Source of the DNA: a virus
Lineage: Duplodnaviria > Caudoviricetes
DNA length: 54,250 bases
Virus record (IMG/VR): IMGVR_UViG_3300033485_000018
Span: 1 to 54,250 of that record
Direction: 5' to 3' (one strand)
In this document: in pieces, positions 1 to 54,250 of the stretch
Position numbering within the stretch: the first letter of the stretch is position 1
Layout of the letters: each line of letters starts with the position of its first letter
Notes under the pieces: generated by a model
Told to the model about the DNA's origin: nothing
Seen by the model: the letters and a program-made list of their open reading frames with translations, nothing else
Database searches by the model: none
Position numbers and translations under genes: made by a program

Positions 1-127
1 AGCACGAGGCCGCAGGCCTTCGAGGAGCAGAGACCATGACCGTTCAAAGCATCAAGAAGCACCGCGAGCCTTGGATGCTCGGGAGCAATTTCCTCGAGCA
101 GATCGAGAAGGCGGAGAACCTGAGCGA
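1..127. repeat. Terminal direct repeat, copy 1 (identical to 54124-54250); circular assembly overlap
   Basis: Positions 1-127 (agcacgaggcc...cctgagcga) recur exactly at 54124-54250; 127 is a common assembler k-mer size. Confidence 0.95.
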
Positions 128-1181
128 CTTCCTGCGCACGCACGCGGGCCGGGAGTTCTACCAGAAGTATCTGCTGGAGAATCCCGCACAGTTCGGTGCC
201 GCGCCGATCTTCAAGGGGCAGCCCACGGCTGGTGATGTTCACGTCAACCAACCGTTGACCGCGATCTCGATCGCCTTCTTGCCCAGCCTCGACACGATGG
301 TTGCGGACAAGGTTTTCCCCAACGTCCCGGTTACGAAGCAGTCGGATCGCTACGTCACGTATCCCAAGGGGGCATGGTTCCGCAGCGATGCGCAAGATCG
401 AGCACCGGGAACCGAGTCAGCCGGATCGGGCTACTCGATCGACAGCACGCCGACCTATTTCTGTAAGCCGATCGCCTTGCACAAAGACATCGACGACATG
501 CTGCGCGGCAACGCGGACGCCATGATCGATCTGGACCGCAACGCCAGCGAGTTCGTGACTCGCGCGCTTGTGATCAAGCGTGAGCGCGATTGGGCGGCCG
601 CGTATTTCACCACCAGCAAGTGGACGGGCTCCACCACTGGCGGCGACATCACGCCCGGCACGCTCTGGAGTGCGGCCGGTTCGACGCCGATCGAAGACAT
701 CCAAGCGCAGATTGACTCGGTGCAGGCGAAGACGGGCTATAAGCCCAACCGCTTCGTCATGGGGAAGTCTGTCGCGAGCATTCTCAAGAATCACCCCGAG
801 TTCTTGGATCGGATCAAGTACACCCAGCAAGGCGTCGTGACGCTGGAGCTCATGGCGGCTGTGCTGGGGCTCGAGAAGGTGCTCGAGGCCGAGGCGATCC
901 AAAACACCGCGATCGAAGGTGCCGCGGATGCGCTGAACTACATCGCTGACAAGCAGGATGCGCTCTTGGTGTACGCGGCCCCGCAACCTTCGTTGCTCGT
1001 GCCGTCGGCCGGTTACACCTTCTCGTGGACTGGCTACACGGGAGCAGGCCCCTCCGGGCAGCGCGTGAGCCGGTTCCGCATGGAGCACCTGCGCTCAGAC
1101 CGCGTCGAGGGCGAAATGGCCTATGACCTCAAGATGATCGCCCCGGAGCTCGGCGCGTTCTTCAATGAGGCCGTGGCGTAA
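36..1181 (+). CDS. Major capsid protein
   Basis: 381 aa; QPTAGDVHVNQPLTAIS start motif typical of HK97-fold capsids of XkdF-type head modules; GAGGAG RBS; lies after decoration gene and before head-tail genes. Confidence 0.85.
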   Translation: MTVQSIKKHREPWMLGSNFLEQIEKAENLSDFLRTHAGREFYQKYLLENPAQFGAAPIFKGQPTAGDVHVNQPLTAISIAFLPSLDTMVADKVFPNVPVTKQSDRYVTYPKGAWFRSDAQDRAPGTESAGSGYSIDSTPTYFCKPIALHKDIDDMLRGNADAMIDLDRNASEFVTRALVIKRERDWAAAYFTTSKWTGSTTGGDITPGTLWSAAGSTPIEDIQAQIDSVQAKTGYKPNRFVMGKSVASILKNHPEFLDRIKYTQQGVVTLELMAAVLGLEKVLEAEAIQNTAIEGAADALNYIADKQDALLVYAAPQPSLLVPSAGYTFSWTGYTGAGPSGQRVSRFRMEHLRSDRVEGEMAYDLKMIAPELGAFFNEAVA

Positions 1182-1184
1182 GTC

Positions 1185-1574
1185 ATGCCTTACGTGGCTC
1201 TGAAGGCAATGGTCACTGCGATTGGCCCGCGCCAGCGCGGTGACTATTTGCCCGAGGCGGACGGTTGGCGGAACCTACCCGCTTGGGTAGGGAGTCGGCA
1301 TATCAAAGAGGTGCCGGCAAGCGAGATCGTCAATGGTCGTTGGGTGGGCGCCGCGGGAAGCCCCGTTGCGCCCACCTCCACGCCCGTGGTGACGCCCGCA
1401 CCGCTGCCCCCGGAAGTGACCCCCGTGGTCGCGGTCGAGACCACCGCACGCGAAGAGCTGCGAGCACTGAGCAAGGCTGAGCTGCTCGATCTCGCCGCGC
1501 GGATTGGTGTGGAGGTAGCCCCGGGCATGACCAAAGGAAACGTCATCGACGCGATCTTGCGCGGCATGGCGTAG
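1185..1574 (+). CDS. Hypothetical protein with C-terminal HeH/Rho-N-like domain
   Basis: C-terminal LSKAELLDLAARIGVEVAPGMTKGNVIDAI helix-extension-helix pattern after a Pro/Thr linker; common after capsid genes. Confidence 0.6.
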   Translation: MPYVALKAMVTAIGPRQRGDYLPEADGWRNLPAWVGSRHIKEVPASEIVNGRWVGAAGSPVAPTSTPVVTPAPLPPEVTPVVAVETTAREELRALSKAELLDLAARIGVEVAPGMTKGNVIDAILRGMA

Positions 1575-1591
1575 CTCGTGAGAGGTAGGCC

Positions 1592-2032
1592 ATGACGTGG
1601 ACCTACGCCCTGCCGATCACCACCTCGCTCCACGCGACGCGCTTCTACTGCGGCGACACCGATACGACGCAGCAACTCGTGCAAGACGAGGAGATCACCT
1701 ACGTGCTGGCATCCCAGCCGAACCCCGTTTCTGCGGCCGCGATCGTATGTGATGCCATCGCGGCCAAGTTCGCGCGGGAAGCTGACGCGACCGTGGGGCA
1801 AGTATCGGAGTCGGCGAGCCAGAAGGCCTCGGCGTACATTGCCCTAGCCAAGCGCCTACGGCAGAGCCTTGGGCGGTTGGCGCAACCGATCTTCGGTGGC
1901 ATCGACAAGACGCAGAAGGAAACGCTCGATCTCGATAGCGAGCTCGTGCAACCCTCTTTCACCATCGGGCAAGACGACAACCCCGCGGCCTTCGACGAAC
2001 GGGCCGACGACCCCGACGATTGGACAGCATGA
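1592..2032 (+). CDS. Head-tail connector/adaptor
   Basis: RFYCGDTD...LVQDEEI motif, gene position, GAGGT RBS. Confidence 0.7.
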   Translation: MTWTYALPITTSLHATRFYCGDTDTTQQLVQDEEITYVLASQPNPVSAAAIVCDAIAAKFAREADATVGQVSESASQKASAYIALAKRLRQSLGRLAQPIFGGIDKTQKETLDLDSELVQPSFTIGQDDNPAAFDERADDPDDWTA

Positions 2033-2511
2033 TGGGCGCGCGCTTGCGAGACCACGATCGCGGTTGGGCCAGGATCCGCAAGGCCTTCGGCAAGATGGCC
2101 ACCTCGCGCAAGGGGCCAGTGGCGCAGGTCGGGATCCAAGGCGATTCGAGCCGCGAGGAGGGTGGCGAGACCAATGCGATGATCGCTGCGGTCCACGAGT
2201 TCGGCTCACCTACGCGCTCGATCCCGCAACGGTCGTTTTTGCGTTCGACCTTCGACGAACACCAGCGCGCCTATCAGCGCGAGCTCGATGGTATTGCACG
2301 GCGGGCCCTCGACGGCGCCAAGCTCACTGGTGAGCTCCTGCTACTGGGGGAGCAGTACCGGAGCGACGTGCTCGACAAGATTAACGAAGGGATCCCACCT
2401 GCATTGCAGGATGCGACGATCGAGCGCAAGAAGGGCGAGACCACACCACTCATCGACACCGGGCAGCTACGCAACGCGATCCGTGTGGTCGTGGTAGAGG
2501 GCACCGGATGA
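2029..2511 (+). CDS. Neck / virion morphogenesis protein
   Basis: IAAVHEFG..IPQRSFLRST and PLIDTGQLRNAI motifs; ATGA overlap with upstream gene. Confidence 0.75.
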   Translation: MMGARLRDHDRGWARIRKAFGKMATSRKGPVAQVGIQGDSSREEGGETNAMIAAVHEFGSPTRSIPQRSFLRSTFDEHQRAYQRELDGIARRALDGAKLTGELLLLGEQYRSDVLDKINEGIPPALQDATIERKKGETTPLIDTGQLRNAIRVVVVEGTG

Positions 2512-2876
2512 AGACGCTCAACGCGGCTCGGATTCTGCCCCGCTTCCGCACGTCGATCACGGTCAAGCGCAAGGCTACAGGTGTCTACACGAAGGGGCGC
2601 TATGTGCCGGTCGGTAGCGATACCACAATCGTCGAGGCGAACGCCTCATTGCAGCCCTTGCAGCCGAAGGATCTCGAGATGCTCCCCGAGGGCTTCCGCA
2701 CGAAGCAGGCGGTCAAGATCTTTTGCCCAGTGCTCCTGCGCACGGGCGATCCCGAGGCCGGGCAAGAGGCGGATCGGATCGAGTACGGTGGCGAAACCTA
2801 CGAGGTGCATGCCGTCAACGATTGGAACGACCACGGGCGCTACTGGGAAGCGATCGCCGTGAAGGTGGGCCAGTAG
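2508..2876 (+). CDS. Head closure / head-tail joining protein
   Basis: LPEGFRT..ADRIEYGGETYEV pattern and synteny. Confidence 0.65.
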   Translation: MKTLNAARILPRFRTSITVKRKATGVYTKGRYVPVGSDTTIVEANASLQPLQPKDLEMLPEGFRTKQAVKIFCPVLLRTGDPEAGQEADRIEYGGETYEVHAVNDWNDHGRYWEAIAVKVGQ

Positions 2877-2877
2877 T

Positions 2878-3483
2878 ATGCCGCCGGTTGCCTCCCCCAT
2901 CGCATGGACTACGATCGAAGATGCGCTCTACGATTGGCTCGCGGCGGCAACGGGCTTGACCACTATCTGGGCCGAGCAAGACTCCCCACAGCCCGCCTAT
3001 CCCTACGCGGTGCTCGAGATCACGAGCGGCCCCACCAAGGTCGGGGGGCAAGATGAGCAACGGCAAACCTATGATGGGGGGCAATCGCTCGGGCAAGAGA
3101 TCGGGATCGAGGTCTGCGGCTTGCGGGAGATCACGCTGTCGGTGCAGGTATTCGCCAAAGAAGCGGACGCGCTACCGACGAACCACCCGCGCGATATGCT
3201 TTCGCGGGCGCAATCGAGCCTCGGGTTGCCCTCGGTGCTTCAAGCCTTGAAGGTTGCCGGCCTATCTGTGATAGAAGAGATGCCGGTGCAAGACATGAGC
3301 GAAGCGATCGAAGATACCTGGATCACGCGCGCCGCCATGGACGTGCGCCTAGGCCTCGCGGCCAGCGTTACCGAACGCACGGGCTACATTTCCACAGTCG
3401 AGGTCGACTTGGACATCAAGAAACCGGATGGCACGACAAGCGTCGATGCCGCCTTGCGTACCACGTTCACCATCGGAGATTGA
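2878..3483 (+). CDS. Tail completion / neck terminator protein
   Basis: IWAEQDSPQPAYPY motif; directly upstream of sheath. Confidence 0.65.
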   Translation: MPPVASPIAWTTIEDALYDWLAAATGLTTIWAEQDSPQPAYPYAVLEITSGPTKVGGQDEQRQTYDGGQSLGQEIGIEVCGLREITLSVQVFAKEADALPTNHPRDMLSRAQSSLGLPSVLQALKVAGLSVIEEMPVQDMSEAIEDTWITRAAMDVRLGLAASVTERTGYISTVEVDLDIKKPDGTTSVDAALRTTFTIGD

Positions 3484-3487
3484 AACC

Positions 3488-4969
3488 ATGTCGCTGCAAG
3501 ACATCGTGCAAGTCACCATCACCAAGGAAACGGCATCCGTCGCGCGCACCGGCTTCGGGATCCCGATGATCCTCTCCTACTTCACGCAATTCACCGAGCG
3601 CGCTCGCGTATACGAAACGCTCGCCGAGCTCGAGGCCGACGGGTTCGGCGCCTCGAACTTCGCGCACAAGGCAGCCAGCGCGATCTTTTCGCAGAACCCC
3701 AAGGTGTCATCGATCGTCGTTGGGCGGCGCAACTCCGCGGTCGATCGCGCTGTGACGCTGACCCCGACCGCCAGCCCTCCCGCTTTGACGGCTTACAAGG
3801 TCACGATCAACGATCAAGTCGCGACCTTTACCACCAATGCGGCCCCCACGGTTGCCGAAGTCACGGCGGGGCTCGAGACTGCGATCAATGCGCTCATGCC
3901 GGCAATCTGGCTCACAGTTACACCTTACGTGGTAGGGGATCGACGCAAGCTGAATGGCAACATCTACCAGGCGGTCGTGGCCGGCACGACGGGCGCCACG
4001 GGCCCCTCGGGCACCAAGCAAGCCATCGTCGACGGGACCGTGACGTGGAAGTATATCGGCCCCACCGTGACCGCTACCGACACCGGGCCCGGCACGTCGG
4101 TTGTCATCGCGCAAGACACGGCGGGCGCGCCTTTCCTGCTCGAAGTGGAAAAGCGGGCGTTGCTCACGCAGAAAGACAACACCCCCGATCCTGGCATCGT
4201 GGCCGACCTGACCGCCGTGCGTACTGCGCTCGACGGCAACGATTCTTGGTATGGCTTGATCACCGACTCCCACGGCGAAATCGAGATCGCGCTTGTCGCG
4301 GCTGCGGTGGAGTCCTTGCGCAAGTTCTACCTCGCTTCATGCGCGGACGATGAGATCCTGACGGGTAGCGCGACGGACCTGGCGAGCGATCTCGAGGCCG
4401 CCAACTACGCGCGCACGGCTCTCTTGTGGAGTACCAAGCCGCACACCTTCCCCGAGGCCGCCTGGGTGGGCCGCGTGTTCCCCCTCGATCCGGGTTCCGA
4501 AACGTGGAAGTTCAAGACGCTGACCGGCATCGCGGCGGACACGCTTTCGTCGACCGAGCAAACCAATCTCGACGCCAAGAAGGCGAACCACTACCAGCTT
4601 GTGGCCGGTGTGAACATCACGGCCGAAGGCGTGACGAGTAGCGGCGAGTTCATCGACGTGACGCGCTTCATCGACTCGCTACAAGCGGACATCGAGGAGT
4701 CGGTCTTCGAGCGTTTGGCCGCGCTGCCTAAAGCGGCCTTCACCGACTCGGGGATCGCGATCGTCGAAAACGAGGTGCGCGGCGCTCTGCTGCGCGGGGT
4801 TGAAACGAGCGGGCTTGCCGCGGATCCTGCGCCGACGGTCACAGTGCCGCTTGCCTCGGCAGTTTCTGGTGCCGACAAGAACGCGCGGATCTTGCGCGAT
4901 GTGACCTTCACGGCCACGCTCGCAGGCGCTATCCACAACCTGATCATTAGCGGTCGCCTGTCGGTGTAG
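3488..4969 (+). CDS. Contractile tail sheath protein (DUF3383-like)
   Basis: MSLQDIVQVTI start, PGSETWKFKTLTGI, GEFIDVTR and LAGAIH motifs; start moved to ATG 3488. Confidence 0.85.
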   Translation: MSLQDIVQVTITKETASVARTGFGIPMILSYFTQFTERARVYETLAELEADGFGASNFAHKAASAIFSQNPKVSSIVVGRRNSAVDRAVTLTPTASPPALTAYKVTINDQVATFTTNAAPTVAEVTAGLETAINALMPAIWLTVTPYVVGDRRKLNGNIYQAVVAGTTGATGPSGTKQAIVDGTVTWKYIGPTVTATDTGPGTSVVIAQDTAGAPFLLEVEKRALLTQKDNTPDPGIVADLTAVRTALDGNDSWYGLITDSHGEIEIALVAAAVESLRKFYLASCADDEILTGSATDLASDLEAANYARTALLWSTKPHTFPEAAWVGRVFPLDPGSETWKFKTLTGIAADTLSSTEQTNLDAKKANHYQLVAGVNITAEGVTSSGEFIDVTRFIDSLQADIEESVFERLAALPKAAFTDSGIAIVENEVRGALLRGVETSGLAADPAPTVTVPLASAVSGADKNARILRDVTFTATLAGAIHNLIISGRLSV

Positions 4970-5000
4970 TGCCGACGGACGCGGCGAAAGGAAAGCAACC

Positions 5001-5429
5001 ATGCCTCTGCATACCTACGACCCGGCACAAGTGCTGATCATCTTCGCGGGGATCCCGATCTCCGGGCGCGGGGAATCCACGTTCCTATCGGTCGAGCGCA
5101 ACGAAGATGCCTGGACCTTGCAGGTCGGCGCGGACGGGGAAGCTACGCGCGCGAAGAGCAACAATCGCTCGGGGCGCGTGACCCTGACGCTCTTGCAATC
5201 CGCGGCCGCTAACGACGCCCTCTCGGCCATCGCCAACGTCGACGAGAAGACGCCCGGCGGGGATGGCGTCTTCCCGCTCTTGATCAAGGATCTCTCTGGC
5301 CGCACGCTTGTTCAAGCGCAGACCGCTTGGCTCGTGAAGCAAGCAACCGGTGAGTTCGCCCGTGAGGCGAGCGAGCGCGAGTGGATCATCGAGTCCAACG
5401 ATATCGACATCTTGGTTGGCGGGAACTAG
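5001..5429 (+). CDS. Tail tube protein (DUF3277-like)
   Basis: TYDPAQV, VGADGE..R..SNNRSG.VTLTLLQS motifs; AAGGA RBS; follows sheath. Confidence 0.85.
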   Translation: MPLHTYDPAQVLIIFAGIPISGRGESTFLSVERNEDAWTLQVGADGEATRAKSNNRSGRVTLTLLQSAAANDALSAIANVDEKTPGGDGVFPLLIKDLSGRTLVQAQTAWLVKQATGEFAREASEREWIIESNDIDILVGGN

Positions 5430-5439
5430 GGGGCGCACC

Positions 5440-5916
5440 GTGTCGCAAGTCGAAGGCAAGACGAAAACGATCGACGGTGTGGAATACACCGTCTACCATA
5501 TGCCCGCGAAGCGGGCGGCCAAGCTGCTCGCCAAGCTCGGCGGGGTCGCGGTGCCGGCGCTTGGGGTTGCAGGTGCGATCAAGAAGGGCGCGGGCAGCCT
5601 GCTCGACGCGGAGATCGATGGGGCGCTGTTCTCGAAGCTGGCGGGCGAAGCATTCGACCGGCTCGACGAAGCACTCCTCGACGATCTGCTCGGGTCGTTC
5701 GCCGAAGTGACCGTGGTCACAAGCGGCAAGCTCTCCGATTCCTTCGATCTGCACTTCCGCGGCCGCATGGCTGCGCTCGTGGAGTGGCTGAGCTTCTGCC
5801 TGCAAAACGAGTATGGCGAGGTCTTAAAAAAAACTCTCGGCGGCATCGGTCGTGTCGGCCTCGGAATGAAGCTGCCCACGTCCGACTCCCCGCCCACCTC
5901 GCCGAAGATTGGTTGA
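5440..5916 (+). CDS. Tail assembly chaperone (G-like)
   Basis: Between tube and tape measure; GTG start at 5440; contains A8 slippery run. Confidence 0.75.
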   Translation: MSQVEGKTKTIDGVEYTVYHMPAKRAAKLLAKLGGVAVPALGVAGAIKKGAGSLLDAEIDGALFSKLAGEAFDRLDEALLDDLLGSFAEVTVVTSGKLSDSFDLHFRGRMAALVEWLSFCLQNEYGEVLKKTLGGIGRVGLGMKLPTSDSPPTSPKIG

Positions 5917-6056
5917 TCTGGCGCTTGGTGCTGCGCCAGGTTGCGACGTATCAGGAGATCGATAGCTACTGGGACTTGAACGAGCTACTAGACGCGAATG
6001 AGGCGCTCGAAGTGCAAGATGATGCCGATTGGCAAGCGTCGAAGCGAAGAGGCTGA
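5826..6056 (+). CDS. -1 frameshift extension of tail assembly chaperone (GT-like)
   Basis: A AAA AAA at 5826-5832; -1 frame reads ...EDWLIWRLVLRQVATYQEIDSYWDLNELLDANEALE, ending 2 nt before the tape measure start. Confidence 0.75.
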   Translation, partial: KKNSRRHRSCRPRNEAAHVRLPAHLAEDWLIWRLVLRQVATYQEIDSYWDLNELLDANEALEVQDDADWQASKRRG

Positions 6057-6058
6057 CC

Positions 6059-7696
6059 ATGATCGTCCGCGAGCTCTATGCGCTGTTCGGTTTCCAAGTC
6101 GACAAGCAATCGGCCGGTACCGTCGATAAGCAGATCGGTGGCTTCATCTCCAAGCTGAAAGGCTTGGCCGCGGTGGCGAGCACGATCGGTGCGGCCGTTG
6201 TGCTCAAAGGCATCGCCGAGAGCGTGGGCCGTGCTGGCGACGAGCTCGATACCGCAGCGCAGCGCCTGGGCATCGGTACGCAGGCGCTGCAAGAGCTGCG
6301 CTTCGCGGCCGACCGCGCCGACGTTTCGCAAGAAGAGCTCGGCGCGGGATTGCGCATCCTGTCACGCAACGCCTTCGAAGCGGCGAATGGCAACAAAGAG
6401 TTGACCGAGCGCTTCCGCCGCGCGGGGATCGAGCTGCGCGACGGCCTCGGCAAGGTTAAGACTGGCGATGTGCTCCTACGCGAGTTGGCCGACGGCACGA
6501 ACGCGCTCGGCGATGAGAATGAGCGCCTGGGCTTGGTGTTGGCGCTGGCTGGTCGTTCCGCAACCGCCCTGATCCCGTTGCTCAAGCTCGGCAGCAAGAA
6601 CATGGATGAGCAGGCCAAGCGCGCGCAGGCGCTCGGTGATGTGCTCGATACCGCGTTGATTCAGCAAGCGAGCGCCTGGGATGATTCGCAGAAGGATGTG
6701 GCGTCGACCCTCAAAGGGATCCGCAACGCGATCGGGAAGGGTTTGCTGCCGGTGCTTACCATGATCAACCGGGCATGGGCCAAGCTGATCGAGACTCATG
6801 GGGTCTTCGTTCGCACCACCATCACCACCGCGCTCGAGAGCATCGGGCAGCTCGTGGGTGGTGTAGCGCGCTCCCTGTTGACCGTGGCGGATGTGACCCT
6901 CTCCTGGGTTGGGGGGCTGTCGAAGCTCAACAGCGAGATCCTTGGCGTAACCACGGGCATCATTGCGCTAGTTGCGTTGCTGGCACTGCCGGGCGGCCCG
7001 CTCTTGGTGCTGCTCGCGTTGATCGGGCTCATCATAGAAGACTTCATGGTTTGGCGCGAAGGTGGGGAGTCAGTGATCGGGGATCTCGTGGCATCGCTCA
7101 AGATGCTGGGGGATCAATTCCCATGGTTGCGCGAGCTCCTGGGTGGCGTAGTCGACGGGTTCCTATGGCTCGCGTCCGTTATCACTGATTACGTGGGGGG
7201 CGCGATTGCCGCGGTACTTGCGGGGCTCCAGTTCTTGGTGGAGTTCTTCACGCTCGGCCCTGCGCAGGCCGCTAAGAACCTGCTCGCGATCTGGGGGGAG
7301 ATGTGGCTTGCGCTCGGCAAGCCCGTAGTCGAGGCCGTCGACTTCTGGAAGACCAAGATCGAAGAGGTGCTCAATTGGATCGCGTCGAAGATCCCTGGCG
7401 TCTCGAAGCTGCTCGGGGGTTTCGGTGGGGGCATCGGCAACGCTGCGCTTGATTTCTTTGCCCCCGCCGGCGGCAAAGCACCTGCGAACTTGGCGGCTGC
7501 GCCCGCCGCAGCGGCTTTACCGGGGGCTACTCGCAACATGGCCAACAGCCAAACGAACAACGTCTCGATCGCCGTCGATGCACGCGGCGTCTCGGATCCC
7601 CAGGCGGTGGGCGACATCTTCGATCAACGGGTCGAGGCCGTGCTCGAGCGCCAGAACCGCAACGTGCTTTCGACTTTCGCGATCGCAGGGGGCTAG
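6059..7696 (+). CDS. Tape measure protein
   Basis: MIVRELYALFGF start, Ala/Leu-rich helical sequence with hydrophobic segments, synteny. Confidence 0.85.
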   Translation: MIVRELYALFGFQVDKQSAGTVDKQIGGFISKLKGLAAVASTIGAAVVLKGIAESVGRAGDELDTAAQRLGIGTQALQELRFAADRADVSQEELGAGLRILSRNAFEAANGNKELTERFRRAGIELRDGLGKVKTGDVLLRELADGTNALGDENERLGLVLALAGRSATALIPLLKLGSKNMDEQAKRAQALGDVLDTALIQQASAWDDSQKDVASTLKGIRNAIGKGLLPVLTMINRAWAKLIETHGVFVRTTITTALESIGQLVGGVARSLLTVADVTLSWVGGLSKLNSEILGVTTGIIALVALLALPGGPLLVLLALIGLIIEDFMVWREGGESVIGDLVASLKMLGDQFPWLRELLGGVVDGFLWLASVITDYVGGAIAAVLAGLQFLVEFFTLGPAQAAKNLLAIWGEMWLALGKPVVEAVDFWKTKIEEVLNWIASKIPGVSKLLGGFGGGIGNAALDFFAPAGGKAPANLAAAPAAAALPGATRNMANSQTNNVSIAVDARGVSDPQAVGDIFDQRVEAVLERQNRNVLSTFAIAGG

Positions 7697-7699
7697 CGC

Positions 7700-8305
7700 G
7701 TGGTTTCCTTCGCCCAACGATCACAGCTCGTCATCATCGAAAGCACGTTCCCGGTTACCACCGTGATCGAGCTCGAGGCGTCGATTAGCGAAACGCATCG
7801 GCGCAGCGTTGAGGCAACGGACCACCCGGTCGAGCAAGGGGCGGACATGACCGATCATCTCCGCTTCAAACCGCGGGAGCTGGACATCGTTGGGGTGATC
7901 TCCAACACACCGATCAAGCTGCTCGCTTCGGTGCGTGCGACCGCTTCGGTGCCAGGTGGCGACCCCCGTAGCCGCGCGGAAGATGCGTTCGCCGAGCTCG
8001 AACGCTTGATGTCTACGGGGTCACTCTGCACGCTTGCGACTACCTTGGTGCAATATGAGAACATGGCGCTCGTAGCGCTAACCACTCCGCGGGATGCTGC
8101 ACGGGGCAACATCGCCGAGCTCCAAATGACCTGGCGCGAGATCCGCTTTGCGGAAACGCTGCGTATCGAAGCGCCCGTGCCTGTTACCGCAGCCCGCAGC
8201 CCGCTTGTGAAGGTCGGCAAGCAAGCCGCGCAGCAAGCCAAGAACGTCGAGAGCGAGAAAGCGGTCTCGTTGCTCGCGCGCTTGCGCACGTCGTTGGGGT
8301 TCTAG
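7700..8305 (+). CDS. Baseplate / tube-initiator (Dit-like) protein
   Basis: SETH....TDHPVEQGADMTDH....PREL motif. Confidence 0.75.
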   Translation: MVSFAQRSQLVIIESTFPVTTVIELEASISETHRRSVEATDHPVEQGADMTDHLRFKPRELDIVGVISNTPIKLLASVRATASVPGGDPRSRAEDAFAELERLMSTGSLCTLATTLVQYENMALVALTTPRDAARGNIAELQMTWREIRFAETLRIEAPVPVTAARSPLVKVGKQAAQQAKNVESEKAVSLLARLRTSLGF

Positions 8306-8307
8306 TC

Positions 8308-8655
8308 ATGGCCATCTTCGTGATTCCTACGCGCACCGACCTGGCGAACTACTCGATGCAGGTTGATTTGGAAGGTGTCACCTATCGCTTTGATTTTCGT
8401 TTCAGCGAGCGCGAGGGCTTCTGGTATTTTGACCTGCTCGATGTGGCCGGCTCAATGATCCGTGCTGGGGTCAAGGTGGTGACGGGGATGTCACTGACCC
8501 GGTTGCTGCGGGATACGCGCAGGCCGCCTGGGGAGCTTGCCGTCATGGACACGACCGATCAAGATCGTGAGGCTGGCTTCGAGGATCTCGGTGAGGAGAT
8601 CCTGCTTTTCTACGCTGACCAAGCGGATGTGCTGGCGGCCGTGGCGACGGGATGA
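8308..8655 (+). CDS. Baseplate plug-like protein
   Basis: LEGVTYRFDFRFSEREGFWYFDL pattern; synteny. Confidence 0.65.
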   Translation: MAIFVIPTRTDLANYSMQVDLEGVTYRFDFRFSEREGFWYFDLLDVAGSMIRAGVKVVTGMSLTRLLRDTRRPPGELAVMDTTDQDREAGFEDLGEEILLFYADQADVLAAVATG

Positions 8656-9536
8656 CGGCGCTATTCAATCGGCAATTCGCAATCAATGTCGGTGGGCTGA
8701 GCATCGCCACGTCCGCGGCGGATAGCGGGAAGATTCAACCCACGCTGCGGCTAGGCTTCCGCATTGAGCGCATGACTGCGAAAGATCCAAACCCGGCGGA
8801 GTTGACGATTTACAACCTGAGCTCCGAAACGCGATCTTTCCTGACCGAGAACAGCACGAAGACGCTCGCGACCACGATCGCTCTTGGCTATGCTGCGCGC
8901 TCATTCCAGGCATACTCTGGCAACCTGCAAAAGGTCGTATCCCAGCGCACGGGGGTTGATTGGATCACCAAGCTCCAGCTTCTCGACGGTGGTACGCGCT
9001 ACAGTTCCGCGCGCATCAACGAATCACGCGGGCCGGGGGTCACGCTGCAAGAAGCGATCACGACGGCAGCGAAGGCGATGGGCTTGCCTCTCGGGAATCT
9101 CACGCAACAGATCAGCCGCGGCAACGTGCGTGGCTCTGCCCCTGGCACCAATCAAGGCACGACTTCTGCCTTCGCGCGCGGGCTCGTGCTGTCGGGCAAA
9201 GCCGAGGAGCAATTCGACAAGCTCATGGCGCTCGCTGGTTACGAGTGGTCGATTCAAGATGGCCAGATCCAAGTGTTGGTGCCCGGTGAAGCGCTGCCGA
9301 CGGAAGCGGTTGTGCTCAACTACGAATCGGGGTTAGTTGGCTCCCCCGAGCGTGGGGATGATGGGACCGTGAAGGCACGATCGCTGATTCAGCCCGGTCT
9401 GTTCCCCGGGCGTGCTGTCGCGATCGATGGTCTTGTGGTGGCTGGTATGTACCGCATCGAGCGCGTTGTCTTCACTGGCGACACCTGGGGGCAAGACTGG
9501 TATGCTGACCTCGAAGGAAAGGCCATCGCAGCATGA
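8652..9536 (+). CDS. Baseplate hub protein
   Basis: PNPAELTIYNL, WSIQDGQ, GLVGSP and GDTWGQDWY motifs. Confidence 0.75.
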   Translation: MTALFNRQFAINVGGLSIATSAADSGKIQPTLRLGFRIERMTAKDPNPAELTIYNLSSETRSFLTENSTKTLATTIALGYAARSFQAYSGNLQKVVSQRTGVDWITKLQLLDGGTRYSSARINESRGPGVTLQEAITTAAKAMGLPLGNLTQQISRGNVRGSAPGTNQGTTSAFARGLVLSGKAEEQFDKLMALAGYEWSIQDGQIQVLVPGEALPTEAVVLNYESGLVGSPERGDDGTVKARSLIQPGLFPGRAVAIDGLVVAGMYRIERVVFTGDTWGQDWYADLEGKAIAA

Positions 9537-10285
9537 CCACGCGCGCCAATAGTCGCACCCCGAGCCTGGCAGAAGGGATCCGTGCGGCCATCGAGACGCG
9601 GTTGCAGAGCCTGCACACCGCACTGCCTGGGCGCATCGAGAGCTACAACGCGGCGACGCAGACCGCCAATATCAAGCCGATGGTCAAGCGGCGCGTAGCC
9701 ACGAGTGATGGGCGCGAGCTCCTCGAGTCGTTGCCTGTGATTTCCGACGTGCCGATCATGTTCCCGCGCTGCGGGCAGTTCTTCGTCACGCTACCCTTGG
9801 CTGCGGGGGATTTCGTGTTGCTGGTGTTCTGCGAGCGCAGCATCGACAACTACGCGGCCGGCACCCCGGGGCTCGAAGCCGATCCTGACGATTTCCGCAT
9901 GCACGATCTGACGGATGCCGTCGCGTTCCCTGGGTTTTTCCCCACGGGCTCGGCGCTCCCCGGGGCCTCGACCGAGCGGCTCGTCGTCGGCCACACGAGT
10001 GGCGCGCAGCTCACCGTCGCGGCGGACGGAACGATAACCGTCAACTCGGCGAGCGGGCTCGTACATCTCGGCGCCGACTCGGGCGCCGACTTCATCGCCC
10101 GCGCCGACAAGGTGAACGCGCGGCTTGATTTCATCGAGACCTGGGCAAACGCCATCAACGGGCAGTTCAACAACCACAAGCATAACATTCCCGACGGCGA
10201 GACCGAGCCGGTCGACTCCAGCATGTTCTTCCCCGCGCTGCCCCCGTTGCTGACCGTCGCTTGTGACAAGGTGAAGGGCACCTAG
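9533..10285 (+). CDS. Baseplate central spike (Gp138/gpV-like)
   Basis: HTALPGRI, GDFVLLVFCERSID, RMHDLTDA and C-terminal HKH metal-binding motif. Confidence 0.85.
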   Translation: MTTRANSRTPSLAEGIRAAIETRLQSLHTALPGRIESYNAATQTANIKPMVKRRVATSDGRELLESLPVISDVPIMFPRCGQFFVTLPLAAGDFVLLVFCERSIDNYAAGTPGLEADPDDFRMHDLTDAVAFPGFFPTGSALPGASTERLVVGHTSGAQLTVAADGTITVNSASGLVHLGADSGADFIARADKVNARLDFIETWANAINGQFNNHKHNIPDGETEPVDSSMFFPALPPLLTVACDKVKGT

Positions 10286-10287
10286 CC

Positions 10288-10650
10288 ATGGACATCGCGC
10301 TCAATCAAGATACGTGGGACATCGAGCTTGCCCAGGGCGACCTGCGCACGGTCGACGCCCTCGATGCGATCACGCAACACGTCGCGATCGGGTTGCAGTT
10401 CTTCCGCGGCGAGTGGCTCTTGGATCAACGCATCGGGATCCCCTACTACCAGAACATCCTGATCAAGAATCCCGATTTCAACCTCGTGCGCTTCCTGCTG
10501 CGCGAGGCGGTGTTGCAGACACCTGGGGTCACGGGTTTGACGAGCTTTACTACCACCTTCACGCCAGCACCGCGGTCGCTGGGGGTGCAGTTCGAAGGGC
10601 AGACTACCGACGGCCCCCTTGTGTTCGATCGCGAGTTGGTGCTCGCCTGA
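10288..10650 (+). CDS. Baseplate wedge / sheath initiator (gp25-like)
   Basis: FFRGEWLLDQRIGIPY motif. Confidence 0.75.
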   Translation: MDIALNQDTWDIELAQGDLRTVDALDAITQHVAIGLQFFRGEWLLDQRIGIPYYQNILIKNPDFNLVRFLLREAVLQTPGVTGLTSFTTTFTPAPRSLGVQFEGQTTDGPLVFDRELVLA

Positions 10651-10662
10651 GAAGGATCGCCT

Positions 10663-12012
10663 ATGTCTAGTTTCGGTGTGCTCCCTACTGGCTTCCGGGC
10701 AAAGACGCTCGAGGAGCTTTTGCTCGAGATCCAAGAGGCCGAGCGCGCATCGTTCGGGCCCGGTATCAACCTGCTCGCTACCTCGGTCTTCGGGCAGATC
10801 AACGGCATCTTCGCCGAGCATCTCGCCGAGCTTTGGGAGGTGGCGCAAGGGATCTACGGTGCAGCCTATCCCGACAGCGCCTCGGACGCGGCGCTCGATA
10901 ACGTGCTGTCGCTGACCGGGGTGCTGCGGGATCCCGCCCGCAAGAGTCACGTCCACGATCTGATTTGCACCGGCACGGCTGCCACATTCCTGGCGACTGG
11001 GCGCGTGCTTTCGGTCGAGAACTCGGGCGCCCGTTTCGCATCGACCGCGGACGCTACGCTCGCCCTGGCGACGGCGCGAGCACCCGCGACGGCCTACGTG
11101 GTCGGCGACATCCGATCCAACGACAACAATATCTACTATGTGACCGTTGCCGGCACGTCTGGCGGCGGTGGTGGCCCTACGGGCGAGGGCACGGCCATTG
11201 TCGATGGCACGGTCACTTGGCGCTTCGTGGGGGATGGTCTTTCCTTCGCAGAGGTCGAGTATGAAGCCGAGGTAACCGGCCCGATCGATGCACCGTCATG
11301 GTCGCTGCACGTCATCGAAACGCCCGTCGCAGGTTGGTTGGGTGCGGACAATCCGACCGATGTGCATCTTGGCGCCGACGGAGAGACCGATGCCGACGCC
11401 CGGTTGCGGCGCAACGATCTCCTCCGCGCGAGCGGTTCGGCCACGGTCGAGGCATTGCGTGGGCGCGTGCTCGAGATCGTGGGGGTCACGCAAGTCTTCG
11501 TCTTCGAGAACACCAGCATGCTCACCGACGGCGACGGGCTTCCCGCCAAGAGCTTTGAGGTGGTGGTCGAAGGTGGTGATGGCCTGCTCGAGCAGACGAT
11601 CGCGGACATGATCTGGCTACACAAGCCCGCCGGGATCGAGAGCTATGGCAACATCTCGCAGTCGGTGGTGGATTCCCAAGGCTTCGCGCATACCATCAAG
11701 CTCAGCCGGCCCGATGATGTGATCCTCTATGTGGCGATCACGCTTGCGGTCAATGCGGCCGTGTTTCCCGCGGACGGAGTAGAGCAGGTGCGGGCCGCGC
11801 TGCTGAGCGTCGCCGATACCCTGAACATTGGCGATGATGTGGTCATGCTGGCGTTTAGTTGCGCGCCCCTTCGGCTCGTGCCTGGTGTGATCGATGTGCC
11901 GAGTTTGAAGATCGATACCGTCGATCCTCCAGTGAACACGGCCAACATTGCCATCGGTAACCGTGAATTCGCGCGTTTCGACAGCGCGCGGATCGTTGTC
12001 ACTGTGGCGTAG
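10663..12012 (+). CDS. Baseplate J-like wedge protein
   Basis: GADGETDADARLRR, GVTQVFVFEN and KPAGIESYG motifs. Confidence 0.85.
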   Translation: MSSFGVLPTGFRAKTLEELLLEIQEAERASFGPGINLLATSVFGQINGIFAEHLAELWEVAQGIYGAAYPDSASDAALDNVLSLTGVLRDPARKSHVHDLICTGTAATFLATGRVLSVENSGARFASTADATLALATARAPATAYVVGDIRSNDNNIYYVTVAGTSGGGGGPTGEGTAIVDGTVTWRFVGDGLSFAEVEYEAEVTGPIDAPSWSLHVIETPVAGWLGADNPTDVHLGADGETDADARLRRNDLLRASGSATVEALRGRVLEIVGVTQVFVFENTSMLTDGDGLPAKSFEVVVEGGDGLLEQTIADMIWLHKPAGIESYGNISQSVVDSQGFAHTIKLSRPDDVILYVAITLAVNAAVFPADGVEQVRAALLSVADTLNIGDDVVMLAFSCAPLRLVPGVIDVPSLKIDTVDPPVNTANIAIGNREFARFDSARIVVTVA

Positions 12013-12015
12013 CGT

Positions 12016-12777
12016 ATGGCCTTCACGCGCAAAACCACGCACGTTCTCGAAGGGCTCGCCCAGCTCGTGGAGCAATTCCGCGACGCCCCCAACCTTGGCG
12101 CCCTGCTCAGTGCCTACATGATGCAGGTGCAAGAGATCGAAGACGTGCTCTTCGATCTTATCGATCTGCGCCTGTTCCTGACTGCCGAAGGCGCACAGCT
12201 CGACGGCATCGGCGCAATCGTTGGCGAGAGTCGCAGCGGCAATAGTGATGCCGATTACCGTGAGCTGATTCAATCGCGCATCTTCATCAACCAATCCGAA
12301 GCGACCGCGGAAGAGCTGATCACGATCGCCAATCAGTTTCTCGCGGGTTCGCCCGAGCTGCGCCTTACCGAATCACGCCCGGCTCACTTCGATCTCATCG
12401 TCGAGGATCCCATCACGCCAATTCCCGCAGCGTGGGCGCCTTTGACGGCCTATGTGCTCGGTGATCGGCGCTCGAGCTTTGGGCGCGTCTATACCGTCAC
12501 GACGGCGGGCACTTCGGCCGATGGCTCGGGGAGCCCGCCAGCCGCGACCGCCGGCCCTTACGGTACCAGCCCAGCTATCACTGACGGCACCGTAGTTTGG
12601 GCCTACGAAGGCCCGGGGATCGGGGCGCGCCTCGCCACGCACGTTCTCATCGCCAAGGGTGCCGGGATCCGCGGGATCGTGCATTGGGAAGAGTATGCGA
12701 CCCCGTTCGCGTTCGATGGCGATCCCGAGGGTGCTGGTTTCGATGTTGGGGGCTTCGCACAAGCGCACGATTTCTGA
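12016..12777 (+). CDS. Baseplate wedge protein (DUF2612 / gpI-like)
   Basis: AEGAQLDGIGAIVG..R...DADYRELI motif; follows baseplate J. Confidence 0.75.
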   Translation: MAFTRKTTHVLEGLAQLVEQFRDAPNLGALLSAYMMQVQEIEDVLFDLIDLRLFLTAEGAQLDGIGAIVGESRSGNSDADYRELIQSRIFINQSEATAEELITIANQFLAGSPELRLTESRPAHFDLIVEDPITPIPAAWAPLTAYVLGDRRSSFGRVYTVTTAGTSADGSGSPPAATAGPYGTSPAITDGTVVWAYEGPGIGARLATHVLIAKGAGIRGIVHWEEYATPFAFDGDPEGAGFDVGGFAQAHDF

Positions 12778-12792
12778 TAGGAGCATGACGTC

Positions 12793-14316
12793 ATGGCCGC
12801 GACCTACACCAAGCCGACCAAGATCCCGCGCTGGGCCGATACCGGGACCATCGTAGAGCCAGCCGAGGCGAAGAAGGATTCCGGTTGGGTCACGACCGAG
12901 AAGCCCCCGGCTTCCTATTTCAATTGGCTGGAGAACCTGTCGGGGCAATGGTTCAAATGGCTTGATGAGCGGCTCTTCGACGGCGCCACCAAAGACGAGC
13001 TATTCCTGCGCTACCCTGGCAACGGGACGACGGCGCTCAAGATCACGCTTGACGGCGTGAGCACCGTCAAGAGCTTCGGTGTGGGGCTCGTGCCCACAGC
13101 CAGCGCCGACCCCGAACTCCAGATCGTCGATGCAGAGTTCAAGCTCCATATCCCGACCGGGCTGCTCCCCACCTTGCAGTTTGAATCGACTGGCGGGCTT
13201 TCGTCGATCGAGTTTGACCGGACCACCAATCGCTTCGGGTTCTACATCGCAGGCGTGCTCGCGGCGCGCTTGGCGGGGAACGATCTCAGCGTGGCCGGCG
13301 GCTTGTTCGTCGGGAGCACCACGGCTCCCGCCGCGGACGATGCGATTTTCATCGGGGATGCTGACTTCAGCCTCGATTTCAATGGCGGCAATCCTTCGTT
13401 CTTCGCCGATACTGATTCGGTGTTGCGGTATGACCGTGCTGGGCAGTCTTGGGAATTTGATGTCAATGGCACTGAGCTACTAGCGATCAAGGACAATGGC
13501 CTCGGGCGTACCGTTCTGAGGTTCGCGACGGGGGATGAACTTCGCTTCGATCCCGCGGACAACCTGTGGGACTTCTTGGTTGCGTCCGCGATGATCATGG
13601 AGATCAACGGTGCGAACGCAATGCTCGACATCAACACGCCTCTCGCCGGTAAGCGCGGGCTGATGTTGCGAGGTAGCGCGACGCACGCCGCTTTGACTCT
13701 TGTCGGGCAAGCCGCGAAGCCTTCGACTTCCTCGGTCGGTGATTTCTTCATGAACTCGACGCGCGGGCAATGGTTCGTGAAGGGCCCTGCGATCTGGGAA
13801 ACCCCCGTTATGATGGTCGACTGGCTATCAGCCCCGAATGTCGTCACAGGTGTCGGTGCTGGGCCTTTCTCTCTTCGCAACTATATTCGCAGCGCTGGCT
13901 ATAGCGCGAACACGATTCTACGGTTTCGCATTGCGGGGACCGCGTACCGAACCGGCACCGCGGAGAACATCAACATCAACCTCAAGCTCGAAGGCACGAC
14001 GGTCATCTTCGTGACTTTTGCGCCTGACCTATCGACAGGCAGTCCGTCGACCGATGACCAATGGTGGATCGATGCTACTTTCTCTTTCCCGGCCGCAGGA
14101 ACATCGGTTGCCGTGCAATGGTACGCGCGGGGCAACTGGTCGGAGGCAGCGGGTACGGCGTCGGCGGCTGCTGATATTGTTTCGATCGGAGAAATTACGG
14201 GTGTGAACATCAACGCAAATCAAATGGATTGGGCCGTTGATTTCGATAGCCCGTCTGCATCGAAGACCGTCACGCTCTCTCATTTCTCCGTCGAGCAAAT
14301 GGGACAGACCAACTAG
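12793..14316 (+). CDS. Tail fiber protein
   Basis: N-terminal GWVTTEKPPASYFNWL baseplate-attachment motif, then beta-rich repeats; AGGAG RBS. Confidence 0.75.
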   Translation: MAATYTKPTKIPRWADTGTIVEPAEAKKDSGWVTTEKPPASYFNWLENLSGQWFKWLDERLFDGATKDELFLRYPGNGTTALKITLDGVSTVKSFGVGLVPTASADPELQIVDAEFKLHIPTGLLPTLQFESTGGLSSIEFDRTTNRFGFYIAGVLAARLAGNDLSVAGGLFVGSTTAPAADDAIFIGDADFSLDFNGGNPSFFADTDSVLRYDRAGQSWEFDVNGTELLAIKDNGLGRTVLRFATGDELRFDPADNLWDFLVASAMIMEINGANAMLDINTPLAGKRGLMLRGSATHAALTLVGQAAKPSTSSVGDFFMNSTRGQWFVKGPAIWETPVMMVDWLSAPNVVTGVGAGPFSLRNYIRSAGYSANTILRFRIAGTAYRTGTAENININLKLEGTTVIFVTFAPDLSTGSPSTDDQWWIDATFSFPAAGTSVAVQWYARGNWSEAAGTASAAADIVSIGEITGVNINANQMDWAVDFDSPSASKTVTLSHFSVEQMGQTN

Positions 14317-14336
14317 AACCTTTGAAAGGCGTCATA

Positions 14337-14642
14337 ATGAAAACCCAGAAGCAACAGACTCAAGAGGCCGTGCAGGCCGCGATCGATGAGAACAACGTCG
14401 TCGATCTCCCGCGCGCCATACCGGCCACCGTGCAGCTCCTCCCCATGGAGCGCCTCGAGCTCGAGAACTTGATGCTCAAGAGCACTCTGTTCCAGGCGCA
14501 GGCGAAGGCGGAGCAGGACCGCCAGAAGCAGGCGCGCAGCGAGCTTGCCTCGCGCATCCGCATCCGCTGCGGTGTCGACGTGCTCGCGCGCTACATCGTC
14601 GATCCTGACACCGGCACTTGCCGGCTCAAAGAGGAGAACTAG
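14337..14642 (+). CDS. Hypothetical protein, possible fiber chaperone
   Basis: Coiled-coil ORF after fiber; GAAAGG RBS. Confidence 0.5.
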   Translation: MKTQKQQTQEAVQAAIDENNVVDLPRAIPATVQLLPMERLELENLMLKSTLFQAQAKAEQDRQKQARSELASRIRIRCGVDVLARYIVDPDTGTCRLKEEN

Positions 14643-14644
14643 CC

Positions 14645-14959
14645 ATGCCCTTGCAGCTCACCACCCCCTTCGACTCGGGCGACTTCGATGTGCGCGATTA
14701 CGCGCAGATGAAGATCACCTCGTTCGAGCTCGACACCAACGACGGGCACATTCACATTGCCTGCGAGTACGGCAACACGATCGATGGCGCCTGGGTGCGT
14801 GGCGCGTATCGGCGCATGGACTTCCACGTCCGCGGGGCCGATTTCCTGGCCATGCTCGCGCTGCTCCCGCAGGAAGGCGAGACGATCTACAACGCCGCGG
14901 CGCGCACGCTCTACACCTGGCTGATCGACAACAACCACTTTTCTGGCTCTATCGTCTGA
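14645..14959 (+). CDS. Hypothetical protein, possible fiber assembly factor
   Basis: GAGGAG RBS, tight packing. Confidence 0.55.
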   Translation: MPLQLTTPFDSGDFDVRDYAQMKITSFELDTNDGHIHIACEYGNTIDGAWVRGAYRRMDFHVRGADFLAMLALLPQEGETIYNAAARTLYTWLIDNNHFSGSIV

Positions 14960-14977
14960 TAGAGGAAGGGGCGCAAC

Positions 14978-15511
14978 GTGACCAAGCTTCTCGGTGGGTT
15001 TACCCTAGCGATCATCGTAGTCGTGCCTGGCTTCGCGTGGGGGCAAGACGCGCCCCTTGCCCCGGGTTGGGATCTGACTCTCACGCTCTACGGGTCGCTG
15101 GCGACGATCATCACGGGGGCCGTGACCTGGGGCGTACTCCGCCTTGCATCTTGGCTGAAGCTCAAGGTCAAGAATGAGCTCGTGTTCGCGACGATCTGGC
15201 GCTTCGCCAACTCCGTCGGGAACGCCGTGAAGCTGATCAACCAAACGCTCAAGCGGCAGATCGAGGCTGCCAAGGCACCGGGGAGTCCCGGCGGCCAGCA
15301 CATTACCTCCGAAGAGGCGCGCCAGCTTCGCAACGGGGTGTGGGAAGCCTTGAAGCACGAATACGGCAGCGTCGAAGGCATCGGGCGCTTCTTGGCCCCG
15401 CTCGAGCTCAAAGACTCCACCGCGCTGACTTCGTTCGTCGATACCCAGATCGAGGCCGCCGTCCACGACACAGGCAAGGCCGCCAGTTCCCCTCAGAAGC
15501 CCACGGGCTGA
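14978..15511 (+). CDS. Membrane protein with signal peptide and one TM helix (holin/spanin-like)
   Basis: Signal-like N-terminus ending AWG-QD, second hydrophobic helix, helical C-terminus; GAGGAAGG RBS. Confidence 0.55.
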   Translation: MTKLLGGFTLAIIVVVPGFAWGQDAPLAPGWDLTLTLYGSLATIITGAVTWGVLRLASWLKLKVKNELVFATIWRFANSVGNAVKLINQTLKRQIEAAKAPGSPGGQHITSEEARQLRNGVWEALKHEYGSVEGIGRFLAPLELKDSTALTSFVDTQIEAAVHDTGKAASSPQKPTG

Positions 15512-15768
15512 CGCGCGCCGCGTCTCGTGGGCTCGACAAGGCGGCCGCGCTGCCAACCGGTGCCGACGGGAACGCGGGGCGTTTGGATCTCGGGCTCTCC
15601 GCGTCGTTGACCCAAGCCGCGCTCGGGCTCGATTACGCGCAGCACATTACCAGCACGCCGATCGGCGACCTGTCGGCCTTCGCCACCGCAAGCGCGGGGC
15701 TCTCGCGTGAGGGCGGGCGTTGGGTGCCCGGCTTGTCGGCCCTTGGTGGCTTGAGGCTGCGCTGGTGA
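15508..15768 (+). CDS. Beta-strand-rich ORF ending LRLRW; CTG start or -1 frameshift extension of upstream gene
   Basis: Fills the gap exactly (CTGA overlap upstream, GTGA overlap downstream); alternating hydrophobic strands; no ATG start. Confidence 0.5.
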   Translation: MTRAASRGLDKAAALPTGADGNAGRLDLGLSASLTQAALGLDYAQHITSTPIGDLSAFATASAGLSREGGRWVPGLSALGGLRLRW

Positions 15769-16097
15769 AGCTCGCGGCCGCTAGCATCGTGGCGCTCGTG
15801 ACTGTGGCGCAGATCGGCTCGGCGACAACCGATAGCCCGCCCCTGGATCTCTTGACCCAGCTGCTGTCGGCGCTCGGGCCGATGGGCTTCGTGATGTGGC
15901 TTGTGGTGAGAACCACGAACCACACCATCCCGCGCCTGGCCAAGTCGTTCGAGGAAGCGCTCGATCGGGCTCGTGTGGATTTCCGCTCGATCTTGACCGA
16001 CCAGCGCACCGACTTCCTGGCCCTGCTCGACCGCGAGCGCACGATCCAAGTCCAGCTCCTAGATCACCTTGCTGGGCAACGTGATAAGGATCCTTGA
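15765..16097 (+). CDS. Putative holin-like membrane protein
   Basis: GTG start overlapping upstream stop; hydrophobic segments followed by a charged coiled coil. Confidence 0.5.
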   Translation: MKLAAASIVALVTVAQIGSATTDSPPLDLLTQLLSALGPMGFVMWLVVRTTNHTIPRLAKSFEEALDRARVDFRSILTDQRTDFLALLDRERTIQVQLLDHLAGQRDKDP

Positions 16098-19000
16098 TGA
16101 GCATCCAAGCCACGATCAATCGCCTGATCTCGATCCTGCAAACCTACGCGAACGTGCCGCCACGCGAAGCCAAAGAGCTGCGCGCGGGGTTTGACGAGCT
16201 CGCGCCCTTCGCAACCGAGGCCGAGCTTCTCGCGTCGGCCCTCGATGATGGCGCTATCGCCTACGCGGAAGACACCGACAAGTTCTATTTCCGCCGCGCG
16301 GGCGCGTGGTCCAGCGTCGCCAACCCCGATGGCACAGGCAGCGGTGTCGAAGTCTTCGCACTCGAGGCGGCGCTACTCGCGGCCGCGCGCTCCGATGCTG
16401 CGATCGCCTACGCCAGCGATACCGACAAGTTCTATTTCCGCCGCGACGGCGCGTGGTCGAACGTCGCCAACCCGTGCGTCGAAGTCTATGCCACCGAGGC
16501 GGGGCTACTTGTGGCGACGCCGACCGATGCCGCGATCGCCTACGCCAGCGACACCGACAAGTTCTATTTCCGCCGCGACGGCGCATGGTCCGCCACACCC
16601 AACCCCGATCTCGTAGGGATCGAAGTCTTCGCGCTCGAAGCCACACTCCTCGCCGCCGTGCGCAACGACGGCGCGGTGGCCTACGCGCAAGACACCGACA
16701 AGTTCTATTTCCGCCGCAACGGAGCTTGGTCGGCGACGCCCAACCCTGACGCCGATTTCGCCGACCCGTACACTCCGGTTGACGGGACGCTCAACATCAT
16801 CGGCAAGCTCAGCGTCCGCGCTCCCGCGGGCCCCGCGGGTTCCGAGCAATTCGGAGATGCCGCCAGTGCCTCGGCCGCCAATGCCACCGCTCTTGGTTCC
16901 TCCGCGGCCGCCACAACCGCGGGCGCCACCGCGATCGGCGCGGCCGCGGAAGCCTCTGGGGCCTCGGGCGTCACGGCCGCGGGTTTCAACTCGGCCGCGC
17001 TCGGTACCAATGCCACCGCGCTTGGCGACGGCGCGACCGCGGGGGATCCTACCGCGGGCAGCGCCTGCACCGCACTAGGTCAAGGGGCCTTGGCGGGCGC
17101 AGCCAACGTGGCGAATTGCTCGGCCGTAGGGGCTGGCGCGGCCGCCAACACCGCGGCGAACGCCACCGCTACGGGCGCGGGCGCGGTCGCGAGCGGGGCC
17201 GGTGCGACCGCTTCAGGCCAGAGCGCCGATGCGACCGCGGATTCGACAAGCGCCTATGGCAAGGATGCGCAGGCGACCGCGGCCTCGGCAACCGCTACGG
17301 GAGCAGGCGCACAAGCGACCGCGGCTTCGACCACCGCCGAGGGCGCGGCGGCTTTGGCCGCGGGTGCGGACTCGACAGCCATCGGCGCGGACGCGCAGGC
17401 GGGTTCGGGCGCGATCGTAGCCTGCACGGCCGTGGGTGAGAGCTCGCGCGCGGTCGCGGCATCGAACGCAACCGCGCTTGGGGCCAGCGCGGTTGCGAGT
17501 GGCGCAGGGGCGACCGCTTCGGGCCAGAGCGCCGATGCGACCGCAGACTCGACAAGCGCCTATGGCAAAGACGCGCAAGCGACCGCGGCCTCGGCAACCG
17601 CTACGGGAGCGGGTGCGCAAGCAACCGCGGCCTCGACAACCGCCGAGGGCGCGGCGGCCTTGGCCGCGGGTGCCGATTCGACCGCCCTTGGCGCGGACGC
17701 GCAAGCGGGTTCGGGGGCGGTCGTTTCTTGCACGGCCGTGGGCGAAAGCTCGCGCGCTATCGCGGCCTCGAATGCAACCGCGCTTGGGGCTAGCGCGGTT
17801 GCGAGTGGCGCAGGTGCAACCGCTTCGGGCCAGAGCGCCGATGCGACCGCAGACTCGACAAGCGCCTATGGCAAAGACGCGCAAGCGACCGCGGCCTCGG
17901 CGACCGCCACGGGAGCGGGTGCGCAAGCGACCGCGACCTCGACAACCGCCGAGGGCGCGGCGGCCTTGGCCGCGGGTGCAGACTCGACCGCCCTTGGAGC
18001 GGACGCGCAAGCAGGCTCGGGCGCGGTCGTTTCTTGCACGGCCGTGGGCGAAAGCTCGCGCGCGATCGCGGCCTCGAATGCAACCGCGCTTGGGGCTAGC
18101 GCGGTTGCGGGTGGAAGCAACGCAACCGCCTTCGGGCAAGACGCGCAAGCGGGGGCCGTCGGGGTTGCCGAATGCACGGCCGTGGGCAAGGGCTCCCGCG
18201 CCATCGCGGCCGCGCAGGCCTGCGCTTTCGGCCAGGCCACGGTAGCGAGCGGGACGCGCTCGAGCGCTTTCGGCCAGAGCGCGGATGCGACCAACACCGA
18301 CACACTCGCTGCGGGCCAGGCGGCCCAAGCGACCGGGCTGAACTCTTGCGCTCTCGGAGCGGGGGCCTCGGCTTCGGCTTCGCAGACTTTCGCTGCGGGA
18401 ATGACGGCCACGGCCTCGGGGTCAAATTCTTGCGCTACGGGCCAAAGCTCAGCAGCGACAGCCGCGGGCGCGACCGCATATGGCCGTGACGCGACGGCCT
18501 CGGGCACCTCGTCAACAGCTATCGGGAACTCGGCGGATGCGACCGGCACCGGCGGGACCGCCGTGGGCGAGGCGGCGCAAGCCGGCGCGGCCATAAACTG
18601 CACCGCTATCGGAAACGGCGCGATAGCAAGTGCCGCTGGAGGAACCGCGCTTGGAGTGACGGCAACCGCGAACGGGATCGAAAGCACTTGCCTCGGTGGT
18701 GCCGCGAGCTGCGGTGCCGCGACGCGCGCCGTCTCCGTGGGTTACAGCACGATCGCTGGGGAGGATGGCACGGGGGTCGGTCATAACGCGGACGTGCTCG
18801 CGCCCAAAGGAACCACTCTCGGCTCTGATGCGCAGGTCACGGCCGGCCACGACGGCGCGATCGCAATCGGAAAAAGCGCGCGCTCCCAGGGCGCAGGCGA
18901 AGGTGCGTGGGGTGCTTCCGGGCAGCAATGCTCGCTGCGCGTATTCGGTGGCCTGAGCCTTCCCTTCGTGACGAAGAGCGTGGATTACACGCCGACCAAA

Positions 19001-19237
19001 GATGACCACCTGATCTTGGTCGATGCCTCGGGTGCCAACCGCACCATCAACCTCCCCGCGGTCGCGTCGCACGTCGGCCGCATCTTCGTAGTCAAAAAGA
19101 TCGACTCCTCGGCCAATACCGTCACGCTCGACGGCAACGCGAGCGAAACGATCGATGGCGCCACGACGCAAGTGATCGCCCTTCAGTGGTACACGATCCG
19201 CGTGCAGAGCGATGGCTCGGCGTGGTATGTGGTTTGA
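16097..19237 (+). CDS. Long fiber/adhesin with YadA-like head repeats
   Basis: Many 14-aa A(T/S)A(L/I)G repeats typical of trimeric beta-roll heads; four N-terminal DTDKFYFRR.GAW repeats; C-terminal TINLP..GRIFVVKK..TIDG..W domain. Confidence 0.8.
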   Translation: MSIQATINRLISILQTYANVPPREAKELRAGFDELAPFATEAELLASALDDGAIAYAEDTDKFYFRRAGAWSSVANPDGTGSGVEVFALEAALLAAARSDAAIAYASDTDKFYFRRDGAWSNVANPCVEVYATEAGLLVATPTDAAIAYASDTDKFYFRRDGAWSATPNPDLVGIEVFALEATLLAAVRNDGAVAYAQDTDKFYFRRNGAWSATPNPDADFADPYTPVDGTLNIIGKLSVRAPAGPAGSEQFGDAASASAANATALGSSAAATTAGATAIGAAAEASGASGVTAAGFNSAALGTNATALGDGATAGDPTAGSACTALGQGALAGAANVANCSAVGAGAAANTAANATATGAGAVASGAGATASGQSADATADSTSAYGKDAQATAASATATGAGAQATAASTTAEGAAALAAGADSTAIGADAQAGSGAIVACTAVGESSRAVAASNATALGASAVASGAGATASGQSADATADSTSAYGKDAQATAASATATGAGAQATAASTTAEGAAALAAGADSTALGADAQAGSGAVVSCTAVGESSRAIAASNATALGASAVASGAGATASGQSADATADSTSAYGKDAQATAASATATGAGAQATATSTTAEGAAALAAGADSTALGADAQAGSGAVVSCTAVGESSRAIAASNATALGASAVAGGSNATAFGQDAQAGAVGVAECTAVGKGSRAIAAAQACAFGQATVASGTRSSAFGQSADATNTDTLAAGQAAQATGLNSCALGAGASASASQTFAAGMTATASGSNSCATGQSSAATAAGATAYGRDATASGTSSTAIGNSADATGTGGTAVGEAAQAGAAINCTAIGNGAIASAAGGTALGVTATANGIESTCLGGAASCGAATRAVSVGYSTIAGEDGTGVGHNADVLAPKGTTLGSDAQVTAGHDGAIAIGKSARSQGAGEGAWGASGQQCSLRVFGGLSLPFVTKSVDYTPTKDDHLILVDASGANRTINLPAVASHVGRIFVVKKIDSSANTVTLDGNASETIDGATTQVIALQWYTIRVQSDGSAWYVV
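17160..18110 (+). repeat. Three tandem 306-bp (102-aa) repeats within the adhesin gene
   Basis: gagcgccgatgcgaccgc recurs at 17221, 17527 and 17833; boundaries approximate. Confidence 0.85.
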
Positions 19238-19447
19238 ATGCTGACGCTCGACCGTGAGATCACGATCTGGCTCTTGATCGGTACGGCAACCGTGCTCGTG
19301 GCATGGGATGTCTATGCCGCCTTTCTGAACGACACGCCCAACGACCGCGACACGATCTCGGGCGTTGTGCTAGGCTGGGCTCGGCGCCATCCCGTCGTGC
19401 CCTTCGCTCTCGGGGTTCTCGCCGGCCACCTGCTCTGGCCACAATAG
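19238..19447 (+). CDS. Small two-TM membrane protein (holin-like)
   Basis: 69 aa with two hydrophobic helices, ending GHLLWPQ. Confidence 0.55.
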   Translation: MLTLDREITIWLLIGTATVLVAWDVYAAFLNDTPNDRDTISGVVLGWARRHPVVPFALGVLAGHLLWPQ

Positions 19448-19456
19448 GAGTCTTCC

Positions 19457-20782
19457 ATGTCTTCAGAATCTTCGTTCGCCAAGCTCGTGCAGGTACTTCA
19501 GCGTTATGCGAACGTGCCTCCGGCCGAAGCGCGGGCGCTCGTCGAAGCATTCGACGAGGCGCGCTCGGAAGATGGCCGCACGATCTACGTCGACCCGGTC
19601 AACGGCAACGATAGCCAGGACGGCAGCGCAGCCGCGCCCATCAAGACGTTGCTCGAAGCTACGCGGCGCGTCCCGCTCTCCGCGGCCGCGGGCATGTCCG
19701 TGGAGCTGCTCGCCGGCACCCACACGCTCGCCGATGTCTCCGCCCTCTCCGATCGCACAATCTTTCGCGCCATGAGTGGAGTCACAATCCGCGGCGCCTC
19801 TTCGGTTGCACAGGTGTTGACCGTCGCGAGCAAGGCCGCGAACGTGCTGACGGTTGACGAGACGCTCGTCGCGGACGCTTTGATCGGCAAGTTCATCATG
19901 CCGACGCCCACCACCTATCGGTGGATCATCGACAATGACGAGACCACGATCACGCTTGCGGCCACCACCACCGAGCTCGGCGGCGCGGTGGTGTTGCCGG
20001 CCACGGGCGCGTTGAACGTCTACCAGCTCGATACAACCATCAAGAGCGCCGCGACAAACCCCGGGCTCGTGGCCAATCGGTTCTATTTCGACGGTGCTCC
20101 CATTTTCGAAAAGCTGATCTTTGATGCTAACGGGGGTTTCGCTGGTCCCTCTTCATGGTCTCCGAGCACGTTCGCGACTTTCACGGCGTGCAAGTGGACG
20201 GGTGCCTGGAGCCAAGCCACAAACTGCGCGGGTGATTCCACTTTGGCCGCGTGCATGTTCGACCGTGGTGGTGTGGTCGCAGGCTACGCTCACGGGGTCG
20301 GGATAAATGGCAAATCCCTTGTCACCCAAGATTGCGTTTTCAAGGATTACCAAACCGGAGTGATGGCTTCCCCCGGTTCGGTATTGACCATCGGGGCGAC
20401 GTATGCCGCCTGGGCACTTGCACTTGACCGATACGTCGAATCGGATGGTGCGATCGTGCAAGACTTCTCAACTCGTTGGTGGATCGATGGTGGGCTCTCT
20501 GCTTTCGTCATCGCAGACGGGCGCGGGGCTCAGTACATGAAGGCGAATGTTGCCATCGTCGGCGCGACTGGGCACAAGAGCGCAACCCGCGCTTTCGAGT
20601 CGCGAGAAGGCAGCGCTACCTTCCACCTGTTCGATGCGACGGCGCTGGACCTGACGCTCGCGACGGCGCTTGCGCTCATGGAAGGCGTCGAGGTGCCGCT
20701 CGCCGACTACCTGGCGGGCAACGCGCCCGCTTCCGCCGCGCGCCGCTTCTCCGACGATCTTGGTAACCGCATTTACTTCTAG
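19457..20782 (+). CDS. Tailspike / pectin-lyase-like beta-helix protein (DUF1565-like motif)
   Basis: TIYVDPVNGNDSQDGSAAAPIKTL motif followed by beta-helix-like sequence; AGGAG RBS. Confidence 0.7.
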   Translation: MSSESSFAKLVQVLQRYANVPPAEARALVEAFDEARSEDGRTIYVDPVNGNDSQDGSAAAPIKTLLEATRRVPLSAAAGMSVELLAGTHTLADVSALSDRTIFRAMSGVTIRGASSVAQVLTVASKAANVLTVDETLVADALIGKFIMPTPTTYRWIIDNDETTITLAATTTELGGAVVLPATGALNVYQLDTTIKSAATNPGLVANRFYFDGAPIFEKLIFDANGGFAGPSSWSPSTFATFTACKWTGAWSQATNCAGDSTLAACMFDRGGVVAGYAHGVGINGKSLVTQDCVFKDYQTGVMASPGSVLTIGATYAAWALALDRYVESDGAIVQDFSTRWWIDGGLSAFVIADGRGAQYMKANVAIVGATGHKSATRAFESREGSATFHLFDATALDLTLATALALMEGVEVPLADYLAGNAPASAARRFSDDLGNRIYF

Positions 20783-20792
20783 GAGCTTCCCA

Positions 20793-21224
20793 ATGTACTT
20801 GACTCGGCGATCTCGCAATCTGCTCGTGTTCCTGGTGACGGCCGGTGTCGGCCTCTGCGGTATGGGGCTGGTCTTGCTCGTGCAGTTTTCGAGCGCCCGG
20901 GCCCAGACCTATCCCTACAGTACCCAGCAAGCCGGCAACGCGGGGCGCGATTGCGTGTTCAAAGCGGGGGCCGCGCAAGAGGTCACGGCCACCGCGGCCG
21001 CATCCGATGCGTCGACTCAGCTCATCGCCAACACGCGCTATGTGGTTACCTGCGACCAAGCGGTCTATGCGCGCTGGGGCGCCACCGCGCCGACCGCGGC
21101 CGCGGGCGACCTCAAGATCCCCGCTAGCACGCTCTTTCGCTTCGCGACCAACGACTCGATCCGCTACATGGCCGCGCGGGATGTTGCCGTCGACGGCTCG
21201 TGTTGGCTGCTCGAATGCCAATGA
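20793..21224 (+). CDS. Secreted or membrane-anchored beta-rich protein
   Basis: AGGAG RBS; basic then hydrophobic N-terminus with ARA-QT cleavage-like site; four Cys in the mature part. Confidence 0.55.
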   Translation: MYLTRRSRNLLVFLVTAGVGLCGMGLVLLVQFSSARAQTYPYSTQQAGNAGRDCVFKAGAAQEVTATAAASDASTQLIANTRYVVTCDQAVYARWGATAPTAAAGDLKIPASTLFRFATNDSIRYMAARDVAVDGSCWLLECQ

Positions 21225-21883
21225 ACCGCGACCCCGCCGGCTTCCACGACGCGATTCCTTTTGTCGCCTCGCCGAATCACTCGGAGCGCACGCGCTCTTT
21301 GTGGCTTGGGACTGTGATCCATTTCACAGGCAGCCGCCCGGGCACGCGCGGCGACATCGCTTGGCTCTGCAACCCCGCTTCGAGCGCGTCAGCCCATTTT
21401 GTGATCGGCCGCGACGGCGCCATCACGCAACTCGTATCCCTGGACCGCTGCGCCTGGCACGCGGGCCAGTCGGCGCTGCCTTTGCGTAGCGGCAAGAAAA
21501 TCGCGGGCTGCAACTCGACCTGTCTCGGCATCGAGCTCGACAACCTGGGTCCGGTGCTCGAAGATCCCGACGGGGAGGGTTGGGTGTTCGAAGCCGGCAA
21601 CGCGCTGCTCCCCTACGTCGGCGAACCCCCCGTGCGCGCGACGTTGGAGTGGCCCGGCGGTCCGCAGTTACAGTGCCTTTGGGAGCCCTACCCAGCCGCG
21701 CAGATTGACGCGCTCGAGCACCTGCTCGGGCTGCTCGGCGAAGCAGGCCACCACGCCGCGGCGCAGAACTTGATCGGGCACGAAGAGGTCGCGATCCCGT
21801 TCGGCCGCAAGCGTGACCCCGGGCCGCTGTTCCCGTGGAGCCGCTTCTCGCGGCTCGTGCCGCGCGTTACGCTGGCCTATTAG
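21221..21883 (+). CDS. Endolysin, N-acetylmuramoyl-L-alanine amidase (Amidase_2 / AmpD-like)
   Basis: VIHFT, ASAHFVI, AWHAG, LGIEL and GHEEV..RKRDPG zinc-amidase motifs. Confidence 0.92.
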   Translation: MNRDPAGFHDAIPFVASPNHSERTRSLWLGTVIHFTGSRPGTRGDIAWLCNPASSASAHFVIGRDGAITQLVSLDRCAWHAGQSALPLRSGKKIAGCNSTCLGIELDNLGPVLEDPDGEGWVFEAGNALLPYVGEPPVRATLEWPGGPQLQCLWEPYPAAQIDALEHLLGLLGEAGHHAAAQNLIGHEEVAIPFGRKRDPGPLFPWSRFSRLVPRVTLAY

Positions 21884-22094
21884 CTTCGTCGAGGTACCGG
21901 GCCGCGGCCGCGTCGACCGGCTCGAAGGCCTCGCGAAACTCGGCATCGCTCCACGTCGATACCTCTCCGCTGTGATGAATCACCACCCACTGCTTGCTGT
22001 CGCAGACCATCGCGGCCCCGTTGACCATGACGTGCCCGGCATCATCGGCTTGGGTTGCTAGCACTTCGGACGCGAGCAAGCGGAAGCGGTGCAT
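21867..22094 (-). CDS. Small hypothetical protein, opposite strand within lysis region
   Basis: 75 aa, protein-like (WVVIHHSGEVSTWSDAEFREAFEPV); extended -10 directly upstream. Confidence 0.5.
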   Translation of the reverse strand: MHRFRLLASEVLATQADDAGHVMVNGAAMVCDSKQWVVIHHSGEVSTWSDAEFREAFEPVDAAAARYLDEANRPA

Positions 22095-22099
22095 AAGTC

Positions 22100-22132
22100 A
22101 CACTACCAGCACCCGCCGTGCTCTGCTAGAGT
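22100..22132. promoter_or_regulatory. Back-to-back extended -10 promoters, probably leaderless
   Basis: - strand TGgTAGTGT 5 nt before ATG 22094; + strand TGcTAGAGT 6 nt before ATG 22139; no SD for either. Confidence 0.45.
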
Positions 22133-22138
22133 CGATCC

Positions 22139-22576
22139 ATGACCGAGACCAATACTCGCCCCACGACGGCTCGCCGCGCTTTCGCCGCGCTCGGCAATGA
22201 CCGGCTGCACAAAACCATCAACTGGACTTCGCTGATCGGCGTGATCGGGACCGCGATCTTCGCGTGGCTCGCCGATGGCGGGCGGTTCCAGGCCGACCAA
22301 GCGATGGCGACTGGCGCAGCCAAAGAGCTCGCGGTCCTGTACGCATGGAAAGAGCAGATCGACCCCCTGCTACGCGACCAGGCCGAACAGATCGCACGCC
22401 TGCGCGAAGCGGTCGCCGCGCTCAAGGCGCTTTCCCGCGGCCGCGGGCGGGACGCTCGAGCCATGGTCGAGATGGCCATCGCTGAGCCCTACCAATCCCC
22501 TGATCCCGCGCCCCCGCCGGCCCCTACGCCTGCGCGCGTGGATGCGCTGCGGGATCTGCTCCTCCCCCAGCAATAG
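22139..22576 (+). CDS. TM plus coiled-coil protein (i-spanin-like)
   Basis: One TM helix, coiled coil and Pro-rich tail; near endolysin. Confidence 0.5.
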   Translation: MTETNTRPTTARRAFAALGNDRLHKTINWTSLIGVIGTAIFAWLADGGRFQADQAMATGAAKELAVLYAWKEQIDPLLRDQAEQIARLREAVAALKALSRGRGRDARAMVEMAIAEPYQSPDPAPPPAPTPARVDALRDLLLPQQ

Positions 22577-22650
22577 CGTAAATCGGCTCGTGTAATACGG
22601 CCTAGGTTCGTCGCGCGGGTTTGACGTAGGTTCGCGCCTTCAACACGCGC

Positions 22651-22827
22651 CTAGCGCCGTTTAGGGGCCTCTGGTGGCTCGGGTGGTCTCTGGCGCGTGT
22701 AATACTGCGCTAAGAGTGCTTCCCTGTAGGCCATTAGATAGGCGTCGAGCTCTTTGCGCTGTTCGCGGCTCAGGGCCTGGTCGAGTAGCGCCCGGAGCCG
22801 GTAAGCCTTGGCCCACGCGGGGCTCAT
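22651..22827 (-). CDS. 58-aa hypothetical protein absent from the ORF track
   Basis: MSPAWAKAYRLRALLDQALSREQRKELDAYLMAYREALLAQYYTRQRPPEPPEAPKRR; ATGA overlap with 22824-23123. Confidence 0.55.
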   Translation of the reverse strand: MSPAWAKAYRLRALLDQALSREQRKELDAYLMAYREALLAQYYTRQRPPEPPEAPKRR

Positions 22828-23123
22828 CGGAAGCGCTCCGCGTGCTGGTCAGGCAGCGCCGTCATGGTTTCTTCGGTCCGGCACGGATCGGCATCCAGCG
22901 CGTTACAGCTTGGGCACCAACGTAAGCGCTTCATATCCTCGGCCCAGTATTCACGCTCCGTGACCCGAAACAGATCGAGCACCACGAGCTCGGCGCGCCT
23001 GCGCCGCTCGACTTCGCGGGTGTTGGCGGCCAGAAGCTCCGCGAGGCGCCTGCGCAGCTCGCGCAGCTCCGTCGCCGCGTCAGCGAGCTGCCCCAGTGTA
23101 AGGTCTTCCAAGCTCATCGTCAT
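22824..23123 (-). CDS. Hypothetical coiled-coil protein with small Zn-binding motif
   Basis: CPSC..C..H motif; GAAAGGGG RBS. Confidence 0.6.
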   Translation of the reverse strand: MTMSLEDLTLGQLADAATELRELRRRLAELLAANTREVERRRRAELVVLDLFRVTEREYWAEDMKRLRWCPSCNALDADPCRTEETMTALPDQHAERFR

Positions 23124-23144
23124 TCCCCTTTCGTGTGTAGATCT

Positions 23145-23259
23145 ACCTCGCCTTGCCTCGCCTTACCGTGCCCAGCCTTACCGTGCCCAGCCCCGCCCAG
23201 CCTTGCCGTGCCCGACCAAGCCTTGCCTTGCCATGCCCCGCATCGCTTTGCCACGCCGA
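23145..23259 (-). ncRNA. GGY-NN pentamer array, putative guide RNA (VIPR-like)
   Basis: 23 phased 5-nt units, 21 with GGC/GGT, variable dinucleotide between; starts right after the Cas7-like stop codon. Confidence 0.75.
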
Positions 23260-23261
23260 GA

Positions 23262-23843
23262 TCAAGTCTCTGCGGTCAGTTCTTTGAAGCTCGTGACCCT
23301 GAACGTTCCGAACGGGCCACGCTTCTCGGGGCGAAAATCCCCGATCCCAATCTGCTGCCCGCCCTCAGTGAGCAACTGTTGCACGATGTCGACGGGGAGG
23401 AGCAGCTCGTTCACCACGAGCGTGAACCGCGCAGCCCATTGGTCAAGGCGCGGTCGGTAGCGCATGACCTTTCCCTTGGTCGCTGGGATCGTGACCGGGC
23501 GGGCGTCGACTTCGAACGTCGTGGCGCGCTCCGTGTCGGTCGCGAAGAGCGGGATCGCGTCTTCGGTCACGCGCACCGCGGCCGGGACGATGAAGCGCAG
23601 GCTCTTCCGCGAGCCGCGTTGCTTATGCGCGCTGCCCGCGTTGCAGAGCAGCGTCGAGATCGCAGCCCCTGGGTGGTACAGCTCCCCCGATTTCTCGCGG
23701 TAGGCCACGAGCTCGGCCTCATCCCGCGGCACCTTCGCTGCGATCTGCACGCGGCGGGTGCTCTGTTCCGCTTGCGCCGCTTCTCCAAAGCGATGTTGCA
23801 GAAGCGGTGTCGTGCCCGTAATCTCAACTTCGATGGTTTTCAT
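23262..23843 (-). CDS. Stand-alone Cas7/RAMP-like protein (Vipr-like)
   Basis: 193 aa; N-terminal EITGTTPLLQH strand, LYHPGAAI, RYRPRLDQW and Gly-rich GIGDFRPEKRGPFGTF loop; ATGA overlap and AAAGGGG RBS place the start at 23843. Confidence 0.8.
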   Translation of the reverse strand: MKTIEVEITGTTPLLQHRFGEAAQAEQSTRRVQIAAKVPRDEAELVAYREKSGELYHPGAAISTLLCNAGSAHKQRGSRKSLRFIVPAAVRVTEDAIPLFATDTERATTFEVDARPVTIPATKGKVMRYRPRLDQWAARFTLVVNELLLPVDIVQQLLTEGGQQIGIGDFRPEKRGPFGTFRVTSFKELTAET

Positions 23844-24487
23844 AGGAGAACCCCTTTGCGGCTCGTGCGAACGGCCGCGGTTGCAAAAGCGCGCCACCCA
23901 GGGATCCCCGGATCTGCGCCATGGGCCGCCGTCACTTTCTCGAGCTTGGTGACGTCGGGCATCAGGTATTCGCGGGGGATCGCGGCCGCGTCCAACACCT
24001 CCCCCGTCCAAACGATCTTGGATGACGCGCCCGTAGTCGCCGGCACGAATGCGGCGGCCTGCTCGTAGGTCTGCTCGGCCGCGGCCGCGTTGCCGTTCCG
24101 CGCCGCTTCCACAGATGCCGTGAGCAACGCGGCGCGCGCTTGCGCCTGCGCCACGTCCCACGCACCGATCTTGCTCTTGAGTAGCGCTTCGGCTTGCTTC
24201 AGCGCTCGCAGGCCGGGCCGAAAAGTCGCATCGATGTCGGCCGCGACCTTCTTGAGGGGTGCGACCCATGATAGCCGCTTGGCATCCGCGGTGTCGTGGT
24301 TCGCCGCGATCTCCGCCATTGCGTTCGAAGCGAATACTCGATCGGCTTCTTTCGAAATCACGAGACTCTCGCAGAACGCGACCACCTCCCCGCCCTCACG
24401 GGCGAGCTTCGCCGTGAAAGCGTCAACCTCTGGCATCACCACGGCGACCCCCGTCTCGGGTGCGCTTGCTGCTTTCTTCCTAGCCAT
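23840..24487 (-). CDS. Gam/Gp157-like coiled-coil protein
   Basis: Long helical body with C-terminal IPREYLMPD..KL..IPG motif; AAGGGAG RBS. Confidence 0.5.
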   Translation of the reverse strand: MARKKAASAPETGVAVVMPEVDAFTAKLAREGGEVVAFCESLVISKEADRVFASNAMAEIAANHDTADAKRLSWVAPLKKVAADIDATFRPGLRALKQAEALLKSKIGAWDVAQAQARAALLTASVEAARNGNAAAAEQTYEQAAAFVPATTGASSKIVWTGEVLDAAAIPREYLMPDVTKLEKVTAAHGADPGIPGWRAFATAAVRTSRKGVLL

Positions 24488-24989
24488 GTTTCTCTCCCTT
24501 GGTTTTCGCGAGAAGCGCCTGCGCTTCCGCGATTGCTGTGTTGAGCACCGACTCGGCCTGCGCCAGCGCGGCGAGCTTTTCGTCGTATGCGGCGCGTTCC
24601 GCGATGGGTAGCGGAAGCGGTGTGCAAGCGCGGCCGACTGAGCGGCTATGCTTCATGCAAGTCCCACCAGCACGCCGCAGACAGAAATCGTCTGACAGCT
24701 TCCCGCACTTCGGACACCAGATCGTATGAAGGTTGCCCATGGTGCAGGTGATTGCGAGATAGGGTGTCGCGTACCCGTTTCGCATCTCGATCCACCGTAG
24801 TTCTGCGATTTCGTGGCTTCCGCAATCGCTGCAAGCGGCTGGATCGGTGTGTATGGGCGCCAGCAAGCGGCGCAACCGTTCTGCGGATTGCTCGATCTCC
24901 GTCGTATGCTCCCCCGCTTCTGCGACGCCTTGCTGTTCAAGGTTTGCGAGCAGATTCTCCGCCGCGCAGATCAAGTCTTGCTTCGTCAT
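24480..24989 (-). CDS. Hypothetical protein with Zn ribbon
   Basis: CSDCGS and WCPKC motifs; AAGGA RBS before MTKQDL. Confidence 0.55.
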   Translation of the reverse strand: MTKQDLICAAENLLANLEQQGVAEAGEHTTEIEQSAERLRRLLAPIHTDPAACSDCGSHEIAELRWIEMRNGYATPYLAITCTMGNLHTIWCPKCGKLSDDFCLRRAGGTCMKHSRSVGRACTPLPLPIAERAAYDEKLAALAQAESVLNTAIAEAQALLAKTKGEKHG

Positions 24990-24990
24990 G

Positions 24991-25263
24991 TCACGATCCT
25001 TTCTTCGTCGGGCGCGGCTTGCAGGCTGGTCCGACAGAAATCCCGTGCAGGCTACAATACCCGTCGGGGTGGCGCAGGCAGACGGTCGAGAAGTGCTGTT
25101 CGCACAGCGGACACCAAACGCTATCCCCGTTTGGACCTTCTCCGGTTTCGCGGCCGCTGTTAAGCGCCACCCATTGCAGCGCCTCGACCTCGGGGTTGCC
25201 ACATTGCGAGCAGATATAGGTCGCTTGTGGTTTCGCGGCGCGGATCACGTTTTGATTCTGCAT
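24991..25263 (-). CDS. Small Zn-finger protein
   Basis: CSQCG..WCPLC and C..H..C..H..C motifs; GAGGAG RBS. Confidence 0.6.
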   Translation of the reverse strand: MQNQNVIRAAKPQATYICSQCGNPEVEALQWVALNSGRETGEGPNGDSVWCPLCEQHFSTVCLRHPDGYCSLHGISVGPACKPRPTKKGS

Positions 25264-25314
25264 GGTTCGATCCTCTCCTCGGGTTTCCGCGTGGCGTCGT
25301 GCTACGCTTCGGCT

Positions 25315-25371
25315 CCCGCGAAGCGCCCCTGAGGGCGCGTTTCGGCCGTGCCACGGGCCTCATCAGGCGGG
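25315..25371 (-). ncRNA. Hammerhead ribozyme, type I (copy 1, UUC site)
   Basis: cccgc-CUGAUGA-ggcc(cguggcac)ggcc-GAAA-cgcgccc(ucag)gggcgc-UUC-gcggg. Confidence 0.75.
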
Positions 25372-26304
25372 CTAATCTTCGTGAATCACAAAAGCTAGGG
25401 TGTGCTGCCCCCATGGCGCTGCGATCGTGACCTCCACGCCAGTGCAGGGGCGCTCGATGTAGCGCTCGCCACCGTCGCAACCATCGCAGCCTTCCCCTTG
25501 ACACGCTTCGCAGGGTTCGAAGTCGTCCACTCCCAGGCGAGATATGCGGCCGATGCTGGTCGCGCTTTCCGCCAAGCCCAATCGCGCTGCTAGGTCGTGA
25601 AGGGATCGCACGATCTGCACGCACGCCTCGTAGGCGCGTTGACTGGGCACAGGTCGAACGTGCCCAACGCTATAGCCCCGAATGACGAGACTCGCCGCGC
25701 CTACGTTGCGAGCTATTTGCGCGGCAATCCACTCCTCGGCTTCCTCCCATCCTCGAGTGCCGAGCGGGTAACCGTGCTGCACGGCCGCCTTGAGATCATC
25801 GGATCCATGTTCCGCGGCCCACGCCAGCAAGGCCGCTTCGCGCTGCGCGGTTAGCGCGATCGTTTCGGCGCGCTCTCGCTCAAGCTGCGCCGCTTGCTCG
25901 GCTTCGCGCCTCTGGATTTCCGCGTCGACCTGCGCCCGCAGATCATCATCAAGATAACCGCGACACTCCCCGTAGGGTTGCCGCTCGGCACCTGCGAGAT
26001 AGGCTTGTGCGTGCGCGACAGCTTGCGCACGAGCCGCGGCTTCGCGCGCCTGCTCCTCGGCCCGCGCCTGCGCAGCGCGCGCCGCCGCAGCTTGCACCGC
26101 GGCTACTACGTCGGCCGTCGCGGTCGAATCCGCGCAGACTTGCCAGTGCGGCCCGCACAAGTGACCGGCACTATCGACCGAGATCTGCGCCCGCTCTTCG
26201 GGTGTCAGCGCGGCGAGCAAGGCCGCCAGGTCGATGGGCTGGGGGCCCCATTTGGTTTCGCTGCGGATGAAATCTGCCTTCTGATCTACGCAAACTGTCA
26301 CCAT
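25372..26304 (-). CDS. Hypothetical protein, coiled coil with C-terminal CxxCxGxG motifs
   Basis: 310 aa; CEACQGEGCDGCDG; GGAG RBS. Confidence 0.65.
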   Translation of the reverse strand: MVTVCVDQKADFIRSETKWGPQPIDLAALLAALTPEERAQISVDSAGHLCGPHWQVCADSTATADVVAAVQAAAARAAQARAEEQAREAAARAQAVAHAQAYLAGAERQPYGECRGYLDDDLRAQVDAEIQRREAEQAAQLERERAETIALTAQREAALLAWAAEHGSDDLKAAVQHGYPLGTRGWEEAEEWIAAQIARNVGAASLVIRGYSVGHVRPVPSQRAYEACVQIVRSLHDLAARLGLAESATSIGRISRLGVDDFEPCEACQGEGCDGCDGGERYIERPCTGVEVTIAAPWGQHTLAFVIHED

Positions 26305-26357
26305 GATCTACTCCGCGCCCGCACCGAGCGGGCATAACGCTTTGCACCTCCGTGGCG

Positions 26358-26410
26358 CAGCGCTCTGCGGGCCGGCCCAGGGCGGGAGCCCTGAGCCGAC
26401 TGACGGAACC
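26358..26410 (-). repeat. Duplicated intergenic hairpin element, copy A
   Basis: ggttccgtcagtcggctcagggc(tccc)gccctgggccggcccgcagagcgc directly after TAG; similar copy at 27623-27673. Confidence 0.7.
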
Positions 26411-27496
26411 CTACGCGGCGACCTGTACCGCGTCGAGCAGGCGCGACGCGCGCCGCTCAAGGTCAAGCCGTTCGTCGCCGAACGGGGCTTCCTGCGCCTG
26501 GGCCGTGAGGCCCTGCACAACCGACCAGAGCGCTCGGGGATTGGCCCCCGGCTCGGCTTCGGCCAGCTCGAGCGCGCGCTTGCTTTCGTTCTGGGTGAAG
26601 CCGCGCGCCTTGAGCCAGCTCTTGACGTCCTTCTCGCTGCGCCCGACCTCGATTTCTCGCGCTTTTCGGATCATGCTGACGGTCTCTTCACTGCCCGCCG
26701 TCAGGTAGCGCTCGATGGCGGGCTGCGCTTCGCGGATGTAGCGCATGGGGCCGCCCGAGGTGTGCCGGATCTTGAGGCTGGCGAGCTCGCGTCCACCCCA
26801 AATGATCCGGTTGTCGCAGATCGTGCGGTACAGAAAGCCGATGATCTCCAGGGTCGCCGCGCCCACCTCGGAATTCCTCGCAATGAATCCGCGGTAGAGC
26901 TGCTCGGTGCCTTGCGTGCCCGGTACCTCGATCGCGTTTTGGTCATCGACCAGGCACACGAAGCAGTCGCGGTCGCTCGCGTAGAGCGTCGTGGCGCGCT
27001 TCGGATTCGAGGTGGCGTAGGATGCGGCGGGCACTTTCCACCGCTCCAGGTCCAGGTGTTGGAGAATCGCGCCGCTCAGCTCGGCGTCATAGATCCGGCC
27101 GTATGTGTCTGAGGTAATGGCGTCGACCCCCCAGGCGTTCTCACCCTTGCGTAGCAGGAGCTTAGCGTCTTCGCGTTGCTGCTCGAGCGAATACTGCAAA
27201 GGGATCTGCGCCAGCTCCGCGGGGAGCGTGCGTAAATAGCCGGCCGGGGCGCCCGCGCGTTGCGCGAGTTGCCCGAAGGCCCAATGCGACAGGACGGCGC
27301 CCGACCCCTTCGTGGGGTCGGTGAGAAGCAACCGCCCGCCATCGTCAGCTCTGACTTGCAGGTGATCGAGCGCGACGCCGCGCTCCAAAGAAGCGGCGCG
27401 CTTGCTTTCGTTGAAAGCGTGCAGCTCGGGCACGCTCACGAAGCGCTGATCGTTAGGACGGCTGGCCCACTCGCGGCTGATCTGCATGGTATCCAT
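26411..27496 (-). CDS. DUF932/DUF945-family protein
   Basis: SREWASRPNDQRF, TLYASDRDCFVCLVD, RGFIARNSEVG, ICDNRIIWG, IRHT motifs; GAGGAG RBS. Confidence 0.8.
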   Translation of the reverse strand: MDTMQISREWASRPNDQRFVSVPELHAFNESKRAASLERGVALDHLQVRADDGGRLLLTDPTKGSGAVLSHWAFGQLAQRAGAPAGYLRTLPAELAQIPLQYSLEQQREDAKLLLRKGENAWGVDAITSDTYGRIYDAELSGAILQHLDLERWKVPAASYATSNPKRATTLYASDRDCFVCLVDDQNAIEVPGTQGTEQLYRGFIARNSEVGAATLEIIGFLYRTICDNRIIWGGRELASLKIRHTSGGPMRYIREAQPAIERYLTAGSEETVSMIRKAREIEVGRSEKDVKSWLKARGFTQNESKRALELAEAEPGANPRALWSVVQGLTAQAQEAPFGDERLDLERRASRLLDAVQVAA

Positions 27497-27543
27497 GGTA
27501 GCTCTCCTCGGGTTTCCGCGTAGCGTTATGCTATGCTTCGGCT

Positions 27544-27602
27544 CCCGCGACGCGCCGCGATCGGCGCGTTTCGGCCCGTGCCACGGGCCATCGTCAGGCG
27601 GG
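27544..27602 (-). ncRNA. Hammerhead ribozyme, type I (copy 2, GUC site)
   Basis: cccgc-CUGACGA-u-ggcccgu(ggc)acgggcc-GAAA-cgcgccg(aucg)cggcgc-GUC-gcggg. Confidence 0.85.
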
Positions 27603-27622
27603 TTTACTCGTTGACCACGAAA

Positions 27623-27673
27623 GCGCTCTGCGGGCTGGCCCAGGGCGCGAACCCTGAGCCGGCCGACGGAGCC
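27623..27673 (-). repeat. Duplicated intergenic hairpin element, copy B
   Basis: ggctccgtcggccggctcagggt(tcgc)gccctgggccagcccgcagagcgc directly after TAG. Confidence 0.7.
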
Positions 27674-27928
27674 CTAGGCCACCTCGCGGTTGCATAACAC
27701 CAGCACGGCGTCTCGGCCGATCGGTGTTCTTGGGACCCACGTGATCGTCGTCAGGATGATGAAGCCCCCACCGCCTTCCATGGCCGCATCACGCTGTCTC
27801 ACAGCTAGCAGAGCTGCGGCCGCGGAATCGTGGTTCTCGATCCACCCCGGGCTGCTTATGATGGTCCAATGATCCCCGTCGATCATTTCTTCGATTGTGA
27901 CGGTGGTTCTCCGAATTTCGATACTCAC
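27674..27928 (-). CDS. Hypothetical protein
   Basis: GTG start overlapping upstream stop; AGGAGG RBS. Confidence 0.6.
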   Translation of the reverse strand: MSIEIRRTTVTIEEMIDGDHWTIISSPGWIENHDSAAAALLAVRQRDAAMEGGGGFIILTTITWVPRTPIGRDAVLVLCNREVA

Positions 27929-28233
27929 GCCGCACCTCCTGCGCCGGTCACCGGGATCGCGACCCAGATCTCTCCCGCAGACGTGTAGTCGCCGACCAGA
28001 GAGCGCGCCCCTAGCTGCGGCGAGTAGTGTTGGAACGCCGGGCTCCCGTCGCGGTTGCGCGAGACCCCTTGATTGTACTGACCGCATACCGTTAGGTGCG
28101 TGCGGCGCTCTACGCTCTTGATGATGGCGGCGAGGGATCGTGTGCCAGTGGGCACGCGCACGGTGAACTTGCCGAGCCCCGTGGGGCCGTAACTGCTGAC
28201 CTGGATAGTGCGAGGGGTCTTGGACATTGGCAT
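27925..28233 (-). CDS. Hypothetical protein, first gene after early promoter
   Basis: ORF about 60 nt downstream of a -10 element; exact start uncertain. Confidence 0.5.
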   Translation of the reverse strand: MPMSKTPRTIQVSSYGPTGLGKFTVRVPTGTRSLAAIIKSVERRTHLTVCGQYNQGVSRNRDGSPAFQHYSPQLGARSLVGDYTSAGEIWVAIPVTGAGGAA

Positions 28234-28291
28234 CTCGGCTTGCCGGCCGGCCACCTTGGCCCGCCTTTGTGCGCCGCTCCTGATACCCTGA

Positions 28292-28320
28292 TTTATAGCC
28301 CAACCGCCGGCGGGTGTAAA
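28292..28320 (-). promoter_or_regulatory. Sigma70-type promoter with AT-rich upstream region
   Basis: TTTACA-N17-TATAAA within an AT-rich island. Confidence 0.8.
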
Positions 28321-28471
28321 CGACTATTTGCACTTTTCGCAAATTTATTTGCGCTACCTTTATATAGCGGATTTTGGTGCTTTCTGCCCGCGGGCGCGCA
28401 GGTGCGGGGCCAGATCCCGTTGTCCCCGCCACGGGTGCCACTCCGCGAGCGCGGTGGCGTGCCGCTCGGGT

Positions 28472-28636
28472 TCACAGTGCTCGCACGGGAGCAGCGCCCC
28501 CCAACAGCGCCTCAGCTTCGTCGTAGAGCGATACCGGCACCATCAAGGTCAACCCTACTAAGATCTGCTCGGTGTGGTAGACTCGCCGCGCGCAGCGCGG
28601 ACAGCGCGGACAGTGCGGGCACACCGGGTCAGTCAT
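28472..28636 (-). CDS. Small Cys-rich hypothetical protein
   Basis: MTDPVCPHCPRCPRC; overlaps upstream stop. Confidence 0.4.
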   Translation of the reverse strand: MTDPVCPHCPRCPRCARRVYHTEQILVGLTLMVPVSLYDEAEALLGGAAPVRAL

Positions 28637-28922
28637 CTCGCGCGGATCGCAAATTCGCCACGACACCCGAGAGTACCGTAGCCAAACAGTGTCGGCGCTC
28701 CCCTCGGCCATTTCTGAACCGCAAGATACGCTGCCCCCGCGCTTCGAGCACGACTTCGAGCGTGTAGATCGTGCGCGGCTGTACTGCCAAACGCGCGGCC
28801 GCGGTTGCGACGGTCACGCCTTTGGGTTGCTGCAAGAGCGTGAGTAGCTTCCCGAGGTGCTTCTCGCGGCGGGTGTGCCGGCCGTCGATCTTCTTCCCCT
28901 TCTTCGTCATGGTCCGTTTCAC
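28629..28922 (-). CDS. Helix-turn-helix DNA-binding protein
   Basis: VTVATAAARLAVQPRTIY HTH pattern. Confidence 0.6.
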   Translation of the reverse strand: MKRTMTKKGKKIDGRHTRREKHLGKLLTLLQQPKGVTVATAAARLAVQPRTIYTLEVVLEARGQRILRFRNGRGERRHCLATVLSGVVANLRSARDD

Positions 28923-29371
28923 TTTCTGGCCAGCGCCCAGAGGCCTAGGCCGATGGCATCGATCACATTATGTTTGATCGTTGCCGGTAATTTCAATCGC
29001 TCTAGCACCGAGCGTTCTTCGTGGTCAAGGCGCCCCAAGATCCGCTCGCCCATGATCGCTTTCGGCACGTTGCCTTTCCATGTATGCGGGAGAACCACGC
29101 TCGTCTCGCCCGCGGTGCCCTCGAAGGTCTGCATGATGCGCCCGACCGTCACGGCAACCGCAATCAAGTCGTTGGGGTCGCCGCGCCAGGCCCGTTGCTG
29201 GTAGACCTGCGGGAGCTCGATCACGACACGCGCCGCGATACTCGCGAAGCGTTGCCCCAGGGCGCGCCCCAGCGGTTCCTGTTCGATGCCGCAGCGCATG
29301 AGTAGCCCGCCGTCGAACGTTGCCCACGCCGCGGTATGAGCCCCAGGGTCGAACGCAATCAAGCGATCCAT
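28919..29371 (-). CDS. RuvC-like Holliday junction resolvase
   Basis: LIAFDPG, VVIELPQ, PHTWKG and HNVIDAIGLG motifs. Confidence 0.8.
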   Translation of the reverse strand: MDRLIAFDPGAHTAAWATFDGGLLMRCGIEQEPLGRALGQRFASIAARVVIELPQVYQQRAWRGDPNDLIAVAVTVGRIMQTFEGTAGETSVVLPHTWKGNVPKAIMGERILGRLDHEERSVLERLKLPATIKHNVIDAIGLGLWALARK

Positions 29372-30006
29372 GATGGCAACTCTCTACGCGCCCGCAAAAT
29401 AGCTTCGAGCGTGTTGTCGATGACGGTTGGCAAAGCATCCGCGGCGCTCACGATGCACCACGCGGGATCGTCGGCGTGCTGCGCCCAGAGCTTGCGATAC
29501 AGGCGAACGGTCTGCGCGACCAGCGACTCGTCGCCTTCGTAGCGCTCCCGCGCTTGCTTGCGTTCATCGCAACGCGCAATCGCTAGCGGCGGCGCCACGT
29601 CAAGTAGGATCGAAATATCGGGTTGCACAAGCGGCGCGTGAACCGCCTGCAACCAAGCGGCTTCGAGCCCATCAAGCTGCCCGTATACCCAGGCGCTGTG
29701 CCAGTAGCGGCACAGGATCAAGTCGCGATCGAGGCTGCCCGCGAAGAGCTCGAGCTCGTGCTGCGCTTCGAGCTTGTTCAAGCTTTGCAGCGCTTGGAAC
29801 GCGAGCGCGTTGTGCAGGCGCAGGTGCTTCGCCGAATCTTCTGAGCCATCTACCCACCAAAGTCGATTGAGGTACTGTTTGATCAGTTTGCCGGTCGGCG
29901 TATCATACATCGGGAAGCTCATCGGCCGCATCGGTCGCCGCGCCACCACACCCTTCGCGACGCTACTCTTGCCGCACCCATCCGCACCTTCGAGAACGAT
30001 GATCAT
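29359..30006 (-). CDS. tmk: Thymidylate (dTMP) kinase
   Basis: MIIVLEGADGCGKS P-loop, SFP, LILCRYWHS..YG and PDISILLDV motifs. Confidence 0.85.
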   Translation of the reverse strand: MIIVLEGADGCGKSSVAKGVVARRPMRPMSFPMYDTPTGKLIKQYLNRLWWVDGSEDSAKHLRLHNALAFQALQSLNKLEAQHELELFAGSLDRDLILCRYWHSAWVYGQLDGLEAAWLQAVHAPLVQPDISILLDVAPPLAIARCDERKQARERYEGDESLVAQTVRLYRKLWAQHADDPAWCIVSAADALPTVIDNTLEAILRARRELPSWIA

Positions 30007-30422
30007 GACTTTCGCCGTCCAATCTTTGCGAGGAACTCCCAAATAGTCGCGTGTGTTTCGGTCACCAGGTCGTGGAGGTAGAACGCTGTGATCCGACCGT
30101 CCTGCTCGAGCGGCCCGATCAGGTGGATCTCGGCGTGAGCTTCCCCGCGCAACCTGCGCCAGATCGCGTGCCCGAGCGCGACCCCCAGCTCGCAATGGGT
30201 TCCGCGGCCACCGGGAAGTAGCGCCACGAAGAGATCGGCCGCGACTACACCTTGCGCTTCCGCGTTTGCAACCTGGCGGATCCTTGTCGGGCCACCGCTC
30301 TGAACCGCGCCGTGCTCGGTCCAATCGTAGGTTTGCGTATGCCCGAGCGCTTTGAGGCAGCGCGCGAGCTCACGCTGCGCCTCGAAGTTCTCCAGCCGCG
30401 TCGCGATGTAGAAATTACTCAT
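30003..30422 (-). CDS. Nucleoside 2-deoxyribosyltransferase-like protein
   Basis: FYIA, ADLFVALLPGGRGTHCELGVA motifs. Confidence 0.75.
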   Translation of the reverse strand: MSNFYIATRLENFEAQRELARCLKALGHTQTYDWTEHGAVQSGGPTRIRQVANAEAQGVVAADLFVALLPGGRGTHCELGVALGHAIWRRLRGEAHAEIHLIGPLEQDGRITAFYLHDLVTETHATIWEFLAKIGRRKS

Positions 30423-30753
30423 GGGGCTTCTCCTCTTGTGGCAACACCAGGCGCACCGCGCCGAGCACGTGATCCGCCATCATCAGCACGAAGCGCACCA
30501 CGTCGGGCTGCGCCACCTTGAGGGTCGGGTTTTTTCGTTGCAGGTATTCTTGCGCGCGCTCGAACAGCGGAAGGTCGTCGCGGTAGATCGCCACCGCGGA
30601 ACGATCCCCCCGCACGAAAGCCGGCTTCTGAATCTGCGCGGGCGCCGCGAGCTGCTTCTCTTCGTCCCGCCGAGTTGCACACAGCTCCCCCCACGATGTC
30701 TTGCAGAAGGGGCAGTAGGCGTCGATTTCGTGCCCGCAACGACAGTGGCTCAT
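30415..30753 (-). CDS. Hypothetical protein
   Basis: N-terminal CxC..CxxC; overlaps neighbours. Confidence 0.55.
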   Translation of the reverse strand: MSHCRCGHEIDAYCPFCKTSWGELCATRRDEEKQLAAPAQIQKPAFVRGDRSAVAIYRDDLPLFERAQEYLQRKNPTLKVAQPDVVRFVLMMADHVLGAVRLVLPQEEKPHE

Positions 30754-30965
30754 AGCTTTTCCCGTGGCGCCTTCATAGGAAGCACCTCCCAGGTGCCCCA
30801 CCCGCTGCGCTCGAGCTTCCTTTTTATCGCGAGCGCCGCTTTCCTCGTTGCGAAGGGCCACGCCTTGAGCCGCTGCGCGACTACAACAAGCCCGGCGCTT
30901 CCCGCTTTGCAGGAGAAGAAGTAACCGTGCGTATCGTTGTGAAGCACCCAGGTCTTCGGCTTCAT
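30750..30965 (-). CDS. Hypothetical protein, paralog of 30962-31180
   Basis: WVLHN..GYF motif; ATGA overlaps. Confidence 0.65.
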   Translation of the reverse strand: MKPKTWVLHNDTHGYFFSCKAGSAGLVVVAQRLKAWPFATRKAALAIKRKLERSGWGTWEVLPMKAPREKL

Positions 30966-31180
30966 CGGTAGCCTCGGCGCGCCTTCGCGGGTAGCACGAA
31001 CCAAGGGCCGCGCCCGTATTGATCAAGCCACAGCTTCTCACGACGTGCTAAGGCCCGATTTTCGAACCGCTGTGCGTCGCGCCGATCGGAGACAGTACGC
31101 GGTACTCGGTCCGTGGTTCCCACGCAATCGTAGAAGTAGCCTAGCTTTGGGTTGTGAAGCACCCAGTCTTGCCGTTTCAT
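30962..31180 (-). CDS. Hypothetical protein, paralog of 30750-30965
   Basis: WVLHN..GYF motif; GGAGG RBS. Confidence 0.65.
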   Translation of the reverse strand: MKRQDWVLHNPKLGYFYDCVGTTDRVPRTVSDRRDAQRFENRALARREKLWLDQYGRGPWFVLPAKARRGYR

Positions 31181-31485
31181 GGTCCACCTCCGATAGCTGA
31201 GCGCCCACGCTTGGACGCGAACGTGAGCAGGTCGCCGACCTGCTCGAGTTTGGCTTCGCTGCGCGTGAGCGCGGTCTTGCAGATCTCCGCCTGCTTCTCG
31301 GTCTGTTGCAACGCTTCCCGCGTGGCGCTGAGCTCCCGCATGGCGCCGAACGCTACGACCCCCATCATTGCCGACAGCGAGAACGCCACGAGCAGGAGCG
31401 CGACCGCGCCGAACACGAACACGCGCTCGGTGATCGCAATCGGCACGATGGGCGTCACGTTCCCTGGCAAGCGATGGCGCGTCAC
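31177..31485 (-). CDS. TM plus coiled-coil hypothetical protein
   Basis: Hydrophobic helix followed by coiled coil. Confidence 0.55.
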   Translation of the reverse strand: MTRHRLPGNVTPIVPIAITERVFVFGAVALLLVAFSLSAMMGVVAFGAMRELSATREALQQTEKQAEICKTALTRSEAKLEQVGDLLTFASKRGRSAIGGGP

Positions 31486-31715
31486 GGAGCAGCCTCACGG
31501 AGCTTCTGGATCATGCCTGGCCACTCCGCCGGGTTTGTGCCGGTCTCGGCTAGGATGGCCATCAGCTTTTCGTGACACGCGGGATGGCATGCGGCGTGTT
31601 CGATGCCGAAGGCCTGCGCCACGACGGCGCTCGCGATCTTGCCCATCCCGCCCGCTTGCCCGCAGATCGCGCAGGGGTGGCCGCCGGGGGAGCCGCTAGG
31701 GGCTTGCGTACTCAT
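31482..31715 (-). CDS. Small Zn-binding hypothetical protein
   Basis: CAIC..CHPAC; ATGA overlap. Confidence 0.55.
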   Translation of the reverse strand: MSTQAPSGSPGGHPCAICGQAGGMGKIASAVVAQAFGIEHAACHPACHEKLMAILAETGTNPAEWPGMIQKLREAAP

Positions 31716-31960
31716 GTCTTGCTCTGCTCTTCAAGCTGATCGTGCAGAGCCCGGAAATCTGGTAATGCGCTATCCAACAGCTTGACGAATGCCCCACGTG
31801 GATATTTGGCGGGATAGCCTAGCTCCGCGGCCTCTTCGTTTTGCGCCCACATAGACGCGATTCGCACGCCGAGCCACACCGAACGTTCAAGCCGCGCCAC
31901 GCGCTGCTCCAGCCTTAGGAAGCATTGGTCGAGGGGGGTGCCTGGCTTCTCGTCCGTCAT
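31712..31960 (-). CDS. Hypothetical protein
   Basis: ATGA overlaps on both sides. Confidence 0.55.
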   Translation of the reverse strand: MTDEKPGTPLDQCFLRLEQRVARLERSVWLGVRIASMWAQNEEAAELGYPAKYPRGAFVKLLDSALPDFRALHDQLEEQSKT

Positions 31961-32217
31961 TTGGTTTTCCCTTCGAGCTGTTCGTTGATCTCGTCGAGGT
32001 CGAGCTTCGCGCGGGCGAGGAGCTGGTAGAACGCCACGGCATCGTAGGCTGGCGCGTAGCCCTGGGCTTTCCGCTGTTCGTTGGCCACCTGCATCGAGAC
32101 CATCTCGATCTCAACCGCCATCAGGCGCTCACGGCGTAGCATGAGCCGCTCTTCTTGCGCCGCGCTCTTGCGCCGGTGCGCCGGATAGGCGCGCTTCGCG
32201 TGTTTGGCTACCGTCAT
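31957..32217 (-). CDS. Hypothetical protein
   Basis: GGAGG RBS; ATGA overlap with polymerase stop. Confidence 0.6.
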   Translation of the reverse strand: MTVAKHAKRAYPAHRRKSAAQEERLMLRRERLMAVEIEMVSMQVANEQRKAQGYAPAYDAVAFYQLLARAKLDLDEINEQLEGKTK

Positions 32218-34115
32218 TTGGCTCTATCCTCCCAGGGCACATAGCGCCCGTGTTCGTCGAAAACCGCTTCGGCCTTCTTGCTCCAGTTGCGCATCAGGGC
32301 CGGGCTCGCGCGGGCTGGCACGTCGGGGGTTAGCTCTTCCATGGCGTCGCACATGACGCGCTCGAGCTCAACGGCCGCTTCGTGCGCGTAGGCTTCTGGC
32401 GCTTCGATCACGAGCTCATCGTGAAGGAACAGCACCGGGCGACAGCCGAGCAGCGCTGAGCCCGTGGTGCCGGGCGCACCATAGCAACGCTTCGTGACTT
32501 CCCACAACGCGAGCTTGGTGATCTCGCTACCCAGCCCTTGAAAATAGGTGTTGGCAGCCGCGGGGAATGAACAACCCCCGCGCAGGCGCCCCGAGGCGAG
32601 CTGCCGGATCTCCGCTTGCCCCCCGCCTTGGTCGCAAAGGTTCGTGATGATCTGGAAATAGGATCGCATCTCGGGGCGCTGCTGAAACCACGCGGCGCGC
32701 AGCGCTTCCGCTTGGTCGAGCGTCAACCGCAAGCCGTAGCCCTTGGCATAGAGCACGAACTTCCGCGCACCCATGCCGCCGGGGAACCCGAAGTTTGCGG
32801 CCTTGGCGCGCTGGCGCCCGTCGAGCATCGTCGGATCTTTGGCCGCCTTCGCACGCAAGGCGTCCGCGTAGCTCATACCGAGCAAGCCCGCGGCGAAGTC
32901 GGTGTGCGGGTCGTAATCGGGATCGGCTTGGTAGCGCTCGGCAAGAGCGCTGCGCCCGGTGAGCGTTTTTGTAACTTGCGCCAGCGCGCGCAGCTCTTGG
33001 CTATCGTAGTCGCTGGCGACCAGCACGCAACCTTCGCGCGCCTTGATGCACTCGCGCACCCCCGGCTCGCGTGGCGGTTGCTGCAAGGGTGGGTTACTGC
33101 AACTCGTGCGGCCCGAGTCTGCCCCGAGCACCGCGAAGTAGGCGTGAATCGGATCGTTGCCGGCCGCGAGGAACTTATCCACTAGGCCGCTGAGCTGCTT
33201 CTCCGCGCGTTTGAAATCGACCAAGGCATCGAGCGCAGGGTGGTCGCACTGTTCGATCGTAGCGGCTGCCGTCGAGATCGCGCCCTTCGCGGTACGCGGC
33301 ACTTCACTCTCACCTAGCCAAGCTGCCTCGATCAGGTCGCGGATCGCGGCCATCTTCTTGGAGCCCTTCTTTGGATCCAAGAGCCCCGCGGCCCTGAGCT
33401 CGATAGTTGCCGCGGCGCACCGCGCGAGGAGCTGCTCGCGCAGCGCCTGCACCCGCGGCGGGTCGACCACCACACCCCAACACAACATGAGCTGGAGCGC
33501 GAAAGCGAACGCGGCTTGCCGCCCACATTCGTCCGGCCACGCAGCGTAGTGGGGGAACAGGCGATCGATCTCAGCCTCTTGATGGTACCAAACATCCCGC
33601 GCCGTGCTGGCGTCGTCTTTGGCGTAGTCCTTCGCGCCCTGTGGCCATTTCTCGAGCGGCACCCCGGCAAGCTGCGCGTAGTTCAAGCGCCAAGTATCTT
33701 TGTCCAAGGTGCGCCCGAGGCGCGCGGTCGCGATGGCCGCCAGCGAATGCTCTTTGTAGTGGACGTTGCCCTCTTCATCTTCGTCGGTGTAGCGCGAGCC
33801 CCGCGCGATGTCGATCAAGCGCTCGCGGACCTGGGTGCAATGCACGCGCTTCTGTTCGTAGGCGTTCCAGATCGCGGGTGCGGTCTGCGGCGCGTGCTCA
33901 AGTAGGCACGCGGTATCATAGGCGATATTGTGTCCCGCCACGAGCTCCGCCTTACCGAACGCGCTCTCGACAACCGGGGTCGCATCCTCCGCGATCATGA
34001 GCAAGGGGTCCCCGCCAGCTATCCCGAACGATGCACAGACGATCTTAGGGGCGCGGTTGCCCGGCCCGAAGCATGAGGTCTCAGTATCGATCGAAACTGG
34101 GTGGCGGGGATCCAT
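32214..34115 (-). CDS. polA: Family A DNA polymerase with 3'-5' exonuclease
   Basis: Exo motifs IDTET, GHNIAYD, YAKDD; pol motifs SGRTS, DYDSQELR, RQRAKAANFG, LHDE; start taken at MDPRHP. Confidence 0.92.
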   Translation of the reverse strand: MDPRHPVSIDTETSCFGPGNRAPKIVCASFGIAGGDPLLMIAEDATPVVESAFGKAELVAGHNIAYDTACLLEHAPQTAPAIWNAYEQKRVHCTQVRERLIDIARGSRYTDEDEEGNVHYKEHSLAAIATARLGRTLDKDTWRLNYAQLAGVPLEKWPQGAKDYAKDDASTARDVWYHQEAEIDRLFPHYAAWPDECGRQAAFAFALQLMLCWGVVVDPPRVQALREQLLARCAAATIELRAAGLLDPKKGSKKMAAIRDLIEAAWLGESEVPRTAKGAISTAAATIEQCDHPALDALVDFKRAEKQLSGLVDKFLAAGNDPIHAYFAVLGADSGRTSCSNPPLQQPPREPGVRECIKAREGCVLVASDYDSQELRALAQVTKTLTGRSALAERYQADPDYDPHTDFAAGLLGMSYADALRAKAAKDPTMLDGRQRAKAANFGFPGGMGARKFVLYAKGYGLRLTLDQAEALRAAWFQQRPEMRSYFQIITNLCDQGGGQAEIRQLASGRLRGGCSFPAAANTYFQGLGSEITKLALWEVTKRCYGAPGTTGSALLGCRPVLFLHDELVIEAPEAYAHEAAVELERVMCDAMEELTPDVPARASPALMRNWSKKAEAVFDEHGRYVPWEDRAK

Positions 34116-34119
34116 GGGG

Positions 34120-34626
34120 CTACGCCTTTTTGAACGGGGGCAGCCCCGCCTTCGCACGAAGCTCGGCCGCGTTCGCCGCGGTCGCGGCGTCGACCGGGCG
34201 CCACAGGTGCTTCGTAAACCGTTTGCCGGTCTTCTCGCTTTGCTTGTGGTAGCACTCGAGCGCGAGCAAGGTGCCAGCCTTAGGCTGCTCCACGCTCGTC
34301 ACGATGTCCACGACTTCTGCTGTGATCTGTTCCGGTTTCGCATCGGGGAACAGGGTGCAAAAGAAACGCTTTGCGTCGTCCTTCGCGCTTGGGTGATTTG
34401 AGTTGAGTATCTGGGCAACGTCCTGCATACCGGCCGGGCGCGCGGCGCAGTTGCTCTGCAAGATGTCCGTCGAGATGATCAGCATCTCGGCGCCTGGGTG
34501 CTTCGGATTTTGCGAGGTGCGCTGCTTCACGACTTTGAGCTGCACCACGTATTGCCCCGGCTCGAAGTAGAGCCCAGAGCCTTCGGTTGGCTTTGCGTCT
34601 GCAATTTGTTGTGCGAACATTCCCAT
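34120..34626 (-). CDS. Putative single-stranded DNA-binding protein
   Basis: YFEPGQYVV beta-rich sequence directly upstream of polymerase; GGAG RBS. Confidence 0.5.
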   Translation of the reverse strand: MGMFAQQIADAKPTEGSGLYFEPGQYVVQLKVVKQRTSQNPKHPGAEMLIISTDILQSNCAARPAGMQDVAQILNSNHPSAKDDAKRFFCTLFPDAKPEQITAEVVDIVTSVEQPKAGTLLALECYHKQSEKTGKRFTKHLWRPVDAATAANAAELRAKAGLPPFKKA

Positions 34627-34708
34627 GACTTACTCCGTTTACGTTTCGCGTTCGCTTTTCGCGTTCGCTGTGTTCTCGCCACGCGCGCACCATGCGCGCT
34701 TGGCAGCT

Positions 34709-34936
34709 TCAATACTCGAGGTCTTCTTGGTTCGCGAACCAGCGCGGCACCTCCACCGTCAAGCGGTCGGCGTGAACTACGCTAATCGATTTCGGGATCC
34801 AAACGGTGCTCCCCAGGATCCCTGCGGTCAGCTTGAACAGATGCGCCTGCTCGGTCTCGCGCGCGATGCGAAAAAAAGCGATCTCTACGCCTTCCTCGCC
34901 GTCGCCCGAATCATCGTAGTCATCATCCCACGACAT
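34709..34936 (-). CDS. Hypothetical protein
   Basis: RETEQAHLF..VWIPKS..VPRWFA small phage-protein pattern; GGAGG RBS. Confidence 0.6.
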   Translation of the reverse strand: MSWDDDYDDSGDGEEGVEIAFFRIARETEQAHLFKLTAGILGSTVWIPKSISVVHADRLTVEVPRWFANQEDLEY

Positions 34937-36758
34937 CGGATCCCCCTCCGGGCGCGAGCACGATGTCGGCATAGCAGAGCTTTTGCCGCGCCCCTGTGGT
35001 CTGTTCGATGTAAGCCGCATCACTGCGCGCACGCTCGAACGAAGCCTCGAGCTCCGCCGCGTGCAGCCAGATGTCGAAGTAGTCTTCGTCAGCTAGCTGC
35101 CCCATGCGGTGGGTCCGGCCGATGACTTGCTCCCACGTTTTGCCGCTCGAAGATGGCGCCGTGATCAGGTTGTGCGACCACTGTTGCAGGTTCTTGCCCT
35201 CGCCATGCGCCGCGACGCTTGCGATGATGGGCCCGCGCGCCGTCAGGATGTCGCGGGAGGCTTCCATACCCGCGCCGAAGTAGGGCGCGCCGCTGTACTC
35301 GGCAAGCTCTTTGGCGAACGCGACGTGTTCGGTCCATACGATGCCCTCGTACTGCTTCAGCCAAGCGTGCGCGTCGCGGACGGCGAAGTCGTCGAGCCAA
35401 TATGGTACCGAGTTGGGCTCGAAACTGTCTTTGATCACTTGCCACGCTTCCCAAATCGCCACGTTCTCCTTGGTCTCTTTGACGCCTTGCCCCTTCTTGG
35501 CCTGCTCCGCGTACCAGCGCGCCACGAGCAGCTCGGAGTCGAGCCCCTTGCGGTTGAATGCCAGCGTCGCGCGGACCAGTTGCTTCCATTCGCGGCGAGC
35601 CGTGAGCCACGCGGCGGGCGGCGCCGGGTCCCAGCGATAATAGAACCCGCAGGCCAGCTCACGCATATGGCGCCAGAGATCGATCGCTTCGGTGATCTCG
35701 TCACCGTAAGGCGTAATCCAGGTCGTGCGCATCGTCGCCATTGCCGCTAGCACCTTCTCGGGCACGCGCACCTTGCGCCGCGCCAAGATCAGCGACACCC
35801 CCAAATCGTTGGTGCTCGTCGCCACGATCCCAGGCGTCTCGGTCAAGCGCCGACCGTAGCCCACCCGGGCCTCTTCGCCGTCGTTGCAGAAGCGCAGCAA
35901 GGCGCCCGGGGCGCGCCGCTTCTCGGCCGGCACGTCCGCGTCGATCGCGGCGGCCCAATCGGACACCTCGCGCCAGGTGTTCGGTAACGGGCACAGGTCA
36001 GGCTTGAGCGCCCACAAGGCAAGCTGCCAGTAGTCGAGCACCGAGCGTTTGACGATCGAACCGGACACCGCCACGACTTGCGTCTCGGGGAATTCTTTGA
36101 GGTACGCGCGCAGGCGCTTGGTGCGCGCGGCCGTCCCGTTGCGCACGGCCTGGCACTCATCGAGCACGATGAGATCGGGGAGCAGCTCGAAGAGTAGGTC
36201 TTTGTTCTTGGCGATCGACAGCTCACTATAGCCGAGCACGCGCAGCCCCTCGTGCAGGCGCCAATGCCGTCGCATTTCGGGGATGACGTGCTCGAGCGTC
36301 TGGACGCGGAGTTGCGCGGGCACGAGCAGGATCGGGCGCTTCGCCGCGAGCACGACGGGCGCCAGCAACGTGATCAACGATTTGCCCTTGCCGACCGCGA
36401 TCTGCCCCAGCGCGCCCTTCGTGGTGGCCAGCTCGATCAACGCCGCGGCCTGCACGGGCCAGAGCTGCATCGTGCCCCCCGGCTTGCGTAGCCACTCGTT
36501 GACCGCAGCGGTCGCGGCGTGCAGGGATTCATCTGTTTCCCAGTTCCGCCGAGGTAGACGCGAGATGCGGAAAAACTCTTGCGTCGCCAAGATGCCATCC
36601 GCGTCGAGGAGCTGCCCCCATTTCGAGCGCTTCGCGATGTTCTCGAGACCGTGCTCGAGCGCGATGCGGGTGGCCAAGTCAACCTTGTCCACCGCGCTCG
36701 GCTCGGCCGGCTTAGCGGGCCGGCGCGCGGCCGCCAGTATTTGCGCCAGTGTGCTCAA
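34923..36758 (-). CDS. SF2 (SNF2-like) helicase
   Basis: GKGKS, DECQ, SGS, GKNLQ and QVIGRTHRMGQ motifs; TTG start overlapping upstream stop. Confidence 0.85.
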   Translation of the reverse strand: MSTLAQILAAARRPAKPAEPSAVDKVDLATRIALEHGLENIAKRSKWGQLLDADGILATQEFFRISRLPRRNWETDESLHAATAAVNEWLRKPGGTMQLWPVQAAALIELATTKGALGQIAVGKGKSLITLLAPVVLAAKRPILLVPAQLRVQTLEHVIPEMRRHWRLHEGLRVLGYSELSIAKNKDLLFELLPDLIVLDECQAVRNGTAARTKRLRAYLKEFPETQVVAVSGSIVKRSVLDYWQLALWALKPDLCPLPNTWREVSDWAAAIDADVPAEKRRAPGALLRFCNDGEEARVGYGRRLTETPGIVATSTNDLGVSLILARRKVRVPEKVLAAMATMRTTWITPYGDEITEAIDLWRHMRELACGFYYRWDPAPPAAWLTARREWKQLVRATLAFNRKGLDSELLVARWYAEQAKKGQGVKETKENVAIWEAWQVIKDSFEPNSVPYWLDDFAVRDAHAWLKQYEGIVWTEHVAFAKELAEYSGAPYFGAGMEASRDILTARGPIIASVAAHGEGKNLQQWSHNLITAPSSSGKTWEQVIGRTHRMGQLADEDYFDIWLHAAELEASFERARSDAAYIEQTTGARQKLCYADIVLAPGGGSDVVG

Positions 36759-38593
36759 CCGAGCCCCCGTACCACGACGTCGGCGTGGGCGAGGAGCACC
36801 TCGCGGACGGCCATCGACTCCATGCTCGCCTCGTCGACGAACACTGTGCCTTTCCACCCGCTCTCGTCGAGCCATTGGTCAAAGGCGTGCGCGAGCATCG
36901 CCTTGCCGTCGTTGTAGGGGATCAACAGCCAATGGGCCTTGCTCGCTTGATCGGCGACCGCGCGCATGATGGGGCCGAGCAGGTCGATGAGCTGCACGGG
37001 GTCGGCCGCGTCCCCAGGACGCTTGAGGATCGCGCAATTGAACAGCACCGTCAGCCGCGACGCAGGCTCGGGTGCCGGCTGTGAGGGCGGCTGCGAGGGC
37101 GGGGCCTTCGCCTCGCGCTTCTTGCGTGGTTTCTTTGTGAGCTCTGCCAAGAGATCCGCTTCCGTTGCAGCCAAGGCATCGGGGACGGGAGCTTCAAGCG
37201 CATCCGTTAAGGCAGCAATCTGCGCCGAGCTAGCCGCCTCGACATCGGGGATGGGTGCGTTGAGATCGGGAAGTAGTGATGCTGGCGGGGGCCCGATCGG
37301 GAGAGCTGTCGGGGCGCCCGCCACTCCCCCAACTAGGGCCGCGACGGTCTGCGCTGGCATAGCGGGCCCCGCGATTATGGCAGCCGCGGCCGCGTTCACC
37401 GCGGCGGGCGCAGCGACCGCGGCAGCAACGGCCGTATTGATCGCGGTGGGTGCGGCCTGCGCGGGTGCGGGTGCGGGCGGATTGACCCCGCGCAAACCAA
37501 GCAAGCCTTGCAGCTTCTGCAAGGTAGTTTGACCCACCGCGGCCGCGGGAGCGGGCGCGGGCGCTTGCGTCGCCAGAACATTCGCGAGGGTACCTGGGGT
37601 CGCTACACTCGGAGATGCTACGGGCGCGGGTGCGACCGCTTGCACGGGGGCGGGTGCGACCGCTTGCACGGGGGCGGGTGCGACCGCTTGCACGGGCGCG
37701 CTGGGCGCGGGGGCGGGTGCGGGTGCGGGCGCGACCGCTTGCACGGGCGCGGGTGCAGCCTGCGCCGCGCGGAGTTGGTGGAGCTGTTCTAGAAGGGTAG
37801 ATGACATTGCAGGTTCTCCTGTGTCGGGCACGTTAGCTTTGTTTGCACTATTTGTAAATACTTTTCCGGTCGGGAAACCAAAACCGCGCGGGGCGCGACC
37901 AATCGAACAGCGTGAGAGGTAGGTACAGCCCCCGAACATTCCGCAAGCCTCTTCGCAGCCCGGGAGCTGCTCGGGATCTACCTTGCGCTTGCGTAGCTTG
38001 AGCATCTCGAGCGCGAGGGCTTTCAACGATTGCCAGGCGGCTTCCACTTCGACCGCGGTGCGCACGATCGAAACCGGCCGCACCAAGGTCGAGTTGACCT
38101 GCAAGTAGATCCACCGCGCCTCGATCTCGAGCGCCTGCGGGAACAGCTCGAGCGCTGCCTTTGAATAACCGACGTTCTGCGGATCGTCTTGCAGCTCCCC
38201 GACGGTCTTTGCCCAGTGCAGGGATTTCGTTGTCTTGTAGTCGATCACCAGCGCGCGCAGCTCAGCCTCGGTGGGCGGCACGAGACAGTCGATGAACCCG
38301 TGGAACTTGTCGAGCGGGTCATCCCCGAGTGGCAGAAAGAACTCGTGCTCGACCAAGACAGCGGTCGAAGGTGCGGGGAGGATGCCGGGACGCATCGCGC
38401 TTTGTACGAGCCGGCCGATCGCATCGGTGCCTGGCGCTTCGTGAACACCCACGACGCGCTCAAGCCGCTTGTGGATCACGATCCCGTTATCCTGCGCTGC
38501 GGTTTGCCGCTCCGGGATCCCTAGGATCACCTTGAAGGCCCATTTACGCATACAGAGCTTAAAGCTCTGCACCTGTGATGGCGAAATGTTCAT
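36755..38593 (-). CDS. PD-(D/E)XK (RecB/Cas4-like) exonuclease with Ala/Pro-rich extension
   Basis: ISPSQ..C, GFIDC, IDYKT and C..C..C motifs in the first ~235 aa; APVQAVAP repeats; C-terminal globular domain. Confidence 0.8.
   Translation of the reverse strand: MNISPSQVQSFKLCMRKWAFKVILGIPERQTAAQDNGIVIHKRLERVVGVHEAPGTDAIGRLVQSAMRPGILPAPSTAVLVEHEFFLPLGDDPLDKFHGFIDCLVPPTEAELRALVIDYKTTKSLHWAKTVGELQDDPQNVGYSKAALELFPQALEIEARWIYLQVNSTLVRPVSIVRTAVEVEAAWQSLKALALEMLKLRKRKVDPEQLPGCEEACGMFGGCTYLSRCSIGRAPRGFGFPTGKVFTNSANKANVPDTGEPAMSSTLLEQLHQLRAAQAAPAPVQAVAPAPAPAPAPSAPVQAVAPAPVQAVAPAPVQAVAPAPVASPSVATPGTLANVLATQAPAPAPAAAVGQTTLQKLQGLLGLRGVNPPAPAPAQAAPTAINTAVAAAVAAPAAVNAAAAAIIAGPAMPAQTVAALVGGVAGAPTALPIGPPPASLLPDLNAPIPDVEAASSAQIAALTDALEAPVPDALAATEADLLAELTKKPRKKREAKAPPSQPPSQPAPEPASRLTVLFNCAILKRPGDAADPVQLIDLLGPIMRAVADQASKAHWLLIPYNDGKAMLAHAFDQWLDESGWKGTVFVDEASMESMAVREVLLAHADVVVRGLG
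37830..37858 (-). promoter_or_regulatory. Intragenic sigma70-type promoter
   Basis: TTTACA-N17-TAACGT in an AT-rich island, upstream of AGGAG and in-frame ATG 37807. Confidence 0.6.
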
Positions 38594-38602
38594 GCGCTAC
38601 GC

Positions 38603-39553
38603 CTACCGCACGAAGGGTTGCACGAGCGCGCCGACATCGGCGAACTCATCGACGACTTTGTGCGGGGCACACCCGAGAAAGAAGAACGCTTGCCCTTGCC
38701 GGTTGCCGTTCGTGGCTTTGTTGCCCTGCAAGAACGCGATCCGCCCGTTCGTGAAGCACGCGGGAAAATCCCGTAGGAAGGGCTGGAACCACGCGGTGTC
38801 GGTCGCGTTGTTGACGAGCATAATCGCAGCCGGGACATGGCGGCTGTGAAAGAATTGGAGCAGGCGCTCAGTGAATTGCGTCACGAGCGGCTGGCTAAAG
38901 GGTGGGTTGAGCCAGACGCGCCCCGCCCACGGCAGCGCGAGGCCGTTGTCTTCTTTCGAATACCACCGATCGGCGCGCACGCGCGCTTGCGCGGCCGCGT
39001 TCGATGCTGGATCCAGATCGATCATGCCCAACACGCGCCGCGCCTTCGCCAGGTACTCGACCGGCGTGCTCCATTCGTCACCGTCGTGCTCGGCGTTCGC
39101 GGTAATCGCGAGCACCGCTTGGGCCGTCAGATGTCCCTTGTCGCGCGCCTTGGCAACGCGCCCATCGAATTCCTCCTCGGGGATCGCGGCGAATTTCTGC
39201 GCACGCCGCGAGTCGTCTTGCGTGACTCCCAGCTCTTTGAGCGTAACCCCCGGGGCCTTCGCGGGAGTTTTTGCGCGCCGCTCCCCGTGCTTCACGGGGG
39301 CGCCTCCCTTGTGTAGCTCGGTGTTCGCGAGCAGCTCTCCCAAGCGGCGCTCGGCGCGCAGTGCGATCTCGAAGGCATCGTCGCGTGATTCCGTCGAAGC
39401 GCGCTTTACGCGCAGGTAGACCGCGACGGCCTTTGCCTTGTCGCGGATATCCTTCGCCTCGTCGGTGGTCTTGCACGCGGCCAAGATCATCCGCGCCTTC
39501 TCGACGCTGAGCTGAGCGACGTCGCGCTGGGTTAAGGTTACCAGTTCCGTCAC
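38603..39553 (-). CDS. Phage DNA N6-adenine methyltransferase (Dam-like)
   Basis: EWSTP, DLDPAS, GLALPW and WLNPPF motifs; N-terminal helical/HTH region. Confidence 0.88.
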   Translation of the reverse strand: MTELVTLTQRDVAQLSVEKARMILAACKTTDEAKDIRDKAKAVAVYLRVKRASTESRDDAFEIALRAERRLGELLANTELHKGGAPVKHGERRAKTPAKAPGVTLKELGVTQDDSRRAQKFAAIPEEEFDGRVAKARDKGHLTAQAVLAITANAEHDGDEWSTPVEYLAKARRVLGMIDLDPASNAAAQARVRADRWYSKEDNGLALPWAGRVWLNPPFSQPLVTQFTERLLQFFHSRHVPAAIMLVNNATDTAWFQPFLRDFPACFTNGRIAFLQGNKATNGNRQGQAFFFLGCAPHKVVDEFADVGALVQPFVR

Positions 39554-39556
39554 AAG

Positions 39557-39796
39557 TCACCTTCCTTTTGCTGTTCGGATCCAGCGCACCGCGATCCATG
39601 GTTGGGTTTGCCCACCGGTGTCGGGGCCGTGCTCTTGTTCGTACACCGCGGCCAGCTTGGTGAGATGATCGATCGCGGCATCGCGTTCGTTGCGCAGCGC
39701 CTCGAGCTCAGCGCGCAGCGCTTGGTCGACGCACGCGCGCAGGAACTCCGCGGTCGGCGCGGTGCTCGCAAGCCAGCGCAGGGGCACGCGGCTCAT
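39557..39796 (-). CDS. Hypothetical protein
   Basis: ATGA overlap; coiled coil. Confidence 0.5.
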   Translation of the reverse strand: MSRVPLRWLASTAPTAEFLRACVDQALRAELEALRNERDAAIDHLTKLAAVYEQEHGPDTGGQTQPWIAVRWIRTAKGR

Positions 39797-40002
39797 GGGA
39801 TCCAGCTCTCTTCCTGTTCCCCGAACTCGCGCGTCAGATAGGCCCGAGCGCCGTGCACGGTTGCGATGATGGTTGCCGCGGTTTCCTCGTGCCCGTCTGC
39901 GAGCAAAATGCGCCAATGACTCCCCTGGCGCTCGAGCAGCACGAACTTGGGATGCACGAGGAGCGTGGCCAGCTCGACGAAGACCAAGACATTCTGCTTC
40001 AT
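39793..40002 (-). CDS. Hypothetical protein, paralog of 40002-40226
   Basis: HPKFVLLERQGSHWRILLADG. Confidence 0.6.
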   Translation of the reverse strand: MKQNVLVFVELATLLVHPKFVLLERQGSHWRILLADGHEETAATIIATVHGARAYLTREFGEQEESWIP

Positions 40003-40226
40003 CAGAACACCGTCCCATCCCCCGACGGCACGGGCAACGGTGGCACGGGCCGCCCGGTGTACTCGAGCGCAATCTGCACGGCTCTTTCCAGCCGAACGTG
40101 CGCGGCCCCGTAGCCGTCTGTGAACCCGATGCGCCAGTGGTTGTCTTGCTTCTCGAGCACTTCGAACTTCGGGTGTGCGAAGAGCAGAAGCAGCCATGAT
40201 GGTTTGAACGATAGAGGGTCCATCAA
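40002..40226 (-). CDS. Hypothetical protein, paralog of 39793-40002
   Basis: HPKFEVLEKQDNHWRIGFTDG. Confidence 0.6.
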   Translation of the reverse strand: MMDPLSFKPSWLLLLFAHPKFEVLEKQDNHWRIGFTDGYGAAHVRLERAVQIALEYTGRPVPPLPVPSGDGTVF

Positions 40227-42745
40227 AAAGGATCTCCCCCCGCGTTGATTGCGGGCATTGTGACGCCTTCGAGCTCATCATCACCGCCGGGCTCGCGCTC
40301 GCCTGGGGGCGTCTCACCGTCCCAGAGCGTGGCGAGCATCGCTTCGCGATCGCCGAGGCCGTTCTGCTCAGCCCACGCCATCAGGGTGTCCACCGTAATG
40401 TCGCGGAACCGGCGGCGCTCTTTCTTCTTGCCGCAGCGGAAGATCGGGCGCTCGTCACCTGAGATCGAGCGCAGGGCAGAGCCCACCTTCGCGGTCTCGG
40501 GCTCCACGCGTGTGTCGGGGAGGTAGAGCTTCCACCCGTCGATGATACCCTGCTCGTTGACCAGCAAGCGCCCCTTGCCCAGGCGCACCAAGCCATCCGC
40601 GCGCGCTGCGTAGGGCGCAGGGTTGATCAAGAAGCGCACGAGCCACTCGCACACTCGCGCCGACCAATCATTCGAGATCGTTACCAGCCGGCTCATTTGC
40701 GTAACGTCACCTTCGACCCAAAAGCGTTTCCCGGGCTTCACTTCCCGATTGGCTTGGAGCCAGCGCGCGTGCCGGGCGATGCCTTCTGCCTTCCACAGCT
40801 CTTTGGTGGCGCGCGGTACCGTCGCCAGAAAATCCGCGGCCGCTTGCGGCACCTTGAGGTAGAGGAAGCGTTGCGACAGCGCTTCGACGTCGTGGTGCGA
40901 AGTCGAGCCCGAGCTCGAGAGAAGGTAGTCGTTGTTAGCGGCCAGCACCAAACGCACGGCCCCGCGCAGCGCGGCGGGCGGAAGGTATTTGCGGGTCACG
41001 GTGCGCTCGAGCGTGGAGAGCATCGACCGGATCTGCCCCGTCAGGTCTTGCTTGCGCCAGCGCGATTGCCCGAGGTCTTCGTCCGCGAGGATCAGCGGGT
41101 TGCGCAAGAGCTCGTCGTTGAAACTGCCCGCCATGGCGAGCTCGAATTGCGCTGGGGCCTCTGACCACAAGCGCGCCAGGCCCATCGCGAGCAGCGTCTT
41201 GCCCGTGGCCGGGCCGCCCGAGAGGTAGAGGGCGCAGAGCAACCGCGTCAGGTCGGGCACGCACGCCAGCCAGTCGTTGAGCTTCTCGTGGTTCGAGCCT
41301 GCGAGCAGGTGCAGCCATTGGTCGATCTGGGGATCGAACAGGGGCGCTAGCTCGGTGCGCAGCGGCCGCGCCGCCTCGTAGATCGTGCGGTGGGCTTCGT
41401 CGAAGATCGTGCGCGTCGCGGTCAGGTCGACCACGACGGTTGAGATCGCGGTGCCGTAATCTTCGGCAAGCTCTTGCAGCGGCCGCCGTCGGAATCCCCG
41501 CGGCGTGGGTTCGTTGAGCAGCACGGGAGCCCGCGCCAGTACCTCGACGGCCGCGGTGCGCCCCATCGCCGCGCCATAGGGGCCGCGATAGTTGCCGTCG
41601 GCGCCGAGCAGATAGTAGGCCTGATCGCCGGCTTGGATGATCCAGCGCCTTTGCAGCGCCTGGGCCGCGGCGCCGTCGACGAAGGGCACGCCTCCCGCGA
41701 CCGCGATGCGCGCGAGGTCGGCCTCTTCGTATTTGCCTAGCTTGCCTGCGCCTGCGCCGAGCGCGTCGAGCTGGTGTTGGAACGCCTGATCTTGCCGCTC
41801 AGCTTCCCAGCCCGCGACGCGCACGACGGCGCCTTCCCACGCGGCCGCTAGGTCGCGCTCCCCCGGGGCCTGGGGATCAAGGAAACGCGCGGCCGCGAGC
41901 GATGCGGCGAAGACGGCTTGCGCATCGGCGACGGGCGGCGCGGCCTTCGAACCGGTTTTGCGCACGAGCCAGAGAGTCAAAGCGAGCGTGGTCTCGTGCC
42001 GGTCGCCCGCCGGTGCGATGGGCTCCCCCTCGAGCACCCGCCGCGCGGCGTCTTTGAGGCTCAGGCCGGCATCGGTGCAGGTGTTGCCGGGCATGTTGCG
42101 CAGGAGCTCACGCAGGCGGTCGCTCCCCGGGCCGCCGCTTGCGACCGCACCCTCGGGAAGCGCTTGCGTCTCGGGGTCGAACCACACCCCGGGATTGCGC
42201 TGCGCCCACGCCACGCTCAAATCGTAGGTGGTCGGGAGGTAGAACAGACGCCCGACGTTGCGCGTTTTGCGGTCCGCGATCTTGCCGGTAAGCAGGTCGA
42301 GGAGCTGCCACGCTCGAGCGTGCCGACTCGGGTTCAGCGGCTTGGCGAGCGGCACGATCACACGCAGGCGCGTCCGCAGCGCTGGGTCGAGGTTGCCCGC
42401 GGGCGCGGCGTGTTTGTGCGTCGAGTAGGCCACAAACTCGAAGGGGAGAAGCGCTTTGAACGCGGCGACAAGGCGATCCTCGGTGCAATTCTCGATGTCG
42501 AGCCCGAGGGCGTTGACTTCCTGCACCGCTTCGTTGGTGTGCTTCCCGCCGGGCGCAATGCCCCCCAGCACGAGGGCTGGGCCGTCTTTGGCGAGATCGA
42601 GGCGCGTCTTGTCGGTAGCGTCCGCGGGCTCACCGCGCTGGGTGTGGGCGGTCAGCGTAGGGATCCACTCTTCCCAGGTCCTCGTTTCCGGCCGCGCGCA
42701 ATTGTCCCTGGCACTGTTGAAGAGCGAGAAGCAGAGCGGCCTCAT
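40223..42745 (-). CDS. Primase-helicase (AEP/PrimPol N-terminus, SF3-like ATPase C-terminus)
   Basis: LDIE, YSTHKH, RLRVIVPL, RLFYLP; Walker A GGPATGKT, LILADE, AANN. Confidence 0.82.
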   Translation of the reverse strand: MRPLCFSLFNSARDNCARPETRTWEEWIPTLTAHTQRGEPADATDKTRLDLAKDGPALVLGGIAPGGKHTNEAVQEVNALGLDIENCTEDRLVAAFKALLPFEFVAYSTHKHAAPAGNLDPALRTRLRVIVPLAKPLNPSRHARAWQLLDLLTGKIADRKTRNVGRLFYLPTTYDLSVAWAQRNPGVWFDPETQALPEGAVASGGPGSDRLRELLRNMPGNTCTDAGLSLKDAARRVLEGEPIAPAGDRHETTLALTLWLVRKTGSKAAPPVADAQAVFAASLAAARFLDPQAPGERDLAAAWEGAVVRVAGWEAERQDQAFQHQLDALGAGAGKLGKYEEADLARIAVAGGVPFVDGAAAQALQRRWIIQAGDQAYYLLGADGNYRGPYGAAMGRTAAVEVLARAPVLLNEPTPRGFRRRPLQELAEDYGTAISTVVVDLTATRTIFDEAHRTIYEAARPLRTELAPLFDPQIDQWLHLLAGSNHEKLNDWLACVPDLTRLLCALYLSGGPATGKTLLAMGLARLWSEAPAQFELAMAGSFNDELLRNPLILADEDLGQSRWRKQDLTGQIRSMLSTLERTVTRKYLPPAALRGAVRLVLAANNDYLLSSSGSTSHHDVEALSQRFLYLKVPQAAADFLATVPRATKELWKAEGIARHARWLQANREVKPGKRFWVEGDVTQMSRLVTISNDWSARVCEWLVRFLINPAPYAARADGLVRLGKGRLLVNEQGIIDGWKLYLPDTRVEPETAKVGSALRSISGDERPIFRCGKKKERRRFRDITVDTLMAWAEQNGLGDREAMLATLWDGETPPGEREPGGDDELEGVTMPAINAGGDPF

Positions 42746-43185
42746 GCCGCACCCTGCGCGCCCTGCGCTTGAAGTTCACTGACGGCTCGATGAATGCCGC
42801 CCCAAAGCAGTGCCAGCGTTTCGGTCTCTGGAGTGTCCCGCGTGCCGGGCGCCAACACCAGGAGCCGATCTGCGAACAAATAGACCAAGGCCTGAGGAGA
42901 ATCCGCACGCGTCGCGGTAGCCCTTGAGCGTAGTCGCCGCGCCGCGATAGAAGGTACCGGAATCTTTGCACCGCGAAGATGTGACGAACCCAAAGGCCGC
43001 CCCATTTTCGGAGCCGGGGCCGCTTGTTCGTTCGCGGACACCGGCAACAAAGCCGCCAACGCTTCGAGCCCATCGCGTGTCGTCCAACAGCGCAAAGGCT
43101 CCGCGTTCTTCTCGTAGGCTTGCGCGTACCACGCCCCCAACCACCGAAGGGCGTTTTTCCTGGCTAGGTCGAGTGTCACGTACAT
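42742..43185 (-). CDS. Hypothetical protein, possibly leaderless
   Basis: Stop overlaps primase start; ATG 8 nt after a -10 element. Confidence 0.5.
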   Translation of the reverse strand: MYVTLDLARKNALRWLGAWYAQAYEKNAEPLRCWTTRDGLEALAALLPVSANEQAAPAPKMGRPLGSSHLRGAKIPVPSIAARRLRSRATATRADSPQALVYLFADRLLVLAPGTRDTPETETLALLWGGIHRAVSELQAQGAQGAA

Positions 43186-43193
43186 GGGCCGGC

Positions 43194-43222
43194 AACGTAG
43201 ATCATGGTGGTCAAAATGTAAA
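43194..43222 (-). promoter_or_regulatory. Sigma70-type promoter of the replication arm
   Basis: TTTACA-N17-TACGTT with T-tract upstream. Confidence 0.65.
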
Positions 43223-43645
43223 CAAAAAACGCAAGGCCTGAGCCTCGAGGAAGTGAGGGTCGCACACCAAAGCGGATCCAGCGACGCCCCATCGATACCT
43301 CTTCGATGCACGGTCGGCACACCGCACGAGGCGCTGCCAAATGGCGCCACGAAAGGAGTGAAGGGAGGGCTTAGGGGGTGTAAGTGCAAAACACCCCCGA
43401 AATGTACAAGAATCTGTGTCAAATCGGCACAAAAGCACGGATCAGCCCCTGTATGTGACCTTTTATACAATATGATCCCCCTCCCCTTGTTACCCTTCGA
43501 CCCTTCTGATCGGCGGCCCGAGCGCCGGTGGTGGTAAGGGCCCCGATGGCGCTCGAGCCTCGCGCGCGTAAGAGGTGGAGGAAAGGCTGTGCCGGTGTGT
43601 TCGGCCGTATAATAGTGCCCGATCTACCACTAGAATCGGCGCTTG

Positions 43646-43976
43646 CCCGGATCACCTAGTTTGATCCGGGGTGATCCGGGTGATCCGGGCTGAAGCGAAA
43701 CCGCGGCCGCGCGGCCGGCGGTTACGATCGGTGAAGGCGCGAAGGGGGCCGGGCAACGGACGGGGGAATCGGAGCGGGCAACGGACGGGGGGTTCAAAGG
43801 CCGCTCGCTCGAGCGGAATGGCAACAAAGGGCGGAGGTCGGGGGCATTTCGGCCATGCGCTCGCTCGAGCGGGCCGATGGGGAGAAGGCCTCTCGCTCGA
43901 GCGGGCCGATGGGTTGAAGGCCTCTCGCTCGACGGCGCCGTTGACGGCGCGGTTGACACTCTGCTCGAGCAGAGGC
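43646..43976. repeat. Repeat cluster in the divergent noncoding region (candidate origin or pac site)
   Basis: tgatccggg x3 plus one inverted copy; gggcaacggacggggg x2; ctcgctcga core x4, three at 32-bp spacing; palindrome ctctgctcgagcagag. Confidence 0.75.
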
Positions 43977-43987
43977 TAGATCGGGGC

Positions 43988-44557
43988 ATGGCAAAAGCAG
44001 CCGCCGTCAATGCTCGCGTAGTGAAGCTGACCGACCTGACACCGGACCCGAACAACCTGCGCCTACACCCAGAGCGATCGAAGGAAGCCATCGGGGCATC
44101 GGTGCGGGAGCTCGGCGCGGCGCGGTCGATCGTCGTCGACGGGCAAGGCGTCGTGCGCGCGGGCAACGGGACGCTCGAAGCGGCCGCCGCGGCCGGCATC
44201 ACCGAGGCCGTGGTGATCGAGACCGACGGCAAGCAGCTCGTGGTGGTCAAGCGCCCGGACTGGACGCCCGAGCAGGCGCTGGCCTACGCCATCGCTGATA
44301 ACCGGGCGGGTGAGCTCTCGCATTTCGATCCATTGTTGCTGCAAGCAGCGATGGCCGAACTAGCGCAAGATGCAGTGACCCATGGCACGACTGGTTTGCT
44401 CGACGCGCTTGGCTATACCGAAAAAGAGTCGGCAGCTTTGTTGGGGGAAAGCATGCCAGAGAAGACGGGCGATGTGCAGCGAACCCGCGAGGTATCGTTC
44501 GTTGCGATCGAGAAGGATCTGATGACAGAATGCCCGCGCTGTAAATTCAAATTCTGA
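43988..44557 (+). CDS. ParB/Srx-like N-terminal domain protein
   Basis: LTPDPNNLRLH, IVVD..VRAGNGTLEAA, AIADNR; C-terminal CPRC. Confidence 0.8.
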   Translation: MAKAAAVNARVVKLTDLTPDPNNLRLHPERSKEAIGASVRELGAARSIVVDGQGVVRAGNGTLEAAAAAGITEAVVIETDGKQLVVVKRPDWTPEQALAYAIADNRAGELSHFDPLLLQAAMAELAQDAVTHGTTGLLDALGYTEKESAALLGESMPEKTGDVQRTREVSFVAIEKDLMTECPRCKFKF

Positions 44558-44560
44558 ACA

Positions 44561-45637
44561 ATGGTAGCAATAGCTCCAATGCGTGGACCATGGCGGCTAG
44601 AGCAGCTTGATGCTGCACCACGTTTACCGTTGCGATGCGTCTCAACCTTTAGCGGGGCCGGTGGATCGAGCATGGGATATCGTTTGGCCGGTATCGATGT
44701 CGTCGCGGCAGTGGAGATTGATGCAAGAATGGCGGATTGCTACGAAGCAAACCTAGGCGAGGGAAAGGTGGTGCGGTTGCCTGTGGGGGAGGTTGCGCAA
44801 TGGGACGCTGATCGACTTGCGCAACGCTTCGGGGTCGTCGACATCTTGGATGGATCGCCGCCGTGTTCGGTATTTTCCTTGTCTGGCGATCGCCAAAAGA
44901 AGTGGGGCGCAGAATTCCATTTCGCAGAAGGACAAGCCAAGCAACGCCTTGATCTTTTGTTCTTTGACTTCATCGCGCTAGCAAAAGCGCTGCGGCCGCG
45001 GGTTGTTGTTGGTGAGAATGTCGTGGGGCTACTCAACGGGAAGGCTCGGGGTTTTGTGGTTGAAATTGTCGCAGCTTTCTCGGATGCAGGGTATGACACT
45101 CAAGCGTTCGTTTTAGACGCCGCTGCAATGGGGGTTCCGCAAAGGCGCCGGCGCGTTTTTTTCATCGCACGACGACGCGATCTGGATATGGCTTCGATTG
45201 CTTTGGATTTCGACGAACCGCCGATCGCGTCGCAAGATGCCTTGAGCGGTTGTGTTTGCTTGCCTGATGAAAAACTGCATTGGTTGACGCCGAGATTCCA
45301 AGACCTGTGGAGCCGAACGCGCTTGGGTGGAAATTTCGGGGATGGTTATATTGGCTCGCGAAAAGGTAGCTACATAGGGCGTCGCTCGTGTTTCAATATT
45401 TTCCGGCTCGACTCGGCGAAGCCGGCAAACACGGTGACAACGACACACATTGCCCATTGGAGCGAGCCGCGGTTTCTGCACTCGCGGGAGATTTGCCGAT
45501 TGCAGACTTTCCCTGATGACTATGCCTTCGGTGCTTTGCGTGCGCAATACGGTGCAGGGATGAGTGTGCCACCACAAATGTCTCGACGGCTTGGGTTGGC
45601 TTTGGCGGATTGGCTAGACGCAGCGCCGCAGACGTAG
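44561..45637 (+). CDS. DNA (cytosine-5) methyltransferase
   Basis: FSGAGG, GSPPC, ENV, PQRRRR and RLQTFPDD motifs. Confidence 0.92.
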   Translation: MVAIAPMRGPWRLEQLDAAPRLPLRCVSTFSGAGGSSMGYRLAGIDVVAAVEIDARMADCYEANLGEGKVVRLPVGEVAQWDADRLAQRFGVVDILDGSPPCSVFSLSGDRQKKWGAEFHFAEGQAKQRLDLLFFDFIALAKALRPRVVVGENVVGLLNGKARGFVVEIVAAFSDAGYDTQAFVLDAAAMGVPQRRRRVFFIARRRDLDMASIALDFDEPPIASQDALSGCVCLPDEKLHWLTPRFQDLWSRTRLGGNFGDGYIGSRKGSYIGRRSCFNIFRLDSAKPANTVTTTHIAHWSEPRFLHSREICRLQTFPDDYAFGALRAQYGAGMSVPPQMSRRLGLALADWLDAAPQT

Positions 45638-45650
45638 CAGGATAGAAAGC

Positions 45651-46247
45651 GTGGTCGTGCGAAGCAGCAACATCCCTCCGTCCGCCCTCGAGCCCGAGCG
45701 CCCCTGGGAGCGGCAACGCGCCGAGCCCGATTGCGCGTGGGAAGGCTTTGTCGCCTACCGCGAGCTTGGGCCGGGGCATCGCTCGTTATCCGCAGCCGCG
45801 GCGAAGATGGGCAAGAAATCGTCGACGCTCGAGCGCTGGTCGCGCAATTGGGATTGGGTGGCGCGTTGCCACGCCTACGATGTTTGGGTCGACCGCGAGA
45901 CTAAGCTCGCCGAGATCACGGCCATCAAAGACATGCGCCGTCGGCATATCGAATTCGCGATGAGCTTCCAAGGCGCTGCGGCGCTAGCCTTGAACAAGAT
46001 CATCGCGGCGGAGAAGGCGCGCACCGAAGATGGGAAGCCCGGGCCGCTCACGCTCAAACCGACCGAGGTCAAAGAGCTCGCCGAGCTGGGGCTCAGGCTC
46101 GAGCGGTTGAACCGTGGTGAGCCCAGCGAGATCGAGAAGCTCACAATCGACGCCCCGCCGGCTTCGGTGCTGGACTACTCCGCGCTGAGCATGGAAGAGC
46201 TGCGCACCTTGCGTGCGCTGACGCTCAAAGCACGCGGCGGGTTGTAG
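45651..46247 (+). CDS. Terminase small subunit
   Basis: PWERQ..F..YRELG..RSL HTH, WSRNWDWVAR; directly upstream of TerL. Confidence 0.7.
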   Translation: MVVRSSNIPPSALEPERPWERQRAEPDCAWEGFVAYRELGPGHRSLSAAAAKMGKKSSTLERWSRNWDWVARCHAYDVWVDRETKLAEITAIKDMRRRHIEFAMSFQGAAALALNKIIAAEKARTEDGKPGPLTLKPTEVKELAELGLRLERLNRGEPSEIEKLTIDAPPASVLDYSALSMEELRTLRALTLKARGGL

Positions 46248-46248
46248 G

Positions 46249-47826
46249 GTGGGTCGGCGGCCAAAAGAGCGGCCACCGAAGCAGCCGCACCACAAGCAAC
46301 GCTTAGACCTCGTCGACGCGCTCGAGCTCGAGCGCGAGATCATCAAGCGCAGTTTTCGTGATTTCATCCCGCAAGCGTTCGAGATCATGGAGGGCGGTGA
46401 TGCGCACGCCTCTCTCGTGCGGCGCGGTCTGCGCCCGCCCAAGTTCGTATCGGGGTGGCATATCGACGCCATCGCCGATCACTTGCAGGCCGTCGCACAG
46501 GGCGAGATGCCGCGGTTGCTGATCAACATCCCGCCCGGTACGATGAAGTCGGTGCTGGCGTGCGTGCTCTGGCCAGCTTGGCTCTGGGGCTGCGACCCCA
46601 CCCAGCGCTTCCTGTTCTCGAGTTACTCGGAAGAATTCACCAAGCGCGACGCGCGGCGCACCAAGGCGCTGCTTTCGAGCGCCTGGTATCAAGCGCTCTT
46701 CCCCGGCACGCGGTTGGCTGCGACACCCGATACGGCAATGGAGCACCACACCACCGCAGGGGGGGAGCGCCACGGGGCGTCGACCAACAGCGGTGTCACA
46801 GGGAAGCACGTTCACGGCATCGTCGAAGACGATCCGCTCAAGATGCAAGACGCTTCGAGCAAGTGTGCTCGCGACGAGGCGTGGGATTACCGCACGCAGG
46901 CGCTGGGCTTCCGGTTGCTGCCCGAGAATAGCTGGCGCGTGGTCATCATGCAGCGCCTACACGAAGACGATCCAAGCGGTCGCATCCTGTCGCGCGGCGG
47001 GCGCGATGATGAAGAGGCTGAGCTTCGGGATTCCTACGTGCATCTCTGCTTGCCTATGGAATACGAACCGGAGCGGCGTTGCGTGACCAAGCTCTTCGCT
47101 GACCCGCGCACCGAAGCTGGCGAGCTGCTCTGGCCGCAACGGATGAACGCGAAGTTCGTGCAAGAGAAAAAGAGCCCGCAAGGGTTGGGGGAATACGGCT
47201 ACGCAGGCCAGGGGCAGCAACGCCCCGCACCGGCCGAGGGTGGTATCATCAAGCGCGCTTGGCTTCGCTACTGGCTCGAGTACCCGGAGGATCTCGAGTT
47301 CATCATTCAGTCGTGGGACTTCCCCGTCAAGAAGACCGGCAAGAGCTTCGCGGTGGGCTTCGTGTTCGGGTTCAAGGCGCCCAACACCTACTTGCTCGAT
47401 CGCTTCCGCGCGCACACCGGCTTCGCCGACATGCTCGCGGCCGCGCGGCGCATGAACGAGAACTGGCCGGACTGCCGCGAGAAGCTGATTGAAGACAAGG
47501 CGAGCGGCTCCGATGTGATCGAGACGGTGCGCGAAGAGATCCCTGGCATCGTGCCCGTCACGCCTGTGGGGTCGAAGGAAGAGCGGCTCGTCGCGGTTTC
47601 CTACATCATCGAGGCTGGCAATCTGTTCGTGCCCCATCCGAGCATCGCGCCGTGGGTCCATGAGGTGATCGACGAATGGTGTACCTTCCCGAATGCGACC
47701 AACGACGATCAGGTGGACACTCTTTCCCAAGCGCTCAAAAGGTTGTACGGTCACAAGCGACCTAAGAAACCTTCGCCGCTTCGCCTCGGGGGCGCGGGGG
47801 AACGCACGAGCCCATGGGAGATGTGA
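46249..47826 (+). CDS. terL: Terminase large subunit
   Basis: INIPPGTMKS Walker A, DDP, IMQRLHEDD, QSWD, IEDKASG and DDQVD motifs. Confidence 0.92.
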   Translation: MGRRPKERPPKQPHHKQRLDLVDALELEREIIKRSFRDFIPQAFEIMEGGDAHASLVRRGLRPPKFVSGWHIDAIADHLQAVAQGEMPRLLINIPPGTMKSVLACVLWPAWLWGCDPTQRFLFSSYSEEFTKRDARRTKALLSSAWYQALFPGTRLAATPDTAMEHHTTAGGERHGASTNSGVTGKHVHGIVEDDPLKMQDASSKCARDEAWDYRTQALGFRLLPENSWRVVIMQRLHEDDPSGRILSRGGRDDEEAELRDSYVHLCLPMEYEPERRCVTKLFADPRTEAGELLWPQRMNAKFVQEKKSPQGLGEYGYAGQGQQRPAPAEGGIIKRAWLRYWLEYPEDLEFIIQSWDFPVKKTGKSFAVGFVFGFKAPNTYLLDRFRAHTGFADMLAAARRMNENWPDCREKLIEDKASGSDVIETVREEIPGIVPVTPVGSKEERLVAVSYIIEAGNLFVPHPSIAPWVHEVIDEWCTFPNATNDDQVDTLSQALKRLYGHKRPKKPSPLRLGGAGERTSPWEM

Positions 47827-49193
47827 TGACGGAGCACGCACGCCTTGATCTGAACATCATCGGGACCACAGGCCTCAAGCAATACGGGGGCACGATCTAC
47901 GAAGAGTTCTTGACGCGGCTGCAAGGCAAGCGCGGGGTCGCCACGTTCCGCGAGATGCGGGACAACTCTTCGACGATCGGCGCCATCGCCTTCGTCATCG
48001 ACACGCTCTTGAGTCAAGCCGAGTGGCGCGTCGAGCCGGCGGGTGACACACCCGAAGCGCGTGAGCAGGCCGCGTTCGTTGACGGCTGCTTCGAGGATAT
48101 GAGCCACACCTTCGAGGAGCTGTTGCTCGAGATCCTCTCGATGTTGACCTATGGGTGGGCCTATTTCGAGTTGGTCTACAAGATGCGACAAGGTCCTGAC
48201 GCAACGGACCCGTCGCGGCGCAGCAAGTTCGACGATGGTAAGATCGGCTGGCGGAAGATGCCGCTGCGGTCCCAAGATACGCTCGATCGCTGGGAGCTCG
48301 ATCCCCAAGACAATGGCGTGCGCGGCCTGTGGCAGTTCGACCCCACGGCCGTCAAGGGGAGCCTGTTCTTCATCCCGATCGAGAAGGCGCTGCTCTTTCG
48401 GGCCGCGGGGGCAAAGAGCAACCCAGAAGGTCGCTCGATCTACCGCAACGCTGTGGTCGATTACCACTACCTCAAGCGTATTTCACAGATTGAGGCCGTG
48501 GGCATCGAGCGCGACATGACCGGCTTGCTGACCATGGAGGTCCCGACCGAGATCTTGATGGCCGAGGCGGGCACGACGGAACGGCAGATCCGTACTGAGC
48601 TCGAGCGCATGTTGGCGGGGCTCAAGCGCGATGAGCGCGAATTCGCCATGGTGCCCGCTGAGCTCGACGCCGACAACAAGCCGACCGGTTACAAGCTGAA
48701 GCTCTTGGCAACCGGTGGGCGCCGGCAGCTCGACACCAACGAGACGGTTATGCGCTACATCCGCACGATCCTGACCAGCGTGCTGGCCGAGTTCTTGGTG
48801 CTCGGCGCCAATAGCGTGGGGTCGTTCGCGCTCGCTTCGTCGAAAACCAAGCTCTTCTCGGCTGCGCTCGGTGCGATCATGGGATCGATCGCGTCGATCT
48901 TCAATCGCTTCGCTATCCCGCGCCTGATGCACTTGAACGGGGTGAAGCCCGCGCTCTACCCGCAGCTCGTCCACGGCGATATCGAGAGCCCGCCGCTCGA
49001 AGAGGTCGCGGCCTACATCACAGCGCTGGCGACCGCCGGTATGCTGACGCCGAACAAGCCGCTCGAGCGGAAGCTGCTCGAGATCGGCAAGCTCCCCGTG
49101 CCCGCGGTGGACGATGACGATACCGCGCTCCCCGGGGAAACGGATGATGAGCAAGATGAGCCCGAAGAGGATGACGCGGGCGCGGTGGCCTGA
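47826..49193 (+). CDS. Portal protein (DUF935-like)
   Basis: NPEGRSIYR, GIERD..G, GSFALA motifs; follows TerL. Confidence 0.85.
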   Translation: MTEHARLDLNIIGTTGLKQYGGTIYEEFLTRLQGKRGVATFREMRDNSSTIGAIAFVIDTLLSQAEWRVEPAGDTPEAREQAAFVDGCFEDMSHTFEELLLEILSMLTYGWAYFELVYKMRQGPDATDPSRRSKFDDGKIGWRKMPLRSQDTLDRWELDPQDNGVRGLWQFDPTAVKGSLFFIPIEKALLFRAAGAKSNPEGRSIYRNAVVDYHYLKRISQIEAVGIERDMTGLLTMEVPTEILMAEAGTTERQIRTELERMLAGLKRDEREFAMVPAELDADNKPTGYKLKLLATGGRRQLDTNETVMRYIRTILTSVLAEFLVLGANSVGSFALASSKTKLFSAALGAIMGSIASIFNRFAIPRLMHLNGVKPALYPQLVHGDIESPPLEEVAAYITALATAGMLTPNKPLERKLLEIGKLPVPAVDDDDTALPGETDDEQDEPEEDDAGAVA

Positions 49194-50137
49194 TGCCCTT
49201 CGTGGCGATTCGCAAGGCGCGGCCAGAGTGGCAAGACACGCGCCCCGCAGATCCCGCGCTGCGGGACGCCTACGCGATCGCAGGGCGCAACGTCGGCGCG
49301 TTCTCAACCGCCTTTGCTGCTACGGTGCGCAGCCTGGTGACGCCTGCGGTCTTGCGCGCGGTGCGGCAGAAGATCGCAGCCGGGGGGCGCGCCGAAGAGA
49401 TCGTCGACCTACTCCCATGGTTCAACGAAGCGCAGCCCGAGAGCGTAACCGCCTGGGAGAAGCTCGGCGAGAAGCTCACGGCAGCCTATGCCAAAGTGAT
49501 CCGTGAGTCCGGTGCAAGCGCGGCGCAGGAGCTGACGGCGAAGGCCAAGCGCACCGTGCCTGTCGTGCCGGTCAACCCCGCCGCAGTGCGGTGGGCTAAA
49601 GAGCGCGGCGCGAAGCTCGTGCGCGAGACCAGCACCGAATCGAAGCGCATCGTGCGGAACGTCGTGGCGCGAGAGATGGCGCGCGGTGTGCGGGCCGAGC
49701 GCATGGTCGCCGTTATCACGCGCACCGTCGGGTTGCTCGAGCGCGAAGAGGCCGCCGTCGATCGGCGGCATCGGCTCTTGCTCGATCAGGGAGTCAGCGA
49801 CGATCGCGCAGACAAGCTGTCGGATAAATACGCCGATCAGCTCTTGCGCCAACGCGGGCGGCGCATCGCACGCACCGAAACGATCGCGGCGCAAAACCAA
49901 GGGTTGCTGTTCGCGTGGCTCGATGCGCGTGATGCGGGGCAATTGCCGGCGGTTGAGCGCGAGTGGTCGGCTTCCCCGCCGAGCCCCCGCACCTGCGCGA
50001 TCTGTCTCGAGCTCGACGGGACCACTACGGGGCTCGATGAGCCTTTCGAGTCGGCGATCCTAGGTGAGGCTGTGATGATGCCGCCCGCGCATCCGTCGTG
50101 TCGATGCACGGTCAAGCTGCGGCGAAAACAGGAGTAG
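49193..50137 (+). CDS. Head morphogenesis protein (Mu gpF / SPP1 gp7-like)
   Basis: RIARTE, TCAIC..LDG and PPAHPSCRC motifs. Confidence 0.85.
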   Translation: MPFVAIRKARPEWQDTRPADPALRDAYAIAGRNVGAFSTAFAATVRSLVTPAVLRAVRQKIAAGGRAEEIVDLLPWFNEAQPESVTAWEKLGEKLTAAYAKVIRESGASAAQELTAKAKRTVPVVPVNPAAVRWAKERGAKLVRETSTESKRIVRNVVAREMARGVRAERMVAVITRTVGLLEREEAAVDRRHRLLLDQGVSDDRADKLSDKYADQLLRQRGRRIARTETIAAQNQGLLFAWLDARDAGQLPAVEREWSASPPSPRTCAICLELDGTTTGLDEPFESAILGEAVMMPPAHPSCRCTVKLRRKQE

Positions 50138-50141
50138 GGTG

Positions 50142-52829
50142 ATGGCTGAGCGAAAACTGAGCCGGGAATACCTCGAGGAAGCTCTTAAGCTCGCGCGGGA
50201 GCATCTCCCTACGTGGGCGTGGGCAATGCTGCACGCGCAAGCGCGCCCGCGCTCTGGTGGGCGCGCTCGCGCCCGCGCGGACGGCCCAAGTGAGCTCGAG
50301 AAGCTGGCGTTGCCCATGCTCATGGCGGGAGATGCTCCCGCGCGCGCGTTGTCCGATGACGCGCTGCGCGCCGCTTGGTTGCGCGTAAGCGCGTGGCTCA
50401 CCAGCGCGCAGCGGCGCAAAGAGCCCGTCGAAGATTTCGTCAATGCGGGGGTGTGGCTCGCGGAGGAAATGGATCGGCGCGGCTTGGATGTGGCCGAGAA
50501 CAACCTGCTCCACGCGGTCGCCGAGCTCGGTGAGGTCAGCAAGAAGCTGACTGAGAAACAGCAAGCGGCTTTCGATCGTGAGACCGAGCAGATCCGGGAA
50601 AACAAGCGCAAGCCGGTCGCGCAGGCGGCGCACCCGTTCAAAGCCGCGGAGTGGACGCACCCAAACGGGCACCCGCGCTGTCTGGTCTGCGGCGACGAAG
50701 AGCCCGTGGGCGGGATGTGCGAAGGTGTGGCGCCTGTGCAGAAGCGCGGCGGCTTCGAGGAGCTCGCCGCGTGGGTCGATGGACGCTGGCCGGTGGGCAT
50801 CGTGCCGACCACGCTCTACCCGGAGCCACACCAGATTTGCGCGGAGAGTCCCGCGGCCAAGAGCTTCGCGCAGGCTCTCGCGGGGTTGCCGGAAGGGGCA
50901 AATCTCCACGGGGGATGGCGCCCGGATGGGCGGCGCGGCACTTTCGTTGCGCGCGATTTAGTCACCGACGTGGTCGAGGTGCCTTTCTCTGAGCGGCGCG
51001 CAGCGCTTGAGACTTTTTTTGCCAAGCAGGTGACCGGAACGGAAGGGATAGAGCTCGCGCCGCTTCGGTGGGCGCACAACGCGGAAGAGGCCGAGCAGGC
51101 CGCGCGGCTGTTCTTCGTCGACGCGGCGCAGGGTGTGGACGTGTTCCGCGCGCACGCTTTCGCCGACAAAGCCGACAGCTTCCACATTGCGAAGATGACG
51201 AAGACGGTAGCGCCCTGCGGGCCCGTCGGCGCGCCTGTGGCCTTCGTGACGGCGGCCCCCTCGCGGGTGGAGGGTGCGCTTGGTAGGTTGATCGTTGGTG
51301 AGACCTTCAGCACCTTCGCGAAGCAGTACCTGGCGCCCCTTGGTGTGGCCCGCGAGCAGGTCGCGCTGCTGAGCGCGGTGCCCGAGGTGCTGGTCGATGC
51401 GGTCGGCAAATCGCGCGAGCCGGCCCCCGAGGATCTCGTGCTCTGGCGCGGTTGGTTGCTGTCGGAGTTGGATCGCTTGGCGCCGCGCACCGTCGTTGCA
51501 CTAGGCCGCACCGCGGCCGAGGCGCTGGGCAAGCGCGCGAACTTCGTGCTGCCCCACCCAAGCGCGGTGGCGCGTTATGGGAACTCTCGAGAGGTGCCGC
51601 GCAAGATGCGCAGGATCGCCAAGAGCCTGCGCGCGCTGCCGCTCGCTAAGGTGCTCGACGAAGGCGACGAGACGCAGGCCGAGCGCGCCGATGCGGAGTG
51701 GCGCCGAACGTGGGTGGAGCAGCTCCCCCCGAGCGGCACCGGGCGCTTCGTCTACCAGCACCATTGGCGCGGCTTGGATGATCCCGAGCGCGAGCTATCG
51801 GACGCGCAGCTCCTCGAGACTGATCACAGCCTGCACGGGGATCTGCGCTTCGAAGGCGCCGACGATCGCTTGTTCGGGTGGTCCATCCTGCTCGGCGAGA
51901 CTTCCGCTAACCGCAGCTCGCGGGGCGATCGCTTGGTCGCGGGTGACGCGGAGAACGTGCGCCTGGTCTCGAAGCTCCCGCAGCCCGCCGCGTGGCTCGA
52001 TGTTGGGCGCGGCGAGCCCTTCGTGGTCGCGCCTGGCGGTGCCGGTGCGACAGCCAACACGAGCGCAAAGCTCTTCGCCATCGACGCGGGTACCTACTCG
52101 ATCGGCGTGGTGCGTGAGCATGCCGTTGAGATTTTCCTTGACGGGAAGCACCTGCGCGGGAGATACATGATCTCGTCAGTGCCGACTGAGACTGGCACTC
52201 GGGTTTGGCTGATTCAAAAGCCCTCCGAGCAAAAGCCGATCGCAGCGACGCGCGAGGTGGCCGATGTAGTTCGCCAAGCGAAACGGGATGGGGCCCAATA
52301 CTTAGTATGGGGCCAACCCGGGGCCAGACCGCGGCGCATCAATGTCCAGACCGAGCAGGTCGAGAAGACCGCGGTCGTGCCGATCCTAAAGGCGGACGAA
52401 GAAAAGCAGATCGTCTATGGGGTCGTTTTGGATCCCTACCAGATCGACGCGCACAACGACTGGATCTCACCCGCAGAGATCGAGAACACGGCCCACGGGT
52501 GGCTACAACGCTCACCGGTGGTGAGCTTGAACCATCAAGGGCCGTCGCAATCGAAAGCGGTTGAGAGCTGGATCGAACAGTACCCGCCGGGCGAGTACAG
52601 CAAGGCGATGGCCGGCAAGCCGCATCGCGCGTATAGGCGCAAGTTCGGGCGCGATACGATCCATTCGGGCGCGTGGCTCCTGGGTACAAGGCTGAGCGAT
52701 GCCGAGTGGCAAGCATACAAGCGCGGCGAGCTGCAAGCGTACAGCATCGAAGGGTTCGGGATGCGCACACCGATGAAACCGGGCGACATGCCGAAAGTGA
52801 CCTTCGTGGATTTGGTCGAGAAGGGCTGA
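50142..52829 (+). CDS. Multidomain prohead protease (XkdF-like) with ligase-, UDG- and LigD-PE-like domains
   Basis: C-terminal KQIVYGVVLDP..DAHND..H..YSIEG; internal UDG-like VVALGRTA..PHPS; GRFVYQHH..HGDLRFE. Confidence 0.8.
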   Translation: MAERKLSREYLEEALKLAREHLPTWAWAMLHAQARPRSGGRARARADGPSELEKLALPMLMAGDAPARALSDDALRAAWLRVSAWLTSAQRRKEPVEDFVNAGVWLAEEMDRRGLDVAENNLLHAVAELGEVSKKLTEKQQAAFDRETEQIRENKRKPVAQAAHPFKAAEWTHPNGHPRCLVCGDEEPVGGMCEGVAPVQKRGGFEELAAWVDGRWPVGIVPTTLYPEPHQICAESPAAKSFAQALAGLPEGANLHGGWRPDGRRGTFVARDLVTDVVEVPFSERRAALETFFAKQVTGTEGIELAPLRWAHNAEEAEQAARLFFVDAAQGVDVFRAHAFADKADSFHIAKMTKTVAPCGPVGAPVAFVTAAPSRVEGALGRLIVGETFSTFAKQYLAPLGVAREQVALLSAVPEVLVDAVGKSREPAPEDLVLWRGWLLSELDRLAPRTVVALGRTAAEALGKRANFVLPHPSAVARYGNSREVPRKMRRIAKSLRALPLAKVLDEGDETQAERADAEWRRTWVEQLPPSGTGRFVYQHHWRGLDDPERELSDAQLLETDHSLHGDLRFEGADDRLFGWSILLGETSANRSSRGDRLVAGDAENVRLVSKLPQPAAWLDVGRGEPFVVAPGGAGATANTSAKLFAIDAGTYSIGVVREHAVEIFLDGKHLRGRYMISSVPTETGTRVWLIQKPSEQKPIAATREVADVVRQAKRDGAQYLVWGQPGARPRRINVQTEQVEKTAVVPILKADEEKQIVYGVVLDPYQIDAHNDWISPAEIENTAHGWLQRSPVVSLNHQGPSQSKAVESWIEQYPPGEYSKAMAGKPHRAYRRKFGRDTIHSGAWLLGTRLSDAEWQAYKRGELQAYSIEGFGMRTPMKPGDMPKVTFVDLVEKG

Positions 52830-52832
52830 GCG

Positions 52833-53684
52833 ATGGCGCAAGCAAGAAACCTGGGCAAGCTCGAGACGCTCGGCGTGAGTTTGGTCAAGAACGGCGCGAA
52901 CCGTAAACGGTTTGCGATCACCAAGGCGGAGACCATGGACGCAGAAGCGATCGAAGTGCTGAAGGCAATTCTGGAAGAGACCGAGCTCACCGATGAGGCC
53001 GCGCTCGACGCCGTGCTCAAGGCGAAGCTCGGCGAGAAGCAGGCGAACGCCGTCAAGGGCGCCATGCGGCTGCTCAATGCGTTCAAAGACGACGCCGCCG
53101 TTAAGGCGTTGCTGGACCACATGACCGAGCTCGTGGGCACCCCCAGCTCGGCGGACAAGAACAAGCCCGAGAAGGGCGAGGAGACCCCCATGGACAAGAA
53201 CAAGGTTACCAAGATCTGCGACCTGAGCGCCTACGCGGCGTCGGTGCAGAAGGCGCTCGAGAACGTGCCCGAGGAGCAACGCGCCATGTTCGGTGGCGTG
53301 CTCCAAGCAATTTGGAAGGAAGCCGACGATCGCGCCAAGCAAGCCGACGAGAAGGTGGCGAAGGCTGAAGAGCGCGCTACCAATACCGAAGAGATCCTCA
53401 AGGCCGAGCGCGACAATCGCTTGACCAAAGAGTTCATCAGCAAGGCCGAGCGCGACTTCGCTTCGATCCCCGGCAAGGCCGAGGAGCTCGGCCCCGTTCT
53501 CAAGGCTCTGAACGATCTCGATCCGAAGCTCTGCGAACAGATCCAAGGCGTGCTCAAGGGCGCCAACGACCTGCTCAAAGAGAGCAAGGCGTTCTCCGAG
53601 CTGGGCCGCAGCGGCTCCGCGGGGCTGAACGGTGGCACGGCATGGGAAGCCATGCAGAAGGCAGCGCAGGCCGCAGCGCAATAG
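52833..53684 (+). CDS. Scaffolding protein
   Basis: VSLVKNGANRKRF start, then charged helical sequence; between protease and capsid. Confidence 0.7.
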   Translation: MAQARNLGKLETLGVSLVKNGANRKRFAITKAETMDAEAIEVLKAILEETELTDEAALDAVLKAKLGEKQANAVKGAMRLLNAFKDDAAVKALLDHMTELVGTPSSADKNKPEKGEETPMDKNKVTKICDLSAYAASVQKALENVPEEQRAMFGGVLQAIWKEADDRAKQADEKVAKAEERATNTEEILKAERDNRLTKEFISKAERDFASIPGKAEELGPVLKALNDLDPKLCEQIQGVLKGANDLLKESKAFSELGRSGSAGLNGGTAWEAMQKAAQAAAQ

Positions 53685-53755
53685 CGTAGCGGCGGGCTAG
53701 CACAAGCGATTGACGAGAACATTGGCGCGGTACGATCCGCGCGGGAGAAAAGGTC

Positions 53756-54124
53756 ATGGCGTTTGAGATCCCTTGCTTCAAGGTTTCCGAGGTGGCCGCT
53801 GCCGATCTGTCGGCCGCGCAATACAAGCTCGTGAAGGAAACATCCACGGGCGTCAACGTCTGTGGCGCTGGCGAGGCCGCTACCTGCGGCGTACTCCAGA
53901 ACAAGCCGACGGCCGGGCAGACCGCCGAGCTGATGGTCAGCGGCGTGACCAAGGTGCTCGCCGGGGCCGCCACCGCAAAGGGCTTGAACGTCACGCCCGA
54001 TGCGACCGCGCGAGTCGTTGCCGCGGGCACGGGCGATTACATCGCCGGCACGCTCATGGAAGCCGCGGCTGCCGCCGGGGATATCGTGACCCTCCTGATC
54101 AACCCACAAGGCCGCTCGGCCTAA
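53756..54124 (+). CDS. Capsid decoration/cement protein (DUF2190-like)
   Basis: AAADLSAAQYKLVK, GVLQNKP..G and EAAAAAGDIV motifs. Confidence 0.75.
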   Translation: MAFEIPCFKVSEVAAADLSAAQYKLVKETSTGVNVCGAGEAATCGVLQNKPTAGQTAELMVSGVTKVLAGAATAKGLNVTPDATARVVAAGTGDYIAGTLMEAAAAAGDIVTLLINPQGRSA

Positions 54125-54250
54125 GCACGAGGCCGCAGGCCTTCGAGGAGCAGAGACCATGACCGTTCAAAGCATCAAGAAGCACCGCGAGCCTTGGATG
54201 CTCGGGAGCAATTTCCTCGAGCAGATCGAGAAGGCGGAGAACCTGAGCGA
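54124..54250. repeat. Terminal direct repeat, copy 2
   Basis: Identical to positions 1-127. Confidence 0.95.

Follow-up and report, generated by a model that had tools for sequence, protein, structure and literature searches.

On the minus strand of the analysed window, a stretch of 54,250 nt, lies a stand-alone RAMP (Cas7-like) ORF of 193 aa, here called vipr, followed by an array of 23 pentamers of the form GGY-NN. Read from the translation, vipr occupies positions 23262..23843 (minus strand), with its start ATG at 23843 and its stop TGA at 23264-23262, and a Shine-Dalgarno-like motif (AAAGGGG; 23851..23857, minus strand) is found in the sequence 7 nt 5' of the ATG. The encoded protein, Vipr, begins with MKTIEVEITGTTPLLQH and contains GIGDFRPEKRGPFGTF. 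Four bases (TCTC, 23261-23258) separate the stop from the array (23143..23257, minus strand), which runs from 23257 to 23143 in 23 units of exactly 5 nt each. GGY is present in 21 units (17 GGC, 4 GGT) and replaced by AGC in unit 3 and TGC in unit 4, and all 23 units have a G at position 2 and a pyrimidine at position 3. The NN series extracted by script is GT AA GA GG AT AA AA TT CG AC AA TG GG TG AC AA TG AC AA GA AA GA AG. The gene and the in-phase pentamers 4 nt past its stop had been described in a first-pass annotation of the sequence, all details of which, including the NN order, were reproduced.

Neither strand of the genome contains a second run of this kind. When the 54,250-nt genome was simulated 200 times with a first-order Markov model, the longest stretch of in-phase GGY units averaged 3.9 and never exceeded 6, compared with 21 in the real array, and a chance origin of the array is excluded. 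The array also contains an exact internal duplication (23160..23192, minus strand), in which units 14-16 (GGCTG GGCAC GGTAA) recur as units 17-19 and which TRF detected as a period-15 repeat of 2.2 copies with 100% match. The dinucleotides, described as free in the first-pass annotation, are less free than implied there, given this duplication and the use of AA in 7 of the 23 units. Units 1-3 and units 20-22 are alike in 13 of 15 bases.

The last four units (GGCGA GGCAA GGCGA GGTAG; 23143..23162, minus strand) form a purine-rich 3' end that resembles the biased ends of arrays in related loci. Of 81 unique arrays, 63 have TT, AA, GA or AG as their final NN, whereas the frequencies in interior units predict about 33%, and the pair GGYRA-GGYAG is terminal in 7 of the 81 but makes up 1% of interior unit pairs; the array of one relative (L013) ends in the identical three units GGCAA GGCGA GGTAG. 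The last three or four purine-rich units of the phage array may therefore be a 3' handle and not part of the guide. The palindrome GTAGATCTAC (23137..23146), at which the array had been reported to end, is indeed present there, occurs once and overlaps the last unit GGTAG; it is one of 106 perfect 10-nt palindromes in the 54-kb genome, however, and probably without significance. No stable fold was detected around the 3' end of the array (z -0.67), no tRNA-like element was found near it by ARAGORN, and the Rfam search, which included hammerhead ribozymes, yielded no credible family (a lone match at E 0.062 reached 17.5 bits against a gathering score of 70). A search for a promoter-like or terminator-like site belonging to the array itself was also negative, and the next gene probably starts 25 nt past the end of the array.

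Upstream of vipr, an ORF for a phage hypothetical protein of 215 aa (23840..24487, minus strand) is translationally coupled to it, its stop overlapping the vipr start (ATGA). This protein has a weak partial match to phrog_10477 'exonuclease' (E 1.3e-9, residues 29-145 only) and no match in Pfam or PDB, and its neighbours in the Atlas are viral hypotheticals. Downstream, in the same operon as vipr, lies an ORF for a 99-aa coiled-coil protein of unknown function (22824..23123, minus strand; 97 aa if begun at the better-spaced ATG 23117), which is preceded by the RBS motif AAAGGGG (23131-23125), has no match in Pfam, PHROGs or PADLOC and gave weak leads only in the Atlas, where the sequence runs from residue 3. 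Neither flanking ORF is conserved next to vipr in 38 other loci, and apart from the partial phrog_10477 match neither has a match to a DNA-binding, nuclease or helicase family. Judged by Pfam, PHROGs, PADLOC, the Atlas and neighbourhood conservation, the flanking ORFs thus appear to include no recognisable vap.

The closest characterised counterpart of the 193-aa protein belongs to the VIPR (Viral Interference Programmable Repeat) systems, an already known kind of system first described in preprints of April 2026. Vipr matches the PDB entry 36pp_D ('SUSP1 Vipr protein') as a single sequence with E 1.3e-5 over residues 1-184, and a profile of 46 sequences (A2) matches it with E 9.1e-14 over positions 1-188, although identity to the SUSP1-clade protein is only about 25%. 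Over its full length Vipr also matches phrog_4652 (function unknown; E 2.5e-21), and the AF2 model (pLDDT 86) is a full-length fold of the Csm3/Cas7 type. By tblastn, full-length weak matches to Vipr were obtained in 119 phage records, including Ounavirinae phages of E. coli and Pseudomonas phage LESphi2, and profile searches delineated a family of 7012 clusters (50% identity) at E <= 1e-3, or 2647 at E <= 1e-10. According to section 5 of the structural preprint, GGY is contacted in the SUSP1 cryo-EM structure by H17, R138, D177, W178 and R179 (10.64898/2026.04.26.720927). These residues align with H17, R130, D169, F170 and R171 of Vipr, of which H17, R130, D169 and R171 are invariant in alignment A1, while position 170 is aromatic throughout. 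K33, which contacts the target backbone in SUSP1, is not conserved and aligns with Q33, located in a helical insert that is shorter than that of SUSP1 and modelled with low confidence (AF2 pLDDT 56-67). R30 is nearly invariant within the clade of Vipr and, going by the alignment, might substitute for the K33 backbone contact.

The record is that of a complete 54-kb virus with direct terminal repeats, and its source is a complete, high-GC, uncultured, myovirus-like tailed phage. PHROGs assigned only phage structural and replication functions to 25 large ORFs; no near match to the phage was found among GenBank phages, and its large terminase has no relatives among genome contigs. The GC3 of vipr (0.80) equals that of the rest of the phage's genes. 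In agreement with the first-pass annotation, which had seen neither further cas genes nor a CRISPR array, these PHROGs assignments contain none, no repeat-spacer array was detected in the 54-kb genome, and no Cas or other defence-system model of PADLOC-DB was matched by 38 proteins including Vipr; of the four matches obtained, three were to methyltransferase models (on two proteins) and one was to a polymerase-like DRT model (on the DNA polymerase). An identity as class 1 CRISPR-Cas effector was rejected because these searches revealed neither other cas genes nor an array and the genome is that of a complete phage. Although Vipr shares the fold of the class 1 backbone proteins (Cas7; Csm3 of type III-A, Cas7 of type VII), it is matched by no PADLOC Cas model, and the phage has neither a repeat-spacer array nor an adaptation module. 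Furthermore, VIPR has a period of 5 nt with 3 bases sequestered and reads dsDNA with a gap, whereas class 1 CRISPR-Cas systems have a period of 6 nt with 1 base flipped and read contiguous RNA or DNA.

The first-pass annotation had proposed that homologues be examined for adjacent arrays with different NN content. Where homologous loci include flanking DNA (34 loci), pentamer arrays with different NN were found nearby on the same strand in 33, in most cases adjoining the gene. Such arrays lie directly 3' of the gene in each of the 12 viral loci whose downstream DNA is available (8 distinct array sets); the 22 genome loci with flanks comprise 18 with GGY arrays, three with a variant array of 5-nt period and one (L034) without any. 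The array begins at most 20 nt past the vipr stop in 16 of 24 distinct loci. Among the tblastn matches, both loci examined carry GGY-NN arrays: the LESphi2 locus has three upstream of the gene, and the ESCO56 locus has two upstream and one after the second gene. The interior NN of the 81 unique arrays make use of all 16 dinucleotides at 2.7-11.3% each. Changes at G1 account for 50 of the 108 non-GGY units across the family and are the commonest degeneracy, and both the AGC and the TGC unit of the phage array are of this type. Whole-unit duplications are common in the arrays of relatives (for example L019 compared with L020).

These comparative data refute the notion that the array is a slippage microsatellite, or a chance G-rich repeat, unrelated to vipr. 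TRF does report the array as a period-5 repeat, but a weak one (66% matches, score 37) that contains nested repeats of periods 15, 20 and 25, and the internal duplication indicates that slippage-like events do happen. Such an origin is nevertheless hard to reconcile with a run of 21 in-phase GGY units far beyond the simulated maximum, with variation restricted to the NN positions, and with the recurrence of same-strand arrays at 33 of 34 homologous genes in very different genomes of very different GC content; its probability is practically nil. Hypervariable NN within a fixed GGY among relatives is instead the signature of a programmable guide.

This same pattern bears on the idea that the array acts mainly in cis, regulating its own operon as RNA or DNA without guiding anything to DNA in trans, for instance as Vipr-coated intercistronic RNA or as a G-rich (GG-N3)n structure that controls translation or stability of vipr and of the 99-aa and 58-aa ORFs downstream of it. 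The intercistronic position of the array, which begins 4 nt past the vipr stop and leaves 25 nt to the next likely start, would suit such a role, as would the failure to find promoter-like or terminator-like sites of its own and the recurrence of the order vipr, array, RBS and ORF in L017, L018, L026, L027, L031 and L032. A purely cis-acting element, however, predicts NN that are conserved or irrelevant, which differs from the hypervariable NN and fixed GGY observed, and the Results of the SUSP1 preprint describe experimentally demonstrated DNA targeting in trans by the homologous system (10.64898/2026.04.26.720920). We consider a mainly cis-acting array highly improbable, while noting that cis regulation and trans guiding are not mutually exclusive roles.

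For the guide reading, target sites were sought on both strands under the rule of a 1-nt skip, with the threshold of at least 80% NN match used in the VIPR papers. The best site in the phage's own genome matches 24 of 46 NN bases, compared with 24.6 +/- 1.0 for shuffled guides, and hence there is no self-target; the VIPR paper likewise reports its systems as free of self-targeting. Seed-based, non-exhaustive searches of IMG/VR and of metagenome and genome collections revealed no natural target at or above 80% NN, and hence none in a rival phage or the host, where the first-pass annotation had placed it. For IMG/VR six seeds of 8 or 10 units and one de-duplicated seed were used, and for metagenomes and genomes one seed of 9 units. 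Exact 10-unit runs (units 5-14 and 10-19) had 0 matches in viral contigs. The seeds of units 2-9, 5-12, 9-16 and 12-19 had 25, 21, 18 and 39 matches in viral contigs, with best non-seed scores of 13/30, 11/30, 13/30 and 12/30, respectively; the seed derived from the guide minus its internal duplication had 28 matches (best 11/24), and the 9-unit seed (units 8-16) had 19 metagenome and 18 genome matches (best 13/28). The seed extensions are at chance level only.

Two partial matches were rejected as targets. A site in Paenibacillus sp. GM2 (L113) agrees in 26/28 positions over units 6-19 but in 31/46 (67%) overall, and one in an AT-rich 1-kb viral contig (L176) agrees in 23/24 over units 1-12 but in 29/46 (63%) overall; in the latter the skipped base misses the wobble position of the likely ORF. 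Given the size of the collections, chance alone is estimated to yield about one partial match this good. Compared with the loci of 38 relatives, the phage guide reaches 59% at best. Conversely, the relatives' arrays were rejected as guides against the phage, since 80% was reached only by arrays of 8-10 units, which is chance for such short guides.

The missing target raises the question of whether the locus is decaying or idle, with vipr intact but a guide that matches nothing and is a leftover or a mere sink for Vipr. Besides the lack of a target at 80% NN in any search, this would be in line with the composition of the array: its A-rich, low-complexity NN series, the two G1-degenerate units and the exact 3-unit duplication indicate that the guide could be decaying, and the likeness of units 1-3 to units 20-22 looks as if the end of an earlier guide had been fused upstream. 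On the other hand, Vipr has kept all tested GGY-contact residues and the full-length fold, the codon composition of vipr is that of the phage's own genes, and G1 degeneracy and whole-unit duplications are, as noted above, common in relatives. The missing target itself counts for little, since the searched collections do not cover the host with its mobile elements and the seed searches were not exhaustive. Decay of the locus is thus regarded as improbable.

Taken together, the analyses suggest that the locus is very probably a VIPR system, in which vipr is paired with one gene for a guide RNA (vrRNA); encoded by a complete tailed phage of 54 kb, it would work as the SUSP1 system does. The first-pass annotation had proposed a match to VIPR, an identification borne out by the homology to 36pp_D and by homologues that bear arrays with different NN; the phage locus is another real example of this known kind. 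A VIPR array is expected to comprise 4 or more tandem YNNGG/GGYNN units with a fixed trinucleotide and variable NN, and the phage array has 23 units. The reference loci of type II are those of Escherichia phage SUSP1 and a Pseudomonas fulva prophage (10.64898/2026.04.26.720920, PMC13142463). As these are described there, they have in common with the phage locus a stand-alone RAMP of about 190 aa with RRM core, thumb and G-loop, the H17, thumb Arg and G-loop D-aromatic-R residues, and a vrRNA of GGY-NN pentamers with hypervariable NN; both are phage-borne and free of cas genes, a CRISPR array and a self-target. The same GGY-NN grammar is reported for the orphan or solo vrRNA arrays of satellites and VIPR-null phages (10.64898/2026.10.15.759431), but the phage array is no orphan, as it lies directly behind an intact vipr.

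The phage locus differs from the described type II reference loci in several respects. It has one guide of 23 units, whereas the reference loci have several guides of 9-16 units, and this guide abuts the vipr stop inside the operon, unlike the guides of the type II loci. The characterised type II vrRNAs are described as having a conserved 3' tail with a pseudoknot, as in the SUSP1 clade; none was detected in the phage array, and its relatives show only the compositional bias in their last units. Such a tail may not be a defining feature of VIPR, since architectures vary among the other types described in the paper. VIPR loci are said in the paper to have 'typically' two protein genes, but no vap1-like second gene was recognised in the phage locus.

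The mechanism in the phage would follow that of the SUSP1 system. The first-pass annotation had proposed that one protomer binds each GGY and displays NN for a gapped target, and this coincides with the mechanism as published in the Results of one preprint and sections 5-6 of the other (10.64898/2026.04.26.720920, 10.64898/2026.04.26.720927) and is compatible with the conserved GGY-contacting residues. By analogy to SUSP1, the array would be transcribed and one Vipr protomer would bind per pentamer, and adjacent protomers would hold each GGY between them through H17, R130 of the thumb and D169-F170-R171 of the G-loop. The resulting filament would display the NN dinucleotides, which would pair with dsDNA read as NN-x-NN-x, one base being skipped per unit. 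The gapped R-loop thus formed would block transcription of the bound gene, most likely one carried by a competitor in the same host, be it a phage, prophage or satellite. As no recognisable vap was found, binding and repression would be expected rather than cleavage. The position of the guide between the vipr stop and the next likely start, with neither a promoter-like or terminator-like site of its own nor a structured tail, suggests that it is made from the operon transcript, and the guide probably is a 3'-UTR or intercistronic part of the vipr operon transcript that is trimmed to the protein-protected stretch. More tentatively, and with a clearly lower likelihood than the VIPR identity itself, the locus could belong to a minimal VIPR subtype lacking both vap and tail, which would include the many relatives with the layout vipr, array, RBS and gene. 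In this subtype the guide would have no gene of its own but be 3'-UTR or intercistronic vipr mRNA, newly made Vipr would assemble in cis on its own transcript, and the filament together with a purine-rich end mark would set the mature vrRNA and tune translation of vipr and of the downstream genes.

By itself the phage locus opens no new question. Its compact layout, with a 23-unit guide inside the operon and neither vap nor tail, is that of a convenient minimal system for vrRNA maturation and the setting of vrRNA ends. Since Vipr is about 25% identical to the SUSP1 protein yet keeps the residues that read GGY, it supports the view that the published code of recognition applies generally.

The vipr gene, a 193-aa ORF on the minus strand, extends from an ATG at 23843 to a TGA stop at 23264-23262. 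It is followed, four bases past the stop and on the same strand, by an array of 23 units of exactly 5 nt (23257 to 23143). GGY forms the first three bases of 21 of these 23 units, with AGC in unit 3 and TGC in unit 4, and all 23 carry G at position 2 and a pyrimidine at position 3. The array is the sole example on both strands of the genome, and none of 200 first-order Markov simulations of the genome produced an in-phase GGY run longer than 6 units. The coordinates and phase described in the first-pass annotation were reproduced, and its series of variable dinucleotides (NN) was identical to the one extracted by script. Its description of the NN as free holds only in part: the array phase was confirmed, but units 17–19 are an exact repeat of units 14–16 and AA occupies 7 of the 23 NN positions. 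The palindrome GTAGATCTAC (23146-23137), which overlaps the final unit and had been described as the array end, is not special, being one of 106 perfect 10-nt palindromes in the window.

The first-pass annotation had also proposed a match to VIPR (Viral Interference Programmable Repeat), a system that is already published (10.64898/2026.04.26.720920) together with a cryo-EM companion (10.64898/2026.04.26.720927); further literature includes a satellite competition study (10.64898/2026.10.15.759431) and a language-model survey recovering 99 VIPR-like clusters (10.64898/2026.10.21.760802). Its hallmarks are a stand-alone RAMP protein (Vipr), vrRNAs consisting of GGY/NN pentamers that each bind a single protomer, recognition of dsDNA in which every unit skips one base, repression of transcription in competing mobile elements, and mostly viral carriage (10.64898/2026.04.26.720920, 10.64898/2026.04.26.720927). 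The identification proved right, because the sequence-testable features are present in the window locus save for the tail and a VIPR accessory (vap) gene. In agreement with the claim that other cas genes and a CRISPR array are absent, no CRISPR-type repeat-spacer array was found in the window, and 0 of 38 window proteins scanned matched the Cas models of PADLOC.

Pfam gave no match for Vipr, which was assigned to phrog_4652 (function unknown; E 2.5e-21) in PHROGs. Its only single-sequence match among PDB sequences was 36pp_D, "SUSP1 Vipr protein" (E 1.3e-5), from an Escherichia phage with a characterised type II VIPR. With a 46-sequence profile this match covered the full length (E 9.1e-14), and the one other row was a chance-level Fab chain (E 0.48). 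The alignment of these 46 sequences yielded a confident AlphaFold2 model (pLDDT 86, pTM 0.80), whose best Foldseek matches were all Csm3/Cas7 chains (E ~3e-6, probability 1.00), so that the modelled structure supports the RAMP/Cas7-like fold proposed earlier. The cryo-EM paper reports that in SUSP1 Vipr G1 is contacted by H17 and D177, G2 by R138 and W178, and Y3 by R179 (10.64898/2026.04.26.720927). With SUSP1 positions counted along the PDB sequence of the profile alignment, these five residues align with H17, D169, R130, F170 and R171 of the window Vipr, respectively. H17, R130, D169 and R171 are invariant in six divergent homologues, including one Ounavirinae and one Pseudomonas phage protein, and position 170 is aromatic in all six. 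In contrast, K33 of SUSP1, a target-backbone contact, aligns with Q33, which lies within a poorly modelled helical insert, shorter by 11 residues in the window Vipr. The family is large, as a word-indexed search retrieved 1101 proteins at E <= 1e-3 (top identity 66%) and an exhaustive profile search 7012, 2647 and 219 clusters (50% identity) at E <= 1e-3, 1e-10 and 1e-30, respectively.

The expectation that homologues are accompanied by arrays of different NN content was clearly confirmed. All 12 viral loci with downstream DNA, which comprise 8 distinct array sets, carried same-strand GGY-NN arrays with differing NN directly 3' of the gene; one further viral locus, ending inside the gene, was left out. 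Among 23 genome loci, of which one ending inside the gene was left out, 18 of the 22 counted had same-strand GGY arrays near the gene and 3 had arrays of 5-nt period whose fixed part differs from GGY; the remaining one, L034, had no array near the gene. These three arrays, all beside distant homologues, have GTT/GnT as fixed part in one Pacearchaeota MAG, and nGC in the two others, which are Pyrinomonadaceae MAGs (L028, 3529-3937; L030, 2720-2819; L033, 1400-1580), in line with non-canonical motifs reported in the survey (10.64898/2026.10.21.760802). The first unit run began <=20 nt past the vipr stop in 16 of 24 distinct loci. All 16 dinucleotides occurred among the interior NN (2.7-11.3% each) of 81 unique arrays comprising 1269 units, and 50 of the 108 non-GGY units had changes at G1 only, mostly TGC and TGT, as in the window phage. 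Homology to 36pp_D, conservation of the GGY-reading residues, array grammar and family-wide linkage of array and gene were all observed here, and on these sequence features the window locus is a real, well-supported VIPR locus.

Type II guides comprise 9-16 units according to the VIPR paper, compared with 23 in the window phage. This is long yet not exceptional in the clade, as 14 of the 81 arrays reach >=23 units (median 13, maximum 42). Two near-identical MAG loci (L019, 3706-3825; L020, 3706-3845) are told apart by four units (20 nt) that are duplicated exactly within the vrRNA array of one of them; together with the 3-unit duplication in the window, this indicates that array length changes by whole-unit duplication with the 5-nt phase kept. 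The 3' ends of the arrays were biased, with TT, AA, GA or AG as final NN in 63/81 arrays (~33% expected from interior frequencies) and GGYRA-GGYAG terminal in 7/81, compared with 1% of interior unit pairs. The last four units of the window array (GA AA GA AG) are consistent with this bias, and its last three are identical to the array end GGCAA GGCGA GGTAG of L013, a locus with a GC-rich hairpin and T-run directly 3'. These observations are modest evidence that the last units may be an end mark instead of guide. Directly 3' of 21 of the 81 unique arrays (L002-L039), although not of the window array, lies GGA, which could mark the filament end because its third base is a purine, a class of base that the Y3 pocket reportedly does not admit.

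The vipr ATG and the stop of the 215-aa ORF upstream of it overlap as ATGA, and the vipr start is preceded by an AAAGGGG motif. A second AAAGGGG lies 3' of the array (23131-23125, minus strand), followed by a 99-aa ORF whose better-spaced start is ATG 23117; this array-RBS-ORF layout also occurs in L017, L018, L026, L027, L031 and L032. No promoter-like or terminator-like site, stable fold (z -0.67) or tRNA-like element (ARAGORN) was found in or beside the window array, and Rfam gave no credible match (one at chance level, E 0.062, 17.5 bits vs a gathering score of 70). Since the array thus lacks its own signals and sits between two translationally organised genes, the guide is probably a segment of the vipr operon transcript, trimmed to the protein-protected part. 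In the related viral locus L010, ARAGORN calls an 89-nt tRNA-like gene (3581-3669; Ala, GGC) between two arrays, in which the 3' portion of the first downstream array is joined to a T-arm-like hairpin and CCA.

No vap gene could be named among the vipr neighbours in the window. The 215-aa protein matches a phrog "exonuclease" just weakly and over part of its length, and its neighbours in the Atlas are viral hypotheticals, the 99-aa protein is a coiled-coil without family assignment, and neither adjoins vipr in the 38 other loci examined. The only conserved vipr neighbour in the locus set is a ~250-aa gene confined to a distant sub-clade, located downstream of vipr in most of its members (L030, L031, L033, L035, L039) and without Pfam match in 4/4 members examined; a cluster member in L032 (3504-4310) overlaps the vipr end and the first array and may be spurious. 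This gene is a candidate vap gene of the sub-clade.

The window is a complete IMG/VR virus record (54,250 bp, direct terminal repeats, rated 100% complete) with a G + C content of 64%. PHROGs identified a major head protein, tail sheath, tape measure, baseplate wedge, small and large terminase, portal, DNA polymerase, ParB-like protein and amidase endolysin, and, among further ORFs, matches to helicase, primase and exonuclease families. No near relative was found among GenBank phages, and no relative of the terminase in the genome collection. Dense short tandem and direct repeats at 43660-43960 (32 nt x 2.5 copies, 25 nt x 2, 8-12-nt units), just upstream of and into the start of the ParB-like gene (43877-44557; phrog_620, E 1e-25), may represent a parS/centromere-like site or origin. 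Further tandem repeats occur in the tail-fibre region at 16346-18114 (132 nt x 2.9 copies, 16346-16732; 306 nt x 3.1 copies with 92% identity and nested 42-nt units, 17181-18114) and, as a G-rich 24-nt unit in 5.6 copies (37604-37780), within a 612-aa ORF that resembles phage exonuclease families at its N-terminus. An 896-aa protein (50139-52829) has head-maturation-protease matches at C-terminal residues 728-878 only.

A target in phage or host DNA, proposed in the first-pass annotation, did not emerge from the searches. Under the published rule, which skips one base per unit, the best site in the phage's own genome matched 24/46 NN bases vs 24.6 +/- 1.0 for shuffled guides; the phage does not target itself under this rule. 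Public collections were searched with exact seeds only, whose extensions were then scored: two 10-unit seeds, four 8-unit seeds and one de-duplicated seed in IMG/VR, and one 9-unit seed in the metagenome and genome collections. Match counts were near chance and no extension exceeded it. The two best partial matches (67% and 63% of NN) were rejected, being under the papers' 80% threshold and in DNA of unsuitable composition; by our estimate they are expected about once by chance at such collection sizes. The guide also had no match in relatives' VIPR loci (best 59%). The missing target is weak evidence against function, given a non-exhaustive, seed-based search and a terminase without any relative in the genome collection that could point to a host.

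In the homologous SUSP1 system, the array RNA is known to be made and bound by one Vipr protomer per unit, and its NN to base-pair with dsDNA of the form NN-x-NN-x, which is silenced by this binding; by analogy, the window locus would act in the same way. The peculiarities of the locus, namely a single long guide, its intercistronic position, the lack of a tail and vap gene, and an array that changes by duplication of whole units, are useful details of VIPR and do not constitute a new kind of system.

Follow-up and report, generated by a model that had tools for sequence, protein, structure and literature searches.

Hundreds of bacterial hammerhead ribozymes were reported by Perreault et al. 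(2011), many of them near prophage genes and several flanking single genes, and cleavage was observed in vitro and in E. coli (PMC3088659). The same account describes stem I/II pseudoknots in all three hammerhead types and proposes that hammerheads process long phage transcripts into gene-length mRNAs (PMC3088659); a review describes the role of prokaryotic hammerheads as open and the link to phages as persistent (PMC6155905). The CChMVd (+) hammerhead carries an extra A at position 9/10.1 and is active at a moderately lower rate (PMC1636495), and an extra base at 9/10.1 is conserved in the hammerheads of Penelope-like elements (PLEs; PMC4209133). In the crystal structure of the PK hammerhead (8YDC; Zhan et al. 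2024) a pseudoknot replaces helix II and the fold is pistol-like (PMC11300833), and in fungal and plant RNA viruses self-cleavage of type I hammerheads in the 5'-UTR is needed for translation initiation (PMC13725137). The type I hammerhead model in Rfam, RF00163 (Hammerhead_1), spans 45 positions; its stem III has 4 bp and lacks a loop, and no base is inserted after A9. Synthetic insulators of the RiboJ type place a hammerhead and a hairpin ahead of a ribosome-binding site (RBS); these are engineered and use a type III satellite-RNA hammerhead.

The window analysed here is a complete virus record of 54,250 bp with direct terminal repeats and 64% G+C, for which a type I hammerhead, followed by a small hairpin and the RBS of a DUF932 gene, had been predicted on the minus strand. 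Each hammerhead element listed in that original prediction was located at 27602-27544 (HH1; Table 1), where the minus strand reads CCCGC-CUGACGA-U-GGCCCG-UGGCA-CGGGCC-GAAA-CGCGCCG-AUCG-CGGCGCG-UC/GCGGG, the slash marking the predicted cut between C27549 and G27548. Every conserved hammerhead core base is present (C3-A9, G12-A14, A15.1-U16.1 and C17), with A27569 paired with U27550 as A15.1-U16.1, and the topology is that of type I, in which stems II and III are closed by loops and stem I is open (5'-I-core-II-GAAA-III-UH-I-3'). The 7 bp given earlier for stem II include a possible U-A closing pair. Core bases and topology, together with the covariation in relatives, the second copy and the independent profile matches described below, uphold the type I identity, and on these comparisons HH1 is a genuine, conserved type I hammerhead, one of two in this phage genome, for which cleavage is predicted. 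The kind of element is already known from phages and prophages, and HH1 adds one member.

Table 1. Coordinates of HH1, HH2 and the associated features in the window.
Feature	Position	Strand	Remarks
HH1, type I hammerhead	27544..27602	-	core, topology, comparative and profile evidence
HH1 stem I	27602-27598 with 27548-27544	-	CCCGC/GCGGG
HH1 core	27597-27591	-	CUGACGA; C3 U4 G5 A6 N7 G8 A9 in order
HH1 extra U	27590	-	between A9 and G10.1
HH1 stem II and loop	27589-27573	-	GGCCCG/CGGGCC; base pair G27589-C27573 is G10.1-C11.1
HH1 loop II	27583-27579	-	UGGCA
HH1 GAAA	27572-27569	-	G12 A13 A14 and A15.1
HH1 stem III	27569-27550	-	A-U plus CGCGCC(G)/(C)GGCGCG
HH1 GUC triplet (C17 = C27549)		-	H17 is not G
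HH1 3' tail, AGCC	27540..27543	-	GCC predicted to pair with loop II G27582, G27581 and C27580
HH1 leader (predicted 3' product)	27497..27548	-	hairpin and Shine-Dalgarno sequence GAGGAG
DUF932-like gene, 361 aa, phrog_1362	26411..27496	-	PHROG match, blastn matches, Pfam match below cut-off
310-aa ORF	25372..26304	-	without Pfam or PHROG match
HH2, second hammerhead	25315..25371	-	R1 53.8 bits; window-excluding profile E 2.5e-8
HH2 leader	25264..25319	-	hairpin GCGUAGC/GCCACGC, CCCG, GAGGAG at 25280-25275, ATG at 25263
90-aa ORF after HH2 leader	24991..25263	-	Cys-rich, CxxC-type motifs, weak zinc-ribbon-like matches

HH1 is like the prophage hammerheads of Perreault et al. in its phage context, in the occurrence of several same-strand copies flanking genes and in its predicted pseudoknot brace; the examples assayed there are other sequences (PMC3088659). 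The extra U is a single inserted base at the core position that is also expanded in the CChMVd (+) and PLE hammerheads, which belong to a viroid and to eukaryotic retroelements and differ from HH1 in their tertiary contacts, and the insertion is at a site where the natural hammerheads described in those reports tolerate one (PMC1636495, PMC4209133).

RF00163 has the same core and open-stem-I topology as HH1, which differs from it in having a stem III of 7-8 bp with a 4-nt loop, an extra U and a longer stem II. Across the whole window Rfam reported nothing at gathering score, tRNAs included, no Rfam hammerhead was found at E<=10 in the 301 nt around HH1, and RF00163 gave no match to the whole genome. 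The best Rfam score for HH1, 13.4 bits, comes from a 76-nt slice in which RF00008 matches part of the element, namely the core and stem II, and neither the RF00163 cut-off of 34 bits nor the RF00008 cut-off of 48.5 bits is reached. A scan of the loci of seven relatives likewise gave no usable hammerhead match. On one of these with a canonical core (L264, discussed below), RF00163 scores 11.9 bits, with the long stem III forced onto a model helix of 4 bp that has no loop; since stem III is misaligned in this way, the failure reflects the Rfam model and not the RNA. We considered the silence of Rfam as evidence against a hammerhead and rejected it, as a stem III of this length is more than the model can accommodate. 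The lack of a covariance-model match, one of two grounds for refutation named with the original prediction, formally holds for the Rfam models; with a model of the phage family HH1 scores 79 bits.

This covariance model, R1, was built from the phage family with HH1 included and HH2 left out, and HH2 scores 53.8 bits (E 5e-13) from outside the model. A profile HMM built from 91 family sequences, with the window excluded, finds both HH1 (E 3.5e-13) and HH2 (E 2.5e-8). A third R1 match, at 25898-25958 on the minus strand, scores 17.5 bits (E 0.008). It falls within the 310-aa ORF and has neither C3 nor GAAA nor a stem I, and it is most likely due to chance or else a very old remnant. A generic hammerhead descriptor (stems I and II of at least 4 bp, stem III of at least 5 bp including A15.1-U16.1, and 0-1 base inserted after A9) matches one site in the window, HH1, and none in 300 dinucleotide shuffles. 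The minimum free energy (MFE) fold of the 116-nt HH1 precursor is the three-way hammerhead junction; its energy z-score is weak (-1.35), because GC-rich shuffles also fold well. An extended stem I in the MFE fold was dropped, as it competes with the pseudoknot tail and is without comparative support.

When the 2.1-kb region was compared by blastn with 50,697 phage records, the motif alone was matched (window 27605-27535), at 80-82% identity, in four records of three Firmicutes phages: Faecalibacterium phage FP_Brigit (two records), Flavonifractor phage Castelnaud and Christensenellales phage NatCom_6392. A viral pattern scan, in which nothing beyond the core and the stem I 3' strand with its tail was fixed, gave at least 116 loci, and a related pattern gave at least 151 loci in bacterial genomes. 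Among the bacterial matches listed, most are in Clostridia/Bacillota, others are in Cyanobacteria, Desulfosporosinus, Dehalococcoidia and further groups, and contigs often carry 3-4 copies each. The spread over several phyla suggests wide horizontal movement of the hammerhead module. We also note, among the listed matches, prophage-like clusters with an identical stem I sequence in Bacillota, Cyanobacteria, Chloroflexota, Bipolaricaulota, Saccharibacteria and others.

An alignment of 92 distinct sequences including the window (A2) fits the hammerhead structure closely, with 94.6% of cells paired compared with 35-41% when partners are slid by 1-3 columns. Double changes occur at 10 of the 20 pairs and in 241 cells (93 in shuffles), and are found at five of six pairs in stem II, four of six in stem III and one of five in stem I. 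Because the search patterns fixed CTGAYGA, GAAAC, GTC and the stem I 3' strand, the invariance of the core and of the stem I 3' strand in A2 is no evidence; independent support for the core is confined to the blastn matches, HH2 and two L264 copies, none of which came from the fixed-core pattern. In a separate parse of 167 sequences, the extra base after A9 is U in 131 and G in 3, and 33 sequences lack it.

Among 19 covariance-model matches in related phages, two have core U4 changed to C, which indicates that core-mutated (dead) copies exist in the family. Two such copies (L426 and L427, in virus records G002 and G003) are clustered, with cores reading CCGAUGA and CCGAAGA, helices kept and intact copies adjoining; they are likely to be inactive or unusual variants. 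Five related records have 1-6 copies each, on a single strand per record and spaced by 0.3-2.4 kb. At the Castelnaud locus (L002 1203-1262; ON453903.1) a deposited 'hypothetical protein' CDS spans the hammerhead on the opposite strand, and all neighbouring genes are annotated on the strand opposite to the ribozyme; given the ribozyme strand, the local gene calls may need review.

The tail that follows stem I in HH1 reads AGCC, and a partner for it is available in loop II. In A2 the loop II GG is invariant and the next C nearly so, none of these bases being required by the search pattern, and it was this conserved GGC that raised the suspicion of pairing with the tail GCC. Scans with alternative tails returned at least 121 loci with A followed by a base other than G, 23 with AG followed by a base other than C, and none with AGC followed by a base other than C. 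Tail and loop change together, as in AGACC with GGUC, AAACC with GGUU, AAGCC with GGCU and AACCC with GGG, and further in AUCCC with GGGA, AGGCC with GGCC and AGGUC with GACC. The pseudoknot could be counted in register in 135 sequences, 32 of 167 being skipped as unparsable, and the third pair is C:G in 76, G:C in 17 and U:A in 16, with 110 paired in all; when the tails were permuted, the mean number paired was 68.6 and the maximum 81 in 2000 trials. These patterns point to a pseudoknot of 3-4 bp that joins loop II to the nucleotides immediately following stem I, and in which the third pair covaries; in HH1 an extra U27583.G27539 wobble is possible. HH1 and the 8YDC ribozyme would both have a hammerhead core stabilised by a pseudoknot, with the difference that in HH1 helix II is intact and only loop II pairs with the 3' tail (PMC11300833). 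The HH1 family, as seen in these alignments, is a large phage and prophage subfamily marked by a one-nucleotide insertion, in most cases U, between A9 and G10.1 and by this predicted pseudoknot. We met no description of an extra-U/AGCC-tail subfamily or of an RBS-coupled leader in the article texts searched, and we do not claim that they are unpublished.

The second hammerhead, HH2, is 2.2 kb downstream of HH1, where it follows the 310-aa ORF with no gap after its stop codon (25374-25372). Its core, CUGAUGA at 25366-25360, is without the extra U, GAAA is present, the triplet is UUC, and a C.U mismatch at 15.2/16.2 adjoins A15.1-U16.1. The loop UGGCA is as in HH1, the tail AGCC is at 25314-25311, and the cut is predicted between 25320 and 25319. 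The mismatch raises the possibility that HH2 is weaker than HH1, and it may be so. Together the two hammerheads bracket a two-gene cassette consisting of the DUF932-like gene and the 310-aa ORF.

The cassette lies inside a minus-strand block that encodes primase/helicase, methyltransferase, helicase, DNA polymerase, thymidylate kinase and exonuclease. With crude GC3-based ORF calling this block, at 23.8-44.9 kb, is a replication and nucleotide-metabolism module; the plus-strand blocks at 1-23.7 and 45.6-54.1 kb are presumably structural and packaging, judging by strand and layout alone. Two overlapping candidate genes follow HH2 on the minus strand at 24480-25263, the 90-aa ORF (ATG at 25263, with a good Shine-Dalgarno (SD) sequence) and a 240-aa ORF (GTG at 25202), and the conserved leader favours the 90-aa ORF. 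In a scan of 23.5-31.5 kb for promoter- and terminator-like sites, none was found from the upstream ORF stop (27674) to HH1, and none was flagged between either hammerhead and the start codon that it serves. A terminator-like hairpin at 25413-25396 on the minus strand is about 25 nt upstream of HH2, inside the 310-aa ORF; counts of terminator-like sites in the scanned region equal those in shuffles. Upstream of HH1, the 70 nt that separate it from the stop codon (27674) of a 255-aa ORF are filled by a long, GC-rich, imperfect hairpin (27603-27685, minus strand; MFE -41.4 kcal/mol, z -2.0), which is without a U-tract and was not flagged as a terminator.

Downstream of the predicted HH1 cut, 5'-CGGG (27547-27544) can pair with CCCG (27512-27509), enclosing a hairpin at 27536-27518, and GAGGAG at 27509-27504 is followed by the ATG of the DUF932-like gene at 27496. 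Both the small hairpin and the GAGGAG site of the original prediction are present; the hairpin arms (GCAUAGC/GCUACGC) carry one A.C mismatch and pair at six of seven positions. The HH2 leader repeats the HH1 leader almost base for base, through GGAAACCCGAGGAGAG and the ATG at 25263. The energy z-score of the HH1 leader as a single sequence is weak (-0.96). In the lineage of the window, four leaders from two phages share a fold of 15 pairs in which an outer CGGG/CCCG helix abuts the SD sequence and the inner hairpin differs in sequence, with 3 compensatory pairs.

The coupling to an RBS extends through the family. An SD sequence and start codon are found downstream of the cleavage site in 92 of 93 distinct members, at a median of 40 nt and at 30-49 nt in 75, and among 89 members the stop codon of an upstream same-strand ORF comes to within 3 nt of stem I in 41 and to within 20 nt in 58; these positional counts are inflated by sequence relatedness, and the ORF calls are mechanical. 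Counts of ORF overlap around the hammerheads are noisy, as stop codons are scarce in a motif so rich in G+C. In 48 of 55 distinct predicted 3' products the start (GCGGGAGCC...) has a downstream complement, (C)CCGC or GCUYCC, and a 5'-terminal hairpin (at least four of the first seven bases paired) is predicted, against an already high rate of 58% in shuffled controls, and the mean MFE of the products is -8.2 kcal/mol compared with -5.3 kcal/mol in the controls. Two features of the HH1 family, the spacing of about 40 nt to an RBS and the 5' hairpin predicted after cleavage, go unmentioned in the text of PMC3088659 considered here.

The DUF932 label of the downstream gene stands in part: in blastn, stretches of 75-200 nt are ~69-80% identical to genes on plasmids, many of which carry a DUF932 annotation, and the Pfam DUF932 match of the protein (19.6 bits, E 8.5e-4) is below the curated cut-off of 23. 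The protein matches phrog_1362, of unknown function, over its full length (E 3e-32). No relatives were found in bacterial genomes, and homologues are present in seven viral contigs. The closest, with 77% amino acid identity, is in L264, the sole one of the seven with hammerheads. In L264 the upstream hammerhead has a GUA triplet and no extra U, ends 46 nt before the ATG of the gene and has the stop codon of an upstream ORF directly in front of it, and a second hammerhead starts 6 nt after the DUF932-like gene. For the other six, which are less similar (42-60% identity), a search of 2.5 kb around the gene gave no hammerhead at E<=0.01, and Rfam gave no ribozyme; the ribozyme is therefore dispensable for the DUF932-like gene. 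Most genes downstream of other family members are small and lack annotation: of 66 downstream proteins, 51 are without a PHROG match and none is phrog_1362. A general link between hammerheads and DUF932 was therefore rejected on both counts; since the downstream genes are varied and none of the 66 is phrog_1362, the association is with gene boundaries and not with DUF932.

Hammerhead cleavage leaves a 2',3'-cyclic phosphate and a 5'-OH end, and in bacteria 5'-OH ends and 5' hairpins slow 5'-end-dependent decay. The most probable scenario, to which as a whole we assign a probability of about 0.78, is that a hammerhead of this phage subfamily cuts the minus-strand RNA of the replication module and frees an mRNA with a leader. 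HH1 would be transcribed within the replication-module RNA, would most likely fold co-transcriptionally and would cut between C27549 and G27548. The upstream RNA would keep nearly the whole ribozyme, with the stem II and III hairpins, and end in a 2',3'-cyclic phosphate, and the downstream RNA would begin 5'-OH-GCGGGAGCC. This new 5' end is predicted to re-pair with the CCCG adjoining the SD sequence, giving a structured leader of about 40 nt in which GAGGAG is left unpaired, 8 nt ahead of the DUF932-like start codon, and may in this way affect the stability and translation of the mRNA. HH1 and HH2 together would release the two-gene cassette as a discrete mRNA, with the next gene gaining a similar leader. 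The production of a 5'-OH mRNA with a structured leader by processing of a polycistronic transcript, as had been suggested for this locus, fits both the comparative data and the hypothesis in PMC3088659. As to the description of the transcript as 'early', what the data show is no more than the position of HH1 in a block of replication genes.

The proposed working of HH1 resembles that of the RiboJ-type insulators by analogy, in that upstream RNA would be removed and a defined, hairpin-bearing 5' leader left before the RBS; HH1 differs in being natural and of type I. The RNA-virus hammerheads offer another parallel, being of type I and just upstream of a viral ORF, in a different system: those act in eukaryotic cap-independent translation, and HH1 belongs to a DNA phage with a Shine-Dalgarno site (PMC13725137). 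A more far-reaching version of the scenario, which we advance tentatively and with some doubt, is that the functional unit is a one-shot device of about 115 nt comprising hammerhead, pseudoknot tail, leader and RBS, in which cleavage is required for expression. Before cleavage GCGGG-AGCC would be held in stem I and the pseudoknot, and after it the same bases would re-pair with the downstream CC(C)G or GCUYCC, making the cut irreversible, capping the 5'-OH end with a hairpin and setting the SD sequence at a fixed distance. If this is true, self-cleavage would be needed for stable, efficient expression of the downstream phage gene, and the device would be a natural counterpart of the synthetic ribozyme insulators and of the ribozyme-dependent translation of RNA mycoviruses.

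An active ribozyme could also act in the opposite sense, down-tuning or uncoupling expression by splitting the cassette from the upstream transcript, such that the products decay differently or one is degraded, and so setting the stoichiometry or timing of replication-module genes. The anatomy expected is identical to that of the preferred scenario, clusters of 2-6 hammerheads punctuate runs of small genes, and the variety of downstream genes (51 of 66 without a PHROG match, none phrog_1362) would suit a generic punctuation of operons. The conserved 5' hairpin and fixed SD distance look mRNA-preserving, however, rather than destructive, and we think this explanation unlikely. Less probable still is that hammerhead, leader and RBS form the boundary of a selfish or mobile cassette that travels with small accessory genes, brings little benefit and is in some cases decaying. 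The distribution is sporadic enough for this, in that one of the seven phages with the homologous gene has hammerheads, and motifs of ~80% identity recur in phages whose hosts are unrelated and across several phyla of bacteria; core-mutated copies exist, and HH2 is imperfect. Stems II and III and the pseudoknot, however, bear the marks of strong purifying selection and of compensatory change, which indicate that most copies have been kept functional.

A further possibility, of a kind raised by Perreault et al. (PMC3088659), is that HH1 and HH2, which bracket the cassette on one strand, act as a pair and that the 2.2-kb RNA between them is ligated into a circular or spliced RNA, by the reverse reaction of the ribozyme or by an RtcB-type ligase, the hammerhead ends being suited to such ligation; we regard it as highly improbable, as spliced or circular products were undetected in that report, the predicted post-cleavage hairpin would sequester the 5' end, and the circular RNAs known from hammerheads are far shorter than this interval. 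That HH1 is a conserved, non-catalytic look-alike, such as a protein-binding site or a terminator-like element, might be argued from its failure to score with Rfam models and from the insertion in its core, and is improbable to a similar degree given that HH1, HH2 and both L264 copies retain the full set of catalytic-core bases (the last three found without fixing the core), that variation is confined to helices and loops, that the predicted tertiary contact is of exactly the kind that accelerates hammerheads (PMC3088659), and that no U-tract follows the structure.

Knowledge of hammerhead chemistry is unchanged by these findings. They do expose an annotation gap, in that the Rfam 15 models miss an abundant subfamily entirely, which implies that current counts of phage hammerheads are too low; this gap would be closed by a covariance model made for the subfamily. 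The genome described here is clean and complete, with two modules bracketing a defined cassette, and its hammerheads belong to a family of hundreds in which ribozyme, pseudoknot, leader and RBS spacing are open to comparison and mutation. The ribozyme-leader-RBS architecture makes the role of phage hammerheads directly testable.

Follow-up and report, generated by a model that had tools for sequence, protein, structure and literature searches.

The gene in the prohead-protease slot of an uncultured tailed phage encodes one long polypeptide in which an XkdF-type protease domain is preceded by a series of domains related to nucleic-acid enzymes. The order along the chain is a helical N-terminal domain, a zinc-ribbon-like element, a ligase remnant, a UDG-like domain, a LigD-type 3'-phosphoesterase (PE) domain, a linker and the XkdF protease. 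On balance, we lean towards reading it as a polyvalent protein whose C-terminal XkdF protease loads nucleic-acid-enzyme domains into the capsid for delivery with the DNA. The slot and the core of the protein are conserved across many uncultured phages, in which the N-terminal modules are swapped. The window, which is the whole stretch of DNA analysed, corresponds to the IMG/VR record IMGVR_UViG_3300033485_000018 (Caudoviricetes) with 54,250 bp; all features given below lie on its + strand.

The fusion gene and its neighbourhood

The phage record is complete and displays direct terminal repeats, and the head module runs on across the record ends. The genes follow each other in the order TerS, TerL, portal, MuF, fusion gene, scaffold-like gene, cement and major capsid protein (MCP). 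The portal gene (47814..49193) was identified with PHROGs and Pfam. The MuF-like head morphogenesis gene (49193..50137; Pfam Phage_Mu_F, E 1.8e-13, and PHROGs) is located directly upstream of the fusion gene; its product additionally matches PHROGs that bear the label 'head maturation protease', with E 2.5e-22 for phrog_16493, although Pfam assigns it to Phage_Mu_F. The scaffold-like gene (52833..53684) lies directly downstream, followed by a cement/decoration-like gene (53756..54124; Pfam Phage_cement_2, phrog_673) and the MCP gene (36..1181; phrog_1005, E 6.7e-85, and Phage_cap_E). The scaffold-like protein carries near its N-terminus the motif LETLGVSLVKNGANRKRFAITK (scaffold residues 8-33, nt 52854-52931), which is conserved in the relatives. 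Two proposals concerning this motif were rejected. That the N-terminal scaffold hairpin is a recognisable piece of a protease family found a single match to Peptidase_S78 among 43 scaffold N-termini (E 0.075), which is uninformative, and that the C-terminal tail of the fusion protein (MPKVTFVDLVE) is a second copy of the hairpin found none, the scaffold-N HMM matching 0 of 133 family proteins.

The open reading frame of the whole polyprotein (50139..52829) codes for 896 amino acids from the GTG at 50139. The start at ATG 50142, as given in the initial annotation, is probably correct because an AGGAG sequence is found 7 nt ahead of it and the database entry for the fusion protein counts 895 amino acids. 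The other coordinates proposed there also coincide with the features found here.

The XkdF-type (Peptidase_S78_2) prohead protease domain was delineated with Pfam and occupies residues 747-890 (52377..52808); a conserved C-terminal tail (MPxVTFVDL) comes after it. The match to PF14550 covers residues 748-875 and profile positions 4-123 of 126 with an E-value of 8.5e-18 and 65 bits, well above the gathering cut-off of 24, and within the head module the gene is flanked by portal/MuF on one side and scaffold/MCP on the other. This confirmed that the last ~150 amino acids are XkdF-like, as had been proposed. Four residues of the domain are near-invariant among 129 family proteins, namely D770 (129), H786 (126), H799 (128) and S869 (128, with one gap); S843 varies and is kept in 109. 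None of the 52 ORFs of the genome scanned with Pfam belongs to another protease family, the XkdF domain being the only one. Ahead of the protease domain, no in-frame start preceded by a Shine-Dalgarno sequence was detected, with only a weak GGAGA before M677, within the PE domain. Without a convincing internal start, no protease-only product is expected.

Domains carried ahead of the protease

The LigD 3'-phosphoesterase-fold domain was found at residues 512-702 (51672..52244). Its AlphaFold model was of high quality (pLDDT 95.6, pTM 0.91) and gave seven PDB matches at E<=0.001 with Foldseek, all seven being LigD PE (prob 1.00, TM by target 0.55-0.80); the next match followed at E 0.016 with prob 0.14. 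The structural comparison, set beforehand as a refutation test for the PE-like call, was thus run and returned a match, and the call proved right. In profile searches, the PE segment of the window reached 15.7 bits against the curated LigD_N cut-off of 31.1 (PF13298 / TIGR02777, E 0.017-0.035). LigD_N was matched at E<=1 by 39 of 48 family PE segments (best E 8.4e-6), and any other family by at most one segment each. A profile built from the 48 segments retrieved seven PDB entries, including five LigD PE structures. In the profile alignment, H566-x-D568-x-R570 coincides with H-Y-D-x-R of 5dmp, 3p43, 3p4h and 3n9b, and the whole H-x-D-x-R-x-E stretch with the same motif in PE crystal structures. 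The metal-/phosphate-binding residues (Q-x-H ... H-x-D-x-R) are present, H542 being equated with the first His by position only. Conservation of these residues is nearly complete in ungapped family sequences: H542, H566 and R570 are invariant (106/106), D568 is kept in 105 and Q540 in 100 of the 106. The predicted catalytic residues are retained in the PE domain, which is likely the one passenger of this phage that is catalytically active. The second-shell catalytic residues His84 and Tyr88 of Pseudomonas aeruginosa LigD correspond by spacing, as we take it, to Q615 and W619, and activity or specificity of the phage domain may therefore differ.

Upstream of the PE domain, residues 357-498 (51207..51632) form a domain of the UDG superfamily which is nearest to family 4 and UdgX. 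PF03167 matches residues 361-483 with an E-value of 1.4e-12; the score of 48.3 bits, or 52.7 bits for the domain alone, exceeds the gathering cut-off of 24.3. Family-4 UDG structures match the domain of the window by sequence (1ui0, E 1.8e-4), and a profile of the family UDG domains matches 4zbx, 1vk2, 1ui0 and 6ail (E 1.4e-12 to 2e-7). Family-4 UDGs carry a 4Fe-4S cluster. The set of four Cys ligands is absent from the domain of the window, which has one Cys; among 112 family domains, 56 have no Cys at all and only one has four. In the alignment to solved UDGs, TAAPS (residues 371-375) takes the place of the family-4 motif A, GE[AG]PG with the catalytic Glu, and GE.PG was found in 0 of the 112 domains, the relatives mostly displaying GASPG or GASPS. 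Motif B is retained as PHPS (residues 472-475), and the His of H-P-S/A is kept in 111 of 112. The initial annotation had described the domain as UDG-like with TAAPS for motif A, PHPS kept and the Fe-S cysteines absent, which agrees with these results on every point. Scores stayed far below the NCBIfam cut-offs for family 4 (TIGR00758, 30.4 against 125.3 bits; NF040953, 30.9 against 250 bits) and for UdgX (TIGR03914, 45.4 against 189.95 bits). The UdgX loop bearing the cross-linking His is absent, the loop of 6ajq falling on gaps in the family profile. By sequence criteria, the domain is a member of the superfamily but departs from family 4 in motif A and the Fe-S cysteines, and it is more likely to bind DNA or lesions than to excise uracil.

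Residues 276-333 (50964..51137) represent a remnant of the nucleotidyltransferase domain of an ATP-dependent DNA ligase, without motif I. A profile of the ligase domains of 22 relatives recovered it with an E-value of 2e-6 among the 388 six-frame ORFs of the window. With BLASTP, the ligase stretch matched residues 811-869 of P0004 (E 7e-6), and a total of 16 alignments at E<=0.01 was obtained, distributed over 15 relatives. In the protein of the window, PF01068 was not matched with Pfam, the motif I lysine (KxDG) was not alignable, and only ~58 residues aligned. The model of residues 200-352 (pLDDT 30-55) carries little weight, as there was no alignment depth in this region. The degenerate ligase-like stretch was rightly recognised, being homologous to the PF01068 domains of the relatives, and rightly ranked as the weakest of the domain calls. 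Judged from its sequence, it is a dead relic. Two of the three enzyme-like passengers therefore look inactive in the phage of the window, the UDG by the loss of motif A and the ligase by that of motif I.

The chain begins with a conserved all-helical domain (residues 5-135, 50151..50543), which was defined from the family alignment and whose family HMM finds most relatives. In its model, the pLDDT is at least about 90 for most of residues 11-140 and lower, at 73-85, for residues 31-50. Searches with residues 1-200 against Pfam returned nothing below E 0.27, and Foldseek against PDB and BFVD no match of the fold at E<=0.001; the best Z of 6.8 in a wide VIA-align search is within noise for helical models. 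A Cys/His-rich, zinc-ribbon-like element follows, WTHPNGHPRCLVCGDEEPVGGMC (residues 172-194, 50652..50720), which is modelled as short strands (pLDDT about 72-77). Among 133 family proteins, its motif W.H..G.P.C..CG is shared by just three, the query together with L001 and L028, at differing positions relative to the N-terminal domain. The element may bind metal. Finally, a conserved linker segment connects PE and protease (residues 703-745, 52245..52373); it was defined from the family alignment, and its HMM ('LNK') matches most relatives.

One may ask whether these passengers are enzymes at all. They could be non-catalytic ballast inside the head or a DNA-binding core protein, i.e. relics of repair enzymes kept for bulk, DNA condensation or scaffold-like assembly and not delivered as enzymes. 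The shrinkage of the ligase and the family-wide loss of UDG motif A are in line with this idea, as are the internal deletions in the UDG domain of some relatives and the absence from the query of the Phe and Asn that many relatives keep in this domain. On the other hand, the invariance of the PE site is hard to explain without catalysis. Moreover, the ligase domain is preserved at full length in relatives, where Pfam matches reach E 1.3e-25 and span positions 22-203 of the 204 in the profile, and the sequences of P0004, P0019 and P0033 show the lysine of motif I. We regard this explanation as unlikely.

Relatives, and proposed head loading and delivery

Relatives of the fusion protein are encoded in 134 of 151 candidate stretches from IMG/VR, giving a family of at least 134 related stretches. 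Nearly all of them sit at the same head-module position: a scaffold homologue directly follows the fusion gene in 62 of the 72 loci with room downstream, and MuF or portal is found within 2.3 kb in 50 of the 60 loci with room upstream. In a search of 50,697 phage records of GenBank, matches were confined to the XkdF domain; they came from 26 records and covered no more than 16% of the query. The family is thus common in IMG/VR and, within the scope of these records, absent from cultured phages. The modules placed ahead of the same UDG-PE-XkdF core include PF01068 ligase, SAM methyltransferases, 2H/LigT, NTP_transf_2 and MBL domains. In one relative (L055), MBL, the family PE and a canonical LigD_N domain (E 2.3e-15) are carried on an HK97-type protease instead.

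Head loading is favoured by the prohead-protease slot, by its being kept in the relatives, by the XkdF domain being the only protease domain of the genome and by the lack of an internal start. As a prohead protease works inside the procapsid, the whole chain would be built into the head. The protease would then cut the chain at the inter-domain linkers, and the released domains may remain associated with the DNA and reach the host along with it. There, the PE would remove 3'-blocking groups (3'-phosphate, 3'-ribonucleotide) from ends or nicks of the incoming genome. In relatives with an intact ligase, PE and ligase have the look of a LigD-derived heal-and-seal kit. A 'decoy' role, also considered in the initial annotation, is plausible for the UDG-like and ligase parts only.

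A more elaborate version of virion delivery is, taken jointly, tentative. It would have uncultured tailed phages carry in the capsid an injected first-aid kit derived from LigD, composed of an active PE, a DNA ligase in the relatives and a lesion-binding UDG-like module. The kit would be tethered to the maturation protease, which would dock on the scaffold via a strand donated by the scaffold N-terminus. Once released by proteolysis, the kit would be injected together with the phage DNA and would clean and seal ends or nicks left by host nucleases or glycosylases, a counter-defence based on repair and not on inhibitors.

Alternatively, the enzymes might not be virion-borne but work in the cytoplasm at a late stage of infection, for example by cleaning replicated DNA and sealing it ahead of or in the course of packaging; the fusion to the protease would then do no more than tie their expression to that of the head genes. 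Packaging motors tolerate nicks and branches poorly, which is a point in favour of this possibility, as are the location of the fusion gene in a late head operon and the fact that a Pfam scan of the ORFs found no separate ligase gene in the genome. However, with the protease at the C-terminus and no internal start, only a prior cleavage would let the protease into the prohead free of its passengers. The recurrence of the same layout on the unrelated HK97-type protease anchor of L055 also argues against it, and in the main text of the polyvalent-protein survey such fusions are read by its authors as virion-delivered (PMC5512222). Altogether, a purely cytoplasmic role appears rather improbable.

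The family might also serve to repair RNA (tRNA) cut by anticodon nucleases, with the PE healing 3' ends, the ligase sealing them and the methyltransferase protecting the junction. LigD PE acts on 3'-ribonucleotides, and relatives carry SAM methyltransferases, a nucleotidyltransferase, MBL/RNase Z-like domains and 2H/LigT domains that match TIGR02258, a model for RNA 2',3'-cyclic phosphodiesterase, below cut-off (L001, E 1.7e-7; L027, E 5.8e-9). RNA repair is nevertheless very unlikely, as the ligase matches obtained in nine of 12 relatives are to ATP-dependent DNA ligase and LigD/NHEJ models and not to RNA ligases, the methyltransferase matches are generic with none to a Hen1 model, no 5'-kinase was seen, UDG is the fold of a DNA enzyme, and the protein of the window itself has no RNA-type modules.

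If the passengers are packed and injected, as favoured here, phages would deliver DNA-end-repair chemistry with their genomes, i.e. LigD-type cleaning and, in the relatives, sealing. This would be counter-defence by mending damage, unlike the known injected inhibitors and methylases, and the prohead protease would be a natural and programmable handle for cargo loading. The invariant PE site offers a clean biochemical entry point to the family.

Comparison with known systems

Polyvalent proteins have been predicted to be delivered with the DNA and processed at assembly (Iyer, Burroughs, Anand, de Souza and Aravind, 2017; PMC5512222). According to the main text of that survey, an assemblin-like peptidase is always the C-terminal domain of such a protein and is likely to process it while the virion is assembled. 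The fusion protein is likewise a single phage polypeptide in which an assemblin-like peptidase at the C-terminus is preceded by several enzyme or binding domains unrelated to each other; it shares with the proteins described there the disparate enzyme domains, the head-module gene and the prohead-type peptidase at the extreme C-terminus. The main text contains neither 'UDG' nor 'LigD', and its mentions of 'ligase' concern RNA ligases; the UDG-like and LigD-PE core, the DNA-ligase modules and the N-terminal helical domain are not described in it. The literature found on XkdF, Peptidase_S78_2 or PF14550 consists of mentions in genome announcements and a jumbo-phage survey, with no study of XkdF-UDG/PE fusions.

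Bacterial LigD PE (3n9b/3n9d/2lj6) and archaeal stand-alone PEs (3p43, 3p4h, 5dmp) have the same fold and H-x-D-x-R-x-E motif as the phage domain. Further likeness to LigD is seen in the His-containing first strand (QHH) ahead of the motif and in the LigD/NHEJ-like ligase domain that accompanies the PE of relatives. In contrast, identity is 15-20%, the phage domain stays below the Pfam and NCBIfam cut-offs, its HGDLR motif is separated from the first His strand by an insertion of ~20 residues, and Gln and Trp presumably replace His84 and Tyr88. The phage protein is also devoid of a polymerase domain or Ku, and its PE is joined to a capsid protease. The UDG-like domain resembles family-4 UDG and UdgX in its Pfam and profile matches and in motif B, and differs from them in motif A, the Fe-S Cys set and the UdgX cross-link loop.

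Enzymes that are loaded into the capsid and injected do exist. P1 DarB and the T4 internal proteins/Alt are described in PMC9024508 as large enzymes packed during head morphogenesis and believed to enter the cell, protecting the DNA. These are products of separate genes with short N-terminal capsid-targeting sequences, whereas in the fusion protein the protease domain itself would serve as anchor and the passengers are of repair type, not of methylase or helicase type. An enzyme N-terminal to XkdF is also known from methyltransferase-XkdF fusions, such as the 'DNA methyltransferase/prohead protease protein' of Rhizobium phage RHph_TM16 and those of Lactococcus ul36-like phages (phrog_1530, phrog_14859). 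Their likeness is confined to the XkdF domain (identity of 26-33% over no more than 16% of the query), and they have a single passenger, without UDG or PE. Polyvalent proteins that end in an assemblin-like peptidase have been described before, and the UDG/PE cargo is a variant of this layout beyond the main text of Iyer et al. (2017).

A prohead protease fused to repair-like domains

The initial annotation had described a prohead protease at 50142-52829 fused to DNA-repair-like domains. This was confirmed for the ORF (50139-52829, + strand), where an XkdF-type protease, a domain of the uracil-DNA glycosylase (UDG) superfamily, a LigD 3'-phosphoesterase (PE) domain and a ligase remnant were found. 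The protease (PF14550, residues 748-875) was detected above the Pfam gathering cut-off (E 8.5e-18) and is preceded by a conserved linker of 43 residues (703-745). Read from the GTG at 50139, the ORF encodes 896 aa. The ATG at 50142 chosen previously is probably the true start, since AGGAG lies 7 nt ahead of it and the database copy counts 895 aa. No internal start giving a protease-only product was found in the ORF.

The 54,250-bp record is a whole virus record with direct terminal repeats and was rated complete. Head-module genes were called with PHROGs and Pfam. The polyprotein gene follows those of TerS (45651-46247), TerL (46249-47826), the portal (47814-49193) and a MuF-like protein (49193-50137), and is followed by genes for a scaffold-like protein (52833-53684), a cement-like protein (53756-54124) and, reached across the record ends, a Lambda-E-type major capsid protein (36-1181). 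The head module thus spans the record ends (53756-54250 and 1-1181), with the cement gene last and the major capsid gene first, in keeping with the terminal repeats. The tail is contractile, judging from a sheath gene (3428-4969). Among the 52 ORFs scanned with Pfam, no other recognisable protease was detected, with the caveat that the MuF ORF also matches PHROGs labelled 'head maturation protease'.

Elsewhere, a gene for a Dam-like N6-adenine methyltransferase was found (38603-39553, -). Genes for two further proteins, a C5-cytosine methyltransferase (44561-45637, +) and one resembling ParB (43877-44557, +), are located immediately upstream of the gene for the small terminase. For an ORF of 1047 aa (16094-19237, +) after the baseplate and fibre genes, a weak match to Fibritin_C and a single weak PHROG match were all that was found; its product is probably a large protein of the fibre or of host recognition. 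In a 321-aa ORF (29359-30324, -), a thymidylate kinase domain occupies the C-terminal two thirds, the N-terminal 110 residues being unassigned.

Passenger domains

Of the structural calls, the PE domain was previously the least certain; it now has the best support, from fold model, structural search, family profile and an invariant site. The Pfam model LigD_N scored 15.7 bits on the window's segment, below the cut-off of 31.1. Across the family, it matched 39 of 48 aligned PE segments at E<=1, the strongest at 8.4e-6, and any rival family matched one of them at most. When a profile of these 48 segments was compared with PDB, five of the seven matches were LigD PE structures (5dmp, 5.9e-4; 3p43, 8.2e-4; 3p4h; 3n9b; 2lj6), the HGDLRLE stretch aligning to H-Y-D-x-R-L-E. 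The AlphaFold2 model of residues 512-702 reached a mean pLDDT of 95.6 and a pTM of 0.91. Foldseek against PDB delivered 7 matches at E<=0.001, all of them bacterial or archaeal LigD PE domains (probability 1.00); the next match had an E-value of 0.016 and a probability of 0.14.

Site conservation was counted in 109 family PE domains, of which 106 have no gap at the positions concerned. All 106 have H542, H566 and R570, 105 have D568 and 100 have Q540. We take Q540, H542, H566, D568 and R570 to be the counterparts of Gln40, His42, His48, Asp50 and Arg52 of P. aeruginosa LigD, while His84 and Tyr88 would, from spacing, presumably be Q615 and W619. The PE is the only passenger domain of this phage that looks active.

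The UDG-like call was likewise upheld (PF03167, residues 361-483, E 1.4e-12, above the gathering cut-off). Its nearest neighbours are family-4 UDGs and UdgX: 1ui0 was matched by sequence (E 1.8e-4) and 4zbx by the family profile (E 1.4e-12). Motif A reads TAAPS, where the aligned solved enzymes have GEAPG or GEGPG; GE.PG occurs in none of the 112 family UDG domains, the majority of which have GASPG or GASPS. As 56 of these 112 are free of any cysteine, the family UDG domains have no Fe-S site. The UdgX loop aligns to a gap in the family profile, and the domain stays far below NCBIfam cut-offs. By its sequence, it does not qualify as a family-4 UDG or UdgX. Motif B (PHP) is retained in 111-112 of the 112 domains. 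A Phe and an Asn kept by many relatives are also lost in the window's copy (I385, S412). We therefore regard it as a module with the UDG fold whose catalytic competence is uncertain and which more likely binds DNA or lesions.

The stretch earlier called a degenerate ligase proved to be a relic. Residues 276-333 share homology with the central part of the PF01068 ligase domains carried by relatives: a profile of 22 such domains picked them out at E 2e-6 from the window's 388 six-frame ORFs (next best E 6.9). BLASTP aligned the stretch to residues 811-869 of the relative P0004 (E 7e-6) and, when run on the family set, yielded 16 alignments with 15 relatives at E<=0.01. No part of it aligns to motif I, which means that the adenylated lysine has been lost. 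Residues 200-352 were modelled with low confidence, but alignment depth was lacking there.

An all-helical domain (residues 5-135; 50151-50543) was confidently modelled and opens most relatives. Neither a Pfam match nor a convincing structural neighbour was found for it; targeting, DNA binding or another role are candidates. A Cys/His-rich zinc-ribbon-like element, W.H..G.P.C..CG....G.C (residues 172-194; 50652-50720), is confined to 3 of the 133 family proteins, namely this one and its two closest relatives (loci L001 and L028). It follows the N-terminal domain here and precedes it in the other two, which identifies it as a small module that moves.

Relatives and their gene neighbourhood

A protein search recovered 73 relatives that match about 60% of the query, the UDG-PE-XkdF core. 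Of 151 candidate stretches in IMG/VR, 134 code for relatives; 80 loci were retained. Domain HMMs detected XkdF in 129, UDG in 112 and PE in 109 of 133 non-identical family proteins, fragments included; UDG is absent from some relatives and PE from others. Ahead of the core, relatives carry an intact ATP-dependent DNA ligase (Pfam E down to 1.3e-25), a SAM methyltransferase, a 2H/LigT phosphoesterase, a nucleotidyltransferase or an MBL-fold hydrolase. The best NCBIfam matches of these ligases, none of which reached its cut-off, were to models of DNA ligase and of LigD/NHEJ ligase. In one relative (L055, 3525-5966), an MBL fold, the family PE and a second, canonical LigD_N (E 2.3e-15) precede a C-terminal HK97-type, not XkdF-type, protease; the cargo-on-protease design thus recurs on a second protease family.

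The head-module slot is conserved. Where at least 900 nt were available downstream, a scaffold homologue follows directly in 62 of 72 loci and a major capsid gene lies within 3.5 kb in 54; on the upstream side, 60 loci offered 1200 nt or more, and 50 of these have MuF or portal within 2.3 kb. At its start, within residues 1-33 (52833-52931), the scaffold-like protein has a hairpin motif, L..L...EVSLV..GAN.KKRF.I.K, conserved in 43 sequences. In three relatives, this hairpin lies inside the polyprotein, just after the protease S-x-G-G region, and is followed by a scaffold-like tail (L039, 3054-7001; L037, 1887-6065; L047, 5871-9953; hairpin HMM E 3.5e-8, 8.5e-5 and 4.4e-4, respectively). That of L047 falls within a Pfam Peptidase_S78 match (profile positions 95-158 of 165). 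In most members, the window included, a protease-scaffold unit therefore appears to be divided between two genes, an observation that bears on loading of the polyprotein into the head.

Proposed head loading and known systems

A prohead protease works inside the procapsid, so the passenger domains would enter with it. The chain would then be cleaved at its linkers, and the freed pieces would stay with the DNA as it passes into the host. This loading and injection, as proposed in the initial annotation, is plausible; cargo function is its weakest link. The PE and ligase of relatives resemble a LigD without polymerase, and when UDG is counted in, the set resembles parts of base-excision repair. 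That the passengers are inert ballast was considered unlikely, and late clean-up of DNA in the cytoplasm somewhat less likely still. An RNA repair kit was given little credence. For injected cargo, the likeliest use would be to mend 3'-blocked ends or nicks in the genome as it arrives, or to counter nucleases or glycosylases used in defence.

Among 50,697 GenBank phage records, the polyprotein was found in no cultured phage; only the XkdF domain matched, in 26 records and over at most 16% of the query. By annotation, Rhizobium phage RHph_TM16 and Lactococcus ul36-like phages carry methyltransferase-XkdF fusions. A survey of polyvalent proteins (Iyer et al., 2017; PMC5512222) places assemblin-like peptidases at their C termini in every case and proposes that they probably process these proteins while the virion is assembled; neither 'UDG' nor 'LigD' appears in its main text. 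XkdF is treated as a head-processing peptidase in a jumbo-phage survey (PMC7824862), and its mentions in PMC5964084 and PMC12038007 are annotation remarks. Ejection proteins of SPN3US are described as cut by the prohead protease (PMC7411985). For proteins loaded into the capsid and injected, the tested analogues are P1 DarB and the internal proteins of T4 (PMC9024508).
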